Shown: in pieces, positions 1 through 24,551 of the stretch | How the letters are laid out: each line of letters opens with the position of its first letter | Numbering within the stretch: position 1 is the stretch's first letter | Origin: a virus | Lineage: Duplodnaviria; Heunggongvirae; Uroviricota; Caudoviricetes | IMG/VR virus record: IMGVR_UViG_2545824713_000005 | Length of the DNA stretch: 24,551 nucleotides | Strand: one strand, 5' to 3' | Translations under genes and position numbers: made by a program | The notes under the pieces: model-generated | What the model saw: only the letters and a program-made list of their open reading frames with translations | The model's database searches: none | What the model was told of the DNA's origin: nothing

Positions 1-2
1 CG

Positions 3-176
3 GAGGTAATACACCGTAAGAGCTGGAAAAACCGTGCAGAAGTGGAACTGGCCACACTCACGTGGGTGGACTGGTATAACAATCGACGATTGCTGGAAAG
101 GCTGGGCCATACTCCTCCGGCAGAAGCAGAAAAAGCTTATTATGCTTCCATCGGAAACGATGATCTGGCAGCCTGA
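3..176 (+). CDS. IS3-family (rve/DDE) transposase OrfB, C-terminal fragment, 5' end cut by window edge
   Basis: Frame-3 translation ends ...ELATLTWVDWYNNRRLLERLGHTPPAEAEKAYYASIGNDDLAA, stop TGA 174-176. The WYNxxR...LG...P.E tail is typical of rve-domain IS transposases. Exact IS not identified and its outer end not located. Confidence 0.55.
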   Translation, partial: EVIHRKSWKNRAEVELATLTWVDWYNNRRLLERLGHTPPAEAEKAYYASIGNDDLAA

Positions 177-529
177 GTTCACAGATAAAACACTCTCCAG
201 GAAACCCGGGGCGGTTCATTTCGATTAATGGAGGTCCCTTGCACAGATGGCAATCATGCTCAATGTCAAATTGCCATACAGGGCTTGCGATTCAGGGCGG
301 TATTAGAGCTGCTAATGATCCTTTGTATTGCGCCTAAATCCACTAAATTGATTTTCAACAATCAACTTGCCATAATTAAGTCACCGGAGTTTGAACTCCT
401 CCGGTGACTTCTGCGCTAAACGGGGACGTTTATGCGCACATACAATCCAACCTCTCTTCTCCATTCACAGATGCAGAAATGCACCTGCGATATTTTGCAT
501 CCAGCGTTTGATCTCTGCGGAGGTGAAGC

Positions 530-985
530 GTGAACCTCCCACAAGATGGTATCAAATTGCATCGCGGTAACTTCACCGCTATCGGTCGGCAGATCCAGCC
601 TTATCTGGAGGACGGCAAATGCTTTCGCATGGTGCTTAAACCGTGGCGCGAGAGACGCAGTCTTTCCCAGAATGCACTCAGCCACATGTGGTACAGCGAA
701 ATCAGTGAATACCTCATCAGCAAGGGTAAAACGTTCGCCACTCCAGCTTGGGTAAAAGATGCTCTCAAACACACATATCTCGGTTATGAAACCAAAGACC
801 TGGTTGATGTCGTAACCGGTGATATCACCACTATCCAGTCGTTACGCCATACCTCCGATCTTGATACCGGAGAGATGTATGTCTTCCTGTGTAAGGTTGA
901 AGCCTGGGCGATGAATATTGGCTGCCACCTGACTATTCCGCAGAGCTGCGAGTTCCAGCAGCTCCGCGACAAACAGGAGGCGTAA
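530..985 (+). CDS. ybcN: DLP12-type nin-region protein YbcN (DUF1367, reported DNA base-flipping protein)
   Basis: 151-aa [18 protein letters not shown]...[21 protein letters not shown]; recalled as matching E. coli YbcN; sits upstream of ninE/ybcO/rusA as in DLP12. Confidence 0.8.
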
Positions 986-1155
986 TGGCTACACCGCTTA
1001 TTCGTGTCATGAACGGACACATCTACAGAGTACCAAATCGTCGTAAGCGTAAACCGGAGCTGAAGCCTTCCGAAATACCAACACTGCTCGGATATACCGC
1101 CAGCCTGGTTGATAAAAAATGGTTGCGACTGGCAGCAAGGAGGAATCATGGCTGA
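985..1155 (+). CDS. ninE: NinE-like small protein (56 aa)
   Basis: [59 protein letters not shown], below the ORF-track size cutoff. ATG overlaps the ybcN stop (TAATG) and the 3' end overlaps the ybcO start. Confidence 0.65.
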   Translation: MATPLIRVMNGHIYRVPNRRKRKPELKPSEIPTLLGYTASLVDKKWLRLAARRNHG

Positions 1156-1438
1156 TTTGAGAAAAGCAGCGCGTAGTCGGGAATGCCAGGTAAGAATCCC
1201 TGGCGTATGTAATGGCAACCCTGAAACGTCTGTACTGGCACATATCCGGCTGACTGGATTGTGCGGCACCGGTACCAAACCGCCAGACCTGATTGCCACC
1301 ATTGCATGTTCTGCCTGCCACGACGAAATCGACCGCCGCACACATTTTGTCGATGCTGCATATGCAAAAGAATGCGCGCTGGAAGGTATGGCGAGAACAC
1401 AGGTTATCTGGCTGAAAGAGGGGGTTATTAAGGCGTGA
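1148..1438 (+). CDS. ybcO: YbcO-like protein (DUF1364, Cys-rich putative nuclease)
   Basis: Start taken at internal ATG ([25 protein letters not shown]...) preceded by AGGAGG; 96 aa with CxxxC and CxxC motifs; the track ORF 1109-1438 is an upstream extension. Confidence 0.8.
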
Positions 1439-1797
1439 ATACCTACAGCATCACATTACCCTGGCCTCCGAGCAATAATCGCTATTACCGCCATAATCGC
1501 GGGCGCACGCACGTCAGCGCAGAGGGGCAGGCATACCGCGATAACGTCGCCCGAATCATTAAAAACGCAATGCTGGATATCGGCCTGGCTATGCCTGTGA
1601 AAATCCGCATTGAGTGCCACATGCCGGATCGCCGTCGCCGTGACCTGGATAATCTGCAAAAAGCCGCTTTTGACGCACTCACTAAAGCAGGTTTCTGGCT
1701 GGATGATGCTCAGGTCGTTGATTACCGCGTTGTGAAGATGCCGGTTGTCAAAGGTGGAAAGCTGGAACTGACCATCACTGAACTGGGAGATGAATGA
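1435..1797 (+). CDS. rusA: RusA Holliday-junction resolvase
   Basis: 120-aa [45 protein letters not shown]...[28 protein letters not shown] recalled as near-identical to E. coli RusA; GTG start overlaps ybcO stop (GTGA). Confidence 0.9.
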
Positions 1798-1934
1798 TGT
1801 TTGAGTTTTATATGGCAGAACTTCTTCGCCACCGCTGGATGCGCCTGCGCTTATATCGTTTCCCCGGTTCTGTTTTGACCGATTACCGAATACTGAAGAA
1901 TTACGCCAAAACACTGACAGGAGCAGGAGTATGA
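1797..1934 (+). CDS. ylcG: YlcG-like small protein (45 aa)
   Basis: [48 protein letters not shown]; ATG overlaps rusA stop (TGATG); conserved position between rusA and Q in DLP12-like prophages. Confidence 0.6.
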   Translation: MFEFYMAELLRHRWMRLRLYRFPGSVLTDYRILKNYAKTLTGAGV

Positions 1935-2019
1935 AGTCAGAGATAACAATCAACTAATACTGTTTTGTTGATTTTTGCTTGTAATTGGCGTTCTGGTCTG
2001 ATTTTTGTGGAGTAAGTTG

Positions 2020-2403
2020 ATGCGTGATATTCAGATGGTTCTTGAGCGTTGGGGAGCGTGGGCGGCTAATAATCATGAAGATGTGACCTGGTCGTCCATT
2101 GCCGCCGGTTTTAAGGGATTAATTACTTCAAAAGTAAAATCTCGCCCGCAATGTTGTGACGATGACGCGATGATTATTTGCGGGTGCATGGCCCGTCTGA
2201 AAAAGAACAACAGCGATTTGCACGATTTATTAGTAGATTATTATGTAGTCGGTATGACATTCATGTCACTGGCAGGTAAGCATTGCTGCTCTGATGGTTA
2301 TATCGGGAAAAGGTTACAGAAGGCTGAGGGCATAATTGAAGGGATGTTAATGGCATTAGATATCCGGTTAGAGATGGATATCGTTGTTAATAACTCTAAT
2401 TAA
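2020..2403 (+). CDS. quuD: Q-family late-gene antiterminator (QuuD-like, 127 aa)
   Basis: In-frame ATG inside track ORF 2005-2403: [24 protein letters not shown]...[16 protein letters not shown]...; Cys-rich zinc-binding motifs; position after rusA/ylcG. Confidence 0.85.
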
Positions 2404-2417
2404 TATGCCAATTGTTT

Positions 2418-2454
2418 ACTAAAAATTATTAAAAATGGGGCGTTGAGACGCCCC
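2418..2454 (-). terminator. Candidate intrinsic terminator for leftward (nmpC) transcription
   Basis: 7-bp GC stem GGGGCGT/ACGCCCC with 4-nt loop at 2437-2454; on the minus strand it is followed by a T-rich run (complement of AAAAATTATTAAAAAT). Confidence 0.45.
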
Positions 2455-2520
2455 CAAAAATAAAGGGTAATATATAACAGAAGGTTTATATAGTTAGAAG
2501 CAAGGTTGTGCTCCTAAAGG

Positions 2521-2581
2521 AAGTGGCTTGAGGGAGCCACTTATATGTTGGGGAGGCAAAGCCTCCCGCAACATATCTTTT
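2521..2581 (+). terminator. Two adjacent hairpins between quuD and the nmpC 3' end; candidate rightward terminator
   Basis: Hairpin AAGTGGCT-TGAGGG-AGCCACTT (2521-2542), then a long hairpin with inner stem GGGAGGC-AAA-GCCTCCC (2543-2576) followed by CTTTT on the plus strand. Confidence 0.35.
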
Positions 2582-2591
2582 AGTAATCAAA

Positions 2592-3674
2592 TTAGAACTG
2601 GTAAACCATACCTACAGCAACGATATCATCGGTAGCAACGCCAGATGCTTTCGTGAAATCGCTCTTATCAATCAGGTTGATTTTGTAATCAACAAAAGTG
2701 GACATATTTTTGTTGAAGTAATAGGTTGCACCTACATCAATATATTCAACCAGGTCCTGATCACCCCACGCACCCAAGTCTTTTCCTTTAGATTGCAGGT
2801 AAGCAACGGACGGACGCAGACCGAAGTCGAACTGATATTGTGCAACTACTTCGAAGTTTTGTGCTTTGTTGGCAATATGGTTATTACCAAAAACAGTCAT
2901 GTTCTGGGTTTCAGAATAGGTGGTAGCCAGATAGATGTTGTTCGCATCATATTTCAGACCAGCTGCCCATACTTCAGCATTTTGACCAGATGCATTCAGG
3001 CTGTTGTTACCGTAGATAACCTGATTATTAGTGCGGTCAGATTTAGCATAGGTTGCACCTACACCGAATCCTTCATACTCATAAGTAGTGGAGAAACCGA
3101 AACCATCACCATTAGCTTCAGTTACGTCAGTGCGGTCATTTTTACCCTGATACTGAGCAGCAAAGTTCAGACCATCAACCAGACCAAAGAAGTCATTGTT
3201 ACGATAAGTTGCAACACCTGTGGTGCGACCAGTCATGAATACATCTGTTTGGGTCCAGGTATCGCCACCGAATTCTGGCAGAACGTCGGTCCATGCACCA
3301 ATATCGTATGCTACACCGTAGTTACGGCCATAATCGATGGAGCCGTAGTCACCGAATTTCAGGCCAGCGAAGGCAAGACGGGTTTTATCTTTGGAGGAAC
3401 CTTGAGATTCAGCGCGGTTGCCTTTGAATTCATATTCCCACTGACCGAAACCAGTCAGTTGATCGTTGATTTGGGTTTCACCTTTGAAGCCAAGACGGGC
3501 ATAAGTAGTATCACCATCATCTGCATCATTAGAGGAGAAGTAGTGCTTAGCATTAACTTTCCCGTACAGATCCAGCTTGTTACTGTCTTTATTATAAATT
3601 TCAGCTGCCTGAGCAGACATCGCCATCAGTACTGATGCAGCTACAGCAGAAATTGCCACTGTTAATTTTTTCAT
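2592..3674 (-). CDS. nmpC: Outer-membrane general porin, NmpC/Lc (OmpC/OmpF family), apparently intact
   Basis: 360-aa protein from [23 protein letters not shown] (signal peptide) AEIYNK... to C-terminal ...VGMVYQF (terminal Phe, typical beta-barrel OMP). The track ORF 2592-3734 is an upstream extension. No IS interruption seen. Confidence 0.9.
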
Positions 3675-3734
3675 CGTGAGCCCTTTTTTTGAACTATTAT
3701 TAAAAAATGATGTCACTGCGCGATAAATATTCAT

Positions 3735-4099
3735 CTAATCAATGTGATTATTTCAAGATGTAAGTTTTGGTTTCTCATTTGATTTGTGAAGTAGATCTCT
3801 ATTTTTATCTGAACTTTTTCTATCGAATCCTATTCATGGCTCTTGGCTGAATAAAAATAAATCTATTGGCCAATTTATATTAATGGCTGTTATTTATAAG
3901 TGCTCTATAATTTGAAGGTTCAATTTAAACCAGCTAAAAATAACGCTGGAAATTATTTGTTGGTTATTTGTTGAGATTTGCTTATGTATTTGTAGTGGTG
4001 TTTTCAATACTCGGTAGCATTCTCGCAAATATCATTTAGTGGTTTACGTACGTAAAAAATTGGTTATGCTGTTAAGAGTGGTTACTTCGTCACACAGCT
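3735..4099. promoter_or_regulatory. AT-rich intergenic region: nmpC promoter/upstream region plus a candidate displaced late promoter (PR'-like, -10 TATAAT at 3906-3911)
   Basis: About 360 bp non-coding and strongly AT-rich upstream of nmpC on the minus strand; a perfect TATAAT on the plus strand lies about 195 bp before the hairpin at 4101-4133; -35 is weak. Confidence 0.35.
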
Positions 4100-4100
4100 T

Positions 4101-4133
4101 AAACCCGCCGTCGAGCGGGTTTTTCCATTTTTT
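4101..4133 (+). terminator. Intrinsic terminator upstream of the lysis genes (tR'-like)
   Basis: 8-bp stem AAACCCGC/GCGGGTTT with 6-nt loop, followed by TTTTTCCATTTTTT; about 130 bp upstream of the holin start. Confidence 0.55.
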
Positions 4134-4261
4134 GAGTCTCGATATTAGCTGATAACCCAATACCTGAGTTATTCACTGACTCCGAGTCTGTTACGTTTCT
4201 GCTTTTTTGCGATACGTTGTATTCCCTCAATTTACACCCGCTTTGTCTGCGAGGTGGGGTT

Positions 4262-4477
4262 ATGAAATCCATGGATAAGTTAACAACGGGTGTCGCCTAT
4301 GGCACCTCAGCAGGTAGTGCCGGTTACTGGTTTTTACAGCTGCTCGATAAAGTCACGCCCTCACAGTGGGCAGCAATAGGTGTGCTGGGTAGCTTGGTAT
4401 TTGGCCTGCTGACGTACCTGACAAACCTTTATTTCAAGATTAAAGAAGATAAGCGCAAGGCTGCGAGAGGTGAATAA
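4262..4477 (+). CDS. essD: Phage-21-type class II holin (pinholin) with dual-start motif
   Basis: 71-aa [71 protein letters not shown]; two TM segments; Met1-Lys-Ser-Met4 dual start; GAGGTGGGG RBS. Confidence 0.85.
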
Positions 4478-4974
4478 TGCCTCCATCATTACGAAAAGCC
4501 GTTGCTGCTGCTATTGGTGGCGGAGCAATTGCTATAGCATCAGTGTTAATCACTGGCCCAAGTGGTAACGATGGTCTGGAAGGTGTCAGCTACATACCAT
4601 ACAAAGATATCGTTGGCGTATGGACTGTATGTCACGGGCATACAGGAAAAGACATCATTCCCGGTAAAACGTATACCGAAGCAGAATGCAAAGCCCTCCT
4701 GAATAAAGACCTTGCCACGGTCGCCAGACAAATTAACCCGTACATCAAAGTCGATATACCGGAAACAACGCGCGGCGCTCTTTATTCGTTCGTCTATAAC
4801 GTGGGCGCAGGCAATTTCAGAACATCGACGCTTCTTCGCAAAATCAACCAGGGCGATATCAATGGCGCATGTGACCAGCTACGTCGCTGGACATACGCTG
4901 GCGGTAAGCAATGGAAAGGGCTGATGACTCGCCGTGAGATTGAGCGTGAAGTCTGTTTGTGGGGGCAGCAATGA
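4477..4974 (+). CDS. rrrD: SAR endolysin (lysozyme, R21-like)
   Basis: 165 aa; N-terminal signal-anchor-release segment [20 protein letters not shown], then lysozyme core (EG.SY...D..G.WT); start overlaps holin stop (TAATG). Confidence 0.85.
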
Positions 4975-5438
4975 GCAGAGTAACCGCGATTATCTCCGCT
5001 CTGGTTATCTGCATCATCGTCTGCCTGTCATGGGCTGTTAATCATTACCGTGATAACGCCATCGCCTATAAAGAACAGCGTGATAAAAAAGTCAGTGAAC
5101 TGGAGAAGGCGAACGCCACCATTACTGACATGCAGCAGCGCCAGCGTGATGCTGATGCACTCGATGATAAATACACGAAGGAGTTAGCTGATGCGAAAGC
5201 TGAAAATGATGCTCTTCGGCGCAAGCTTGATAATGGTGGTCGGGTGCTCGTCAAAGGAAAATGCCCTGTGCCATCCTCAGCCGAAACCTCCAGCGCCTCC
5301 GGCATGGGCAATGATGCCACCGTCGAACTCTCTCCAGTTGCTGGACGAAACGTTCTCGGTATCCGGGACGGAATTATCCGCGACCAAACAGCACTGAGAA
5401 CGCTTCAGGAATACATCAGGACGCAATGCCTTCGATGA
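4971..5438 (+). CDS. rzpD: Rz-like inner-membrane spanin (i-spanin)
   Basis: Start at [26 protein letters not shown] (N-terminal TM), then charged coiled-coil region; ATGA overlap with endolysin stop. Confidence 0.75.
5191..5397 (+). CDS. rzoD: Rz1-like outer-membrane lipoprotein spanin (o-spanin), embedded in the +1 frame of Rz
   Basis: [21 protein letters not shown]: signal peptide with lipobox VVGC, Pro-rich mature part (PQPKPPAPP); wholly nested inside the Rz gene; GAAGGAG RBS. Confidence 0.7.
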
Positions 5439-5611
5439 TAGCGATAATTTTACTCATCATCCTTCACATCTGGCTCTGTAGACAGGGTGGTGATCACTTC
5501 TGGAGTGAATCCAGATTAAACATCTCATTGCTGATGCTTGATATTGAGCATTTTGCGCGCGGTAAGGGGCTGCGTTGAGATAAGAGCCAGTCATTACAAA
5601 TACCAGGATTT

Positions 5612-5638
5612 AGCCTCGCATTCGCGGGGCTTTTTATT
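5612..5638 (+). terminator. Candidate intrinsic terminator after the lysis cassette
   Basis: Stem AGCCTCGC/GCGGGGCT (one G-U pair) with loop ATTC, followed by TTTTTATT; a second hairpin AAAGCCACT...AGTGGCTTT lies about 20 bp downstream. Confidence 0.5.
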
Positions 5639-5730
5639 GCCATTACAAAAGCCACTTCCTACAGAGTGGCTTTGATAATGGCTTATACCCTACACGGGAT
5701 AACTTAACTGATATCCCTTTTAACGGATAA

Positions 5731-5985
5731 ATGGAGCCAACAATGGCAGAGATTATTCCCATGACTGAAGAACAGAAATTCCAGTTAGAGATTTACAAAC
5801 TGGTCATGAACCAGAACGCAGCCGCAGAAGAAGCATTTCAATTCATTGGCACTGACGAACTGAAGCTTGAGCTATTCAAAATTCACTTCCAGTCAGGCGG
5901 CGCTAATTCAGATATCACGATCCGCACATTCGAAGCGGTGCGTAAATCTAAGGAAGCGTTAGACCTGTTCACCACCGGAGCATAA
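5731..5985 (+). CDS. Hypothetical small acidic protein (80-84 aa)
   Basis: ORF MEPTMAEIIPMTEEQKFQLEIYKLV...; the second ATG (5743) has the better RBS (GGAG). No family recognised. Confidence 0.45.
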   Translation: MEPTMAEIIPMTEEQKFQLEIYKLVMNQNAAAEEAFQFIGTDELKLELFKIHFQSGGANSDITIRTFEAVRKSKEALDLFTTGA

Positions 5986-6064
5986 ACATGGCAACTCAAG
6001 GTTTCGACAACCCATCCAAATTCCGCGATGAATGGGATAAGCAAGCAGAAGGGAAATAATCAAT

Positions 6065-6490
6065 ATGGCGACTGAGAAAAAGAATGTCGGTCGCCCTTCG
6101 GATTACCTGCCGGAGGTGGCTGATGATATCTGTGCGCTGCTTGCCTCCGGGGAAAGTCTGGTTAAGGTTTGCAAGCGCCCAGGCATGCCAGCAAAGGCTA
6201 CTGTATTTCGCTGGCTGTCAGAGCATGAAGAATTTAGAGACAAGTACGCGAAGGCAACTGAGGCACGAGCTGATTCTATTTTCGAAGAGATATTCGAAAT
6301 TGCTGACACTGCGATTCCAGATGCTGCTGAGGTGGCAAAGGCAAGACTTCGCGTTGATACCCGCAAATGGGCGCTGGCCCGAATGAATCCCCGTAAGTAT
6401 GGCGACAAGGTAACTAACGAGCTTGTCGGCAAAGACGGCGGCGCAATCCAGATTGAAACATCACCGATGAGCACTCTATTCGGAAAATGA
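6065..6490 (+). CDS. Terminase small subunit (Sf6 gp1-like, 141 aa)
   Basis: MATEKKNVGRPSDYLPEVADDICALLASGESLVKVCKRPGMPAKATVFRWL... HTH-type small terminase; length matches the recalled Sf6 gp1; lies immediately upstream of the large terminase. Confidence 0.85.
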   Translation: MATEKKNVGRPSDYLPEVADDICALLASGESLVKVCKRPGMPAKATVFRWLSEHEEFRDKYAKATEARADSIFEEIFEIADTAIPDAAEVAKARLRVDTRKWALARMNPRKYGDKVTNELVGKDGGAIQIETSPMSTLFGK

Positions 6491-7899
6491 CCTCGATTAA
6501 TCCTATCTTTGAACCGTTCATTGAGGCGCATCGCTACAAAGTCGCCAAAGGCGGTCGAGGTAGCGGTAAATCATGGGCAATTGCGAGACTGCTTGTTGAA
6601 GCGGCGCGTCGGCAGCCAGTGCGTATTCTCTGTGCTCGTGAACTGCAAAACAGTATCAGCGATTCGGTAATCCGGCTGCTTGAAGACACCATAGAGCGTG
6701 AAGGGTATACGGCTGAGTTTGAAATTCAGCGTTCCATGATTCGTCATCTCGGAACGAATGCTGAGTTCATGTTCTACGGCATCAAAAACAACCCGACGAA
6801 GATTAAATCGCTCGAAGGCATTGATATCTGCTGGGTGGAAGAAGCGGAAGCGGTAACGAAGGAATCATGGGATATCCTGATACCAACCATCCGCAAGCCA
6901 TTTTCCGAAATATGGGTGAGCTTCAACCCGAAAAACATCCTCGACGATACCTATCAGCGATTCGTTGTAAATCCTCCCGATGATATTTGTCTGCTGACGG
7001 TGAACTACACCGACAACCCGCACTTTCCTGAAGTTCTCCGTCTGGAGATGGAAGAGTGCAAACGCAGAAATCCGACACTGTATCGTCACATCTGGCTTGG
7101 TGAGCCAGTGAGCGCAAGTGATATGGCAATCATCAAACGTGAATGGCTTGAAGCCGCAACCGATGCGCACAAGAAACTCGGATGGAAAGCGAAAGGCGCT
7201 GTTGTCTCTGCGCATGATCCATCAGATACAGGGCCAGATGCTAAAGGTTACGCATCGCGTCACGGTTCGGTAGTTAAGCGTATTGCCGAAGGTCTGCTGA
7301 TGGACATCAACGAGGGCGCTGATTGGGCTACTTCGCTGGCGATTGAAGACGGCGCTGACCATTACCTGTGGGATGGTGATGGTGTTGGTGCCGGGCTACG
7401 CAGACAGACAACAGAAGCGTTCTCCGGCAAGAAAATCACCGCCACGATGTTCAAGGGCAGCGAATCGCCATTCGATGAAGGTGCACCATATCAGGCCGGA
7501 GCATGGGCTGATGAAGTCGTGCAGGGCGACAACGTTCGCACTATTGGCGATGTGTTCCGTAATAAGCGAGCGCAATTCTATTACGCGCTGGCTGACAGGC
7601 TGTATCTGACATATCGGGCGGTTGTCCACGGTGAGTATGCAGACCCCGACGACATGCTGAGTTTCGACAAAGAAGCGATAGGCGAGAAGATGCTGGAGAA
7701 GCTGTTTGCAGAACTGACGCAGATTCAGCGCAAATTCAATAACAACGGGAAGCTGGAGCTAATGACTAAGGTCGAAATGAAGCAGAAGCTCGGTATTCCA
7801 TCTCCTAACCTGGCTGATGCGCTGATGATGTGTATGCATTGCCCGGCATTGGTCCGCGAAGAAACAGAAATATACGTCCCCTCATCCTCCGGTTGGTAA
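6487..7899 (+). CDS. Terminase large subunit (ATPase/nuclease)
   Basis: 470 aa; Walker A VAKGGRGSGKSWAIA near the N-terminus; ATGA overlap with the small terminase stop. Confidence 0.9.
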   Translation: MTSINPIFEPFIEAHRYKVAKGGRGSGKSWAIARLLVEAARRQPVRILCARELQNSISDSVIRLLEDTIEREGYTAEFEIQRSMIRHLGTNAEFMFYGIKNNPTKIKSLEGIDICWVEEAEAVTKESWDILIPTIRKPFSEIWVSFNPKNILDDTYQRFVVNPPDDICLLTVNYTDNPHFPEVLRLEMEECKRRNPTLYRHIWLGEPVSASDMAIIKREWLEAATDAHKKLGWKAKGAVVSAHDPSDTGPDAKGYASRHGSVVKRIAEGLLMDINEGADWATSLAIEDGADHYLWDGDGVGAGLRRQTTEAFSGKKITATMFKGSESPFDEGAPYQAGAWADEVVQGDNVRTIGDVFRNKRAQFYYALADRLYLTYRAVVHGEYADPDDMLSFDKEAIGEKMLEKLFAELTQIQRKFNNNGKLELMTKVEMKQKLGIPSPNLADALMMCMHCPALVREETEIYVPSSSGW

Positions 7900-7901
7900 A
7901 C

Positions 7902-10028
7902 ATGGCAGAGACATTAGAGAAAAAACATGAGCGGATCATGCTCAGGTTTGACCGCGCCTATTCTCCACAGAAGGAAGTGCGCGAAAAGTGCATTGAAGCT
8001 ACGAGGTTTGCTCGTGTCCCCGGAGGTCAATGGGAAGGAGCAACGGCGGCTGGAACTAAGCTTGATGAGCAGTTCGAGAAGTATCCTAAGTTTGAAATCA
8101 ATAAGGTAGCAACTGAACTTAACCGCATCATTGCAGAATACCGCAATAACAGAATCACCGTTAAGTTTCGTCCTGGTGACAGAGAGGCAAGCGAAGAGTT
8201 AGCCAATAAATTAAATGGTCTGTTCCGTGCTGACTACGAAGAAACTGATGGCGGTGAGGCTTGCGATAATGCATTTGACGACGCTGCTACTGGTGGTTTC
8301 GGTTGCTTCCGTTTGACGTCGATGCTGGTCAATGAATACGACCCCATGGACGATCGTCAGCGTATTGCTATTGAACCAATATACGACCCGTCGCGCTCTG
8401 TGTGGTTTGACCCTGACGCTAAGAAGTACGACAAATCTGACGCGTTGTGGGCGTTCTGTATGTATTCGTTGTCACCTGAAAAATATGAGGCTGAATACGG
8501 AAAGAAACCTCCTGCTTCTCTGGATGTAACGTCTATGACCAGTTGGGAATATAACTGGTTTGGTGCAGATGTTATTTACATAGCGAAGTATTACGAAGTT
8601 CGTAAAGAGTCTGTTGACGTCATCAGTTATCGACATCCAATCACTGGAGAGATTGCAACATACGACAGTGATCAGGTTGAAGATATTGAAGATGAACTGG
8701 CAATAGCTGGATTTCAGGAAGTGGCAAGGCGCTCAGTGAAGCGCCGTCGTGTGTATGTATCCGTAGTGGATGGTGATGGTTTCCTTGAGAAACCTCGACG
8801 TATTCCTGGTGAGCATATCCCCCTCATCCCGGTTTATGGAAAACGCTGGTTCATTGATGACATTGAGCGTGTCGAAGGGCACATTGCAAAAGCAATGGAT
8901 CCACAGCGTTTGTACAACCTTCAGGTTTCAATGCTGGCTGATACTGCAGCGCAAGACCCCGGTCAGATCCCTATAGTTGGCATGGAGCAAATTCGTGGAC
9001 TTGAGAAGCACTGGGAGGCTCGCAACAAGAAACGCCCAGCGTTCTTGCCGTTGCGCGAAGTGAGAGATAAATCTGGCAACATTATCGCTGGAGCTACCCC
9101 GGCAGGATATACACAGCCTGCGGTTATGAATCAGGCATTGGCTGCATTACTACAGCAAACCAGTGCTGATATTCAGGAGGTTACAGGCGGCAGTCAGGCC
9201 ATGCAGCAGATGCCAAGTAATATTGCTCAGGAAACGGTTAACAACTTGATGAACAGAGCAGATATGGCTTCGTTTATCTATCTGGACAATATGGCGAAAA
9301 GTCTTAAACGCGCTGGTGAAGTATGGCTGTCAATGGCGCGTGAAGTGTACGGTTCAGAACGTGAAGTGCGCATCGTTAACGAAGATGGAAGTGATGATAT
9401 CGCTGTCCTGAGCGCACAGGTTGTTGACAGGCAAACAGGGGCTGTTGTTGCGTTAAATGACCTTTCTGTCGGTCGATACGATGTGACGGTTGATGTTGGA
9501 CCAAGCTACACAGCACGACGTGATGCAACGGTTTCTGTACTGACAAATGTCCTTAGCTCTATGCTTCCAACAGACCCAATGCGCCAGGCAATTCAGGGTA
9601 TTATTCTGGACAATATCGATGGCGAAGGCCTTGATGACTTCAAAGAGTACAACCGAAACCAACTGCTGATATCTGGTATTGCAAAACCACGCAATGAGAA
9701 AGAGCAGCAGATTGTTCAACAGGCGCAAATGGCAGCACAAAGCCAGCCAAATCCTGAAATGGTTCTCGCTCAGGCGCAAATGGTAGCAGCGCAGGCAGAA
9801 GCGCAAAAAGCAACTAACGAAACTGCTCAAACTCAAATCAAAGCATTTACTGCCCAGCAGGATGCGATGGAGAGTCAGGCAAACACTGTCTATAAACTGG
9901 CTCAAGCCAGAAACATCGATGACAAAGCAGTGATGGAGGCAATACGCCTTCTGAAAGATGTCGCCGAGTCACAACAACAGCAATTCCAGTCACCACCACA
10001 GTCACCGGCAGACTTAATGCCGAGTTAA
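7902..10028 (+). CDS. Portal protein (P22 gp1 / Sf6 gp3-like, 708 aa)
   Basis: Start placed at ATG 7902 just after the terL stop (MAETLEKKHERIMLRF...); the track ORF from 7830 overlaps terL. Conserved core ...KRRRVY...GEHIPLIPVYG... resembles P22 portal; Q/A-rich C-terminal tail. Confidence 0.9.
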   Translation: MAETLEKKHERIMLRFDRAYSPQKEVREKCIEATRFARVPGGQWEGATAAGTKLDEQFEKYPKFEINKVATELNRIIAEYRNNRITVKFRPGDREASEELANKLNGLFRADYEETDGGEACDNAFDDAATGGFGCFRLTSMLVNEYDPMDDRQRIAIEPIYDPSRSVWFDPDAKKYDKSDALWAFCMYSLSPEKYEAEYGKKPPASLDVTSMTSWEYNWFGADVIYIAKYYEVRKESVDVISYRHPITGEIATYDSDQVEDIEDELAIAGFQEVARRSVKRRRVYVSVVDGDGFLEKPRRIPGEHIPLIPVYGKRWFIDDIERVEGHIAKAMDPQRLYNLQVSMLADTAAQDPGQIPIVGMEQIRGLEKHWEARNKKRPAFLPLREVRDKSGNIIAGATPAGYTQPAVMNQALAALLQQTSADIQEVTGGSQAMQQMPSNIAQETVNNLMNRADMASFIYLDNMAKSLKRAGEVWLSMAREVYGSEREVRIVNEDGSDDIAVLSAQVVDRQTGAVVALNDLSVGRYDVTVDVGPSYTARRDATVSVLTNVLSSMLPTDPMRQAIQGIILDNIDGEGLDDFKEYNRNQLLISGIAKPRNEKEQQIVQQAQMAAQSQPNPEMVLAQAQMVAAQAEAQKATNETAQTQIKAFTAQQDAMESQANTVYKLAQARNIDDKAVMEAIRLLKDVAESQQQQFQSPPQSPADLMPS

Positions 10029-10041
10029 CCAGGAGTAATCA

Positions 10042-10926
10042 ATGGAAAACGAACTGATCATCGACGGTCAGGTTATTGACCTGTCTGAAGCACAGGAAAA
10101 TGCAGAAGAAACCATCATCCAAACAGAGTCACAGCCTGAGAATGAAAGCCAGGATGACAACGGTAAAGAGGTGGCAACTGAGCCTGAAAAAACCGAAGAG
10201 ACACCAGAAGATTACGCCTTGCGTATTGGTGATGAAGAAATTCAGCTTAACGCTGACGATGATGATCACATTGACGGGCAACCTGCACCGCAATGGGTGA
10301 AAGATCTTCGCAAAGGCTTCAAAGAAACACAGAAAGAAAACCGTGAGTTGCGCCGCCAGCTTGAGGAAGCATTAGCCAAGCCAGCGGAACATCAGCAACC
10401 ACAACCAGACGCTATTCCACCAAAACCGACTCTTGAGTCGTGTGATTATGACGAACAGGCGTTTGAACAGGCATTGACTGATTGGCATGAGAAAAAAGGC
10501 CGTGTCGAACAGCAGCAGCAACAAAAACTACGTCAGCAACAGGAATACCAGCAGCGTTTCCAGCAAAGGGTAGAAGCGCATAAACAACGGGCAGCCAAAC
10601 TTCCTGTGAAAGATTATCAGGAAATGGAAGCCATTGTTCTTAGTGAGCTACCACCAATTCAGCAGGAAATCATCATTCACTGTGCAGACGAAGGCTCTGA
10701 ACTACTCGCCTATGGCTTAGGTAAGAGCCAGCAATTACGCCAGCGTGTAGCCGCTGAGACAGATCCAATTCGCGCAGCATTCCTCTTGGGGCAGATTAGC
10801 AAACAGGTAAGCCTTGCTCCAAAACCAAAGAAAGCCATCAAGCCAGAGCCGGAAGTACGTGGTGGCGGTGCTGATGCGAAACAAGACGAATTCAACAAAT
10901 TATGCCCCGGCGCAAAAATCGAATAA
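10042..10926 (+). CDS. Scaffolding protein (P22 gp8-like, 294 aa)
   Basis: Acidic N-terminus, Q/E/R-rich predicted coiled coil; sits between portal and coat; AGGAG RBS. Confidence 0.75.
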   Translation: MENELIIDGQVIDLSEAQENAEETIIQTESQPENESQDDNGKEVATEPEKTEETPEDYALRIGDEEIQLNADDDDHIDGQPAPQWVKDLRKGFKETQKENRELRRQLEEALAKPAEHQQPQPDAIPPKPTLESCDYDEQAFEQALTDWHEKKGRVEQQQQQKLRQQQEYQQRFQQRVEAHKQRAAKLPVKDYQEMEAIVLSELPPIQQEIIIHCADEGSELLAYGLGKSQQLRQRVAAETDPIRAAFLLGQISKQVSLAPKPKKAIKPEPEVRGGGADAKQDEFNKLCPGAKIE

Positions 10927-10937
10927 GGAAAAGATAA

Positions 10938-12209
10938 ATGCCTAACAATCTCGACAGTAACGTCAGTCAAATCGTTCTGAAAAAATTCCTTCCGGGTTTT
11001 ATGTCAGATTTAGTTCTGGCGAAAACCGTAGACCGTCAGTTGCTGGCAGGTGAAATCAACTCCAGCACTGGCGATAGCGTTAGCTTTAAACGTCCGCATC
11101 AATTCTCATCCCTCCGTACTCCCACTGGTGATATTTCAGGGCAAAATAAAAACAACCTGATCTCAGGTAAAGCTACGGGGCGTGTAGGTAACTACATCAC
11201 TGTTGCTGTTGAATATCAGCAACTGGAGGAAGCGATCAAGCTTAACCAGCTGGAAGAAATTCTCGCGCCGGTTCGCCAGCGAATCGTTACCGACCTTGAA
11301 ACAGAGCTTGCTCACTTCATGATGAATAACGGTGCGTTGTCACTTGGTAGCCCCAATACTCCAATCACCAAATGGTCTGATGTTGCGCAGACGGCATCTT
11401 TCCTGAAAGACCTCGGCGTTAATGAAGGTGAAAACTATGCTGTAATGGATCCATGGTCTGCACAGCGACTTGCTGATGCGCAGACTGGTTTGCACGCTTC
11501 AGATCAATTGGTTCGTACTGCATGGGAGAATGCACAGATCCCAACCAATTTTGGCGGCATTCGCGCACTGATGTCTAATGGGCTTGCCTCTCGTACGCAG
11601 GGGGCATTTGGCGGAACACTGACAGTCAAAACACAGCCAACTGTTACCTATAACGCAGTTAAAGACTCATACCAGTTCACTGTAACATTGACCGGAGCGA
11701 CAGCCAGCGTTACAGGTTTTCTGAAAGCTGGTGATCAGGTTAAATTCACCAATACCTACTGGCTGCAACAGCAGACCAAACAGGCGTTGTATAACGGAGC
11801 CACACCAATTAGCTTCACTGCAACGGTTACTGCTGATGCTAATTCAGACAGCAGTGGCGATGTGACGGTTACGCTTTCTGGTGTTCCGATTTATGACACT
11901 ACAAACCCGCAGTACAACTCTGTAAGTCGTCAGGTAGCGGCAGGCGATGCCGTATCTGTAGTAGGCACTGCTAGCCAGACAATGAAGCCAAACCTGTTCT
12001 ATAACAAGTTCTTCTGTGGACTTGGCTCTATCCCACTGCCGAAACTGCACAGTATTGATTCTGCTGTTGCAACATATGAAGGTTTCTCCATCCGCGTACA
12101 TAAATACGCAGATGGCGATGCCAACGTGCAAAAAATGCGCTTTGACTTACTGCCTGCATATGTGTGCTTTAACCCTCACATGGGCGGTCAGTTCTTCGGT
12201 AATCCGTAA
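10938..12209 (+). CDS. Major capsid (coat) protein (P22 gp5 / Sf6 gp5-like, 423 aa)
   Basis: Gene order and size; followed by a strong intrinsic terminator, as expected for a highly expressed coat gene. Confidence 0.85.
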   Translation: MPNNLDSNVSQIVLKKFLPGFMSDLVLAKTVDRQLLAGEINSSTGDSVSFKRPHQFSSLRTPTGDISGQNKNNLISGKATGRVGNYITVAVEYQQLEEAIKLNQLEEILAPVRQRIVTDLETELAHFMMNNGALSLGSPNTPITKWSDVAQTASFLKDLGVNEGENYAVMDPWSAQRLADAQTGLHASDQLVRTAWENAQIPTNFGGIRALMSNGLASRTQGAFGGTLTVKTQPTVTYNAVKDSYQFTVTLTGATASVTGFLKAGDQVKFTNTYWLQQQTKQALYNGATPISFTATVTADANSDSSGDVTVTLSGVPIYDTTNPQYNSVSRQVAAGDAVSVVGTASQTMKPNLFYNKFFCGLGSIPLPKLHSIDSAVATYEGFSIRVHKYADGDANVQKMRFDLLPAYVCFNPHMGGQFFGNP

Positions 12210-12213
12210 TAAC

Positions 12214-12240
12214 AAGGGGCTTCCGCCCCTTTTATGTTTT
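12214..12240 (+). terminator. Intrinsic terminator after coat gene
   Basis: AAGGGGC-TTCC-GCCCCTT hairpin followed by TTTTATGTTTT, 5 bp after the coat stop. Confidence 0.6.
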
Positions 12241-12251
12241 AAGGAAACAAT

Positions 12252-12437
12252 ATGGATCGCATGAGTGTATTCCTTGCCGCAGATAACGAATCCGGACATG
12301 TACAGGCCGTTATCGCAGAAAAAGACTTCCAGTTTTTCGAAAAGTTGGGCTTTGTTGCCTCAGTTGATGAATTGAAACCGACCAGTAAGCGAGGTCGTAA
12401 GGCGGCAGACAATGGCAACAGTACTGACAAAGGGTGA
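12252..12437 (+). CDS. Hypothetical small protein (61 aa)
   Basis: ATG with AAGGAAA RBS right after the coat terminator; MDRMSVFLAADNESGHVQAVIAEKDF...; 3' end overlaps next gene start. Confidence 0.4.
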   Translation: MDRMSVFLAADNESGHVQAVIAEKDFQFFEKLGFVASVDELKPTSKRGRKAADNGNSTDKG

Positions 12438-12894
12438 GATCGTCCTTTTTGCGCTTCGTAAGTTTGCTATTGCTTCTAATGCATCGCTGACTGATGTTGA
12501 GCCGCAATCAATTGAAGATGGTGTAAATGATCTGGAAGATATGATGTCCGAGTGGATGATTAACCCCGGCGACATTGGTTACGCTTTCGCAACTGGAGAT
12601 GAGCAGCCATTACCAGATGATGAGTCAGGTCTTCCAAGAAAATACAAACACGCAGTAGGCTATCAGTTATTGCTGAGAATGCTATCTGATTACAGCCTTG
12701 AGCCAACTCCGCAAGTTCTCAGTAACGCCCAACGCTCATATGATGCCTTGATGACCGACACTCTGGTTGTTCCTTCAATGCGACGACGTGGAGATTTTCC
12801 TGTAGGACAGGGTAATAAATATGACGTGTTTACATCTGACCGATATTATCCAGGCGATCTCCCTATGATTGATGGCGATATCCCAAACGCATAG
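12412..12894 (+). CDS. Head-completion / tail accessory factor (P22 gp4-like)
   Basis: 160 aa; LTDVEPQS and DLE.MM.EW motifs resemble the recalled P22 gp4; position after coat. Confidence 0.7.
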   Translation: MATVLTKGEIVLFALRKFAIASNASLTDVEPQSIEDGVNDLEDMMSEWMINPGDIGYAFATGDEQPLPDDESGLPRKYKHAVGYQLLLRMLSDYSLEPTPQVLSNAQRSYDALMTDTLVVPSMRRRGDFPVGQGNKYDVFTSDRYYPGDLPMIDGDIPNA

Positions 12895-12902
12895 GTGAAT
12901 AA

Positions 12903-14321
12903 ATGCCGATTCAGCAACTTCCGCTTATGAAAGGTGTCGGCAAAGACTTTCGAAACGCCGACTATATCGACTATCTGCCAGTGAATATGCTGGCTACACC
13001 AAAAGAAATCCTTAACAGCAGCGGATATCTTCGCTCATTCCCGGGCATTGCCAAACGTTCTGATGTGAACGGTATATCGCGCGGCGTCGAGTACAACATG
13101 GCGCAGAGTGCTGTATATCGCGTGTGTGGGGGCAAGCTGTATAAGGGCGAAAGCGAAGTCGGTGATGTTGCCGGAAGTGGTCGTGTATCAATGGCGCATG
13201 GTCGGACATCTCAGGCTGTAGGCGTTAATGGTCAACTGGTAGAGTATCGCTATGATGGCACGGTTAAAACAGTCTCAAACTGGCCTACAGACAGCGGATT
13301 CACTCAGTATGAGTTAGGTTCGGTTCGCGACATTACTCGTTTACGTGGGCGTTATGCGTGGTCAAAAGACGGCACTGATTCATGGTTTATCACTGACCTT
13401 GAAGACGAATCGCATCCTGACCGTTACAGCGCACAATATCGTGCCGAGTCTCAGCCGGACGGCATCATCGGTATCGGGACATGGCGAGACTTCATCGTCT
13501 GCTTTGGTTCATCGACTATTGAATATTTCTCCCTGACTGGCGCAACCACCGTTGGTGCTGCTTTGTATGTCGCACAGCCATCACTGATGGTGCAAAAAGG
13601 CATCGCCGGGACTTACTGCAAAACGCCGTTTGCTGATTCGTATGCGTTCATCAGCAATCCGGCAACGGGTGCGCCGTCTGTATACATCATCGGCTCCGGT
13701 CAGGTGTCACCAATCGCCAGCGCGAGCATTGAGAAAATCCTCCGCTCCTACACTGCTGATGAACTGGCTGATGGTGTGATGGAATCGCTGCGATTTGATG
13801 CTCATGAGTTGCTGATTATCCACCTTCCGCGCCATGTTCTCGTGTACGACGCATCTTCAAGCGCCAATGGTCCGCAATGGTGTGTGCTGAAAACAGGTCT
13901 GTATGACGATGTGTACCGCGCTATCGACTTCATTTACGAAGGCAATCAGATAACGTGCGGCGATAAACTGGAGTCCGTGACCGGGAAATTGCAATTCGAC
14001 ATCAGCAGCCAGTACGACAAGCAACAGGAACACCTGCTGTTTACTCCACTGTTCAAAGCGGATAACGCCAGATGCTTCGATCTGGAGGTGGAATCATCCA
14101 CTGGCGTAGCTCAGTACGCCGACCGCCTGTTCCTCTCTGCAACCACTGACGGCATAAATTACGGGCGTGAGCAGATGATTGAACAGAATGAACCGTTCAT
14201 TTACGACAAACGTGTTTTGTGGAAGCGTGTCGGGCGCATCAGGAAAAATGTCGGCTTCAAATTGCGCGTTATCACGAAGTCACCTGTCACTCTGTCAGGC
14301 TGCCAGATAAGGATCGAGTAA
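12903..14321 (+). CDS. Tail hub protein (P22 gp10-like, 472 aa)
   Basis: Size identical to the recalled P22 gp10 and conserved order gp4-gp10-gp26. Confidence 0.75.
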
Positions 14322-15169
14322 TGGCTGATTCGAATCTCAATGAGCCGGTAATCATTCAGGCTACACGACTCGACACATCAGTCCTTCCACGCAATATCTT
14401 CTCGCAGTCATATCTGCTGTACGTTATCGCACAGGGTACTGATGTTGGTAACGTGGCGAACAAGGCCAACGAAGCAGGGCAGGGCGCTTATGATGCACAA
14501 GTCAGGAACGATGAGCAGGATGTGATTCTCTCTGACCATGAGCAACGAATTTCTGCTGCGGAAGCAACGCTTGTTAATCATGAGGAGCGAATCAGCCAGG
14601 CAGAATCAACTCTTCAGGAACATGAAACGCGAATCACTCAGAATGAAAGCGATATTGCGTCGCTTGATACCAGAGTTCAGTCGCTGGAATCGCAGGTTTC
14701 AGACCATGAAACGCGCATCGATGCTCTGGAGTATGCCACTACTCGCAAGAAGTCAGAGGTTGTTTACTCTGGCGTATCAGTAACCATTCCGACAGCGCCG
14801 ACCAACCTTGTTAGCCTGCTGAAAACGCTCACGCCGTCATCCGGCACGTTGGCACCATTCTTCGACACCGTTAACAACAAGATGGTTGTGTTCAACGAGA
14901 ACAAAACCTTGTTCTTCAAGCTGTCGATCGTCGGGACGTGGCCCAGCGGAACCGCAAACAGGTCAATGCAGCTAACCTTTTCCGGCTCTGTTCCTGACAC
15001 ACTGGTCAGCAGTCGTAATGCGGAGACAACAACCGACAACATCCTGTTAGCTACGTTCTTCAGCGTGGATAAAGACGGCTTTCTTGCCACAAATGGCAGT
15101 ACGTTAACCATTCAGTCAAATGGGGCGGCGTTTACTGCCACAACCATCAAGATAATCGCGGAGCAGTAA
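14321..15169 (+). CDS. Tail needle / cell-puncturing protein (P22 gp26-like, Sf6-type with C-terminal knob, 282 aa)
   Basis: Start at [43 protein letters not shown] (resembles P22 gp26 N-terminus); heptad-repeat trimeric coiled coil (HE.RI...E.TL repeats); C-terminal beta-rich domain; TAATG overlap with gp10. Confidence 0.85.
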
Positions 15170-15624
15170 TGATTCAGTTCAAACCAACGCGAAACATCGA
15201 CCTGATCGAAGCAGTCGGAAATCACCCTGACATTATTGCCGGAAGCAACAACGGTGATGGATACGACTACAAGCCTGAATGCCGTTACTTTGAGGTGAAC
15301 GTGCACGGGCAGTTCGGCGGCATTGTTTACTATCAGGAGATTCAGCCGCTGACATTCGATTGCCACGCCATGTACCTGCCAGAGATTCGCGGCTTCAGCA
15401 AGGAAATCGGGCTGGCGTTCTGGCGATACATTCTGACTAACACCACCGTTCAGTGCGTCACATCGTTCGCCGCACGCAAATTCCGCCACGGGCAGATTTA
15501 CTGCGCAATGATTGGCCTTAAGCGTGTAGGAACCATCAAGAAATACTTCAAAGGCGTGGATGATGTGACTTTTTACAGCGCAACACGCGAAGAACTAATC
15601 GACTTCCTGAATCACGGGAGATAG
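15169..15624 (+). CDS. P22 gp14-like protein (151 aa)
   Basis: Position between tail needle and ejection proteins; start overlaps needle stop (TAATG). Confidence 0.55.
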   Translation: MIQFKPTRNIDLIEAVGNHPDIIAGSNNGDGYDYKPECRYFEVNVHGQFGGIVYYQEIQPLTFDCHAMYLPEIRGFSKEIGLAFWRYILTNTTVQCVTSFAARKFRHGQIYCAMIGLKRVGTIKKYFKGVDDVTFYSATREELIDFLNHGR

Positions 15625-15626
15625 CC

Positions 15627-16319
15627 ATGTTATATGCATTTAAGATGGGCAGAAAACTGCGTGGCGAGGAACCTTATTGCCCTGAAAAAGGCGGGAAAGG
15701 TGGCAGTTCTGATAAAAGCGCAAAGTATGCAGCAGAAGCTCAGAAGTATGCCGCAGACCTGCAAAATCAGCAGTTCAACACCATCATGAATAACCTGAAG
15801 CCGTTTACTCCTCTGGCTGAGAAGTATGTCGGCAGCCTCGAAAACTTATCGTCTCTGGAGGGGCAAGGTCAGGCACTTAACCAGTATTACAACTCTCAGC
15901 AGTATAAAGACCTTGCAGGTCAGGCTCGCTATCAGAGTCTGGCGGCAGCGGAAGCAACAGGTGGATTGGGTTCCACCGCAACCAGTAATCAGTTAGCAAC
16001 AATCGCACCAACGCTTGGTCAGCAATGGCTATCTGGACAAATGAACAATTACAACAACCTGGCAAATATCGGTCTTGGCGCTCTTCAGGGACAGGCAAAC
16101 GCCGGGCAAACATATGCCAACAACATGAGTCAGATTTCGCAGCAAAGTGCGGCTCTTGCAGCGGCAAATGCCAACAGACCATCAGCAATGCAATCTGCTA
16201 TTGGCGGAGGTGCGTCTGGTGCTATTGCTGGGGCCGGACTTGCGAAATTAATTGGTTCATCAACTCCGTGGGGGGCTGCGATCGGCGGCGGTCTTGGTCT
16301 GCTTGGCTCGTTGTTTTAA
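15627..16319 (+). CDS. Ejection (internal virion) protein, P22 gp7-like (230 aa)
   Basis: Size and order; Q/N/A-rich with C-terminal Gly/Ala-rich hydrophobic segment (AIGGGASGAIAGAGLAKLIG...GGGLGLLGSLF). Confidence 0.7.
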   Translation: MLYAFKMGRKLRGEEPYCPEKGGKGGSSDKSAKYAAEAQKYAADLQNQQFNTIMNNLKPFTPLAEKYVGSLENLSSLEGQGQALNQYYNSQQYKDLAGQARYQSLAAAEATGGLGSTATSNQLATIAPTLGQQWLSGQMNNYNNLANIGLGALQGQANAGQTYANNMSQISQQSAALAAANANRPSAMQSAIGGGASGAIAGAGLAKLIGSSTPWGAAIGGGLGLLGSLF

Positions 16320-16329
16320 GGGGTAATCA

Positions 16330-17745
16330 ATGGCTACGTGGCAACAGGGTATTAATTCTGGTGGTTTTCTGGCTGGCATCGGTACGCAAAATGAGAATGC
16401 GCCAAAGGCAAGCGACATTAACGCAACGCTTGGTCTGATCCGCGAAAACAATGAACTGGCTCGCTCAGGTGCAAATAACGTTGGCCTGACCGCGTTACGT
16501 GGTCTGGCTGGAGTTGCTGATATTTACAATCAGGAACAGCAACAGAAAGCTATTAGTGCGTTCAATAAGGTTCACGCTGATGCATGGGCTTCTGGTGATC
16601 CATCGGGACTATTTAAGTTTGCCCAGGAAAATCCAGCGTTTGTTGCACAGGCACAACAGGCGTTTTCCGGTCTTAATGATCAGCAACGCAACGATATGGG
16701 CGATTTAGCCATGAGGGCTAACGTCGCTCTTTCTCAGGGGCCGGAAGCCTACAGTAAATTCATTACTGACAACAAGGACAGGTTAAATCGCGTTGGTGCT
16801 AATGCTGACTGGATGATTCAGACAGGTATCCAGAATCCAGAGCAGCTATCACACATGCTGACTACTATGTCTCTCGGTGCGCTTGGACCAGAAAAGGCGT
16901 TTGCTGTTCAGGATAAGATGGCTGGTCGTGAAATTGACCGAGGCAGGCTGGCAGAGACAATCCGCAGCAATCAGGCTGGTGAAGCACTTCAGGCGAGAGG
17001 GCAAAACCTTTCCTATCAGTCAGCAATGACTGGGCACAATATCGCAGCACAACGCTTGGCTCTGGATCAGCAAGAGTTCGGGTTTAAGATGCAGCAAGCG
17101 CAGGAAAAGGCTCAGCAGTTGATTAGCGAAGCACCTAAGCTGTCAGTAAACATGGAAAAAGGAATCGAGACGGCTGTAAACAATGCCACAGCATCATCAA
17201 ACTCAGCCAATTCCATGAGTGCGCTTGCTCAACAGTTCAGAGCAGAAAAACCAACGACAGGTTTGTTCGGTAACGCACAGAACATGTTCGCAAAACTTAC
17301 CGGAAGCGATACGACATTGCGTGATTTGCGCATTCGCCAAAATGCCCTTGTTAACAGTCAGGTTCTTAAATTCCTACCTCCCGGCCCAGCAACGGATAAA
17401 GACGTTGAGATCGTTAGACAGGGTGCGCCAACTGACATGGATAACCCTGAGACGGTCGCAAGATGGCTTGATGCAATGGCAAACCTTGAGCGACGAAACG
17501 CGCAGTTTAATGAGTTTAAAGCCGAGTGGATGAGCGCGAATGGCAACCCTGGACAATCGCGTAATGGCGGTCAGATATTGGGGTTGGATGTTAAAAAAGG
17601 TGAATCATTGGGGAGTGCCGTTAAGCGGTATATGTCAATGAATACTGACGCAGCGCCAGCACAAGATTCGACACCTTCAGGAGAACCACGGAGTCAGGTT
17701 GGATCATATACCTCAAAATCAGGCATTCAATTTACGGTGGAATGA
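16330..17745 (+). CDS. Ejection protein, P22 gp20-like (471 aa)
   Basis: Size identical to the recalled P22 gp20 and conserved order gp7-gp20-gp16. Confidence 0.7.
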
Positions 17746-19748
17746 TGAAAGTAACTGCAAACGGTAAGACATTTACCTTTCCTGATGGTACGAGCACCGA
17801 AGATATTGGCACCGCCATTGATGAGTATTTTGCTGGTCAGTCAGCACCAACACAACAAGGTGTTCAGCAATCGCCAGCAGACAACTCACTTGCATCAGGA
17901 TATGCACAGCTTGCCACTCAGCAGAAGGAAGGACTAGATCGCTCTGCTGAGCAAGGGGCTGTTTTAGGTGCTGCAATGCGCGATGCCGTTACCGGTGAAA
18001 GCCGAATGACACCAGAAATGGAGAGACTGCAAAATGTTGGGTCTGCTCCAGAGCTTAATAGCTTAAGCACTGATGCGCTGCGTGCTGGATTGGGGCAGCT
18101 ATTTGGTTCCGACGCTTCACAGGAGAAAATACTGCAAAGTATTGGCGGGAAAATCCGGAAGGATGAGAAGGGAAATTCCATAGTCACCCTTCCTTCAGGG
18201 GAATATGCACTTAACAAGCCTGGTTTGTCACCGCAGGATATAACGTCATTCTTGGCAAATGCTCTTGCATTCACTCCAGCAGGTAGAGCTGCGTCTGTTG
18301 TAGGTGCAACACTAAAATCAGGCGCTACTGATTTAGCTTTACAGGGTGCCACTAAGATCGCTGGCGGTGAGAATGTTAATCCAGTTCAAACTGCAATTTC
18401 TGCTGGTCTTGGTGGGGTACTAAAGGGTGTAGAAAACACCGCAAGCGCAGTGTCTCGTTCTGCTATGGGTAAGATTGCTCCTGAAAAACAAGCTCAGATT
18501 GACTTTGCCAAGCAGAACAACTTGCCACTGATGACAACAGATCTTGTGGAACCGGGAACAAATATTGGTAAGCAAGCACGAGCTATGGCTGAGCGAATCC
18601 CAATAGCCGGAACAGGTGGGATAAGAAATGCACAGCAAAAGGCCAGGGAAGATTTAGTTAGAACATTTAGCGATAATGTTGGTGGAATATCTGACGCACA
18701 ACTTTACCAATCAGCTACTCGTGGTCAGCAGCAATTTATTCAGGCTGCTGGCAAGCGGTACGACAGGATCATCAGTTTGATGGGGGATACTCCTGTTGAC
18801 ATCACTGGAACAGTGAAAGCAATTGATGAGCAGATTTCCAAGTTAACTCGCCCAGGAGTATCGCAAGACCGCTCAGCTGTTTCTGTCCTTCAACAGTTTA
18901 GAAATGACATCACCAGCGGTCCAAATAACCTGCAATTAGCTAGAGAAAACCGTACAAACTTACGTAAGCGCTTTATGGCAGCACCTGACGAGGTCGATAG
19001 AGATACGCTGGAGAAAGCTGCGCAGTCTGTTTATAACGCATACACAACAGACATGAAAAAAGCGGTTGGCGCAAAACTAGGTGCGAAGGAAGCGCAAAAC
19101 ATGTCGCGTGTTGATCGTTCTTGGGCAAAGTTCAACGACATGATGAGCAATACACGTGTCCAAAAAGCTATTCAGAGTGGTAAAACAACGCCAGAAGATG
19201 TCACTAAACTAGTATTCAGCCAAAGCCCAGCGGAAAGGGCGCAACTTTATCGATTGCTTGATGATAGTGGGCGTCAAAATGCTAGAGCAGCACTTGTTCA
19301 GCGTGCAATGGATAAGGCGACAAGCGATTCAGGAAAGCTTAGCGTTGAGAAGTTTATTAATGAAATGAAAAGGAATCGGAAGCAGGCTGAGACGTTCTTC
19401 AGAGGAGAGCATGGGAAACAGCTTGATGGGATAATGAAATATCTTGATTCCACTAGACAGGCAGCTACTGCTGCCGCAAGCCCACTAACAGGGCAAATGG
19501 TAGCTGGTCCAGCAGCGCTGATAACAGCTCTTGCGTCTGTTACAAATCCAATGTTTGCAAAAGTTGCGGCAGTTGGAGCTGGTATCGGTATGGCTGGCAG
19601 GGGCTATGAGTCACGCGCGATGAGGAACGCATTACTAAAGTTAGCAAACACGCCAAAAGGAAGTACTGCTTATGATAGAGCGATCAGACGGGTATCTGAA
19701 ACTCTTACACCTCTAATTCAGGCTTCAAGTGAGCAAGCCCAGCAGTAA
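17742..19748 (+). CDS. Ejection protein, P22 gp16-like (668 aa)
   Basis: Large A/G/Q-rich protein after the gp20 homolog; ATGA overlap with gp20 stop. Confidence 0.7.
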
Positions 19749-19756
19749 AAAGTTGG

Positions 19757-20077
19757 TTAGCGGTTGATGGTTGCTTTTTTCGGGTCATACCATCTCGGCC
19801 ATTCTTTCAGGAATGGGAATGAGTCGGGAGCGTGGTTCTTTTTGTACGATTTAAGCAGCCTTAACCGCTCAATCGCACACTCATAAACCTCTTGTTGCCC
19901 TGTAGTCATCTCGGTCCATGAAAGGTGATCCATTGATAAGACAACGTTTTCAGCTTCTTTTATGAGGGCGTTTTTATTTCTCACCGCAGCAGCATGGCTG
20001 ACAGAGCAATCCTGCCATATTCTTAAAAGCCAAATAGCTAAGCAGATGAAAAAAATGGTAGAGAGCGATATGTACAT
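19757..20077 (-). CDS. Hypothetical single-pass membrane protein (106 aa), last gene of the mnt-side leftward cluster
   Basis: MYISLSTIFFICLAIWLLRIWQD... N-terminal TM helix; AAGGAG RBS; AT-rich codon usage unlike the flanking structural genes; convergent with gp16, 8 bp apart. Confidence 0.55.
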   Translation of the reverse strand: MYISLSTIFFICLAIWLLRIWQDCSVSHAAAVRNKNALIKEAENVVLSMDHLSWTEMTTGQQEVYECAIERLRLLKSYKKNHAPDSFPFLKEWPRWYDPKKATINR

Positions 20078-20157
20078 GCCGATCTCCTTAGATTTATCAA
20101 TGCTGCATGATTTTCAACAGACATCAATCATGCAGCTATAGGTAATAAATCAAGAAA

Positions 20158-20658
20158 CTATTGAGAACGTTTGTCTTTTTGAGACTCTAATATAGCCAAT
20201 ACCTTATAAAGAGATTGGTTTGTTGAGTCTAATTTTTGATCAGTGTTATCAATCCTTGACTGTAATACTGATTGGTTGTTTTGGATAGTAGCCATTATCT
20301 CTGCCTTACTGGTTTGGATGTTTCCTGTTAGCTCTTGTCGTGATGATTCAACTTTATCATCTATAGTGCCTCGAATCGTCCATGTGGCGGCAACGATAGA
20401 ACCAATGATAGCAACTGCAACCCCGTATAGCTCTAAACGTTTCACGGTATCACGACCTTCTTCTTTGTGTTGCTCTTCTTGTAGGCTAAATATTTGTGGT
20501 TCCTTTGACGGATTTCTGTCAGTTGGTCTGTAATACTCTGAATATTTAGCGTTTTCTATTGAACTCCATAACGATTTGTCAAAGTCAAGGTTTTCATGTT
20601 GGCTTTGAGCATCTCCATAAATACTAGGTGATTTATTGTGAACATGTTGGTCAAACAT
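20158..20658 (-). CDS. Hypothetical membrane protein (about 166-170 aa) with central TM helix and C-terminal coiled-coil-like region; possible SieA-type exclusion protein
   Basis: Track ORF 20158-20670 begins at a GTG; I favour the ATG at 20658 with GGAG RBS. Central TM segment LYGVAVAIIGSIVAATWTI; start region overlaps the stop of the upstream Cys4 gene. Confidence 0.5.
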   Translation of the reverse strand: MFDQHVHNKSPSIYGDAQSQHENLDFDKSLWSSIENAKYSEYYRPTDRNPSKEPQIFSLQEEQHKEEGRDTVKRLELYGVAVAIIGSIVAATWTIRGTIDDKVESSRQELTGNIQTSKAEIMATIQNNQSVLQSRIDNTDQKLDSTNQSLYKVLAILESQKDKRSQ

Positions 20659-20998
20659 TATCTCCATCACCCTTTACGAATTTTCCAGAAGAGATATTTT
20701 CACTAACTTTGTTTAAACTAAAAAAGTGGAAGAAACCGCAAGTGGTGCATTGCATGGCTACCATGTTAAGACTATCGTTGCTATAAGTATCTTGATTAAC
20801 AGGATTATTAGGCAAGCTTTTACCTGGTATGGATGGGCCTATAACTTCAACACCATCATCTTTTTTAAGATGCTCAGGTGCTAAAAGAGTCCAGTTTGTA
20901 TTGCTGCATATTGGGCATACATAAGTTTTTTTGAATGAAGTCAAGTAATTACTAAAAGACTCAAAAGTAACTTTTAAGTATTGCTCCTTACTGCTCAT
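20651..20998 (-). CDS. Hypothetical Cys4 (zinc-ribbon-like) protein (115 aa), translationally coupled to mnt
   Basis: CPIC...(52 aa)...CTTCG motif; ATG overlaps the mnt stop (TAATG on minus strand); AT-rich. Confidence 0.5.
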   Translation of the reverse strand: MSSKEQYLKVTFESFSNYLTSFKKTYVCPICSNTNWTLLAPEHLKKDDGVEVIGPSIPGKSLPNNPVNQDTYSNDSLNMVAMQCTTCGFFHFFSLNKVSENISSGKFVKGDGDNV

Positions 20999-21237
20999 TA
21001 TTGGCCTCGAATCTTCTTAAGTACGCTAATTGCAATATCCATTGCTTCCTTCTCTGTTTTTGTGAGATCTTGAGATGTCGATGGTATGACCTTTTCTCTG
21101 TTAATCTTAATCCATAGCTGTATTGCAGCTATGATTTCAGCATTGATAGAGCGCCTGTTTGTTGCCGCAATGTGAGTAAGCTGCTGCTTGATTTCACTTG
21201 GCATTCTTACGTTAAATTGTGGATCGTTTCTAGCCAC
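20998..21237 (-). CDS. mnt: Mnt-like ribbon-helix-helix repressor (immI maintenance repressor)
   Basis: MARNDPQFNVRMPSEIKQQL... resembles the recalled P22 Mnt N-terminus (MARDDPHFNFRMP...); GTG start with AGGAGA RBS; divergent from arc. Confidence 0.85.
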   Translation of the reverse strand: MARNDPQFNVRMPSEIKQQLTHIAATNRRSINAEIIAAIQLWIKINREKVIPSTSQDLTKTEKEAMDIAISVLKKIRGQ

Positions 21238-21330
21238 GTCGCTCTCCTGTTATTTGTTGACATGCTAGAACGGTAGTAGTACGCTTTCAATAGTAGTACG
21301 GTGCTATCATTTAATGGAATGGAGTGGAAT
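21238..21330. promoter_or_regulatory. Divergent overlapping Pmnt / Pant promoter-operator region
   Basis: Plus strand TTGACA at 21257-21262 (Pant -35); on the minus strand -35 TTGAAA (21285-21290) and -10 TAGCAT (21262-21267) with 17-bp spacing (Pmnt); two direct copies of TAGTAGTACG at 21274-21283 and 21291-21300. Confidence 0.5.
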
Positions 21331-21492
21331 ATGCAAGGCGCAAGAAAAATGCCGCAGTTCAATTTGCGGTGGCCTAAAGAAGTATTGGATTTGGTACGCA
21401 AGGTGGCGGAAGAGAATGGTCGGTCTGTTAACTCTGAGATTTATCAGAGAGTAATGGACAGCTTTAAGAAGGAAGGGCGCATTGGCGCGTAA
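21331..21492 (+). CDS. arc: Arc ribbon-helix-helix repressor (53 aa)
   Basis: [53 protein letters not shown], near-identical to the recalled P22 Arc; start is the internal ATG with GGAG RBS inside track ORF 21301-21492. Confidence 0.9.
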
Positions 21493-21494
21493 AG

Positions 21495-21565
21495 TTGAAG
21501 CCCCAACTGCGGGAACAGTCAGGGCTTCGGTTGTCGGTAAATTCGTGGAGAAAAACCAACATGAA
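21495..21565 (-). ncRNA. Candidate sar-like antisense RNA covering the arc-ant intercistronic region and ant RBS
   Basis: By analogy with P22 immI: minus-strand TATACT -10 overlapping the ant start, and hairpin GAAGCCC...GGGCTTC at about 21503-21532. Ends not determined. Confidence 0.3.
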
Positions 21566-22496
21566 TAGTATAGCAATTTTAGAAGCAGTGAACACCTCTT
21601 ACGTGCCTTTCAATGGTCAGCAGATTTTAACCGCTGTGGCTGCCGGAGTGACTTATGTAGCGATGCGTCAAATTGTGGAAAACATTGGTATCGACTGGAC
21701 TGGTCAATCTGTTAAGTTGCGTAAAATGAAGGACAAATTCAACTGTAGAGATATCTCTATGGTTGCTGCTGATGGCAAGTTACGTAAGCTTTTATGCATC
21801 CCGCTGAAGAAGTTAAATGGATGGCTGTTCAGCATCAACCCTGAGAAAGTTCGTGCTGACATCCGTGATAAACTGATTCAGTACCAGGAAGAATGCTTTA
21901 GCGTGCTGCATGACTACTGGACTAAAGGTCATGTAGTTAACCCACGCAAAGCTAAAAAGGCGTTGCCGGGTAAAATCACCACTGAACAGCAGGAAGCCAT
22001 TAAACAACTCGTCATGAGTCGCGGTCAGTCTCTGCCAAAAGAAAAACAGGCTAAGGCGATGATCACCATGTGGTCGTCACTGAAATCCCATTTTGGATGT
22101 TCGTACAAAGAAATCAGTGAGGAGCAGTTTACCGAAGCACTATCACTTGCAGCTCGAGTTCCACTTGAAGGTGAGTTCATTGGCAAACAAGAGAAGAAAA
22201 CCAACGAGCTTTCTGCAAAAGAAGCAAACAGCCTTGTATGGTTATGGGATTATGCTAACCGCTCACAGGCATTATTCCGCGAACTGTATCCGGCATTAAA
22301 ACAAATTCAATCGAACTATTCCGGCAGATGCTACGACTACGGTCATGAATTCTCGTATGTTATCGGAATGGCGAGAGACGTTTTAATCAATCACACACGC
22401 GATGTTGATATCAATGAGCCAGACGGACCAACGAATCTTTCCGCATGGATGAGACTTAAGAATAAAGAATTACCTCCTTCAGTACATAACTACTGA
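21561..22496 (+). CDS. ant: Antirepressor Ant (311 aa)
   Basis: Start at [21 protein letters not shown]... with GGAG RBS (track ORF begins earlier at 21495); immediately downstream of arc as in P22 immI. Confidence 0.8.
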
Positions 22497-22513
22497 CAGA
22501 TAACCAACGCGAC

Positions 22514-22540
22514 AACCCAGCTTCGGCTGGGTTTTTTTAT
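22514..22540 (+). terminator. Intrinsic terminator after ant
   Basis: CCCAGC-TTCG-GCTGGG hairpin followed by TTTTTTT. Confidence 0.6.
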
Positions 22541-22596
22541 GCCCAAAATTCACCGTAGCCATGCTGCGGCGATTCCTTGTATCTGGAGCAAATTAA

Positions 22597-24411
22597 ATGA
22601 CAGACATTACAGCCAATGTGATCGTATCGATGCCTTCGCAACTTTTCACTATGGCGCGTTCTTTTAAAGCCGTAGCCAATGGCGAAATTTATATCGGGAA
22701 AATTGACACTGACCCGGTAAATCCTGAAAACCGGATTCAGGTTTATGTAGAGAATGAAGACGGTTCTCATGTTCCTGTTTCGCAACCAATAATCATTAAC
22801 GCTGCTGGTTACCCTGTATATAACGGACAGATTGCCAAGTTCGTAACTGTGCAAGGCCATTCTATGGCTGTTTATGATGCATATGGTGCACAGCAGTTCT
22901 ATTTTCCGAATGTTCTTAAATATGATCCTGATCAGCTTAAAGTATCTCTATCAGGGGAAGACGGTCTTAAATACATCGGGACATGCCCTGATATAGCAAT
23001 GTTAAGGACAATTGAGCCTGAGCGAGATCAGCAAAAGATTTTCGTCGACTTCCACACTACAGGCATGAAGCCGACAGTATCAGGTGATACTGGTGGTGGT
23101 CTGTTTGTGGCCGATTTCACAGATTCTACTTCTGCAGATGATAACGGCATGGTCATTGTCACTGCGGGTGGTAAACGCTGGAAACGTGATCTTCAAGGTA
23201 AGGGGTACGTAACACCACGTATGTTTGGAGCGTGGATGGATGCTCCATATATTGACTGGAGTACTATTCAGGCCACAGGGTATCCTAGAGCGCCAAGCAT
23301 GGGTGGCGTTGATTTAACAGGTGTAACAAATGATGGATTAGCACTTAATAAAGCTTATCTAACTAAGCTTCCTGTTTTCATAGACCAGCCTATATATATT
23401 GGTAACACTCAAATTGACATTAGCCAGTTTAGATGGGAAGGGATTAGTCTAAATCTATATGGGATTAATCCACAAAAAAGTATTGTTTATACATCAGGAA
23501 GTGGTGGTTTTGTTATGGGAAGTTGGGGGCACAATCTTAAAGTAAAGAATATGTGTTTTCGCAACGCTGACGATGAATATTCAGGTAGCCCATTGGTCAT
23601 TTCTGGTCAAACACAAACTTTTGGCGGTGGTAGTGAATATGATATTAAAAATAACATATTTCTACATTATAAATTTGCACTTCCCTTATCATGCTTTGTC
23701 AGTAATGTTACAAACAACCAAGCATATGATTGTATCTATGGTTTCGGTTTGGCTGGCACATCTACTACATTCTCTTCCAACTGGGCAAGGCATTGTGACT
23801 ACGGATATCTGTGGGGCGCGGCTATTGATAGAACAACATATGATCCGGTGAACAGTCCTTACCCATTGATGTATGTTAAGGCCACAAATATCGCGTCGGA
23901 TGGATGTAAATTACCACATAAGTTCTATCAATTTAGATCTTTAAGTATTGATGGTCTAGGTATTGAGGGTGTCACAGGAGATCATTGCTTAGATTTTACA
24001 GATATAGTTCAGCAGGATGCTACTTCGCTAATGGAGTTGTCAAATATCTCATGCGATCTTAAGGAAGACAATGCGGTAGGTGTGACGCACTTCATATCAT
24101 TGCCAACTAATGAACAGAATGGACCAACACAAGTTAGGATATCATCTGGATATGTTCGGGCACACAAAGGGATTACCCTTCTTAAGAATACATCTGACGA
24201 GTTAAGCCAGTATCAATGCCGTGGGTTTGATATTTGTGATGGGTTCAAATTCATAAAGCAAACAAGCGGTAGTTCTATCGCTGATGACTACGTTAGAGGG
24301 AGTAAATATCATTCAAGATTCTATGGTGAACATACAGGTATTGGTTATCAGACAGGCTCTAATGGCACTAAACTTTCAGCATTACATCAGGCATCTAGAC
24401 TGGCCCCCTGA
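22597..24411 (+). CDS. Tailspike protein: P22 gp9-like N-terminal head-binding domain plus divergent receptor-binding domain; 3' end interrupted by IS2 (last 5 codons and stop are IS-derived)
   Basis: First ~115 aa ([43 protein letters not shown]...NVLKYDPDQ) resemble the recalled P22 tailspike N-terminus; remainder is AT-rich and unrelated to it. ORF ends ...[10 protein letters not shown], where SRLAP-stop is encoded by TCTAGACTGGCCCCCTGA, the IS2 terminus. Confidence 0.8.
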
Positions 24412-24551
24412 ATCTCCAGACAACCAATATCACTTAAATAAGTGATAGTCTTAATACTAGTTTTTAGACTAGTCATTGGAGAGCAGATGATTGATGTCTT
24501 AGGACCGGAGAAACGCAGACGGCGTACTACACAGGAAAAGATCGCTATTGT
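24396..24551 (+). mobile_element. IS2 left end (IRL and start of orfA), continues beyond window
   Basis: TAGACTGGCCCCCTGAATCTCCAGACAACCAATATCACTTAAATAAGTGATAG... matches my recollection of the IS2 left terminal repeat region, followed by the InsC start. Confidence 0.75.
24487..24551 (+). CDS. insC: IS2 OrfA (InsC) N-terminal fragment, truncated by window end
   Basis: ATG with GGAGAG RBS; translation [22 protein letters not shown] matches the recalled IS2 InsC N-terminus. Confidence 0.75.

What the first reader, a model, noticed from the sequence alone, without database searches (positions are those of the whole stretch)
2404..4136. Intact NmpC/Lc-type porin moron between Q and the lysis genes, opposite strand, insulated by terminators
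A complete 360-aa general porin with signal peptide and C-terminal Phe lies on the minus strand between the antiterminator gene and the holin. It has its own AT-rich upstream region and hairpins on both sides. In E. coli K-12 the equivalent DLP12 gene is recalled to be disrupted by IS5; here it looks intact, so the prophage may contribute an expressed outer-membrane porin (lysogenic conversion, possible altered permeability or phage-receptor profile).
Basis: partly seen in the sequence, partly recalled or inferred. Interest (0 to 1): 0.5.

Follow-up and report, generated by a model that had tools for sequence, protein, structure and literature searches.

The report
Intact prophage porin gene (NmpC/Lc)
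This is an intact copy of the long-known NmpC/Lc outer-membrane pore gene that lambda-like prophages carry into E. coli and Shigella; it is real and probably expressed, but it is common and already described.

Summary
A 360-aa general porin (window 3674->2592, minus strand) lies between the antiterminator Q gene (2020-2403) and a phage-21-type holin (4262-4477). It has a signal peptide, a C-terminal Phe, an AT-rich upstream region (28% GC) and hairpins on both sides.

It is an NmpC/Lc-type porin:
- 90-91% amino-acid identity to phage PA-2 Lc and to K-12 NmpC with IS5 removed.
- Flanking DNA 98-100% identical to DLP12.
- K-12's IS5 disruption is confirmed; this copy has none.

The exact protein occurs on at least 1000 public contigs, and 2465 of 5426 complete E. 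coli genomes hold most of the locus. NmpC is reported in outer-membrane proteomes of wild strains. The finding is therefore already known.

Two refinements:
1. The holin-side hairpin is a plus-strand terminator. It belongs to a block homologous to the mapped late promoter (pR') leader of Shiga-toxin phages. The porin cassette therefore sits between Q and its late promoter, outside the late operon. That hairpin is the candidate late terminator, not a porin insulator.
2. This allele is a mosaic. The 5' third matches K-12, and the part encoding the C-terminal half, where the variable segments lie, is replaced (71-90% DNA identity).

Expression was not tested here.

The parts
2020..2403 (+). Antiterminator Q gene (QuuD-type, 127 aa; the mechanical ORF starts at TTG 2005)
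   Evidence: Pfam Phage_antitermQ E=4e-53. Annotated quuD in the 100%-identical locus of E. coli 600468. 78-81% aa identity to the Q of Stx phages. Weak match to solved Q21.
2437..2454 (-). Intrinsic terminator of the porin transcript (7-bp GC-rich stem, then ATTTTTAATAATTTTT down to about 2421)
   Evidence: Terminator scan, RNA fold. This segment is 100% identical to K-12 DLP12.
2471..2576 (-). Four additional stable hairpins in the porin 3'UTR (2576-2543, 2542-2521, 2517-2494, 2492-2471). On the plus strand the long 2543-2576 hairpin is followed by CTTTTAG, so it could weakly stop read-through from Q (inference).
   Evidence: Fold of 2420-2594 minus strand: -63.2 kcal/mol against -31 +/- 3 for shuffles, z=-10.5. 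Inverted repeats.
2592..3674 (-). Porin CDS, 360 aa (NmpC/Lc type). Signal peptide is codons 1-23 (3674-3606), mature protein starts AEIYNKD, C-terminal YQF.
2592..3350 (-). Replaced (mosaic) part of the gene. It encodes the C-terminal half, where the indel-bearing variable segments lie. 71-90% DNA identity to K-12/PA-2, against 98-100% for the rest of the locus.
   Evidence: 100-column identity scan along the DNA alignment. Protein alignment: all but 2 differences from NmpC lie after residue 180.
3675..4040 (-). AT-rich porin regulatory region and 5'UTR (28-33% GC). Shine-Dalgarno AAGGG at about 3681-3685. The promoter itself is not mapped.
   Evidence: Composition, sequence. 96-100% identical to K-12 nmpC upstream DNA.
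3782..3802 (.). CRP-like site ATTTGTGAAGTAGATCTCTAT (8 of 10 half-site matches), centred about 118 bp upstream of the porin ATG
   Evidence: Annotated as a CRP binding site in the PA-2 GenBank record. Mapped to the window and scored.
4043..4077 (+). Late-promoter (pR') homologue: -35 TTTACG 4043-4048, 16-nt spacer, -10 TATGCT 4065-4070, inferred start site 4075-4077
   Evidence: Conserved block shared with Stx2 phage II, Sakai Sp5, SfII, PA-2 and DLP12. In Sakai Sp5 the equivalent start lies 258-260 nt before the end of the tR' T-run, matching the reported 258-nt pR'-to-tR' distance from dRNA-seq and Term-seq (PMC7547250).
4101..4135 (+). Plus-strand terminator-like hairpin (AAACCCGC-CGTCGA-GCGGGTTT) plus T-run, at about +25 to +60 of the late leader: candidate tR'
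   Evidence: Terminator scan. Invariant in the 5-phage alignment. It is the only terminator-like site between the promoter block and the holin.
4262..4477 (+). Phage-21-type holin/antiholin (MKSM dual start), first gene of the late and lysis operon
   Evidence: Pfam Phage_holin_2_1 E=2e-35. essD in the annotated relatives.

Best explanation
Window 3674->2592 encodes an intact NmpC/Lc-type general diffusion porin. It is a 'moron': a self-contained accessory gene with its own promoter region and terminator, carried by a lambdoid prophage.

Shown:
- The gene is complete and has every sequence hallmark of an OmpF/OmpC-family trimeric porin.
- It occupies the same slot as lc of phage PA-2 and nmpC of DLP12, with near-identical flanking DNA.
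- It is transcribed opposite to Q and the lysis genes.
- It lies upstream of the late-promoter homologue, so it is outside the late operon.

Inferred:
- In the lysogen it is transcribed from its own host-type promoter in the AT-rich region. That transcription is likely CRP-dependent and higher at 37 C, as reported for lc/nmpC.
- The protein is exported by Sec, inserted by BAM through the C-terminal Phe signal, and forms an extra trimeric pore.
- This changes outer-membrane permeability and the surface presented to phages, colicins and antibodies.
- The mRNA ends at the 2454..2437 terminator after a heavily structured 3'UTR.
- The late genes stay silent because pR' transcripts stop at the 4101-4135 hairpin until Q is made.

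The allele is a recombinant. Its C-terminal half, which holds the variable segments, is swapped relative to K-12/PA-2, as expected for a surface antigen or receptor under diversifying pressure.
For: Intact ORF and family:
- Full-length ORF.
- Porin_1 E=3e-153 over the whole profile.
- E about 1e-137 to 1e-120 against solved OmpK37, OmpC, PhoE and OmpF chains over residues 24-360.
- Conserved [32 protein letters not shown] and GR motifs aligned with OmpF/OmpC/PhoE.

Identity and locus:
- 90.1% identity over all 365 alignment columns, 91.4% over the 360 ungapped columns, to both Lc and reconstructed NmpC.
- Same locus as quuD-nmpC-essD in DLP12 and PA-2.
- Flanks and 5' third 98-100% identical to K-12.

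Frequency:
- Exact protein on at least 1000 contigs, named 'outer membrane porin protein LC' or 'porin OmpD'.
- 2465 of 5426 complete E. coli genomes hold at least 80% of the locus, and 43 phage records match.

Expression precedent:
- NmpC found by nLC-MS/MS in 89% of UPEC isolates (PMC9609314).
- nmpC mRNA and protein higher at 37 C in CFT073 (PMC12890032).
- nmpC mRNA reported as a RybB target (PMC3333887).
- CRP site annotated in PA-2 and conserved here.

Position of the late promoter.
Against: - No expression data exist for this window. The promoter and start site of the porin are not mapped here, and the simple sigma-70 scan found no consensus promoter in 3675-4040.
- Intact nmpC can be silent: the title of Prilipov et al. 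1998, as cited in PMC3333887, describes nmpC and ompN as 'quiescent porin genes' in E. coli B^E.
- The assignment of pR' rests on homology and distance arithmetic in a related phage, not on mapping in this element. In Stx phages transcripts evidently pass the equivalent first hairpin and end at +258, so the efficiency of this hairpin as a terminator is uncertain.
- Trimer formation, pore properties and the loop positions of the variable segments were not modelled or measured.
Confidence: 0.9

Rival explanations
1. The porin gene is intact but transcriptionally silent in the lysogen (for example H-NS-silenced AT-rich promoter). It would then be a quiescent passenger with no conversion phenotype under ordinary conditions.
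For: The upstream region is 28% GC, a typical target for xenogeneic silencing (inference). No consensus sigma-70 promoter was scored there. The title of Prilipov et al. 1998, as cited in PMC3333887, calls nmpC and ompN 'quiescent porin genes' in E. coli B^E.
Against: NmpC protein is reported in most UPEC outer-membrane proteomes (PMC9609314). It is strongly induced at 37 C in CFT073 at both RNA and protein level (PMC12890032). The exact intact protein is kept on at least 1000 contigs, which fits a gene under purifying selection.
Confidence: 0.2
2. The porin is part of the Q-dependent late region, like stx in Stx phages. Late transcripts from a promoter just after Q would read antisense through it, so the two flanking terminators would act as insulators.
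For: In the canonical cassette pR' directly follows Q (bioRxiv 10.1101/651190). Hairpins exist on both sides of the gene.
Against: The sequence block that overlaps the Q stop codon and carries the mapped pR' start in Stx phages is found here at 4042-4124, downstream of the porin cassette and next to the holin. SfII has the same block next to its holin, with two reverse-strand genes between it and Q. The 2404-2440 region after Q has no promoter-like match. The Q-side scored terminator is on the minus strand, and the holin-side one is on the plus strand downstream of the promoter block.
Confidence: 0.06
3. It is a copy of the host's own ompC (as RefSeq names it) or ompD, captured by chance and not a phage-adapted gene.
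For: NCBIfam 'porin OmpC' subfamily model scores 518, above its cut-off of 484. 79% identity to the porin at the yddG/smvA (ompD) locus of Salmonella arizonae.
Against: Only 64% identity to K-12 OmpC, 62% to OmpF and 65% to PhoE. The gene is always found between Q and the holin in 43 phage records and in DLP12-like prophages. A dedicated PHROG family spans its full length. An ancient capture from the OmpD lineage is likely, but the gene is now a stable phage module.
Confidence: 0.04

Closest known systems
Lc porin (protein 2) of lambdoid phage PA-2 (GenBank J02580)
   Same: Same gene slot and orientation. 90-91% aa identity with an identical signal peptide and first 98 residues. Shared upstream DNA, including the annotated CRP site and the late-promoter block (95.6% over 3735-4261).
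   Different: 360 aa against 365 aa. The segments around residues 181-188, 218-235 and 268-272, and scattered C-terminal residues, differ. The host phage here has a P22/Sf6-type virion module, not a lambda-type one.
NmpC of the defective prophage DLP12 (qsr') of E. coli K-12
   Same: Same locus quuD-nmpC-essD. Flanks and the 5' third of the gene are 98-100% identical in DNA.
   Different: The K-12 copy is split by IS5B after codon 346, while this one is uninterrupted. The 3' two-thirds of the gene is a different allele (71-90% DNA identity). K-12 also lacks 19 bp of the late leader.
OmpD, chromosomal porin of Salmonella, Citrobacter and Enterobacter
   Same: Closest chromosomal lineage: 76-79% aa identity, full length.
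   Different: OmpD sits between yddG and smvA on the chromosome. This gene is prophage-borne between Q and the holin.
OmpC, OmpF and PhoE of E. coli K-12
   Same: Same family and fold class. Same constriction-loop motif PEFGGD and the same conserved basic and acidic pore residues.
   Different: 62-65% identity. Different locus and regulatory DNA. The PhoE-specific Lys in the FMTKRASG segment is Gly here. RefSeq's name 'porin OmpC' for this gene is a naming artefact.
Q-pR'-tR' late cassette of Stx phages (933W/Sp5), source of the StxS RNA
   Same: Related Q (78-81% aa). About 80 bp of promoter and initial transcribed region, with the first hairpin, is conserved (77% identity).
   Different: In Stx phages the block abuts Q, and the morons (tRNAs, stx) lie downstream of it, inside the late transcript. 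Here a reverse-strand cassette separates Q from the block. The StxS-forming 3' part of the 258-nt leader is absent.

Membership tests
General bacterial porin (OmpF/OmpC/PhoE family, Pfam Porin_1) | Full-length match to the family profile | tested here: met
   Porin_1 positions 1-337 of 337, E=3e-153. E down to 2e-137 against solved porins over residues 23/24-360.
General bacterial porin (OmpF/OmpC/PhoE family, Pfam Porin_1) | Cleavable N-terminal signal peptide and C-terminal aromatic (Phe) assembly signal | tested here: met
   [23 protein letters not shown]|AEIYNKD is identical to the annotated PA-2 signal peptide. The protein ends ...VGMVYQF.
General bacterial porin (OmpF/OmpC/PhoE family, Pfam Porin_1) | Constriction-loop PEFGGD motif with acidic residues facing a conserved basic cluster | tested here: met
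   [25 protein letters not shown] and GR are all aligned with and identical to OmpF/OmpC/PhoE. Which residues face the pore is taken from established OmpF structures, not modelled here.
General bacterial porin (OmpF/OmpC/PhoE family, Pfam Porin_1) | 16-stranded beta-barrel trimer with pore activity | not tested
It is inferred from 62-79% identity to characterised porins.
NmpC/Lc porin of lambdoid prophages | High identity to Lc (PA-2) and NmpC (DLP12) | tested here: met
   329 identical of 360 ungapped columns (91.4%), or of 365 total columns (90.1%), for both. Lc and NmpC are 98.9% identical to each other.
NmpC/Lc porin of lambdoid prophages | Located between antiterminator Q and the holin/lysis genes, on the opposite strand | tested here: met
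NmpC/Lc porin of lambdoid prophages | Shared non-coding flanks (regulatory region, terminator) | tested here: met
   98-100% identity to K-12 for 2403-2565 and 96-100% for 3350-4147.
NmpC/Lc porin of lambdoid prophages | Expressed in lysogens as a major outer-membrane protein, with catabolite and temperature control | not testable with these tools
   Indirect only: conserved CRP-like site and literature on other strains.
OmpC (the name given by RefSeq/PGAP) | Orthology with E. coli ompC (micF-ompC locus, high identity) | tested here: not met
   63.8% identity to K-12 OmpC. The locus is a prophage, not micF/rcsD. Only the broad NF007841 subfamily cut-off is passed.
OmpD (Salmonella-type chromosomal porin) | Chromosomal locus between yddG and smvA | tested here: not met
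   The Salmonella arizonae homologue has yddG and smvA/TetR flanks. The window gene has Q and holin flanks. Identity is 79%.
Q-dependent late transcription unit (pR', pause element, terminator) | Promoter homologous to a mapped pR', with a terminator before the first late gene | tested here: met
   Block 4042-4124 aligns with the Stx-phage pR' region. The Sakai start site is consistent with the published 258-nt pR'-to-tR' distance. Terminator-like site at 4101-4135.
Q-dependent late transcription unit (pR', pause element, terminator) | Q binding, sigma-dependent pause and antitermination at this site | not testable with these tools
   No Q-binding element is defined for this Q type in the sources read. 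Q21 is only distantly related.

The most novel reading that the evidence does not exclude
The interval between Q and its displaced late promoter may be a recurrent docking slot for reverse-strand accessory genes. Examples are the porin here and in DLP12/PA-2, and two unknown genes in SfII; a reverse-strand lipocalin follows Q in 1H12, but no pR' block was located there. Such genes would be expressed in the lysogen independently of Q. After induction they would be crossed antisense only by N-antiterminated early transcripts coming through Q, which would shut them off. In this P22/Sf6-type prophage the variable-segment porin might also displace OmpC-type secondary receptors and so exclude related phages.
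Probability: 0.2. Interest if true: 0.35.

Novelty: already known. Interest (0 to 1): 0.15.

Why it matters
An extra expressed porin can change antibiotic and nutrient permeability, and it alters the surface seen by phages, colicins and antibodies. That makes it a genuine lysogenic-conversion trait. However, nmpC/lc has been studied since the 1970s-80s, and intact copies are present in nearly half of complete E. coli genomes.

This window adds three small things:
- A clean example of an intact, recombinant allele whose C-terminal half is replaced.
- A reminder that RefSeq mislabels the gene as 'OmpC'.
- A clearer map showing that the cassette lies between Q and the late promoter, not inside the late operon.

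Tried and rejected
- Rfam scan of 1800-4600 at E<=1 gave only a sub-threshold Trp_leader hit at 4006-4128 (20.8 bits against a cut-off of 41). I treated it as chance; it overlaps the terminator hairpin.
- The sigma-70 consensus scan found no promoter in the porin upstream region or after Q, so the porin promoter stays unmapped.
- I looked for the phage-21 late-promoter and Q-binding sequences in the Q21 structure papers. The sequences are only in figures that are not held, and this Q is only distantly related to Q21 (E=8e-7 over 80 residues), so that route was dropped.
- The putative -35, -10 and 'rho-dependent terminator' annotated in the Stx2 phage II record (L006 3091-3208) were not used as pR'. 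The conserved block and the published 258-nt distance place the start about 150 nt further upstream; the annotated terminator is the tR' hairpin.
- I suspected a frameshift in the close phage allele ev243, which is annotated as two ORFs. The DNA alignment shows no indel, so the split is an annotation choice.
- The classical papers (Highton 1985, Prilipov 1998, Ruan 2011) are not held. A search for phage PA-2 literature found nothing usable. Statements about PA-2 biology beyond the GenBank record therefore rest on background knowledge.
- No structure prediction or large homology search was run, because identity to characterised porins made them unnecessary.
Full report
**1. The observation**

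The minus strand of the window carries an ORF from 3734 to 2592 (380 aa from the first ATG). The biologically sensible start is the ATG at 3674 (MKKLTVAIS...), which gives 360 aa plus stop. It is preceded by AAGGG at the right distance for a ribosome-binding site.

The first 23 residues ([23 protein letters not shown]) are identical to the signal peptide annotated in the phage PA-2 lc record. The mature protein starts AEIYNKD and ends ...VYQF.

- Pfam Porin_1 matches over its whole length, 1-337 of 337, E=3e-153.
- PHROG 410 matches 1-360 of 360.
- Solved porins (OmpK37, OmpC, OmpK36, PhoE, OmpF) match residues 24-360 with E from 1e-137 to 1e-116.

This is a real, uninterrupted gene, not a chance ORF.

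On the plus strand it is flanked upstream by an antiterminator Q gene ending at 2403 (Phage_antitermQ, E=4e-53). Downstream lie a phage-21-type holin (4262-4477), a lysozyme (4477-4974) and Rz/Rz1.

The region upstream of the porin start is 28-29% GC over 3701-4000, against roughly 45-55% in the neighbouring genes. Terminator-like hairpins exist on both sides: minus strand 2454..2437 and plus strand 4101..4122.

**2. What it is**

The 1733-bp interval is 100% identical to a stretch of the E. coli 600468 chromosome. There it lies in a DLP12-like prophage between quuD and essD and is annotated 'porin OmpC', WP_000737275.1. The encoded protein is identical.

- Phage PA-2 (J02580) matches over the full interval at 91.3% DNA identity.
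- The K-12 MG1655 annotation shows nmpC at the same position, split by IS5B into 1040-nt and 58-nt fragments.
- Joining those fragments restores a 365-aa ORF that is 98.9% identical to Lc.
- The window protein shares 329 identical residues with each. That is 90.1% over all 365 alignment columns and 91.4% over the 360 ungapped columns.
- Identity to K-12 OmpC, OmpF and PhoE is only 62-65%.
- The nearest chromosomal lineage is the OmpD-type porin: 79% identity to the Salmonella arizonae gene flanked by yddG and smvA.

The hallmark family motifs are all conserved in the alignment with OmpF/OmpC/PhoE. They are the PEFGGD constriction-loop motif with its preceding Asp, the YGK, YARLGF and KTRLAF basic residues, and the GR of the FMTGR segment.

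The name 'OmpC' in RefSeq comes from a broad NCBIfam subfamily model (518 bits against a cut-off of 484) and is misleading.

**3. How common it is**

- 4223 of 5426 complete E. coli genomes give some match, and 2465 hold at least 80% of the interval.
- 43 phage records match.
- The exact 360-aa protein is recorded on at least 1000 contigs (the counter's ceiling). Source names include 'outer membrane porin protein LC' and 'porin OmpD [Shigella sonnei]'.

The literature already covers the main points:
- Many pathogenic E. coli carry an intact nmpC/ompD while K-12 has a pseudogene (PMC2808357; PMC3333887).
- NmpC was detected by nLC-MS/MS in 89% of UPEC isolates (PMC9609314).
- nmpC homologues are strongly induced at 37 C at RNA and protein level in CFT073 (PMC12890032).

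The finding is correct but already known.

**4. Refinement 1: the allele is a mosaic**

A 100-column identity scan against K-12 (IS5 removed) and PA-2 gave three zones:
- 98-100% identity for the Q-proximal flank (2403-2565).
- 96-100% from 3350 through the promoter region to 4147.
- 71-90% for 2566-3350.

At protein level all but two differences from NmpC lie after residue 180. They are concentrated in three segments:
- GKNDR[TDV---TEA] against [SDFDNYTEG].
- DRT[[16 protein letters not shown]] against [DTQVNAGKVLPEVFASGK].
- F[GNNHI] against F[ADHFV].

Scattered C-terminal changes make up the rest. In the family alignment these are the indel-rich segments. In solved porins such segments are external loops; that is established knowledge and was not modelled here. 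An intragenic recombination that swaps surface loops is what one expects of a receptor or antigen. PMC2808357 likewise notes greater divergence of NmpC/OmpD than of other porins.

**5. Refinement 2: where the late promoter is**

The canonical Q cassette is the Q gene followed directly by pR', a sigma-dependent pause element and a terminator (bioRxiv 10.1101/651190). The Q here is 78-81% identical to the Q of Stx phages.

Window 4042-4124 aligns at 77% with the segment of Stx2 phage II that overlaps the Q stop codon and continues downstream:

GTTTACG..CGTAAAAA..TAT..TG.TAAGAGTGGTTAC...CAC.CAG..AACCCGCCG..GCGGGTTTTT

The same block is present in Sakai Sp5, SfII, PA-2 and DLP12, and its core is invariant in a five-way alignment.

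Sy et al. mapped the Sp5 pR' start by dRNA-seq and the tR' 3' end by Term-seq, 258 nt apart (PMC7547250). In Sakai Sp5, counting back from the end of the tR' T-run puts the start at A/G/A inside GATAAGAG. That is 5-7 nt after the TATCAT -10 of the block.

The homologous positions in the window are:
- -35 TTTACG at 4043-4048.
- -10 TATGCT at 4065-4070.
- Start at about 4075-4077.

So the late promoter lies after the porin cassette, about 185 nt before the holin start. The porin sits between Q and pR'.

SfII shows the same layout, with two reverse-strand genes between Q and the block. Phage 1H12 has a reverse-strand lipocalin gene directly after a related Q, but the block was not found in the part of that locus I searched.

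Two consequences follow:
- The plus-strand hairpin and T-run at 4101-4135 (+25 to +60 of the leader) is the only terminator-like signal before the holin. It is best read as the late terminator that keeps the lysis genes off. It is not an insulator for the porin.
- Q-modified late transcription never crosses the porin gene.

One caution applies. In Stx phages transcripts evidently continue past the equivalent hairpin to +258, so its efficiency here is unproven.

The second 'CRP site' in the PA-2 record (window 4077-4097) falls on +1 to +22 of this leader. It is conserved in phages without the porin. I think it is part of the late-promoter machinery and not a CRP site.

**6. The Q-proximal side**

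The 175 nt after the porin stop fold into five hairpins on the minus strand, at 2576-2543, 2542-2521, 2517-2494, 2492-2471 and 2454-2437. The fold energy is -63.2 kcal/mol against -31 +/- 3 for shuffles, z=-10.5.

Only the last hairpin is followed by a T-run (ATTTTTAATAATTTTT) and scores as an intrinsic terminator.

Read on the plus strand, the long 2543-2576 hairpin is followed by CTTTTAG. It might damp read-through from Q into the antisense of the porin, but that is inference only. On this side the word 'terminator' is justified.

**7. Mechanism**

Shown:
- The gene is intact.
- It has all the family hallmarks.
- It has its own terminator.
- It has an upstream region conserved with nmpC/lc, including a CRP-like site at 3782-3802 with 8 of 10 half-site matches.
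- It lies outside the late transcription unit.

Inferred:
- Transcription in the lysogen from a host-type promoter in the AT-rich region. The promoter is not mapped, and the consensus scan found none.
- CRP and temperature control as reported for relatives.
- Sec export and BAM insertion.
- A trimeric pore that adds to or displaces OmpC/OmpF.

Because 3350-3847 is 98-100% identical to K-12, regulation described for the K-12 nmpC 5' region, such as RybB targeting (PMC3333887), should carry over.

From background knowledge, not verified here: PA-2 lysogens make 'protein 2' under catabolite control with reduced OmpC, which is the PA-2 receptor. Also from background knowledge, Sf6-type phages use OmpA/OmpC as secondary receptors. 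The virion genes in this window are P22/Sf6-type, with an Sf6 small terminase, a P22 portal and coat, and a tailspike head-binding domain. A superinfection-exclusion role is therefore conceivable but untested.

**8. Verdict**

- Observation: confirmed.
- Interpretation: correct on identity, intactness and the contrast with K-12. Only partly correct on 'insulated by terminators'.
- Novelty: already known.
- Interest: low (0.15).
- Residual value: the map of the Q | reverse-strand accessory gene | pR' arrangement, the recombinant allele, and the annotation misnomer.

Noticed in passing
window 1-230: The window opens inside the 3' end of an IS3-family transposase ORF (42-176, ...WYNNRRLLERLGHTPPAEAEKAYY...). 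It hits transposase PHROGs and lies just upstream of the ybcN-like gene at 530-985. This suggests an IS element inserted in the nin region of the prophage.
   Followed up: partly
window 4077-4097 (= PA-2 J02580 record positions 1067-1087): The second 'CRP binding site' annotated in the 1986 PA-2 record coincides with +1 to +22 of the late-promoter leader. That leader is conserved in Stx phages and SfII, which lack the porin. It is probably part of the Q-loading or pause region and not a CRP site for lc.
   Followed up: partly
window ~4206-4224, against L003 (K-12 DLP12): K-12 DLP12 lacks 19 bp of the late leader (CTGCTTTTTTGCGATA... region) that are present in the window, PA-2 and SfII. The effect on essD expression is unknown.
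   Followed up: no
window 2471-2576: Four stable hairpins are packed between the porin stop codon and its terminator; the whole 3'UTR folds with z=-10.5. Their function is unknown. Possibilities are mRNA stabilisation, a barrier to convergent transcription from Q, or a recombination scar.
   Followed up: partly
window 6065-24411: The virion module is P22/Sf6-like: Sf6-type small terminase, P22 portal, coat, gp10-type stabilisation protein, Ant-like antirepressor at 21495-22496, and a tailspike with a P22 head-binding domain at 22597-24411. It is joined to a DLP12-like nin-Q-porin-lysis segment. No complete E. coli genome carries 80% or more of the window in one place; the best covers 71%.
   Followed up: partly
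window 2592-3674; RefSeq WP_000737275.1: RefSeq/PGAP names this prophage porin 'porin OmpC', and phage records call it OmpD, OmpC or NmpC. PHROG 410, which spans its whole length, is labelled 'unknown function'. The names are inconsistent for one well-characterised gene.
   Followed up: yes
L012 (Shigella phage SfII) 2582-4196; L007 (phage 1H12) 3535-4059: Other phages carry different reverse-strand genes directly after Q. SfII has two hypothetical proteins, which sit between Q and the pR' block. 1H12 has a Blc-type lipocalin, but no pR' block was located in that locus.
   Followed up: partly
window 19757-20998, minus strand: Three reverse-strand ORFs (106, 170 and 115 aa) lie between the ejection-protein genes and the antirepressor. 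Two of them (106 and 115 aa) match PHROGs of unknown function; the 170-aa ORF has no Pfam match and was not scanned against PHROGs. They may be another accessory-gene cluster.
   Followed up: no
L002 (PA-2 Lc) residue 99: PA-2 Lc has His where the window, NmpC, OmpF, OmpC and PhoE all have the conserved pore-lining Arg (KTRLAF). This may be a sequencing error in the 1986 record or a real variant.
   Followed up: no

Follow-up and report, generated by a model that had tools for sequence, protein, structure and literature searches.

A predicted Q-dependent late regulatory cassette of the 933W/H-19B type, displaced from Q by a porin gene in a lambdoid prophage

In phage lambda, late transcription is controlled at PR'-qut-tR': a constitutive promoter is followed by an intrinsic terminator, which is overridden by Q and lies before the S-R-Rz genes. 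The Q protein of phage 21 (Q21) binds a DNA element beside its promoter and engages a sigma-containing RNA polymerase that is paused just downstream. As a torus at the RNA exit channel, Q21 prevents terminator hairpins. Yin et al. (bioRxiv 10.1101/651190) refer to the corresponding Pfam family, PF06530, as the Q21/Q933W family. A late-promoter module of this family is already annotated in the Shiga-toxin phage 933W, with features labeled “pR' putative late promoter,” “qut,” and “terminator ... homologous to tR'.” For the two Sakai Stx phages, Sy et al. 2020 (PMC7547250) identified the start of the PR' transcript by dRNA-seq, and it lies 258 nt before a 3' end identified by Term-seq.

We analyzed a window of 24,551 nucleotides (the whole stretch of DNA) that is a lambdoid prophage. 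Its + strand encodes ninB, ybcO, rusA, and a Q gene; these are followed by a porin gene on the - strand and then by lysis genes on the + strand. The Q gene (2020..2403, +) encodes a QuuD-type antiterminator of 127 amino acids (PF06530, E = 3.5e-53). It is 80% identical to Q from H-19B, and its similarity to the solved Q21 chains (6P18 and 6JNX) is weak but significant (E = 7.6e-7) and covers residues 8-87 only. The porin gene (2592..3674, -; Porin_1, E = 3e-153) is of the lc/nmpC type and is reverse-oriented cargo between Q and the predicted late promoter. Porins at homologous loci are named lc (in PA-2), nmpC (in DLP12 and 434), or OmpD/OmpC. The terminator scan found the porin gene's own intrinsic terminator at 2437..2454 (-), where GGGGCGTCTCAACGCCCC is followed by ATTTTTAATA and which abuts the end of Q. 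The lysis cassette (4262..5438, +) contains the first late genes: a phage-21-type holin (4262-4477, +; Phage_holin_2_1) with its ATG at 4262, a SAR lysozyme (4477-4974, +; Phage_lysozyme), and Rz/Rz1 (4971-5438, +), which were identified as open reading frames and are annotated at the homologous loci of 434 and DLP12. Open reading frames for the terminase and portal lie further downstream, also on the + strand. Phage 434, PA-2 (with the lc porin), and DLP12 of E. coli K-12 (quuD-nmpC-essD-rrrD-rzpD) are annotated with this gene order.

Two other features of the window are mentioned for completeness. The open reading frame at 1-176, which runs off the left end (…WVDWYNNRRLLERLGHTPPAEAEKAYY) and lies upstream of the nin region, resembles the C-terminal end of a transposase. 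Also, there is a sar antisense RNA at 21493-21560 on the - strand (Rfam RF00262, 94 bits), which implies that the prophage also has a P22-type immI (ant) region.

We propose that 4043-4133, between the porin and the holin, is a Q-dependent late regulatory cassette of the 933W/H-19B type (Q21/Q933W family), which has been moved 1.64 kb from Q by the reverse-oriented porin cassette, and that it operates by the mechanism that we describe below. We put the probability of this reading at roughly 0.82. The case is built from sequence comparisons: homology to a PR' that is annotated and whose start site is mapped, local conservation, covariation of a palindrome with the Q clade, and a predicted hairpin. 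From these, we infer that the element has promoter activity, a palindrome to which Q binds, and a pause site.

The predicted PR' (4043..4070, +) has TTTACG at 4043-4048 as its -35, a 16-nt spacer, and TATGCT at 4065-4070 as its -10. It aligns base for base with the annotated promoter of 933W (TTTACG-16-TATCAT). Only 8 of the 12 positions of PR' agree with the consensus, and our promoter scan did not report it. We transferred the start site from Sakai after applying an offset of 142 nt between genome versions (the offset is our own derivation). After this correction, the Sakai start is an A that lies seven nucleotides past TATCAT, and the 3' end is the T-run of the second terminator. That both ends land on the expected features is internally consistent and supports the mapping. 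The homologous base in the window is A4077, which corresponds to position 577,229 of K-12 and is 185 nt before the ATG of the holin and about 25 bases 5' of the terminator. By homology, then, 4043-4070 is predicted to be a sigma-70 PR', at a position that corresponds to the mapped PR' start.

The predicted start lies within TGTTAAGAGTGGTTAC (4070..4085, +; -7 to +9), which is nearly invariant over four clades of Q, down to 45% protein identity. In related modules, the near-invariant TGTTAAGAGTGGTYAC spans the start site, and the core motif AAGAGTGGTTAC occurs just once in the entire window. This region (4070-4085) probably holds the determinants of the sigma-dependent pause, or qut; in the 933W record, “qut” is annotated at the positions that correspond to +8 to +15. 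We found no conserved pause hexamer (second base A, sixth base T) between -7 and +9, and TACATT in 933W corresponds to TACTTC here.

The spacer between the porin and the holin is highly uneven in its conservation. We aligned 56 distinct porin-carrying sequences and computed the per-site divergence relative to the window. The divergence was 1.3% for the promoter (4041-4076) and 2.0% for the leader and terminator (4077-4124). In the other segments it was 10% (3801-3879), 16% (3880-3920), 12% (3921-4040), or 13.5% (4125-4261). When we searched phage genomes with the spacer, porin-carrying phages shared all of it, and the Shigella phages SfII and SfIV shared only about 77 bp (4047-4123). In other E. 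coli genomes, there are matches that start at about 4042 or stop at 4124 and are flanked by other genes. This marks the module as a mosaic unit in its own right.

Part of this conserved segment was given a different role in the 1986 GenBank record for PA-2 (J02580). The CRP sites in that record map to 4077-4097 and to about 3782-3802, and the first of these coincides exactly with the first 21 nt (+1 to +21) of the leader predicted from PR'. If the record is right, then GTGG-N8-(C/T)CAC at 4077-4097 is a CRP site for the divergent porin gene and not a late leader. However, the half-sites are two bases wider apart than in the CRP consensus (TGTGA-N6-TCACA), the left half is poor, and the segment is conserved directly after Q in phages that have no porin. 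We consider it highly improbable that this segment is a CRP site instead of a late leader.

The initial annotation of this DNA had also proposed that the late promoter was displaced, and its placement of the promoter beyond the porin, rather than beside Q, is upheld by the homology of 4043-4124 to pR', qut, and the terminator of 933W. The specific site that it chose, a TATAAT at 3906-3911, is not. The hexamer is indeed present on the + strand, and the distances were given correctly: it is about 195 nt 5' of the terminator, and the terminator is 129 bp before the ATG of the holin (about 130 was claimed). If this were the late promoter, then, unless Q acts, transcription would end at 4133 and give a leader RNA of the 6S type, about 190-220 nt long, and this geometry does resemble PR'-tR' of lambda. 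The -10 hexamer is perfect, its best -35 (ATGGCT, with a 17-nt spacer) matches at 3 of 6 positions, and the TATAAT is kept in 49 of the 56 distinct porin-carrying sequences. However, a TATAAT is expected by chance (P = 0.45): at least one was present on the + strand in 45% of 2000 dinucleotide shuffles of the 587-nt spacer, whose GC content is 35% overall and 30% upstream of the module (3675-4040). Because only three positions of the -35 match, the site failed the promoter scan. The candidate -35 varies among sequences, and of the segments that we compared, the one around the hexamer (3880-3920) is the least conserved. Also, the TATAAT lies within the porin cassette's own AT-rich upstream region, which is common only to porin-carrying relatives. 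It is missing from every relative of the same Q family that has other cargo or none, and all of those relatives keep 4043-4124. It is not accompanied by any clade-specific element. Furthermore, the K-12 spacer between nmpC and essD is listed as an H-NS-bound “promoter island” (PMC3661553). We judge that this TATAAT is a chance or promoter-island hexamer with no part in late control, and it is very unlikely to be the late promoter; the homologous promoter is at 4043-4070.

The idea of a leader of about 195 nt, as in the 6S RNA of lambda, does not survive either, as the predicted start at 4077 and the T-run at 4120-4124, which is at about 577,275 in K-12, imply a leader of about 44-48 nt. The folding of the whole 216-nt leader from 3918 is no better than that of shuffled sequences (z = -1.4). 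At the gathering thresholds, Rfam has no match in 3880-4133, and its sole match is the sar RNA.

To see how the module is placed relative to Q, we used 335 loci that encode relatives of Q, taken from four scans of viral contigs and from annotated records. The module is downstream of Q and on the same strand at 276 of these loci. It is directly after Q in the Stx1 phage H-19B and also right after Q in 933W and Sakai Sp5; in PhiR40_1 and SfII, it comes after one or two reverse-strand genes that are 3' of Q. Across the 276 loci, the module is adjacent to Q in 41 cases and is displaced by an insert in 235. As for the 59 loci without the module, roughly half end at most about 2 kb past Q, and about 28 (such as that of phage 1H12) have at least 3 kb of downstream sequence. 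In each of the 269 modules compared, there is a -10 hexamer at the same offset whose second base is A and whose sixth is T (TAnnnT in 243 and CAGTAT in 26). In the window, the module core is 1673 nt past the stop codon of Q instead of immediately adjacent to it as in the textbook arrangement. Since displacement is more common than adjacency among the loci of the Q933W family, distance from Q is a matter of layout and not of mechanism.

A PR' right after Q is nevertheless the canonical layout, as found in lambda, 21, 82, and 933W. If the window followed it, then PR' would lie directly 3' of Q (within 2404-2590), polymerase modified by Q would have to cross the porin gene in the antisense direction to reach the lysis genes, and 4043-4133 would be no more than an inactive relic. 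But the + strand of 2404-2590 contains no promoter-like site and no copy of the conserved core, the hairpins there are without T-runs, and the region is common only to porin-carrying relatives. A relic would not diverge 6- to 10-fold less than its flanks, as 4043-4124 does. We give very little credence to a PR' in 2404-2590.

Phage 1H12 was a special case. It had suggested to us a phage-82-like PR' right after Q (TTGCTG-17-TAATGT ... TAGAAT ... terminator). We dropped this candidate because PF06530 is the Q21/Q933W family and because 1H12 proved to have the module's promoter half, TTTACAATCGTAAAAA-N-TATGAT, at 1.9 kb past Q (NC_049947, about 43,281-43,314). The transcribed region of 1H12 differs from that of the module: it begins with ATCTATAGTTG and has a good -10-like TATAGT. 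A promoter half with a foreign leader suggests that the promoter with its palindrome and the leader can be exchanged separately.

A part of the promoter that varies with Q is a perfect 14-bp palindrome, TTTACGTACGTAAA, at 4043..4056 (-34 to -21), which overlaps the -35 and which is a candidate for the Q-binding element. The type of palindrome, at a fixed offset, fits the clade of Q at 267 of 269 loci, or at 102 of 104 after dereplication. The window's clade of Q goes with TTTACRWWCGTAA, the SfII-type clade with ACGCGTACGCA, and both PhiR5_1-type clades with GCGGYCCGCA; among the variants that accompany clades other than the window's are ACGCGTACGCA and GCGGTCCGCA. Such a pattern would arise if Q, which is variable, reads the palindrome and the host's RNA polymerase, which is invariant, reads the rest.

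The terminator at 4101..4133 (+), which the initial annotation had described as a strong intrinsic terminator and as an equivalent of tR', is also found by our terminator scan, folds at -12 to -13.9 kcal/mol, and is homologous to the feature that is annotated as homologous to tR' in 933W, so it is retained as an equivalent of tR'. Its predicted stem has 8 bp (AAACCCGC/GCGGGTTT, 4101-4108 with 4115-4122) and a 6-nt loop and is followed by TTCCATTTTTT to 4133. There are two T-runs, T5 at 4120-4124 and T6 at 4128-4133. Relative to the predicted start, the hairpin is at +25 to +46 and the T-run ends at +48. The scan found 5 terminator-like matches in total, versus 3.2 +/- 1.6 expected, so the count alone is unremarkable. 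Unlike a chance match, though, 4101-4133 is conserved across distant relatives. Among 100 distinct related leaders, 67 have a hairpin of -7 kcal/mol or below directly before the first T-run, and most of the remaining leaders have a weaker stem of 4-5 bp before T7-8. The stems in these leaders belong to two different sequence families.

Termination at this site may be leaky. In the Stx phages, polymerase evidently passes the homologous first hairpin even when Q is absent, because the mapped PR' RNA is 258 nt long and ends at a second terminator. The terminator scan found no second terminator before the holin in the window. We also found no homologue of StxS (the last 74 nt of the 258-nt PR' RNA, with its terminator): across the whole window, the matches to +49 to +258 from Sakai were chance matches of just 11-13 nt. 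As a separate observation, in 16 of the 56 distinct porin-carrying sequences, including PA-2, GCGGG at 4115-4119 is changed to GCTGG, which weakens the hairpin to about -6.7 kcal/mol.

A different promoter for the lysis genes has been described for DLP12. RpoE reportedly drives this promoter, “essDp,” and Q is said to act on it. We reconstructed its published position from the primers of Pasqua et al. 2021 only. Their fragment spans -121 to +650 relative to the start reported by Rueggeberg et al. 2015, and on the basis of the primers, the +1 would be at about 3722 in the window. Just upstream of this implied +1, at 3691-3717, there is a sigma-E-like motif (GAACTA-N16-TCACT). The lysis genes might thus be transcribed from a sigma-E-type promoter at about 3691-3717, in which case 4101-4133 would be an attenuator within a 540-nt leader. 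However, the motif is 17-43 nt from the start codon of the porin, on the opposite strand, and is within the porin cassette, so it is absent from relatives with other cargo that share the Q family and the downstream module. Therefore, it is not the conserved Q-loading promoter of the family. Also, the characterized Q proteins in the literature that we cite all load at a sigma-70 promoter-proximal pause. We consider it unlikely that essDp takes the place of PR', but an additional promoter could coexist with PR', and it could be stress-responsive. For K-12 itself, the RefSeq record has no promoter or terminator annotated at the essD block, and the supplements of Adams 2021 (K-12 start and 3'-end data) have no entry for essD.

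If our reading of 4043-4133 is correct, then late control in this prophage would work as follows. RNA polymerase with sigma-70 would start from PR' (TTTACG-16-TATGCT) at about A4077. Without Q, it would stop at the hairpin and T-run (+25 to +48) and an RNA of about 48 nt would be released, and so the lysis and morphogenesis genes would, we propose, stay off. After induction, Q (2020-2403) would be made from the early rightward transcript. Q would bind beside the promoter, where the palindrome that differs between clades is its most likely site, and would load onto polymerase held within the invariant stretch near the beginning of the transcript. Like Q21 in the solved complexes, Q would then keep the hairpin from forming in the RNA exit channel. 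The modified polymerase would read through the terminator into the genes for the holin, lysozyme, and Rz/Rz1 and onward. In terms of annotation, late transcription of the window would begin at about 4077. Because the porin cassette is upstream of PR', the porin gene is outside of the late transcript and is not in the late operon.

This locus is common. The spacer between the porin and the holin (587-588 bp) is present at 80% coverage or above in 2,356 of 5,426 complete E. coli genomes, and the same block lies upstream of essD in about 2,350 of them, including K-12 with its DLP12. The porin cassette lies between two imperfect direct copies of a sequence of about 21 nt (TCCCGCAACATATCTTTTAGT at 2564-2584 and TCTCGCAAATATCATTTAGT at 4021-4040), and only 0.2% of shuffles score equally high. 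We searched the 5,426 E. coli genomes for a porin-less “empty site” (2404-2584 joined to 4042 onward) and found none.

The porin is just one of many kinds of cargo that separate Q from PR'. At the 235 loci with a displaced module, the gap between Q and PR' (2404-4042 in the window) is occupied by 39 unrelated clusters of insert sequences, and in almost all of the clusters, the long open reading frames are on the reverse strand. Representatives of the inserts match known or candidate defense proteins: KwaB of Kiwa (E = 5e-144), the KAP NTPase of PDC-S20 (E = 1e-177), NsnA / GmrSD_N, and PDC-M68A. Another has an NYN nuclease domain (Pfam, E = 1.4e-9), for which the PADLOC match is weak (E of about 5e-4), and another is an NA37 nucleoid-associated protein, which no defense model matched. 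In a shallow search of the literature, we found no published account of a hotspot between Q and PR' or of work on the quuD promoter.

These observations lead to a broader idea, to which we give a little less than even odds. The gap between Q and PR' may be a general and dedicated insertion hotspot of lambdoid phages of the Q933W family. Its reverse-oriented cargo (porins, Kiwa, KAP-NTPase, GmrSD-like, and other defense genes) would be expressed in the lysogen, outside of the late transcript, and would end at a terminator that abuts Q. The other part of this idea is that the palindrome co-evolves with Q and is an unrecognized binding site for it. If both parts hold, then the published sigma-E “essDp” of DLP12 is not the promoter at which Q loads. 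The two leads from this work are, then, a palindrome that may be bound by Q proteins of the Q933W family (the family that controls the expression of Shiga toxin) and a hotspot for cargo and defense genes between Q and PR'.

Among known systems, the late regulatory cassette of 933W, H-19B, and Sakai Sp5 and Sp15 is the most similar, and by comparison with it, the copy in the window is ordinary. The Q family is the same, and so is the start region (AAGAGTGGTTAC). The promoters are homologous, of the form TTTACG-16-TATNNT, and a homologous first hairpin with its T-run lies at an equal distance. In 933W, the cassette overlaps the end of Q, whereas here it is 1.64 kb away, behind a porin gene on the reverse strand. 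The -10 is TATGCT here versus TATCAT in 933W, and the segment annotated as qut is ACTTCGTC here versus ACATTGCC in 933W. The Stx phages have a 210-nt StxS portion and a second terminator at +258, and the window has neither. Directly downstream are lysis genes here versus tRNAs and stx in 933W.

Phage 21 shares the family of Q (PF06530) and, it appears, the logic of Q21 and PR'21: a promoter, a Q-binding element, a sigma-dependent pause, and a terminator. The similarity to Q21 is distant, and the Q21 element is a direct repeat with two 8-bp subsites, unlike the inverted repeat that is our candidate. With lambda, the predicted element shares a promoter and then a terminator that would be overridden by Q, placed before the lysis genes. 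However, the Q of lambda is unrelated (PF03589 versus PF06530 here), the leader is 194 nt in lambda versus a predicted 48 nt or so here, and the cassette here is not adjacent to Q. Finally, DLP12 of K-12 has the same locus. As far as the position of its “essDp,” which Pasqua et al. 2021 cite from Rueggeberg et al. 2013 and 2015, can be placed from the published primers, that +1 is about 355 nt upstream of the module, and so the PR' that we predict by homology is a different site. The spacer of DLP12 is 95.9% identical to that of the window, and the module is identical.

Follow-up and report, generated by a model that had tools for sequence, protein, structure and literature searches.

Downstream of the Mnt-like repressor gene of Escherichia phage N7, a P22-like Lederbergvirus (coliphage), we found two overlapping genes, orfA and orfB, which recur together behind prophage repressors across Enterobacterales, and a third gene, orfC, which is inherited separately. 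The reading we favour, at somewhat less than even confidence, is that the interval holds a lysogen-expressed orfA-orfB exclusion or abortive-infection module behind Mnt, alongside a separate orfC membrane unit. The function suggested for the pair derives entirely from its position and architecture, and position is an imperfect guide here, as repressor-adjacent morons can have other roles.

Repressor-adjacent slots have yielded both classic and recent abortive-infection systems (RexAB, BstA and RexAB-type systems), the mechanisms of which are still poorly understood. At 115 and 166 aa, OrfA and OrfB make a tractable candidate anti-phage system, kept in this slot across unrelated repressors and several genera. 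If the pair protects lysogens, it would represent a new protein architecture for prophage immunity and a simple system in which to study the restraint of a membrane effector, and the absence of sieA from two-thirds of P22-like phages would become easier to understand. Should protection be lacking, the strict synteny of the pair would need another cause, for instance a part in maintaining the prophage or in controlling the lysis-lysogeny switch.

The gene 16-mnt interval of phage N7

The window, meaning the whole stretch of 24,551 nucleotides that was analysed, belongs to phage N7 and contains the following features.

17742..19748, plus strand: gene 16, ejection protein, 668 aa (annotation of N7 and of E. 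coli prophages)
19757..20077, minus strand: orfC, 106 aa, with a hydrophobic helix (anchor) at the N-terminus (open reading frame; AF2 model)
20078..20157, minus strand: orfB-orfC intergenic region with an inverted repeat (repeat and RNA folding)
20102-20112 and 20126-20136, minus strand: arms of a perfect 11-bp inverted repeat, with a longer RNA stem built around it
20158..20658, minus strand: orfB, 166 aa from its ATG, with one transmembrane (TM) helix and a long amphipathic C-terminal helix
20374-20430, minus strand: TM helix of orfB, residues 77-95 (hydrophobicity; K/R flank)
20443..20460, minus strand: putative internal orfB start, GTG at 20443-20445 with GAAGG at 20456-20460 (Met in homologues)
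20651..20998, minus strand: orfA, 115 aa, with Cys28, Cys31, Cys84 and Cys87 in the motifs CPIC...CTTCG (open reading frame)
20998..21237, minus strand: mnt-like maintenance repressor, 79 aa, ribbon-helix-helix, GTG start (Pfam Arc)
21262..21290, minus strand: candidate Pmnt, TTGAAA, 17-nt spacer, TAGCAT (consensus scan, 9/12 matches)
21301..22496, plus strand: arc and ant (Pfam Arc, 1.1e-30; P22_AR_N/C)
21493-21560, minus strand: antisense sar RNA (Rfam sar, 94 bits)

The interval between gene 16 and mnt is a known variable slot of P22-like phages, the 'ant moron' or sieA slot (PMC2629481, PMC10883804). P22 carries sieA in this same interval, in agreement with the initial annotation, and in other prophages the place beside gene 16 is taken by different small membrane proteins or lipoproteins. 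In N7, orfA, orfB and orfC lie between homologues of genes 16 and 9 of a P22-like prophage; for the gene 16 homologue of one related locus, L093, the Pfam family Phage_P22_gp16 is recorded. With arc, ant and sar, the immI region is complete. The three minus-strand reading frames downstream of mnt have the sizes and overlaps first described for them, and since all three have conserved homologues they are real genes. N7 also carries a porin moron.

The gene upstream of the trio belongs to the Arc/Mnt ribbon-helix-helix repressors: its product matches Pfam Arc (PF03869) at 4.8e-13, over the curated cut-off, and shows 48% identity to the N-terminal domain of P22 Mnt (residues 1-40). It is also 80-81% identical to the Mnt proteins of Serratia and L080 prophages, both of which carry orfA-orfB. 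The candidate Pmnt, a pattern match only, lies just upstream of the mnt GTG at the position of P22 Pmnt, and expression of orfA-orfB from this site is predicted. Between mnt and orfA the stop and the ATG share one base (TAATG), and the orfB ATG in turn overlaps the orfA stop (ATGTTTGA), with an alternative orfB start, a GTG at 20670, that would give a product of 170 aa. On the basis of these TAATG and ATGTTTGA overlaps and the promoter-like site, orfA and orfB appear to be linked by translational coupling, with one another as well as with Mnt, and should therefore be produced at all times when the prophage is maintaining lysogeny, which supports the earlier proposal that the genes are tied to a repressor expressed in lysogens.

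The trio had been described as AT-rich throughout. This clearly holds for orfA (GC 0.348) and orfB (0.378), as it does for mnt (0.40), but not for orfC, which at 0.436 is not notably AT-rich and comes close to the phage backbone; the corresponding values are 0.442 for arc-ant and 0.471 for gene 16. Because its GC content is 0.35-0.38 as against 0.47, the orfA-orfB module was probably acquired horizontally.

A gene pair in the repressor-downstream slot

An orfA homologue (23-37% identical) followed directly by an orfB homologue (30-45% identical) occurs in at least 12 divergent lineages of Enterobacterales. Both genes are found on the same six IMG/VR contigs, and the pairing extends to Serratia, Providencia and Arsenophonus genomes and to one metagenome lineage (HMM E-values of 1e-16 to 1e-38). 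Among distant viral loci the orfB homologue directly follows that of orfA in 12/13 cases; the exception is L092, where the partner of the orfA-like gene is a different small protein with a coiled coil and a TM helix. The partners in L092 and L097, which hold the two most divergent orfA homologues, were considered as orfB homologues and rejected, as homology was undetected and the order of elements is reversed (coiled coil, then TM helix). The protein that accompanies these most distant orfA homologues has a weak likeness to XhlA (E-value 0.015, below the Pfam threshold).

The pair is rare, being present in 41/5,426 complete E. coli genomes and 2/50,697 phage records; tblastn of both proteins against the latter returned N7 and HZ41 alone. 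Almost no relatives of either protein were recovered by a word-indexed homologue search, and the lambdoid variant L086 had no match in complete E. coli genomes at megablast sensitivity.

Apart from one lineage (L098/L099), in which no repressor is adjacent, the pair immediately follows the gene of a prophage maintenance repressor throughout. The repressor itself varies: the upstream gene is of the Mnt/Arc type in N7, L080 and L093, a CI-type S24 repressor in L081-L091 and L094/L095, and an HTH-only repressor in L100, and a CI-type S24 repressor also precedes the divergent orfA homologues of L092 and L097. In lambdoid prophages the pair sits between cI and N, with an N-type antiterminator downstream, which is the slot of rexAB and bstA. 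This repressor-downstream position is known to house both of these systems and to be strongly transcribed in lysogens (PMC8585504; PMC12894663), and the shared synteny with rexAB strengthens the case for the superinfection-exclusion or defence role put forward at the outset, which remains a reasonable one to propose.

Proximity to a repressor would also suit accessory lysis-lysogeny regulators, for example a membrane-tethered zinc-finger factor that modulates the repressor, an antirepressor or induction. The predicted co-transcription with a maintenance repressor, in all lineages but one, fits such a role, and zinc ribbons, to which five members of the orfA family show weak sub-threshold Pfam matches (Zn_ribbon_13, 0.0013), often bind nucleic acids. 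We nonetheless regard this explanation as rather improbable. The repressors involved are mechanistically unrelated, being ribbon-helix-helix Mnt, which controls ant, in some lineages and HTH-S24 CI in others; one and the same orfA allele is found behind two different CI repressors (L094, L095); and the L098/L099 lineage manages without an adjacent repressor. Moreover, when N7 is compared with L080 and L093, the Mnt proteins are 80-81% identical, OrfA 33% and OrfB 34-37%, so that by protein identity orfA and orfB diverge rapidly, far faster than Mnt, which would be unexpected for a core regulatory partner.

Predicted architecture of OrfA and OrfB

A full HMMER search recovered a small orfA family in which the four cysteines of the CPIC...CTTCG motif, noted in the initial annotation, are invariant, as are G88, F93 and L19, across 13 homologues with 24-33% identity (alignment A1). 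The AF2 model of OrfA has a pLDDT of 66 overall and of 78-87 in its core, and strands adjoin the second CxxC knuckle. Two invariant CxxC knuckles on a modelled beta-hairpin scaffold point to a soluble zinc-ribbon-like protein, for which metal binding is predicted. The protein falls in phrog_4293, annotated as of unknown function, and its profile searched against PDB sequences gave a non-significant best E-value of 0.023 (the Churchill zinc protein). Its fold matched none among solved or viral predicted folds, a negative that is weak evidence because the model is only moderately confident (pLDDT 66).

In OrfB the N-terminal tail is variable and is followed by a TM helix and then, at the C-terminus, by an amphipathic helix that is conserved. 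Conservation, taken as the frequency of the most common residue averaged over alignment columns, is lowest in the N-terminal domain (0.35), higher in the C-terminal domain (0.57) and highest in the TM helix (0.67). The TM helix is conserved with a small-residue face and is single in all homologues, in accordance with the earlier description, whereas the C-terminus that had been called coiled-coil-like has a hydrophobic periodicity of 3.6-3.67 rather than the heptad value of 3.5. The orfB profile found no significant match among PDB sequences (best E-value 0.25). Lysine and arginine are enriched on the N-terminal side of the TM helix, and this bias, which is small, suggests a topology with the N-terminus inside. 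Such an orientation would place the conserved helix in the periplasm, apart from a cytoplasmic OrfA, and would thus complicate a simple sensor-effector contact.

A putative internal start within orfB would yield a product of ~95 aa that retains the TM helix and the C-terminal helix. A Met occupies the corresponding position, 6-12 codons before the TM helix, in 9/9 distant homologues and in a further homologue set, and a GGAG-like run precedes it in most of the nine. Small membrane effectors with dual starts include the lambda S105/S107 holin-antiholin and P22 SieB/Esc. OrfB shares with these a small membrane protein whose conserved in-frame putative internal start lies before the TM segment; it differs in being encoded in the immunity region, outside the lysis cassette, and Pfam scans matched it to neither SieB nor a holin family.

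The same resemblance to holin/antiholin and SieB/Esc pairs could be taken to indicate a toxin-antitoxin-like or addiction module, in which OrfB is a membrane toxin neutralised by OrfA or by short OrfB and the prophage is thereby stabilised. A compact operon of two overlapping genes, an amphipathic helix together with a conserved TM helix that has small residues along one face, and the sub-threshold XhlA-like partner (E = 0.015) of the most distant orfA homologues would all suit this explanation. Yet neither Pfam nor NCBIfam matched any toxin-antitoxin family, and strict placement next to a repressor is atypical for such modules, so that we think it quite unlikely; it is in part compatible with the exclusion or abortive-infection reading, as toxin-antitoxin and abortive-infection functions overlap.

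Under that preferred reading, mnt-orfA-orfB would form one unit, in which orfA-orfB is a conserved mobile two-gene module that most likely serves superinfection exclusion or abortive infection as a two-component system. OrfA, the zinc-ribbon protein in the cytoplasm, would sense or regulate, and OrfB would be an inner-membrane effector that oligomerises through the small-residue face of its TM helix and its long amphipathic helix. The oligomer would then either impair the integrity of the membrane or hinder the passage of incoming phage DNA, and the short isoform from the conserved internal start may modulate full-length OrfB.

Known exclusion systems and the separable orfC

The trio had been described as lacking any recognisable family, and searches of Pfam, PHROGs, NCBIfam, PADLOC, PDB profiles and folds bear this out. 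Pfam and NCBIfam placed OrfA, OrfB and OrfC in no family, with sub-threshold zinc-ribbon or coiled-coil noise, and member-by-member Pfam scans of the orfA and orfB families likewise gave no family and sub-threshold noise only. Together with Mnt, the three proteins had no matches in PADLOC-DB 2.0 at E <= 1, and a PHROGs scan of all four returned PHROGs of unknown function only. They show no similarity to SieA, RexA/B, SieB or any characterised defence or exclusion protein, and a literature search found no characterised equivalent of the genes.

Of the known systems, lambda RexA/RexB and the RexAB-type systems of Sbash, CarolAnn and P. putida P1 are alike in pairing adjacent genes for a cytoplasmic and an inner-membrane protein, directly downstream of the repressor and presumably co-transcribed with it, between cI and N (PMC8585504; PMC12894663). 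Neither homology to RexA nor a RexA fold was found for OrfA, and the RexB-like component has four TM helices, in contrast to the single helix of every OrfB homologue. BstA of prophage BTP1 and other repressor-adjacent Abi genes are likewise found, in Gram-negative bacteria, at a conserved position after prophage repressors of diverse kinds (PMC8585504), but BstA is one large protein of the cytoplasm that comes with a self-immunity DNA element of its own, aba, and Pfam and PADLOC scans found nothing similar to it in OrfA, OrfB or OrfC.

A prophage can also serve its host in ways unrelated to phages, and the three genes might be lysogenic-conversion factors acting in envelope stress, colonisation or virulence. 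They include AT-rich morons in prophages of pathogenic and animal E. coli, the same phage bears the porin moron, and bstA was initially tied to virulence phenotypes (PMC8585504). Against this, the proteins lack a signal peptide and, in Pfam and NCBIfam scans, any known virulence domain, and the conserved link is to phage immunity regions, across genera of differing lifestyle; we judge the explanation unlikely.

The initial annotation had treated the three genes as candidates for one system, and here the data argue otherwise: orfA and orfB are co-inherited, and orfC is independent of them in both directions. It occurs without the pair in 19 more viral contigs and 19 E. coli genomes, with other genes upstream, and the pair occurs without orfC in lambdoid prophages. 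The gene is convergent with gene 16 across a gap of 8 bp and adjoins it in 25/25 IMG/VR contigs that bear orfC, whatever the gene upstream, and its homologues form 14 clusters at 65-99% identity. We conclude that orfC is a unit separable from orfA-orfB. Its N-terminal hydrophobic helix, described previously, is reproduced in an AF2 model (pLDDT 86.6) with helices at residues 5-48 and 59-77.

P22 SieA (types A, B and C) shares with the trio the interval between gene 16 and mnt or gene 9, the leftward strand expressed in lysogens and a small inner-membrane protein, with orfC exactly at the sieA position, abutting gene 16. SieA has three or four TM helices and a cytoplasmic motif, FxRYPxEAxxFNK, and acts on gp16 and gp20 (PMC10883804). 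OrfB and OrfC differ in having one TM helix each and in lacking both the motif and any similarity: BLASTP against P22 SieA gave E >= 4.4 or no alignment, and a regular-expression search found no motif even in relaxed form, in keeping with the earlier statement that homology to SieA could not be shown. No SieA was found by BLASTP among the reading frames of 38 related P22-like loci, a search that could miss type B and type C SieA.

These parallels are what would recommend a single SieA-like complex of all three proteins that blocks entry of P22-like phage DNA at the inner membrane. The trio occupies the P22 sieA interval, two of its three proteins are membrane proteins, and the identity of orfC tracks the gp16 allele (99%/99%, 66%/87% and 42%/37%), gp16 being, with gp20, a target of SieA (PMC10883804). 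This co-variation is explained by simple physical linkage, and the independent inheritance of orfC and orfA-orfB, the presence of the pair mostly in lambdoid prophages without a gene 16 context, and the single TM helices without SieA similarity or motif, as against three or four, make such a complex very improbable.

In the two-unit reading that we prefer, orfC would be a second, independent unit, fixed beside gene 16 in this gp16 lineage at the P22 sieA position, and is probably another prophage-expressed membrane factor. A bolder form of this reading, which we advance tentatively and with clearly less confidence, is that orfA-orfB founds a new two-component family of prophage defence, with a zinc-ribbon sensor, a single-pass effector and a self-modulating short isoform. 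Its cassette would move between P22-like and lambdoid repressor operons across Enterobacterales as an analogue of RexAB built from unrelated proteins, with orfC as a second, likewise new exclusion factor in the place of SieA beside gene 16.

Between orfB and orfC, the perfect 11-bp inverted repeat reported earlier was recovered. The RNA stem of this region has a folding energy of -25.9 kcal/mol, where shuffled sequences average -14.9 +/- 3.3 (z = -3.3), and its base pairs with the orfC Shine-Dalgarno sequence (AAGGAG). We rejected the repeat as an intrinsic terminator, as it has no U-tract and a terminator scan made no call. In prophages that carry orfC only, similarity to N7 stops at ~20095, just short of the stem.

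Two further small proteins were compared with OrfC. The 99-aa TM protein beside gene 16 in L080 was rejected as a homologue (hhalign probability 0.2%). The protein mEp043_049 (PHROG 10450) of the lambdoid phage mEp043 is a homologue (hhalign probability 98.2%, 35% identity over 72 residues) and is likewise encoded behind a repressor gene, directly after cI, in a different phage backbone, that of a siphovirus without a gene 16 neighbour.

Composition and setting of the mnt-linked cassette

Downstream of a Mnt repressor gene, the initial annotation described three AT-rich leftward genes and proposed that they form one superinfection-exclusion or defence system; we found all of the features it named in the window sequence. 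The mnt-like gene (20998-21237) encodes an RHH domain (Pfam Arc, 4.8e-13) with 48% identity to the N-terminal domain of P22 Mnt, the mnt stop and the orfA start codon share one base (TAATG), orfA in turn overlaps at its stop with the ATG of orfB at 20658 (ATGTTTGA), and a perfect 11-bp inverted repeat lies within the orfB-orfC spacer of ~80-83 nt. The described AT-richness holds for orfA and orfB (GC 0.35-0.38) but not for orfC (0.436), which lies near arc-ant (0.442) and gene 16 (0.471), and the AT-rich island is therefore mnt-orfA-orfB rather than the trio. The proposed interpretation stands in part: the locus is a cargo slot with predicted expression in lysogens and encodes uncharacterised proteins, but it consists of a conserved two-gene module (orfA-orfB) and an unrelated single gene, orfC, instead of a three-gene system. 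Many independent loci give good support to the structural conclusions: orfA is paired with orfB, the pair occupies a repressor-linked slot, orfC is independent of it, and known homologues are absent.

Over window positions 19600-21600 the sequence matches Escherichia phage N7 (MH717096, a Lederbergvirus from swine faeces) and phage HZ41 at 100% identity; in the N7 record the three ORFs appear as ORF14-16, all hypothetical proteins, and the gene upstream of them is named an 'arc family DNA-binding protein'. The surroundings of the cassette are a complete P22-type immI region, comprising the following features:

17742-19748, plus strand: gene 16, flanking the four leftward genes
21493-21560, minus strand: sar antisense RNA (Rfam RF00262, 94 bits)
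arc and ant, plus strand: Pfam Arc (1.1e-30) and P22_AR_N/C
Tailspike gene: part of the immI surroundings

Given the presence of the sar RNA, the mnt-arc-sar-ant circuit appears complete in the window. At a separate position, the Q antiterminator (2005-2403, plus) and the lysozyme/Rz lysis genes (4477-5438, plus) flank an oppositely oriented gene for a 380-aa Gram-negative porin (2592-3734, minus strand; Pfam Porin_1, 3.7e-153), and GC is low there (0.33-0.35 at ~3500-4250). The gene resembles a porin moron of Lc/NmpC type, a lysogenic-conversion gene of known kind.

Inheritance of orfC and cargo beside gene 16

Of 5,426 complete E. coli genomes searched by megablast, 41 carry the whole cassette at 99% identity or above, and another 19 match window positions 19700-20095 only, a segment made up of the end of gene 16, orfC and the orfC ribosome-binding site, with similarity stopping just short of the inverted repeat. 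The gene upstream in some of these orfC-only prophages encodes a 193-aa soluble protein of no known family, coupled to a different mnt, and in others it encodes a CI/LexA-like HTH-S24 repressor. Within IMG/VR, orfA and orfB share six contigs and orfC is found on 25. Typing the neighbours of all 25 orfC-bearing contigs, we found that orfC adjoins gene 16 in every case (25/25), that its identity follows that of gp16 (orfC/gp16: 99%/99%, 66%/87% and 42%/37%), and that the cargo between orfC and mnt is variable (orfA-orfB, the 193-aa protein, an HTH-S24 repressor, a P22 orf59-like gene, or nothing). When the gp16 C-terminus served as query, the position nearest gene 16 in other P22-like prophages proved to encode a range of other small membrane proteins or lipoproteins, in agreement with published descriptions of the region as a variable 'ant moron' (PMC2629481).

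The OrfC family, too, recurs in lysogen-active transcription units: in HB37-type prophages orfC comes straight after an HTH-S24 repressor gene, and a true homologue, mEp043_049 (hhalign 98.2%), is encoded 15 bp downstream of cI in the lambdoid phage mEp043.

Several related loci, designated here by L-numbers, carried other genes in this interval. The 193-aa protein, which lacks a Pfam family, is encoded between mnt and orfC in E. coli CREC7837 (L004:4596-5177, minus; also L025, L026, L029 and L030) with a 4-nt overlap with the stop of another mnt allele, which adds a further uncharacterised passenger to the mnt operon. In a P22-like prophage (L063:4033-4960, minus), the gene for a Mnt sharing 77% identity with the N7 protein precedes two small ORFs that overlap each other, encode soluble proteins of 90 aa and 139 aa and have no relationship to orfA and orfB; they represent a third type of two-gene passenger with translational coupling to mnt. 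The gene-16-adjacent slot holds a 143-aa lipoprotein (lipobox LSAC) in L068/L069:3905-4336 (minus), two multi-TM proteins side by side (of 123-125 aa and 73-102 aa) in L070:3921-4526 (minus) and L074/L075:3922-4615 (minus), and a secreted protein of 116-117 aa in L064:4251-4601 (minus) and L073:4324-4677 (minus); none of these envelope proteins has a relationship to SieA or orfC. In the P22-like prophages L003:4439-6053 (E. coli HB37), L035, L040 and L067, a CI/LexA-like HTH-S24 repressor and a protein with the P22 antirepressor C-terminal domain only stand in place of the mnt/arc/ant circuit, with orfC kept beside gene 16. The gene 16-orfC segment also had three 'plasmid' matches, one of which, NZ_CP081778.1 (39,448 bp, recorded as a plasmid), is a replicon of phage size and may represent a P22-like phage genome that is extrachromosomal or misassigned.

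The orfA-orfB pair and its repressor-linked slot

A word-indexed protein search with OrfA and OrfB returned essentially nothing but identical copies, and a full HMMER search of 1.84 billion representatives with OrfA revealed a small family (16 matches, 8 of them below 1e-10) of ~30-35% identity and mostly 104-133 aa, annotated as 'hypothetical' throughout its hosts Serratia, Edwardsiella, Yersinia, Jejubacter, Providencia and Arsenophonus. C28, C31, C84 and C87 (full-protein numbering) are invariant in the alignment, together with L19, G88 and F93; the Cys4 motif singled out initially is thus a genuine signature of the OrfA family. Scanning IMG/VR with an OrfA sub-alignment yielded 13 distant loci, in 12 of which an orfB homologue (30-45% identical, 158-174 aa, one TM helix at ~residues 75-100) immediately follows the orfA homologue, overlapping or abutting it; the remaining locus, L092, which is also the most divergent, instead pairs orfA with a gene for a 101-aa coiled-coil and TM protein. 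On the contigs of five further orfA representatives, partners matched the OrfB HMM at 1e-16 to 1e-38, except at L097, whose partner has a reversed layout, coiled coil then TM. The L092/L097 partner (~95-100 aa, with the TM helix C-terminal) has a weak, below-threshold match to haemolysin XhlA (E = 0.015) and may be an analogous effector of different topology.

In all lineages but one, the gene directly upstream of orfA on the same strand encodes a prophage maintenance repressor. This protein is of Mnt type in the P22-like prophages N7, L080 and Serratia L093 (where the order is tailspike, mnt, A, B, two small ORFs, gene 16), of CI type with an S24 peptidase domain in L081-L091, L092, L097 (by Pfam) and Providencia L094/L095, and an HTH-only repressor in Arsenophonus L100. 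L092 and L097 carry the two most divergent orfA homologues (L092:3872-4589, plus; L097:673-1268, plus), yet these too lie behind HTH-S24 repressors. Lambdoid loci have divergent cro, cII and replication genes on one side and, downstream, an N-type antiterminator recognised by its arginine-rich motif (AKTRRHERRRK) and the Pfam N_peptide family. The same site is occupied by rexA-rexB in lambda and by bstA in BTP1 (PMC8585504; PMC12894663), and Owen et al. described it as a mosaic hotspot sharing the strongly expressed repressor promoter (PMC8585504; also PMC12894663).

Two Providencia genomes have one and the same OrfA allele behind CI repressors that differ from each other, and the L098/L099 lineage has the pair without an adjacent repressor; orfA-orfB therefore moves as a unit, independent of any particular repressor. 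When N7 is compared with the Serratia and L080 prophages, identity is 80-81% for Mnt but 33% for OrfA and 34-37% for OrfB, indicating that the passengers diverge rapidly or undergo allele replacement.

The cassette proteins showed no BLASTP similarity to SieA and no SieA motif, and SieA has three or four TM helices (PMC10883804), compared with one here. Neither the cassette proteins nor members of the orfA/orfB family matched the RexA, RexB, SieB, KilA-N/BstA, holin or TA families, and PADLOC gave no match, so the resemblance to RexAB, a soluble and a membrane protein behind a repressor, is one of architecture and position only, not of family membership. We put it at slightly short of an even chance that orfA-orfB would act against superinfecting phages, by exclusion or abortive infection, and spread the remaining probability over addiction-type toxicity, switch regulation and host-directed conversion.

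Predicted features of the proteins and the intergenic stem

OrfA has neither a signal peptide nor a TM segment. Its AF2 model, built from 13 sequences, is of moderate quality (pLDDT 66 overall, 78-87 in the core), the core comprising an N-terminal helix, a first knuckle followed by one strand, a second knuckle with a strand pair around it, and a C-terminal helix; residues ~40-76 form a long, variable, low-confidence loop between the knuckles.

Conservation of OrfB, expressed as the mean frequency of the commonest residue per column, is poor in the N-terminal ~75 residues (0.35) and higher in the TM helix (0.67) and the C-terminal ~65 residues (0.57), with G79, W93, T94, I99, K102, R107, E109, E120, R135, D137 and L157 invariant. 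Small residues recur in the TM helix at 79, 83, 86 and 90-91, probably forming a helix-packing face. The C-terminal domain, initially read as coiled-coil-like, has its hydrophobic periodicity peak at 3.6-3.67 residues rather than 3.5, and thus forms a long helix of amphipathic or hendecad type instead of a classical heptad coiled coil. The N-terminal flank of the TM helix is consistently richer in K/R residues, and this bias and the length of the N-terminal tail weakly favour an N-in/C-out topology.

Every distant orfB homologue (L080-L091, L093-L100) has a Met 6-12 codons before the TM helix, preceded in most by a GGAG-like run, and N7 orfB has a corresponding candidate:

20443-20460, minus strand: candidate internal start (GTG at 20443-20445, GAAGG upstream)

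Such a start suggests a putative second, shorter product that would contain only the conserved TM helix and the C-terminal helix, resembling the known cases of S107/S105 and SieB/Esc.

OrfC is modelled confidently (pLDDT 86.6) as a long helix (5-48) containing the hydrophobic anchor, another helix (59-77) and an extended tail that is conserved (KKNHAP...EWPxW); its uncharged N-terminus and the basic residues after the anchor suggest an N-out/C-in topology. The orfB-orfC spacer (20078-20160, minus strand) folds at -25.9 kcal/mol, against -14.9 +/- 3.3 for shuffled sequences (z = -3.3). The 11-bp repeat forms the top of this stem, and at its base the sequence just past the orfB stop pairs with the orfC Shine-Dalgarno; it has no U-tract and was not called by a terminator scan. 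From this fold it is plausible that orfC translation is gated by or coupled to that of orfB, and would need ribosomes finishing orfB or another unfolding event.

Follow-up and report, generated by a model that had tools for sequence, protein, structure and literature searches.

Arc and Mnt are textbook models of beta-sheet DNA recognition, and residue 6 of Mnt is the classic position at which operator specificity is switched. Youderian in 1983, Raumann in 1995 and Silbaq in 2002 reportedly singled this residue out as the "master residue" of specificity, and Knight and Sauer are said to have switched Mnt to the arc operator in 1989 by grafting the N-terminal residues of Arc onto it. In the immI region of phage P22, both half-sites of the Arc operator (Oarc) are TAGA boxes, and the Mnt operator (Omnt) is the palindrome GGTCCAC-N-GTGGACC. 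The engineered Arc/Mnt hybrids (Knight and Sauer, 1989; Raumann, Knight and Sauer, 1995) are cited in passages of two later papers (PMC3413123; PMC1184061). P22-like phages are described as varying greatly between gene 16 and gene 9 (PMC2629481; PMC8022706), and the mnt gene of phages L and ST64T has been called a "poorly conserved mnt homolog" (PMC8022706).

We compared these systems with a stretch of viral DNA of 24,551 nucleotides, hereafter the window. Positions 20990-21560 were 100% identical to Escherichia phage N7 (MH717096, Lederbergvirus, P22-like) and likewise to phage HZ41, and the part that holds mnt and the adjoining intergenic region (20998-21335) was found at 99-100% identity in 41 complete E. 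coli genomes. Our literature search for N7/Emek-type operators or their specificity found no description of them. The window carries a complete P22-type immI module consisting of mnt, face-to-face Pmnt and Pant promoters, arc, the sar RNA, and ant (Table 1). The genes mnt and arc-ant form divergent transcription units, the sar antisense RNA is located between arc and ant, and the module lies directly upstream of the tailspike gene. In the database record of phage N7, mnt is annotated without its DNA-binding strand, and the N7-type Mnt is named only as an "Arc family DNA-binding protein."

Table 1. Features of the immI module and of the mnt-arc intergenic region, in window coordinates. Promoter elements and operators are predictions.
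Feature	Position	Strand	Sequence or product	Remarks
mnt	20998..21237	-	79-aa RHH repressor, ribbon ARNDPQFNVRMP (Gln6, Asn8, Val9, Arg10)	GTG start
Shine-Dalgarno of mnt	21244..21248	-	AGGAG	6 nt upstream of GTG; read from sequence
mnt-arc intergenic region	21238..21330		93 bp	exactly the span singled out by the sequence-only reading
Pant -35	21257..21262	+	TTGACA	same position as annotated P22 Pant -35
Pmnt -10	21262..21267	-	TAGCAT	promoter scan; same position as P22 TATCAT
O1	21263..21282	+	u1 and u2, direct	P22 Oarc position; center G21272; predicted Arc site
u1	21263..21271	+	TGCTAGAAC	
Repeat copy 1	21274..21283	+	TAGTAGTACG	u2 plus G; overlaps first 4 bases of Pant -10
u2	21274..21282	+	TAGTAGTAC	TGATAGTAC in many relatives
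Pant -10	21280..21285	+	TACGCT	3/6 to consensus; 17-bp spacer after TTGACA; positional homology to P22 TATATT
Pmnt -35	21285..21290	-	TTGAAA	promoter scan; same position as P22 Pmnt TTGAGA
Repeat copy 2	21291..21300	+	TAGTAGTACG	u3 plus central G of O2
O2	21291..21309	.	u3 and u4, inverted	P22 Omnt position; center G21300; predicted Mnt site
u3	21291..21299	+	TAGTAGTAC	
u4	21301..21309	-	TGATAGCAC	reverse complement of 21301-21309
arc	21331..21492	+	53 aa	ATG start; Pfam Arc E=6e-31
sar antisense RNA	21493..21560	-		Rfam RF00262, full length; 94 bits vs gathering score 43, E=1.2e-20
ant (antirepressor)	21561..22496	+		Pfam P22_AR_N E=2e-42, P22_AR_C E=5.5e-30
Tailspike gene	from 22597			N-terminal domain begins there

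The promoters were compared in register with those of the annotated P22 record (BK000583), with all offsets counted from TTGACA. The -35 and -10 hexamers of the predicted Pant and Pmnt promoters have offsets equal to those of P22, and the overlapping divergent layout matches P22 immI base for base, although promoter activity itself is a prediction. An earlier reading made from the sequence alone had described a plus-strand TTGACA that overlaps a minus-strand TAGCAT and had likened the arrangement to P22 immI. Both observations held, with base 21262 common to the Pmnt -10 and the Pant -35 and with 34 bp (21257-21290) common to the two face-to-face promoters. Pmnt (TTGAAA-17-TAGCAT) was the sole sigma-70 site called by the promoter scanner. 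The Pant -10 is weak and fell below the threshold of the scanner, yet it lies exactly at the P22 position and is conserved across the family (with variants TACACT and TACTACT); the TTGACA was unchanged in all 18 unique family cores. The register extends to the operators, whose centers are found at +15 (Oarc) and +43 (Omnt) from TTGACA, 28 bp apart, in both P22 and the window.

Within the 53-bp core, which starts with TTGACA and closes with the second operator, a 9-bp unit, T[G/A]NTAGNAC, occurs four times, and we designated the copies u1 to u4. These would be four sub-sites for ribbon-helix-helix (RHH) dimers, arranged as two operators, O1 and O2. O1 is placed between the two Pant hexamers and covers the Pmnt -10, and O2 covers the expected Pant start, immediately upstream of the Pmnt -35. 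The TA steps of the units (21266/67 and 21277/78 in u1/u2, 21294/95 and 21305/06 in u3/u4) are 11 bp apart in each pair, which is the spacing of two Arc dimers on P22 Oarc, and their offsets equal those of P22. This agrees with the 10-11 bp between sub-site centers that is expected of RHH operators. All four units and the P22 Arc half-sites (TGATAGAAG and TAGTAGAGT) have T[G/A]NTAG in common. Both operators have the Mnt-type center AC-G-GT, while the center of P22 Oarc is AG-C-AC. O1 and O2 are distinguished only by unit position 7 (A in u1) and by the orientation of the units.

The sequence-only reading had proposed that the Mnt operator of this locus may differ from that of P22, and this proved correct at the level of sequence. 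Our alignment with the P22 immI operator region found operators that are not identical to those of P22. P22 Omnt is absent from the whole window (best match 14/21, at an unrelated place), and its position is taken by a pseudo-palindrome, TAGTAC-G-GTGCTA, of a type exclusive to the Mnt ribbon found here; in Emek-type relatives and in locus L037, u3/u4 form the perfect palindrome TAGTAC-G-GTACTA. The 21-mer at the Oarc position reached only 12/21 against P22 Oarc. Nowhere in the window was the match to this operator better than for the reverse complement of O2 (ATGATAGCACCGTACTACTAT), which scored 16/21, a value that 2 of 30 mononucleotide shuffles also reached somewhere. Only one TAGA box is present, in u1, and the second sub-site of O1 is TAGTAC, best read in the direct orientation. 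The unit u1 is invariantly TAGAAC, and u2-u4 carry T or C at unit position 7.

Two direct 10-bp repeats had also been noted between the promoters and put forward as a candidate operator. Both copies of TAGTAGTACG are present, 17 bp apart from start to start, and the 9-mer TAGTAGTAC contained in them occurs at only two sites on both strands of the 24.5 kb (expected 0.06; at least two sites in 0/100 shuffles). Because the 10-mers coincide with u2 and u3, they would not form one operator but belong to two, copy 1 as the right sub-site of O1 and copy 2 as the left sub-site of O2.

To evaluate the conservation of this region, the module was collected from E. coli prophages, from IMG/VR contigs, and from contigs that carry diverged Mnt subfamily genes (Serratia, Pectobacterium, Yersinia, and metagenomes). 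A contig search with the Mnt protein gave only two distant loci (L009 and L010), and both were left out. The comparative set comprised 22 unique orthologous regions, taken from metagenomes and from prophages of E. coli, Salmonella, Serratia, Pectobacterium and Yersinia. Over these regions the 53-bp core had a mean of 1.72 bits per column and zero indels, and the flanks had about 0.7 bits; the Mnt proteins encoded beside it were only 61-85% identical. The family consensus is TTGACATg.TAGAACGGT.gTAGTACGCTTTCAAT.GTAGtACGGT.cTAtcA. The variable positions are unit positions 2-3, alike in u1, u2 and u3. Of the 10-mer, only TAGTACG is conserved family-wide and the preceding two bases vary (e.g., TGATAGTACG, TGGTAGTACG), so that the exact identity of the two repeats is confined to the N7/Emek lineage. 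Constraints on the promoter may account for part of the invariance of u2, and TACGCT is a weak Pant -10. Three loci were informative for the assignment of the operators. Locus L023 encodes the same Mnt type and has lost arc, ant and O1 but kept O2, with mnt abutting the tailspike gene. In L040 and L041, where a protein of another type than Arc is the divergent partner, O1 is different or shifted.

The two repressors differ in how closely they resemble their P22 counterparts. Arc has 48 of 53 residues identical to P22 Arc (91%), with Gln9, Asn11 and Arg13; its PQFNLRWP strand, already called near-identical from the sequence alone, is unchanged. That reading had assumed Arc recognition to be unchanged, and the comparison speaks against this: the N-terminal arm is MQGARK where P22 has MKGMSK (GARK for GMSK), and the operator at the Arc position is altered as well. 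Mnt belongs to the same fold family (Pfam Arc PF03869, E=4.8e-13) and resembles P22 Mnt (48% identity) only in residues 1-40; neither BLASTP nor phmmer alignments with P22 Mnt extended past residue 40-41, and the closest relevant PDB sequence, 1MNT, matched only over residues 2-41. Its N-terminal RHH domain has Arg2, Asn8 and Arg10, and, as previously noted, Gln in place of the His-6 of P22 (MARNDPQFNVRMP vs. MARDDPHFNFRMP). This N-terminus, Gln6 included, was invariant in all 61 homolog clusters of N7-type Mnt, which are spread over the Enterobacterales, and the His6 of P22 was not present in any of them. Gln6, Asn8 and Arg10 of Mnt are the equivalents of the DNA-facing Gln9, Asn11 and Arg13 of Arc. 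Mnt carries the Gln/Asn/Arg triad of Arc, the arms of its predicted operator are accordingly Arc-box-like (TAG...), unlike the GTCC of P22, and its specificity looks Arc-like. The Arc of the N7 class has in turn gained Ala4-Arg5, aligned with Ala1-Arg2 of Mnt, and the arginine of the Arc and Mnt arms may contact the operator center.

The C-terminal part of Mnt was evaluated with an AlphaFold2 model (mean pLDDT 78), in which helices at 14-26 and 31-49 correspond to the RHH fold and a further helix, at 60-77 toward the C-terminus, is predicted with confidence. No homolog of the P22-type tetramerization domain (P22 Mnt residues ~50-82) was found in this protein. The best Foldseek matches of the monomer model were the Arc-operator complexes 1PAR and 1BDV, although these are generic RHH matches with weak E-values and nothing matched the C-terminal helix. 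The helix is plausibly an analog, and not a homolog, of the tetramerization helix of P22 Mnt. Because it is non-homologous, an Mnt tetramer is assumed here by analogy.

We next considered whether protein and operator types vary together, using ~190 IMG/VR loci tabulated with the N7, P22 and ST160 Mnt proteins as queries. The class MARDDPHFNFR (H6/F9) comprised 82 loci with the operator GGTCCAC-N-GTGGACC, present as AGGTCCAC-N-GTGGACCT or a one-base variant in 75 and lost with its region in 7; an Arc with the arm MKGMSK and an inverted Oarc accompanied it in 73/82. The class MGRDDPQFNLR (Q6/L9; ST64T/L/ST160 type, 65 loci) has a C-terminus like that of P22 Mnt, lacks arc and ant, and is paired with AAGACCAC-N-GTGGTC, in which the arm is AGACCAC and the central base is free. 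The class of the window, M[A/S]R[N/T/D/S]DPQFNVR (Q6/V9), was found at ~37 loci with [G/A]TAG[T/C]AC-G-GT[A/G][C/A]TA, and the loci that have arc (~34) encode an Arc with the arm xxGAR[K/N] and carry TAGAACGGT..TAGTAC. No mixed combination of ribbon and operator was found among the ~190 loci. There are thus at least three natural classes of predicted specificity, which share one operator geometry. The association between protein and operator is partly linkage, since genes and sites are adjacent (<100 bp).

The role of position 6, which the sequence-only reading had taken to govern operator specificity, could be upheld only in part. Gln6 co-occurs with non-P22 operators but is insufficient alone, as the ST160/ST64T/L type demonstrates: because the Q6/L9 class keeps a P22-like operator, Gln6 by itself is not the determinant. 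A rule by which Gln6 gives Arc-box specificity was rejected for the same kind of reason, since both the ST160-type and the L044 Mnt have Gln6 with AAGACCAC-N-GTGGTCT. The proposal that Val9 vs. Leu9 decides was unsupported as well, given that Leu9 in L045 and L047 goes with palindromes of the TAGTAC/TAGAAC type. Among 5,426 E. coli genomes we found a single chimera, strain HNSQ2209, in which an Emek-type mnt (Q6) is joined at its start codon to a P22-type intergenic region with P22-type operators. The -35 of this strain is TTGGCA, which was first read as possibly compensatory. The use of HNSQ2209 as a natural mismatch experiment was dropped because the chimera is a singleton and TTGGCA also occurs once in an ordinary P22-type locus.

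From the observed sequence anatomy, P22 register, conservation, and exclusive co-occurrence of protein and operator types, we infer a protein-operator pairing, an oligomeric state and a regulatory outcome. The window probably holds an immI (secondary immunity) switch with the geometry of P22 and a different specificity class, in which O1 would be bound by Arc and O2 by Mnt. O2 was assigned to Mnt because it has the Omnt position, is palindromic, is kept in the arc/ant/O1-less L023, and is exclusive to the DPQFNVR ribbon. O1 was assigned to Arc because it has the Oarc position, holds the only TAGA box, and differs in L040 and L041 with their non-Arc partner. In the proposed switch, Pant would drive arc and ant together with the stretch opposite the antisense sar RNA, and Pmnt would drive mnt and three ORFs downstream. 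An Arc tetramer most likely occupies O1, from where it would turn off Pant and Pmnt alike at a late stage of infection. Mnt most likely occupies O2 as two dimers joined through its C-terminal helix, and it would there keep ant off in the lysogen with Pmnt still active.

Cross-binding is possible, since the ribbons of Arc and Mnt are nearly equal and all four units are alike. A switch in which each repressor acts on both O1 and O2, with the two differing mainly in timing, amount and oligomer stability, seems unlikely to us. The ribbon AR..PQFN.R shared by the two proteins, the T[G/A]NTAGNAC shared by the units, and the fact that the "Mnt" site in reverse complement resembles P22 Oarc better (16/21) than O1 does (12/21) all speak for it. 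However, the contrast between the invariant TAGAAC of u1 and the T or C at position 7 of u2-u4 suggests that this position is read differently, O2 alone survives the loss of arc in L023, and tight binding of Mnt to O1 would shut Mnt's own promoter in the lysogen. Equally unlikely, in our view, is a further possibility, namely that Arc and Mnt have converged on essentially one ribbon (Ala-Arg-x-x-Pro-Gln-Phe-Asn-x-Arg) and one 9-bp unit, so that mainly orientation and position 7 choose the operator. Discrimination would then be set by the geometry tolerated at the dimer-dimer interface and not by different base contacts; if true, this would be a natural case of operator discrimination through sub-site arrangement within one switch.

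The orientation of u2 is a separate question. O1 could, like its P22 counterpart, be an imperfect inverted repeat (TAGAAC-G-GTAGTA, right arm TACTAC), with the direct repeat, the 10-mer included, arising as a by-product of the self-similar GTAGTAGTAC and the -10 hexamer. The center G21272 lies exactly at the P22 Oarc center, the inverted reading still matches 6 of the 7 specified unit positions, and the site of the 91% identical P22 Arc is itself inverted. Even so, we consider this reading doubtful. Read directly, u2 has the near-invariant G6 in 17/18 cores and matches 6.94 of 7 conserved unit positions; read inverted, G6 becomes C or T in 18/18 cores (0/18 with G) and the match is 6.0 of 7. 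In addition, only when u2 is read directly do its variable positions (2-3) fall where u1 and u3 vary too. The two-fold symmetry of an RHH dimer makes a flipped sub-site physically feasible, and ParG binds boxes in both direct and inverse orientation (PMC3413123). We therefore favor u1/u2 as a direct pair, although this is not proven, since the margin is one position. That the two 10-bp repeats form one Mnt operator, with one dimer per copy 17 bp apart, is very improbable in spite of their exact and statistically unexpected identity. Copies spaced at 17 bp would lie on different helix faces, while characterized Arc/Mnt sub-sites, like u1/u2 and u3/u4, are all 11 bp apart. Outside the N7/Emek lineage the two copies are no longer exactly identical, conservation extends to the palindromic partner u4, and L023 keeps u3 and u4 without u2. 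It is harder still to believe that the repeats are non-functional, by chance or as a relic of duplication. Their small size is all that suggests it. Against it stand their expected count of 0.06 per window and the 1.72 bits per column of the core, next to flanks and coding sequences (61-85% protein identity) that have diverged.

Under the assignment of O1 to Arc and O2 to Mnt, the N7-type operator with its predicted Mnt specificity is a new variant within a well-known switch. The three ribbon/operator classes offer a natural data set for testing rules of RHH recognition, and the engineered Arc/Mnt hybrid would have a widespread natural counterpart. Heteroimmunity at immI is predicted between P22-type and N7-type prophages, which bears on antirepressor cross-induction in E. 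coli and Salmonella strains with several P22-like prophages. The annotation of N7 mnt can also be corrected, in that the DNA-binding strand belongs to the gene.

Compared with P22 immI, the locus has the same gene order and orientation, promoter offsets and operator-center offsets, a 91% identical Arc, the sar RNA, Ant, and a tailspike gene downstream. It differs in its Mnt (Gln6/Val9 for the His6/Phe9 of P22), which is unrelated beyond residue 40, in its Omnt counterpart (TAGTAC-G-GTGCTA for GGTCCAC-N-GTGGACC), in its Oarc counterpart, where TAGAAC/TAGTAC, favored as a direct pair, with a CGG center replaces the inverted TAGA boxes, in the arm of Arc (MQGARK for MKGMSK), and in the Pant -10 (TACGCT for TATATT). 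The ST64T/L/ST160-type Mnt resembles the one described here in having Gln6 and, at the corresponding place, a palindrome of its own whose center is AC-N-GT. It differs in its P22-like C-terminal domain (76% identity to P22 Mnt), its Leu9, and the absence of arc and ant, and its operator (AAGACCAC-N-GTGGTCT) has two changes per half-site from P22 and is not of the TAG type.

The closest precedent for this Mnt is the engineered Arc/Mnt hybrids, which likewise combine an Mnt scaffold and an Arc-type ribbon (Gln at the "master" position) with an Arc-box-like operator; recognition of that operator is a prediction here. Unlike the hybrids, this Mnt is a natural family, with Arg2 and the AC-G-GT operator center retained and another C-terminal domain. 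The direct pairing proposed for O1 has its own parallels. Heptads of the omega repressor are RHH sub-sites that occur in both direct and inverted orientation, and in ParG and omega, as proposed here, short sub-sites spaced by roughly one turn of the helix are each occupied by a symmetric RHH dimer, whichever way they point. ParG and omega are regulators of plasmid partition and copy control with other ribbons, whereas here both orientations would be used in adjacent operators of one phage switch.

The Mnt of the ST64T/L/ST160 type, found in phages that lack both arc and ant, combines a P22-like C-terminus with the N-terminus MGRDDPQFNLR, and invariably adjoins the sequence AAGACCAC-N-GTGGTC, in which all four bases occur at the central N (ST160, L007; L138-L202). 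These proteins and their adjoining sites constitute a third natural Mnt-operator class. More distant phages (L040-L047) encode M-A-R-N-D-P-Q-F-N-[L/V]-R proteins, which are adjoined by palindromes, two or three in number, that follow the pattern TAnnAC-[G/C]-GTnnTA; one of them, in L047, is perfect (TAGAAC-G-GTTCTA). SEN22 (L005) and CUS-3 (L006) carry another ribbon, or DNA-reading strand, PQVNLR, together with TAGGTA/TACCTA repeats. Together, these distant relatives, SEN22, and CUS-3 would form a wide natural set for studies of the RHH recognition code.

The E. coli HNSQ2209 locus (L014) is a natural chimera, where a P22-type intergenic region is fused to an Emek-type Gln6 Mnt at the mnt start codon. 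This region contains Oarc and Omnt (GGTCCACGGTGGACC), and the Arc beside it is P22-type. HNSQ2209 was the sole combination of an Emek mnt with P22 operators in a set of 5,426 E. coli genomes, and phage records yielded none. The Pant -35 element of the chimera, TTGGCA, was seen once more, in an ordinary P22-type IMG/VR locus.

Within the N7/Emek-type class, to which the window belongs, the -10 element of Pant, one of the face-to-face promoters between mnt and arc, varies (loci L013, which is PK8241, L015, and L033), occurring as TACGCT, as TACACT, and, with a 1-bp insertion, as TACTACT, while the operator units stay constant. This pattern of sequence variation hints that Pant strength is tuned. 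The sar antisense RNA is completely conserved in the window, so that ant control at the post-transcriptional level resembles that of P22 despite the differing operators. Two exact operator-type units inside the tailspike gene, inverted relative to each other and 96 bp apart, are probably a coincidence, because chance alone should give about 1.5 hits to the degenerate unit in each window.

Coordinates of features in the window and in related loci
Feature	Sequence	Position	Strand	Remark
sar antisense RNA	window	21493-21560	-	RF00262, 94 bits
115-aa ORF, first after mnt	window	20651-20998	-	
170-aa ORF, downstream of mnt	window	20158-20670	-	
106-aa ORF, downstream of mnt	window	19757-20077	-	
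mnt as annotated	N7 GenBank record (L002, MH717096)	3009-3215		full ORF in window, 20998-21237
arc as annotated	N7 GenBank record (L002, MH717096)	3330-3503		window equivalent, 21319-21492
mnt/operator chimera	HNSQ2209 (L014, NZ_CP137737)	1116-1460		
TGATAGAAC, exact copy	window	23826-23834	+	inside tailspike gene
TGATAGAAC, exact copy	window	23922-23930	-	inside tailspike gene

The N7 GenBank record takes an internal Met as the mnt start, giving a 68-aa protein (beginning MPSEIK) that is missing the DNA-binding beta-strand, and starts arc four codons too early. The GTG start of mnt is used in RefSeq prophage annotations and the Emek record.

Three ORFs downstream of mnt share its orientation, and none had an informative Pfam match. 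The 115-aa ORF, which has cysteine pairs (CPICS...CTTCG), is translationally coupled to mnt by a TAATG overlap; mnt is likewise followed by a homologue in L023, a locus with the same Mnt type. The 170-aa and 106-aa ORFs both have hydrophobic stretches resembling membrane segments. They hold the place that orf59a and sieA have in P22, and their expression from the prophage would be predicted.

Follow-up and report, generated by a model that had tools for sequence, protein, structure and literature searches.

The immI region around the arc–ant spacer

The DNA analysed here (hereafter, the window) is a stretch of 24,551 nucleotides assigned to a virus of the class Caudoviricetes (IMG/VR record IMGVR_UViG_2545824713_000005). 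Between a gene-16-type DNA transfer protein (17742–19748) and the tailspike (22597 onward), it displays the gene order of the immI region of phage P22, with a leftward gene for an Mnt-like repressor, rightward arc and ant genes, and a sar RNA gene on the minus strand of the 68-nt spacer that separates arc from ant (Table 1). The encoded Arc and Ant proteins are 91 and 69% identical, respectively, to those of P22, and for the Mnt-like protein the identity to P22 Mnt is only 48%, measured across the N-terminal 40 aa. The arc stop codon TAA (21490–92) abuts or overlaps the 3′ end of sar, and the spacing of the ant Shine–Dalgarno sequence is that of the ribosome-binding site annotated in P22 (X01916).

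Upstream of arc, two divergent promoters overlap. Pant, which is the source of the arc–ant mRNA targeted by sar, consists of TTGACA (21257–62) and a weak −10, TACGCT (21280–85), separated by 17 nt. On the minus strand, the promoter scan called a Pmnt-like promoter (TTGAAA/TAGCAT).

Table 1. Features of the immI region of the window and their P22 counterparts (RefSeq NC_002371).
Feature	Window	Strand	P22 equivalent	Basis and remarks
Mnt-like ribbon-helix-helix repressor, 79 aa	20998..21237	−		Pfam Arc domain 5e-13
Pant and Pmnt-like promoter, divergent, overlapping, with operator region	21257..21310	both		Alignment to P22 Pant/Pmnt region
arc repressor gene, 53 aa	21331..21492	+		Pfam Arc 6e-31
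sar antisense RNA gene, 68–70 nt	21491..21560	−	sar, 15021..15090(−)	Rfam match 21493–21560; P22-annotation equivalent 21491–21560
sar hairpin II (terminator hairpin)	21497..21528	−	sar terminator, 15021..15058 (hairpin II plus tail 21491–21496)	14 bp, three of them G-U; loop UCCC
sar stem-loop I	21533..21560	−		MFE folds; 6-bp stem GUUGGU/ACCGAC, 16-nt loop with anti-Shine–Dalgarno CUCC
ant Shine–Dalgarno GGAG	21547..21550	+		10 nt upstream of ATG; can pair with the loop CUCC of stem-loop I
ant antirepressor gene, 311 aa, predicted sar target	21561..22496	+	ant start, 15091	Pfam P22_AR_N 2e-42, P22_AR_C 6e-30
Psar (predicted)	21567..21595	−	sar promoter, 15097..15125	28/29 identical to P22
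Intrinsic terminator after ant	22514..22533	+	Same position as P22 ant terminator	Terminator scan

Several details of this region vary in sequence or in annotation. Positions 21290–21310 (reverse complement ATGATAGCACCGTACTACTAT) match the P22 Arc operator at 16 of 21 positions, both 7-nt half-sites included; this Arc-operator-like site sits where P22 has its Mnt operator, and the position of P22 Oarc itself holds a partial match only. The start of arc is annotated differently among records: phage N7 uses the ATG at 21319 (57 aa), and the P22-equivalent ATG at 21331 (53 aa; Shine–Dalgarno GGAG at 21321–24, 6-nt spacing) is used by RefSeq for an identical E. coli prophage. Similarly, the longest ant-containing open reading frame begins at a TTG (21495) within the sar hairpin, and such an extended ant is annotated in Kapi1. 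To the left of the Mnt-like gene, three leftward ORFs of the ant moron (19757–20998, minus strand; 106, 170, and 115 aa) are labelled "hypothetical" in N7 and RefSeq. None of the three had a significant Pfam match; the 115-aa product displays a faint zinc-finger-like CxxC pattern.

The sar RNA, its promoter and its P22 counterpart

On the minus strand, positions 21493–21560 match the Rfam family RF00262 (sar RNA) along the whole model (positions 1–68 of 68) with a score of 94 bits (E 3e-20; gathering score 43 bits). This is the sole Rfam family above threshold anywhere in the window, and a covariance model built here gave the window sar 102.6 bits. In an ungapped alignment, the RNA maps to the P22 misc_RNA sar. 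A sequence-only reading of this DNA had proposed, for the interval 21493–21600, a sar-like antisense RNA over the ant ribosome-binding site, with a hairpin of the arc–ant spacer as its possible terminator. At the level of sequence comparison, the proposal is borne out by the full-length family match, by the alignment to the P22 locus (66 of 70 positions identical over sar, 28 of 29 over Psar), and by the same placement relative to arc, the Shine–Dalgarno sequence, and the ATG. The interval contains essentially all of sar (21491/93–21560) and all of Psar, and the hairpin was found at 21497–21528, where it also forms the 3′ stem-loop of the RNA, with only UUU after the stem. We regard the minus strand of 21491–21560, together with its promoter, as very probably the ortholog of P22 sar, lying in the immI region ("ant moron") of a P22-like (Lederbergvirus) E. 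coli prophage. The significance of this assignment derives from homology to RF00262 and not from the promoter motif by itself. Another Rfam family, ctRNA_pGA1, touched the sar hairpin with 22 bits (gathering score 45; E 0.21) and was rejected as a generic hairpin likeness.

The 70-nt minus-strand RNA has a minimum free energy of −31.1 kcal/mol (z = −6.5 against dinucleotide shuffles), and its predicted fold is the family structure of RF00262. As mapped from the P22 annotation, its 5′ end is the base directly before the ant ATG (21561), and the RNA ends at the stop codon of arc. Hairpin II, with 14 contiguous pairs and a 4-nt loop, is followed by the tail AACUUU (21491–21496) and then by ACGC. 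The terminator scan did not call this hairpin and tail (AACUUUAC; hairpin energy −21.9 kcal/mol), a canonical intrinsic terminator being one in which a GC-rich hairpin precedes a stretch of 8 nt with 5 U or more. The tail is short in the window, in P22, and in epsilon34 because it overlaps the stop codon and the last codon of arc; sar homologues with other upstream genes have terminator tails of 5–6 U.

The fold is stronger on the minus strand, both for hairpin II (−21.9 vs. −16.0 kcal/mol on the plus strand) and for the whole 70-nt element (−31.1 vs. −20.9 kcal/mol), since the three conserved G-U pairs of hairpin II become A-C mismatches on the plus strand. In addition, inspection of the plus-strand sequence 3′ of the hairpin found no U-run. 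This asymmetry between predicted folds points to a functional RNA on the minus strand, and not to an element of the sense-strand mRNA. A plus-strand terminator or attenuator was discarded on the same two grounds, the missing U-run and the weaker fold.

The −10 hexamer of Psar, TATACT, is the reverse complement of 21567–72, in ant codons 3–4 (AGT ATA). It is preceded by TGC (21573–75), whose TG (21574–75) falls in ant codon 5 (GCA), and the resulting extended −10, TGCTATACT, spans ant codons 3–5, clear of the ant ATG (21561–63). The +1 is predicted at the G opposite 21560. It follows the −10 by seven bases, with 6 nt between it and TGCTATACT, and is the last base before the ant ATG. At the −35 position, the hexamer GTGTTC (21590–95) is poor (2/6). 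The earlier reading had recognized the TATACT hexamer, which is indeed present and belongs to an extended −10; it had placed the hexamer over the ant start codon region, whereas the hexamer lies in codons 3–4. The predicted promoter is inside the first ant codons, and the +1 assigned by homology is immediately upstream of the ATG.

The motif TGNTATACT is not enriched in the window: it occurs once where 0.65 occurrences are expected, and about half of the shuffles (49 of 100) contain it as well. A generic consensus scan for promoters and terminators called neither Psar nor the sar hairpin terminator; Psar has a poor −35 and depends on its extended −10, and the terminator tail has only three U. 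This miss is uninformative rather than contradictory.

The sar RNAs of the window and P22 share the two stem-loops and the extended −10 TGCTATACT. They are alike in place, being antisense to the arc–ant spacer, with the 5′ end abutting the ant ATG and the 3′ end at the arc stop, and the target (predicted for the window) is a P22-type Ant in both. Relative to P22, the window sar has three loop substitutions (A16C, G18A, and A48C) and a single change in stem I, U25C, which turns G4-U25 into a stronger G-C pair. The −35-position hexamer, GTGTTC in the window and in epsilon34, is one base worse than the GTGTTA of P22. Further differences are the length of Ant (11 aa longer in the window), the Mnt-like repressor and the upstream operator region, and the host (E. 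coli vs. Salmonella). The closest annotated copy is that of epsilon34 (EU570103 15539..15606, sar by similarity), with two substitutions in sar; over a 116-bp sar and Psar query, the window is 98.3% identical to epsilon34 and 95.7% to P22. However, the mnt gene and operator of epsilon34 are P22-like, unlike those of the window, and the similarity between window and epsilon34 begins only at 21327. In the records of both P22 and epsilon34, sar, the sar terminator, and Psar are annotated at homologous positions.

Conservation among homologues and alternative readings

The homologue set comprised 12 phage copies and 42 viral-contig loci, of which 53 copies were aligned and 34 were distinct. Viral contigs were searched with a 14-mer scan and then filtered with the covariance model built here. 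By this model, 42 of the 80 listed loci held sar, and the remaining ones, without sar, were set aside as chance matches to the 14-mer. A MAFFT alignment of 12 homologues misaligned stem I, and individual folds and a covariance-model alignment were used. Folded one by one, all 12 phage homologues give the hairpin pair of the window sar (z from −4.5 to −7.3). Across the 53 copies, standard pairs occupy 97.2% of pair cells, compared to 27–48% when the partners are slid by 1–3 columns. Double-sided changes were found in eight pairs among the 34 distinct homologues, namely all six of stem I and two of stem II; stem I appears, for example, as GUUGGU/ACCGAC, GUCAAU/GUUGAU, and GUCGU/ACGAU. The covariation score was 0.347, against 0.136 ± 0.013 in shuffles, in an alignment that had been fitted to the model. 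In hairpin II, 98.9% of cells are paired and the sequence is nearly invariant. Ascertainment accounts for part of this invariance, since the 14-mer of the search is located in the same helix; stem-loop I, in contrast, falls into discrete sequence classes, such as GUUGGU.. in P22 and the window, GUCAAU.. in Kapi1, and GUCGUU.. in CUS-3.

The promoter core is conserved as well. In most distinct homologues, TGnTAnnnT stands at the same distance from the ant ATG, the exceptions being two rows in which the TG is one base out of register and one row in which it is missing. Its variants are TGCTATACT, TGCTAAACT, TGCTACACT, TGCTACAAT, and TGATATACT. In nearly all homologues, ant codons 3–5 read AGT, then ATA, TTA, or GTA, then GCA, a codon set that preserves T−7, T−12/A−11, and the TG even where the N-domains of Ant differ. 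Among isoleucine codons, ATA is rare in E. coli. The use of ATA, the encoding of serine by AGY and not TCN, and the constant A at the third position of codons 4 and 5 fit selection on a DNA motif as well as on the protein.

The unit formed by sar and the Psar core, including ant codons 1–5 (M-x-S-[ILV]-A), is kept before antirepressors of the P22_AR_N, Bro-N, and KilA-N types. Examples with differing Ant N-domains or flanks are found at loci L007, L013/L039, L038, L071, L073, and L006/L014, and in the window the unit corresponds to 21491–21575. At least six different flanks start immediately 3′ of hairpin II, and three Ant N-domains differ just past codon 5. As the flanks change at both edges, the sar cassette sits exactly between two mosaic junctions. 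These comparisons suggest that the segment from hairpin II to TGnTAnnnT, with the first five ant codons, may be a portable "antirepressor silencer" cassette.

In one viral contig, 3 kb from its first sar copy, there is a further and divergent sar-like element (L064:4239–4345) that scored 29.5 bits with our covariance model. It retains TGCTACAAT, a start abutting the ATG, a stem I (GUUAGU/ACUGAC), and a U-rich tail, together with a hairpin II of different sequence (GAGGCCCGG...CCGGGCUUC). The sar family thus extends beyond what the 14-mer scan recovers, and two sar/ant pairs can occur in a single phage.

Other readings of the locus have to be weighed against orthology with P22 sar. The conserved hairpin might act only in the sense arc–ant mRNA, as a stability or processing element or as an attenuator, with TATACT a by-product of Ant codons and no antisense RNA. 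It is true that the plus-strand fold, too, is more stable than those of shuffled sequences (z −3.2), that the −10 motif is not significant when taken alone, and that the conservation of the Ant N-terminus M-x-S-[ILV]-A as protein confounds the −10 with coding sequence. However, the minus-strand fold is better by about 10 kcal/mol, three conserved G-U pairs are lost to A-C on a plus strand that offers no U-run after the hairpin, and synonymous positions are fixed as the −10/TG motif requires (ATA; AGY, not TCN). As the homologous RNA is, moreover, annotated as sar in P22 and sequenced there, we consider an exclusively sense-strand role extremely improbable. A different possibility is that sar persists in the E. 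coli prophage by descent only, as an inert relic that regulates nothing, either because its promoter is too weak or because ant is irrelevant. This is highly improbable: none of the ant, arc, and mnt-like ORFs is interrupted and each has a strong Pfam match, the extended −10 is preserved together with all stem pairs, and the sole stem change strengthens a pair. Some features would agree with decay, such as a −35-position hexamer one base further from consensus than that of P22, the weak −10 of Pant (TACGCT), and the degraded immI regions of some P22-like phages (PMC2629481). Nevertheless, of 5426 complete E. coli genomes, 425 have sar and Psar matches, which cover at least 80% of the query in 267 of them, and at least 159 genomes have matches of at least 99% identity; this distribution fits maintenance and not decay.

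The extreme conservation of hairpin II and its flanks could also reflect mainly a "boundary sequence," that is, a linker for homologous recombination between mosaic modules, a reading that is compatible with sar function. The CUS-3 record annotates a "bsq2 boundary sequence" ending inside the sar region, and there is an abrupt switch of flanking sequence directly 3′ of hairpin II and another right after ant codon 5. Yet the limits of the conserved block are exactly those of the functional RNA plus its core promoter, the covariation of stem I is not required of a recombination linker, and the divergent second copy of L064 keeps the architecture despite its different hairpin II sequence. As the main cause of the conservation, a boundary sequence is very improbable; with mosaic junctions at both edges, such a role may add to it.

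Proposed regulation and distribution

In P22, it is established that a leftward RNA of 68–69 nt, sar, represses ant translation in trans (cited in PMC7968456, PMC3134472, PMC10732415). Its size has been given as 69 nt (cited in PMC3134472), its mechanism is a block of ant translation (PMC7968456, PMC10732415, PMC11016777), and sar reads were detected by small-RNA sequencing of P22 (PMC13397905). By homology, RNA polymerase would start leftward at Psar in the window, from the extended −10 TGCTATACT and at the G opposite 21560. The transcript would cross the arc–ant spacer and, as in P22, end after hairpin II at about 21491–21493, at the arc stop, yielding an RNA of 68–70 nt that covers the spacer and the Shine–Dalgarno sequence and not the AUG. 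Judging from its sequence, such an RNA would match the intercistronic segment of the arc–ant mRNA from Pant with full complementarity, its CUCC lying in the loop of stem-loop I. The duplex with the mRNA would probably sequester the ant Shine–Dalgarno GGAG and block the translation of Ant, the outcome established for P22. In this way, sar would be a post-transcriptional brake on top of the transcriptional control exerted by Arc and the Mnt-like protein as repressors of Pant, and the limited synthesis of antirepressor would support repressor-based control of lysis and lysogeny, as proposed from P22.

Other cis-antisense RNAs that block the mRNA of a regulator or make it unstable are found in phages, such as lambda OOP, directed against cII, and the CA RNA of phage N15, directed against its antirepressor (PMC3134472, PMC10732415). 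Like sar, both are small constitutive antisense or regulatory RNAs that limit a regulator of lysis–lysogeny at the post-transcriptional level; unlike the copies described above, they have no sequence or structural homology to sar. As a cis-antisense regulator of textbook type, the window sar introduces no new principle. What is mildly new comes from the comparison only, namely that the sar/Psar cassette is kept before antirepressors with different N-domains and, as far as aligned sequences tell, constrains their first five codons.

The classes of stem-loop I could, in addition, be RNA-level specificity (heteroimmunity) groups, in which the sar of a resident prophage would silence ant only in those superinfecting or co-resident phages that belong to its own class. 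We consider this rather unlikely. If true, the classes would resemble the incompatibility groups of antisense-controlled plasmids; the window copy would be in the P22 class.

The RNA gene described here is an unannotated copy of a curated RNA family in its canonical context, and its kind is already known. Neither the record of N7 nor the examined RefSeq region of E. coli annotates sar, and no RNA feature was found under the E. coli sar and Psar matches among the matches listed. The practical value of the gene lies in annotation: models of induction and anti-immunity in such P22-like prophages should include the sar brake on the antirepressor. The immI segment of the window is 100% identical to Escherichia phage N7, to phage HZ41, and to a prophage in the chromosome of E. 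coli 2017.15.02CC. With N7, the window shares 98.4% identity over 6402–22940 only. The left 6.4 kb (1–6400) and the C-terminal, receptor-binding part of the tailspike (22940–24551) are unlike those of N7, HK620, and Sf6, a mosaicism typical of Lederbergvirus.

Follow-up and report, generated by a model that had tools for sequence, protein, structure and literature searches.

The DNA analysed here, a stretch of 24,551 nucleotides that we refer to as the window, comprises the late region of a P22-like prophage, in which every gene appears as a full-length open reading frame (ORF). The endolysin, Rz spanin, small and large terminase, portal, scaffold and coat genes are all present at full length, as is the rest of the late region, which reads gp4-gp10-gp26-gp14-gp7-gp20-gp16, followed by mnt, arc, ant and the tailspike gene. 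Within the immI region, mnt (20998-21237) is on the minus strand, and arc (21301-21492) and ant (21495-22496) are on the plus strand. The tailspike gene lies where P22-like phages carry it, at the end of the late region past the ejection genes and the immI mnt/arc/ant genes. The tailspike reading frame runs into an insertion sequence (IS), IS2, and this lesion is the only obvious defect in the visible 24.5 kb.

The immI region is not the same in all prophages with this tailspike. The prophage of E. coli strain 573 (L001, 4527-4997), which has a 99% identical tailspike, has a single Arc-family gene in the interval from gp16 to the tailspike, and the difference from the window (20998-22496) is a mosaic exchange directly upstream of the tailspike. 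Between gp16 and mnt, the window has three minus-strand ORFs of 106, 170 and 115 aa (19757-20998), two of which match PHROGs of unknown function (phrog_24865 and phrog_4293). Two related prophages (L008 and L009) have a SieA-like superinfection-exclusion gene between early-region genes and mnt, and a moron or exclusion function is therefore possible for the three minus-strand ORFs. A 380-aa ORF (2592-3734, minus strand) upstream of the lysis genes matches phrog_410, likewise of unknown function, over its full length (E = 1.7e-224), and it may be a moron in the late-regulation region.

The tailspike gene and the IS2 end

The native part of the P22-type tailspike gene spans positions 22597-24395 on the plus strand and consists of codons 1-599 and the first two bases of codon 600. 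It encodes a head-binding domain (residues 1-113; Pfam Head_binding, PF09008, E = 1.5e-65) and a beta-helix body (approximately residues 126-575), and it ends in a linker. In a PDB sequence search, the head-binding domains of Sf6 and P22 match the N-terminus (7sg7, 8tvr and 2xc1), and the first ~340 nt of the gene have 85-94% DNA identity to the tailspikes of P22-like podophages. The head-binding domain, the gene position and the beta-helix architecture are shared with the tailspikes of this group (P22 gp9, Sf6 gp14, HK620 gp9 and CUS-3). However, the receptor-binding part belongs here to PF27114 (Phage_tail_beta, precomputed for the 604-aa protein described below) and has no close solved structure; PDB sequence matches past the head-binding domain reach only to approximately residue 216. 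A further difference from these tailspikes is that the gene is interrupted and its product is without the C-terminal domain.

The ORF list gives a fusion ORF of 604 aa (22597-24411, plus strand), in which 600 tailspike residues are followed by RLAP and a TGA stop. The stop (24409-24411, plus strand; read from the sequence) lies within the left inverted repeat (IRL) of IS2. Codon 600 is TC|T, with the first base of IS2 as its third position, and the serine, encoded by TCA in the intact gene, is kept, the end of the ORF reading ...HQA S RLAP*. The initial annotation had placed the start of IS2 near 24396 and attributed five codons (SRLAP) to it; the start is exactly at 24396, but the foreign part comprises four residues, RLAP, and the TGA only. 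Residues 601-745 are missing from the ORF and, because the complete C-terminal domain is absent, we regard the gene as a disrupted member of the P22-like tailspike family, that is, a pseudogene. The 604-aa protein is on record from E. coli draft genomes as WP_001514659.1, END82304.1 and END87735.1, and a 597-aa record (END68118.1, 'E. coli P0299483.1') is the same gene with a later start call.

The remaining positions of the window (24396-24551, plus strand) are the first 156 nt of IS2 in the orientation of the tailspike gene, and the window ends inside the element. The 42-bp IRL at 24396-24437 (plus strand), TAGACTGGCCCCCTGAATCTCCAGACAACCAATATCACTTAA, agrees with the published IRL at 42 of 42 positions, and the next 16 nt match the published sequence too (PMC3299598). 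Compared with the complete 1331-bp IS2 of phage phi456 (L006), this part of the window is identical at 156 of 156 positions (E = 4e-75), a match well outside what chance would give; the phi456 copy spans TAGACTGG...GCAAATCCA and has a 5-bp repeat, CCAGT, on either side. Hence, the tailspike frame does run into IS2, as first annotated, and the reservation that the terminal sequence might not match IS2 on alignment falls away. A complete IS2 is 1331 bp long and has a 41-bp right inverted repeat at its end (...GGGGCAAATCCA).

The orfA gene of the element (insC; HTH_Tnp_1) starts with an ATG at 24487, as read from its translation, and is cut by the window end (24487-24551, plus strand). The IRL, the internal sequence and the orfA start are thus those of IS2 of Escherichia coli (IS3 family, IS2 group) over all 156 nt, whereas, relative to that reference, the window shows only the left end of the element and the flanking repeat implied below has 4 nt in place of 5. 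The source contig (L002) is longer; there, orfA is called at 11891-12217 with PF01527, and AAAAAAG comes after this gene, which gives the IS2 arrangement of an orfA inside the IRL followed by an A6G -1 frameshift window, orfB lying past the ends of the contigs. The IS2 part of this contig is identical to the complete 1331-bp copy at 498 of 501 positions. One of its features lies past the window end, at contig position 12216 (IS2 position 417), where a G>A change immediately follows the A6G slippery site. It converts OrfA codon 109 from TGG to TAG, giving an OrfA of 108 aa instead of 121 aa; in the frame of the OrfAB transposase, it is silent (GTG>GTA). The change could alternatively come from several IS2 copies being collapsed into one consensus.

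The breakpoint and the far side of the element

The breakpoint is set by comparison with an uninterrupted homolog in E. coli strain 573 (NZ_CP102853.1), for which the megablast match, at 99.9% identity over the 3' part of the tailspike, stops at window position 24395. The empty site of strain 573 reads ...CAGGCATC|AAATGCAG, whereas the window reads ...CAGGCATC|TAGACTGG. The strain 573 tailspike is an uninterrupted protein of 745 aa that is colinear with the window protein, with 594 of 600 residues identical and no gaps. In the complete E. coli genomes, the IS2 portion of the window was matched in 4760 of 5426, as expected for a multicopy element, with a median of 3 matching places per matched genome and a maximum of 41, whereas the tailspike portion was matched in almost none. 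The tailspike 3' region has a single occurrence in these genomes, that of strain 573 with its empty site, and an insertion at this tailspike site was found in no complete E. coli genome searched. The exact junction 35-mer had no matches in the genome contigs and metagenome contigs searched.

At least four independent public contigs share the junction of the window; two are from NCBI assemblies and two from Logan assemblies of SRR runs. The public contigs that encode the exact 604-aa protein are APZQ01000045.1 (GCA_000357465.2), APZS01000020.1 (GCA_000357125.1) and contigs of SRR488352 and SRR488354. All public contigs with the junction end 14 to 501 nt into IS2, and short-read assemblies commonly break at repeats in this way. 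Given that assemblers are least reliable in repeats, the junction might be a chimeric join of a tailspike contig to an IS2 repeat end. However, such an artefact is very improbable: the same junction occurs in the two NCBI assemblies and in two independent Logan assemblies of separate runs, the join coincides exactly with base 1 of the IS2 inverted repeat, and the reciprocal junction is on record as a protein.

This protein was reached by a search with the missing 145 residues, which returned a 130-aa fragment whose cluster includes WP_149007375.1 (P0005), an E. coli protein of 159 aa from 3 contigs. P0005 begins with MITGVWKYRGKS, which the IS2 right end encodes, and continues with tailspike residues 600-745. 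All 159 of its 159 residues were reproduced in silico by joining the IS2 right end (GTG ATA ACA GGT GTC TGG AAA TAT AGG GGC AAA TCC A), CATC and the strain 573 sequence past the breakpoint. On the strength of this reconstruction, P0005 is the reciprocal junction, with the same IS in the same orientation at the same site.

IS2 moves by a copy-out/paste-in route via a minicircle and gives short direct repeats at the insertion, with strand transfers normally 5 bp apart (PMC3299598). The left flank ends in GCATC (24391-24395), which would be the expected 5-bp IS2 duplication, whereas P0005, the sole record of the right junction, fits a flanking repeat of 4 nt, CATC (24392-24395), these being the bases needed between the IS2 terminus ...CCA and AAATGCAG. 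A 5-bp duplication was rejected against P0005, as it gives a different read-in peptide, and 3-, 6- and 0-nt variants were rejected as well. The 4-nt repeat could reflect a 4-bp duplication, the loss of 1 nt at the junction or a different event.

A rival to a simple insertion is an IS2-associated deletion or inversion between two IS2 copies, after which the tailspike 3' end would be lost or lie elsewhere. There are several IS2 copies per E. coli genome that are able to recombine, the implied 4-nt repeat is atypical of a clean IS2 insertion, and the window and every public junction contig stop inside IS2, which leaves the adjacency to be deduced from a protein record rather than read as DNA. However, recombination with a distant IS2 copy would not yield P0005, in which the IS2 right end leads into tailspike residues 600-745 at the same breakpoint as the left junction, to within the duplication. 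Furthermore, the acyltransferase gene that follows the intact tailspike has a variant with accessions END68406.1 and END79613.1, which are from the accession series of the source-strain tailspikes; the representative of the acyltransferase cluster (P0069) is on one unrelated 3.3-kb contig. We therefore consider a rearrangement unlikely, and P0005 together with the acyltransferase accessions favours a simple insertion with the 3' remnant adjoining the IS. The same two lines of evidence speak indirectly for the claim of the initial annotation that the native C-terminus is displaced beyond the element.

Under a simple insertion, the right junction would read ...CCA + (G)CATC + AAATGCAGTATATC. We infer the same adjacency for this strain, in which the severed 3' segment would most likely come straight after the 1331-bp IS2 copy and before the acyltransferase and integrase genes. 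In the uninterrupted relative, the tailspike gene is followed by a terminator-like hairpin and then by the oppositely oriented acyltransferase gene. Since the tailspike gene is the last in its transcription unit, its interruption should have no polar effect on other phage genes.

The missing C-terminal domain and the fate of the tailspike

Relative to the intact alleles, 600 native residues remain and 145 are lost, corresponding to 19% of the 745-aa tailspike. The initial annotation had asked for this alignment and had allowed for a loss of only a few residues, which the size of the missing part contradicts. The 90%-identity cluster of the 604-aa protein has 47 members, and 13 of the 15 listed are 745-746 aa long; the only short forms among those listed (604 and 597 aa) are from this locus. 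All 600 native residues of the window protein recur unchanged in an intact allele (P0009, WP_276339543.1), which indicates that the insertion is evolutionarily recent and that the gene carries no other coding lesion.

These lengths also bear on the possibility that IS2 inserted just past the natural stop and left the tailspike essentially complete, in which case intact homologs would end at the same residue as the native part. The intact homologs, at 99-100% identity, extend 145 residues further (745 aa versus 600 native residues), and none of the 18 full-length relatives aligned ends near residue 600, which excludes such an insertion.

A search with the receptor-binding part (residues 116-600) gave relatives from 83% down to approximately 45-47% identity. 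The full-length relatives are 739-849 aa long, one match is 641 aa and the shorter matches align to only part of the query; the N-termini of the relatives are the P22 head-binding domain or other adaptors (PF18668). Eighteen full-length relatives were aligned together with the window protein and P0008, the intact representative of the cluster. The block past residue 600 is conserved in all 18 aligned relatives, irrespective of the N-terminal adaptor, and contains approximately 25 near-invariant positions, for example P617, D623, G630-E631-E632, P649, W683, H724, Y736, D737 and W740. A word-indexed protein search with the 145-aa C-terminus gave nothing beyond short fragments, a limit of the index; it overlooked the 745-aa proteins that carry this domain at 100% identity, and the notion that the missing domain is known only as fragments was therefore rejected.

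In an AlphaFold2 model of the intact tailspike (mean pLDDT 71.9), the beta-helix extends over approximately residues 126-575, with a pLDDT of ~90 over residues 240-530. It is followed by a low-confidence linker (576-602) and then by a separate Ig-like beta-sandwich (608-743, pLDDT ~80). The IS2 break after residue 600 falls in this linker and hence removes the C-terminal domain cleanly. Modelled alone, the C-terminal module has a pLDDT of 79 and its fold yields only generic Ig-like matches. The whole intact model matches the tailspike depolymerases 5w5p, 5w6p, 6e1r and 4urr with a Foldseek probability of 1.00, and these matches are trimeric depolymerases (Acinetobacter phage AM24, CBA120 TSP2, Sf6 and WceF).

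In our reading, a P22-like prophage of E. coli (draft genomes of the 'P0299483.x' series) received an IS2 copy by transposition into its tailspike gene, between bases 2 and 3 of codon 600 and in the gene's own orientation. Translation now enters the IS2 left inverted repeat and stops after four codons, and the product keeps the head-binding domain and the whole beta-helix without the conserved 145-residue Ig-like beta-sandwich. The truncated chain is probably unable to form the trimeric virion spike, given the general role of C-terminal modules in driving or locking the trimers of beta-helix tailspikes, and by this analogy an induced prophage would give spike-less, non-adsorbing particles. For P22, heads that lack spikes can receive purified tailspike in vitro.

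Three precedents are available for this analogy. The P22 tailspike's C-terminal domain folds early and is an auto-chaperone that aligns the three chains (PMC3357383), and the C-terminal lectin-like (LEC) domain of KP32gp38 is both necessary and sufficient for trimerization (PMC13082707). KP34gp57 without its C-terminal beta-sandwich is a monomer, and the authors of that study point to a trimeric state as a requirement for viral tailspikes to function (PMC10653864). As in the deletion variants of KP34gp57 and KP32gp38, the window protein is a beta-helix tailspike minus its C-terminal beta-sandwich, and trimerization was abolished in those proteins; however, the variants are engineered or proteolytic forms of unrelated Klebsiella phage proteins, whereas the truncation here is natural, made by an IS and known from sequence and a model. 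In view of the precedents and of how well the lost block is conserved, we consider it most likely that no virion spike is made, that tailspike function is lost and that the prophage is adsorption-defective.

A truncated protein could still be useful, either in virion assembly or as a free monomeric O-antigen or capsule depolymerase, that is, a domesticated prophage enzyme. The head-binding domain and the whole beta-helix (~126-575) are kept, KP34gp57 trimmed at its C-terminus keeps full activity as a monomer, and the same study discusses domesticated prophages with truncated depolymerases (PMC10653864). As the trimmed KP34gp57 monomer can stay catalytically active, the 604-aa product may likewise have residual depolymerase activity (PMC10653864). 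Nevertheless, we think it improbable that the truncated protein is of use. The C-terminal block is kept in every full-length relative examined, across N-terminal adaptors, which implies purifying selection on the block as part of a working spike, and both KP32gp38 and P22 need the C-terminal module for trimer formation (PMC13082707, PMC3357383). In addition, the intact allele is identical over residues 1-600, which leaves no time for a truncated form to have adapted.

More doubtful still is a two-piece tailspike, in which the 604-aa chain and the 159-aa product, started at the GTG in the IS2 right end and made up of 13 IS2-derived residues and tailspike residues 600-745, would re-form a spike non-covalently, or else the truncated chain would serve the host as a free monomeric depolymerase. 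By comparison, a simple IS2 insertion into the tailspike gene of a P22-like prophage, with the C-terminal domain lost and spike function probably lost with it, is in our judgement highly probable as a joint reading.

Annotation and decay of related tailspikes

The 604-aa protein is annotated as 'phage head-binding domain-containing protein' and carries no flag as an IS-truncated pseudogene, and the 159-aa 'hypothetical protein' would be the other half of the tailspike fused to IS2 sequence. The predicted adsorption defect of a complete-looking prophage is relevant to induction, to depolymerase use and to counts of intact prophages. With its single inactivating lesion in a structural gene of an otherwise intact-looking prophage, the locus resembles decaying (cryptic) prophages. 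Disruption of prophage structural genes by ISs is a familiar route of prophage decay. Biologically, the IS2-disrupted tailspike is ordinary, and its value lies in annotation and prophage viability, as one more case of a known decay process and no new mechanism.

Tailspike decay seems to be recurrent in these P22-like prophages. A sister tailspike of the 744-aa type, approximately 70% identical, has a frameshift after ...EEASYTGGG that splits it into 644 and 97 aa in at least 24 public contigs, and the split form also loses the conserved C-terminal ~100 residues. The split loci are L008 4061-6294 (also L009 and L011), L010 4191-6294 and L012 166-1514. Several of them (L009, L010 and L012) are adjoined by integrase and yfdC genes, and the sister tailspike of L010 is additionally cut by IS1 on its 5' side.

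Follow-up and report, generated by a model that had tools for sequence, protein, structure and literature searches.

A mosaic P22-like tailspike gene with a rare beta-helix, probably aimed at O32/O83 O-antigens and truncated by IS2

The tailspike gene and its genomic context

The window, i.e., the whole 24,551-nt stretch of viral DNA analyzed here, harbors at positions 22597-24411 on the plus strand a real ORF for 604 amino acids, located as given in the preliminary description. The ORF is uninterrupted and has a good start with a GGAG ribosome-binding site. It represents the tailspike gene (gene 9) of a P22-like prophage (Lederbergvirus; N7/HK620/Sf6-type). The genes upstream gave Pfam matches to the Sf6-type small terminase, large terminase, P22 portal, coat, gp4, gp10, Sf6-type needle knob, gp7, gp20, and antirepressor, and Arc-family genes were called on the same contigs as the tailspike ORF. 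The gene stands in its canonical place at the end of the late (virion) operon, downstream of the immI region (arc, ant), with the antirepressor gene ant at 21495-22496. A terminator-like GC-rich hairpin with a T-run, AACCCAGCTTCGGCTGGGTT TTTTTATG, was located between ant and the tailspike start (22514-22533, plus strand) as a consensus match only. The region 6402-22940 formed a single 16.5-kb block that was 98.4% identical to and collinear with phage N7. PADLOC analysis of three unknown minus-strand ORFs upstream of the tailspike gene detected no defence gene.

Anchor, neck, and beta-helix of the tailspike

Residues 1-115 (22597-22940, plus strand) constitute a P22-type head-binding (tail-attachment) domain, as delimited by Pfam, by PDB sequence matches, and by the end of the N7 block. 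The Pfam family Head_binding (PF09008) matched residues 1-113 over all 113 profile positions with an E-value of 1.5e-65, and the PDB sequence search retrieved Sf6 gp14 (7e-64) and the P22 tailspike (5e-51). When counted by hand from the printed alignments, the identity was ~90% to Sf6 gp14 over residues 1-102 and ~74% to P22 gp9 over residues 1-113, in agreement with the preliminary description, in which residues 1 to about 115 had been likened to the N-terminal domain of P22 gp9 up to the hinge. PF09008 was the only family detected by the local Pfam search of the tailspike protein, and no family was matched in the NCBIfam search. The anchor is common to N7, HK620, Sf6, CUS-3, epsilon34, and P22. 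The DNA homology to 26 P22-like phages ended at gene nt 339-347, and in these phages and 1041 E. coli genomes it was confined to the anchor-coding part; the DNA search of INPHARED phages gave no match past the anchor.

These end-points coincide with the hinge KYDPDQLK (22918-22941, plus strand), where the anchor and the receptor part were joined by recombination. The N7 block ended at 22940 inside AAA TAT GAT CCT GAT CAG CT (KYDPDQL), and this loss of the 98.4% identity within the KYDPDQ hinge confirmed the mosaic joint. As the P22 chains aligned to query residues 1-137 only and not to the receptor-binding module, the protein was indeed, as had been proposed, a mosaic tailspike in which a P22-type anchor is joined at the YDPDQ hinge to a module without sequence relation to P22 gp9. 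The receptor-binding part was gained by horizontal exchange at this hinge, while the head-binding domain fixes the spike to the tail. Mosaic joints at this hinge are textbook knowledge for the tailspikes of P22-like phages, and this core finding adds no new principle.

It had also been claimed that the sequence becomes AT-rich after 22940, and the absence of a break at the hinge had been named beforehand as the outcome contradicting that claim. The GC content along the gene gave precisely this outcome, as it was 0.416 for 22597-22940 and 0.408 for 22941-24395, with a change-point likelihood-ratio of 0.04 at the hinge. The best change point was found at gene nt ~712 (window ~23308), where the LLR was a modest 4.2, and the AT-rich stretch begins ~350 nt past the hinge. 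The GC content of the virion gene cluster (0.488) exceeds that of the whole tailspike gene, including the anchor part.

The 307 nt directly following the hinge, the most GC-rich part of the gene (0.476), encode a neck domain of residues 116-217 (22941-23247, plus strand), a small beta domain resembling that of CBA120 TSP2 and an exchangeable module. Residues 118-213 matched CBA120 TSP2 (5w6p, residues 14-101; also 6w4q) with an E-value of 1e-10, and a match to WceF (6tgf, E = 8e-14, query residues 8-216) spanned both the anchor and the neck. The PDB sequence search gave no alignment beyond residue 216, so that the neck was matched and the helix was not. The precomputed annotation PF27114 (Phage_tail_beta) was present on this exact protein and on nearly every homologue, including the neck-only matches; our local Pfam copy, which may not contain this model, gave no match to it even at E-values up to 1. 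Related proteins carry differing anchors (PF09008, PF18668, PF12571, or PF03906), and the neck domain links many different phage anchors to beta-helices.

The neck is followed by a right-handed parallel beta-helix of residues 218-575 (23248-24321, plus strand), presumed to be responsible for glycan binding and cleavage. The fold was seen, together with a C-terminal sandwich, in the AlphaFold model of an intact homologue that is 100% identical over query residues 116-600. The P22 fragment 109-666 (2vfn) was a weak match at the level of the fold only (Foldseek E = 5e-3). The beta-helix would bind and cleave a surface polysaccharide. Residues 576-600 (24322-24395, plus strand), the last tailspike-derived sequence in the window, correspond to a low-confidence linker, with a model pLDDT below 50 for residues 576-601. 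In the intact alleles, a conserved beta-sandwich (residues ~607-745) forms the C-terminal domain.

The beta-helix family was rare, being represented by 16 cluster representatives among 1.84 billion proteins, and relatives with at least 65% nucleotide identity were present in only three of 5426 complete E. coli genomes, those of the strains 573, 22KM0354, and mip270_04, which harbor intact alleles for 745, 748, and 742 aa, respectively. The allele of strain 573 was ~100% identical to the window from gene nt 271 to 1799. That of 22KM0354 was identical for aa 116-390 and then showed ~50-60% nucleotide identity through the distal helix and the C-terminal domain. The allele of mip270_04 was identical for aa 1-217, with 96-100% identity up to gene nt ~630, and unrelated thereafter, with ~35-60% nucleotide identity in the distal helix and C-terminal domain and only ~40% identity in the beta-helix. 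An internal recombination joint was accordingly placed in the beta-helix near gene nt 1170 (window ~23766, aa ~390), and the receptor part thus has joints at aa ~217 and ~390 besides the hinge. The preliminary description of a swapped beta-helix module was therefore supported by the AlphaFold model with regard to the fold, whereas per-segment and sliding identities revealed at least three exchangeable segments instead of one block. Natural chimeras with joints at ~115, ~217, and ~390 lend themselves directly to mapping which part of a beta-helix spike determines serogroup specificity.

The comparison with characterized tailspikes proposed earlier found none that was close. The INPHARED protein search gave ~51% amino acid identity at best, mostly to proteins annotated as hypothetical. 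The family of the receptor part is small and common to lytic Kagunavirus, T7-like, and Ackermannviridae-type phages, and the receptor module is a new, uncharacterized member of a well-known kind, the mosaic tailspike.

IS2 at the 3' end of the gene

The homology to the intact allele of strain 573 stopped at window 24395, where the window reads ...GGCATC|TAGACTGGCCCCCTGA and the intact allele ...GGCATC|AAATGCAGTA. The sequence beyond (24396-24551, plus strand) is the left end of IS2, a member of the IS3 family, which has its first ORF starting at 24487 and continues past the window edge; in longer contigs this ORF matched PF01527 (HTH_Tnp_1). IS2 copies were 100% identical to a 160-nt junction query (24392-24551, of which 24396-24551 is IS2), and most of this query was present in 4707 of the 5426 E. 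coli genomes, annotated as 'IS3-like element IS2 family transposase'. When compared with the intact allele, the end of the ORF (24396-24411, plus strand) is derived from IS2, which supplies the third base of codon 600, the residues R-L-A-P, and the stop codon TGA. The window ORF thus consists of 600 residues and four IS2-coded ones, while the intact alleles encode 742-748 aa, and the 145 residues beyond codon 600, comprising the C-terminal domain, are missing. The intact 745-aa homologue P0001, 100% identical over query residues 116-600, retains them. This domain was present in 18 of 18 other full-length homologues with 38-67% identity, including the invariant or near-invariant residues H734, Y736, D737, and W740. 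The preliminary description had overlooked the IS2 truncation and the non-natural end of the ORF.

IS2 has inserted at codon 600, in the linker ahead of the C-terminal domain; if this was a simple insertion, the gene would resume beyond IS2 with AAATGCAGTATATC... and run on through ~440 nt of its 3' end, whereas these would be absent after an IS-mediated deletion. Tailspike trimers of P22 and its relatives are held together by their C-terminal domains, and for this reason the 604-aa product probably fails to assemble. In that case the prophage would yield spikeless, non-infectious particles, and we infer that the tailspike gene here is a pseudogene of a decaying prophage.

Other readings of the gene end were considered. 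The preliminary description had implicitly read the 604-aa ORF as coding for a full-length, functional mosaic tailspike with a natural stop at 24409-24411. Although the uninterrupted ORF with its start and ribosome-binding site suits this reading, as does PHROG 33504, the best match in PHROGs (unknown function), whose profile is also 604 positions long, IS2 accounts for the final 16 nt and for all of the sequence downstream, and the intact alleles continue for 145 residues into a conserved domain. In addition, PHROG 33504, the profile of which matches residues 1-601 of P0001, appears to have been built from the same IS2-truncated protein. A complete tailspike is therefore very improbable. The IS2-cut fragment seems to have entered PHROGs as a separate family, and modeling of 'residues 116-599' as a complete receptor-binding domain would mislead. 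A different possibility is that the cut product still functions: its helix would trimerize without the C-terminal domain, and the particles would stay infectious or the host would profit from a free depolymerase. The cut lies in a predicted flexible linker and leaves the anchor, neck, and beta-helix whole with all invariant acidic helix residues, and the distal sequence is 100% identical to the intact allele, indicating either a recent insertion or persisting constraint; moreover, C-terminal chaperone domains are cleaved off after folding in some tailspike families. However, a domain of the chaperone type would be required in folding as well, trimer assembly of P22-type spikes depends on their C-terminal parts, and the conservation of the domain and its invariant motifs in every full-length homologue argues that it is needed. 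We consider a functional truncated spike unlikely.

The possibility that the junction arose during assembly as a chimeric end of the contig was rejected as extremely improbable. The window and all four retrieved contigs end inside or at IS2, which is typical of short-read assemblies meeting a repeat, but the same truncated ORF and identical junction were reproduced in four independent data sets, namely two NCBI assemblies and two independently assembled read sets. The junction also starts at what we take to be the canonical IS2 terminus, TAGACTGG, and finished genomes likewise show insertions of IS3-family elements in P22-type tailspike genes.

Predicted receptor and comparison with known tailspikes

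The serogroups of the complete-genome carriers were O32 for 573 and mip270_04 and O83 for 22KM0354, so that all three belonged to O32 or O83; O32 was found in only 9 of 5426 E. coli genomes. The wzx-wzy regions of O32 and O83 are 66% identical and each other's closest relatives, and the two clusters share a seven-gene layout. According to Pas et al. 2023 (PMC10408124), the tailspike subtypes of Lederbergvirus prophages track the host O-serogroup, and receptor modules of this kind are exchanged among the phage genera considered here. Beyond a brief mention in that paper, our literature search found none linking O83 or O32 to a tailspike. The related O-antigens O32 and O83 are the most likely targets of the beta-helix family, an assignment that rests on the three lysogens and a phage whose name suggests isolation on NRG857c. 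The strain NRG857c is of O83:H1, and lysogens can change their O-antigen after infection. Because a nearly identical intact allele resides in the O32 strain 573, the window allele itself is probably an O32-specific depolymerase. The family member of mip270_04, which is also O32, is only ~40% identical in the helix, and this tempers any assignment of specificities within the family.

A capsule (K antigen) or another exopolysaccharide was weighed as the receptor instead of the O32/O83 O-antigen. Many of the best structural matches were to enzymes by which phages of Klebsiella and Acinetobacter depolymerize capsules, WceF acts on an exopolysaccharide, the P22-like phage CUS-3 bears a K1 endosialidase on the same anchor, and several of the homologues belong to phages equipped with multiple spikes. 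Against these stand the restriction of the three carriers to rare serogroups with sister gene clusters, the O-antigen-modifying acyltransferase gene lying directly after the tailspike gene in all three intact prophages, at the position which we take to be that of the O-acetylase gene oac in Sf6, and the second remnant of the family in mip270_04 beside gtrABC-type O-antigen glucosylation genes. Such a receptor is thus rather unlikely. The joint reading of the locus, as a mosaic P22-like tailspike with an O32/O83-aimed beta-helix and as a probable pseudogene truncated by IS2, appears to us well founded and quite probable.

As the O83-linked allele of 22KM0354 equals the O32-linked allele up to ~390 and diverges after it, we tentatively propose, as a possible but doubtful extension, that this is the first recognized O32/O83-specific depolymerase family and that recombination in the helix at ~residue 390 switches between O32 and O83. 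If this were true, the C-terminal half of the helix alone would set serogroup specificity. The O83 repeat unit contains 4-substituted glucuronic acid; if that structure is right, the enzyme could be a lyase and not a hydrolase. Adherent-invasive and extra-intestinal pathogenic E. coli, LF82 and NRG857c among them, belong to serogroup O83, and a defined depolymerase for O83/O32 would be of use as a reagent for typing or therapy.

The closest systems to the present one are the E. coli alleles of 573, 22KM0354, and mip270_04, which represent the same gene in the same prophage type and are intact, unlike the window copy. Full-length members of the same neck/beta-helix/C-terminal family with 44-51% amino acid identity occur in lytic phages, namely Kagunavirus NRG857CP3 and EC3-1, TH16/TH20, YX22, Enterobacter phage fGh-Ecl02, and Dhillonvirus Opt-719. 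These uncharacterized spikes differ from that of the window in that they are intact, carry anchors of PF18668, PF03906, or no recognized type, and are mostly annotated as 'hypothetical protein'.

The spikes Sf6 gp14 and HK620 gp9 and those of N7 and P22 (gp9) share with the window protein the PF09008 anchor, the KYDPDQ hinge, and the gene position after immI/ant, and follow the same overall plan of anchor, beta-helix, and C-terminal domain. No sequence similarity to them was seen past residue ~137, the window copy is cut by IS2, and the neck domain ahead of the helix is absent from P22 gp9. The P22, Sf6, and HK620 spikes cleave the Salmonella O, Shigella flexneri Y, and E. coli O18A1 antigens, respectively, from which the predicted specificity of the window spike differs. 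CBA120 TSP2 (ORF211; 5w6p, 6w4q), an O157-specific tailspike hydrolase, was only 13-15% identical over the helix; it has an Ackermannviridae branching-domain anchor, unlike the window protein, and its target O-antigen also differs. Regarding the truncation, a P22-type tailspike gene is likewise split by an IS3-family element in the strains F2_407_2_2 and DEC9B, as is the second spike of the same beta-helix family in mip270_04, with insertion sites and elements or copies different from those in the window.

The tailspike gene and its mosaic joint

The gene at 22597..24411 (+) is the tailspike gene of a P22-like prophage, consisting of a conserved anchor (head-binding domain) and a horizontally exchanged receptor part, with IS2 at codon 600. 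The ORF of 604 codons was present precisely as in the preliminary description. The Pfam head-binding domain PF09008 spans residues 1-113 of the product end to end (E=1.5e-65), and the matches of the N-terminus to solved structures were Sf6 gp14 (E=7e-64) and the P22 tailspike (E=5e-51). The identities counted on the alignments were approximately 90% to Sf6 gp14 (residues 1-102) and 74% to P22 gp9 (residues 1-113), and the alignments with the P22 tailspike stopped by residue 137. Whole-window comparison detected a single unbroken block at 6402-22940, 98.4% identical to phage N7, which ends within AAA TAT GAT CCT GAT CAG CT (KYDPDQL), the hinge between the anchor and the receptor part. When 50,697 phage records were searched by megablast, 26 P22-like phages, N7, HK620, Sf6, CUS-3 and epsilon34 among them, matched the gene from nt 1 to 339-347 only. 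The gene was also matched by 1041 of the 5426 complete E. coli genomes, nearly all across the same first fifth only. These matches agreed with the claim that a P22-like N-terminus ends at the hinge, and the mosaic joint there is well supported by DNA homology.

In contrast to the AT-rich shift claimed at the hinge, the GC content of the head-binding part was 0.416 and that of all the sequence after it 0.408, with a single-change-point likelihood ratio at the hinge of 0.04. Within the gene, GC content peaked in the 307 nt directly 3' of the hinge (0.476). An AT-rich stretch (0.38) begins near 23250-23310, where the best change point had a modest LLR of 4.2, and the entire gene, including the anchor, has a lower GC content than the cluster of virion genes (0.488). 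The lack of a break at the hinge, named beforehand as a refuting result, removed the compositional argument, while the mosaic structure stands because homology establishes it independently.

The genes for terminase, P22 portal, coat, gp4, gp10, Sf6-type needle and gp7 are located upstream of the tailspike gene, together with those for gp20, a gp16 homologue, arc and ant. A strong terminator-like hairpin with a T-run was seen at 22514-22533 (+), after ant and before the start codon of the tailspike gene. As a search of 22300-22700 detected no sigma-70-like promoter, expression of the tailspike presumably relies on antiterminated late transcription reading through this hairpin. P22-like phages carry sieA-type morons between gp16 and the arc/ant region, and three consecutive ORFs of 106, 170 and 115 aa (19757-20998, -) occupy this interval in the window. 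They matched PHROGs of unknown function only (10450, 24865, 4293), with no match in Pfam or among PADLOC defence systems. At 2592-3734 (-), with the Q antiterminator (2005-2403) on one side and the genes for lysozyme and Rz (4477-5438) on the other, lies a gene for a 380-aa Gram-negative porin (Pfam Porin_1, E=3.7e-153). It looks like a porin moron carried by the prophage, akin to PA-2 Lc or DLP12 NmpC, and is flanked at approximately 3540-3700 by the AT-richest sequence of the window (GC 0.32).

Truncation by IS2

The chicken strain 573 was the single complete E. coli genome matching most of the gene, and its allele is annotated as 2238 nt encoding 745 aa. The homology to this allele reaches 24395 and then ends; the window reads CATCAGGCATC followed by TAGACTGGCCCCCTGAATCTCC, and the intact allele CATCAGGCATC followed by AAATGCAGTATATC. 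A 160-nt junction query (24392-24551) matched, at 100% identity, copies that carry the annotation "IS3-like element IS2 family transposase", and most of it is present in 4707 of the 5426 E. coli genomes. The ORF starting at 24487 encodes, in longer contigs, an IS3-family HTH_Tnp_1 domain. These results demonstrated that IS2 was inserted at codon 600, and the IS2 end supplies the last residues of the 604-aa ORF, R-L-A-P, together with its stop codon. The junction is real, as it is identical in two NCBI assemblies, GCA_000357465.2 (contig APZQ01000045) and GCA_000357125.1 (contig APZS01000020), and two separately assembled read sets, all of which contain the exact 604-aa protein. In these four data sets, which match the window across the junction, every contig terminates in or at IS2; an assembly artefact was excluded by their concordance. 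Because the distal sequence has not yet diverged from an intact allele (100% identity), the insertion is probably recent.

The 604-aa ORF is therefore to be corrected to a fragment of the tailspike. The 604-position profile of PHROG 33504 ("unknown function") matched the intact protein (745 aa) over residues 1-601; the profile appears to have been built from the IS2-truncated fragment, which spreads as a protein family. P22-type tailspikes split by an IS3-family transposase were also seen in strains F2_407_2_2 and DEC9B (hits H55 and H56; NZ_CP074756.1 1840853-1842535 and NZ_CP074760.1 3736203-3737885), and IS insertion in prophage tailspike genes thus seems recurrent.

Anatomy of the intact protein and consequences of the cut

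The search with residues 116-600 found 47 proteins, the best match being a 745-aa "phage tailspike protein [E. coli]" that was 100% identical across the query. In an alignment of 20 sequences, all full-length members run beyond residue 600 into a conserved domain, in which H734, Y736, D737 and W740 are invariant or near-invariant. The AlphaFold model of the 745-aa protein (mean pLDDT 71, pTM 0.63; a monomer run with the anchor poorly modelled) predicted a small beta "neck" domain at residues 126-197 with moderate confidence, a long beta-rich solenoid at approximately 210-560 (pLDDT mostly 85-95 over approximately 240-480), a linker at 576-601 (pLDDT below 50) and a beta-sandwich at 607-745 (pLDDT 70-87). 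The top Foldseek match in the PDB was CBA120 TSP2 (E=6e-14), followed by Acinetobacter tailspikes, Klebsiella Depo32 and DpK2, and Pantoea WceF. By sequence, the pre-helix domain of CBA120 TSP2 resembles the neck (E=1e-10), and the match to WceF (E=8e-14; query residues 8-216) takes in both anchor and neck. These fold searches secure the fold class, a parallel beta-helix, but not the choice between hydrolase and lyase chemistry.

By analogy with the tailspikes of P22, Sf6 and HK620, the anchor would dock the trimer onto the tail, the helix would bind and cleave O-antigen repeats so that the virion reaches the outer membrane, and the C-terminal region would keep the trimer together. The IS2 cut sits in the linker; anchor, neck and helix are retained, including the invariant acidic residues D274, D325, D435, E457 and D466 of the helix, and the entire C-terminal sandwich is lost. 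An intact functional spike of 604 aa is contradicted by the end of homology at 24395, the IS2 identity and the conserved C-terminal domain of the full-length homologues. A truncated but active spike, with which the whole helix and the cut in the linker would agree, is quite improbable, as the lost domain is universally conserved. Most likely, the 604-aa product fails to assemble without its C-terminal region, and the prophage would then produce spikeless, non-infectious particles.

Modularity and likely receptor

Sliding identity against the intact alleles detected three more exchange points besides the hinge, and the per-segment protein identities were concordant. The 573 allele was 84-97% identical over gene nt 1-270 (22597-22866; 8001-8270 of the extracted 573 locus) and approximately 100% identical beyond, pointing to a further recombination joint inside the anchor, upstream of the hinge; one receptor module is therefore paired with two diverged anchors. 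The mip270_04 allele was 96-100% identical up to gene nt 630 or so (residue ~217) and approximately 50% beyond. The 22KM0354 allele was 100% identical from gene nt 361 to approximately 1170 (residue ~390), then 78%, dropping to approximately 50%. The neck is common to proteins with very different N-termini (58-91% identity), namely PF09008, PF18668 (TSP1/Gp66-type), PF12571 and PF03906 (T7 fibre), and the most variable segment is the C-terminal half of the helix (34-58%). In the O83 strain 22KM0354, the allele (3968-6214 of its locus) is a natural intra-helix chimera jointed at approximately 23766 (residue ~390), the same as the O32-linked allele before this point and sharply divergent after it, coinciding with the O32/O83 difference. 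Such natural chimeras place a possible specificity switch in the distal half of the helix.

Exhaustive phmmer against 1.84 billion cluster representatives with helix residues 218-599 found 16 proteins at E<=1e-3, nine of them at E<=1e-30. Among deposited phage genomes, relatives of the full distal region with 44-51% identity, the majority annotated as hypothetical, occur in Kagunavirus NRG857CP3 and EC3-1, the 40-kb phages TH16 and TH20, the 154-kb phages YX22 and fGh-Ecl02, and Dhillonvirus-type phages. Helix relatives at approximately 65% nucleotide identity or more were found in only three of the 5426 complete E. coli genomes, and the serogroups of these carriers were read directly from their O-antigen clusters. 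Strain 573 has "O32 family" wzx and wzy, mip270_04 has the same O32 wzy, present in only 9 of the 5426 genomes, and 22KM0354 has "O83 family" wzx and wzy. The O32 and O83 clusters share an identical seven-gene layout, and their wzx-wzy are 66% identical over most of the length, with no comparably close relatives elsewhere among the 5426 genomes. RefSeq applies the name 'O83 family O-antigen polymerase' to a wzy at NZ_CP118997.1 2325173-2326383 (hit H115) that is 99.8% identical to O32 wzy and aligns with a length difference of one base, being the shorter; the two naming models evidently cross-hit, consistent with a close kinship of the clusters.

Lederbergvirus prophage tailspike subtypes track the host O-serogroup, and tailspike exchange with Kaguna-, Kayfuna- and Kutterviruses has been shown; O32 and O83 are absent from the list of assigned serogroups (Pas et al. 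2023, PMC10408124). The association across the three lysogens suggests O32 and O83 as the targets of the family, and O32 as that of the window allele, since it is near-identical to the 573 allele (O32) from gene nt 271 onward. An acyltransferase gene follows the tailspike gene in all three intact prophages, at the position of the O-acetylase gene oac in Sf6. A capsule target is possible on grounds of fold, but less likely than O-antigen in view of the serogroup pattern and the adjoining O-antigen-modification genes. Strain mip270_04 (O32) also carries a second spike of this family, which an IS3-family element has divided into two ORFs annotated 'hypothetical' (NZ_CM132654.1 886252-898862, locus 3408-6624) and which is adjoined by gtrA, a gtrB-like GT2, a gtrC-like glucosyltransferase and an acyltransferase gene. 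This remnant is an independent instance of IS inactivation in the same spike family, beside O-antigen-modification genes. Mosaic tailspikes on the P22 anchor have long been described, and the inactivation of prophage genes by IS elements is common. The small novelty here lies in the natural chimeras with their possible specificity switch, in the recognition of this ORF as a fragment, and in a rare, uncharacterised family of receptor modules to which O32/O83 can plausibly be assigned.
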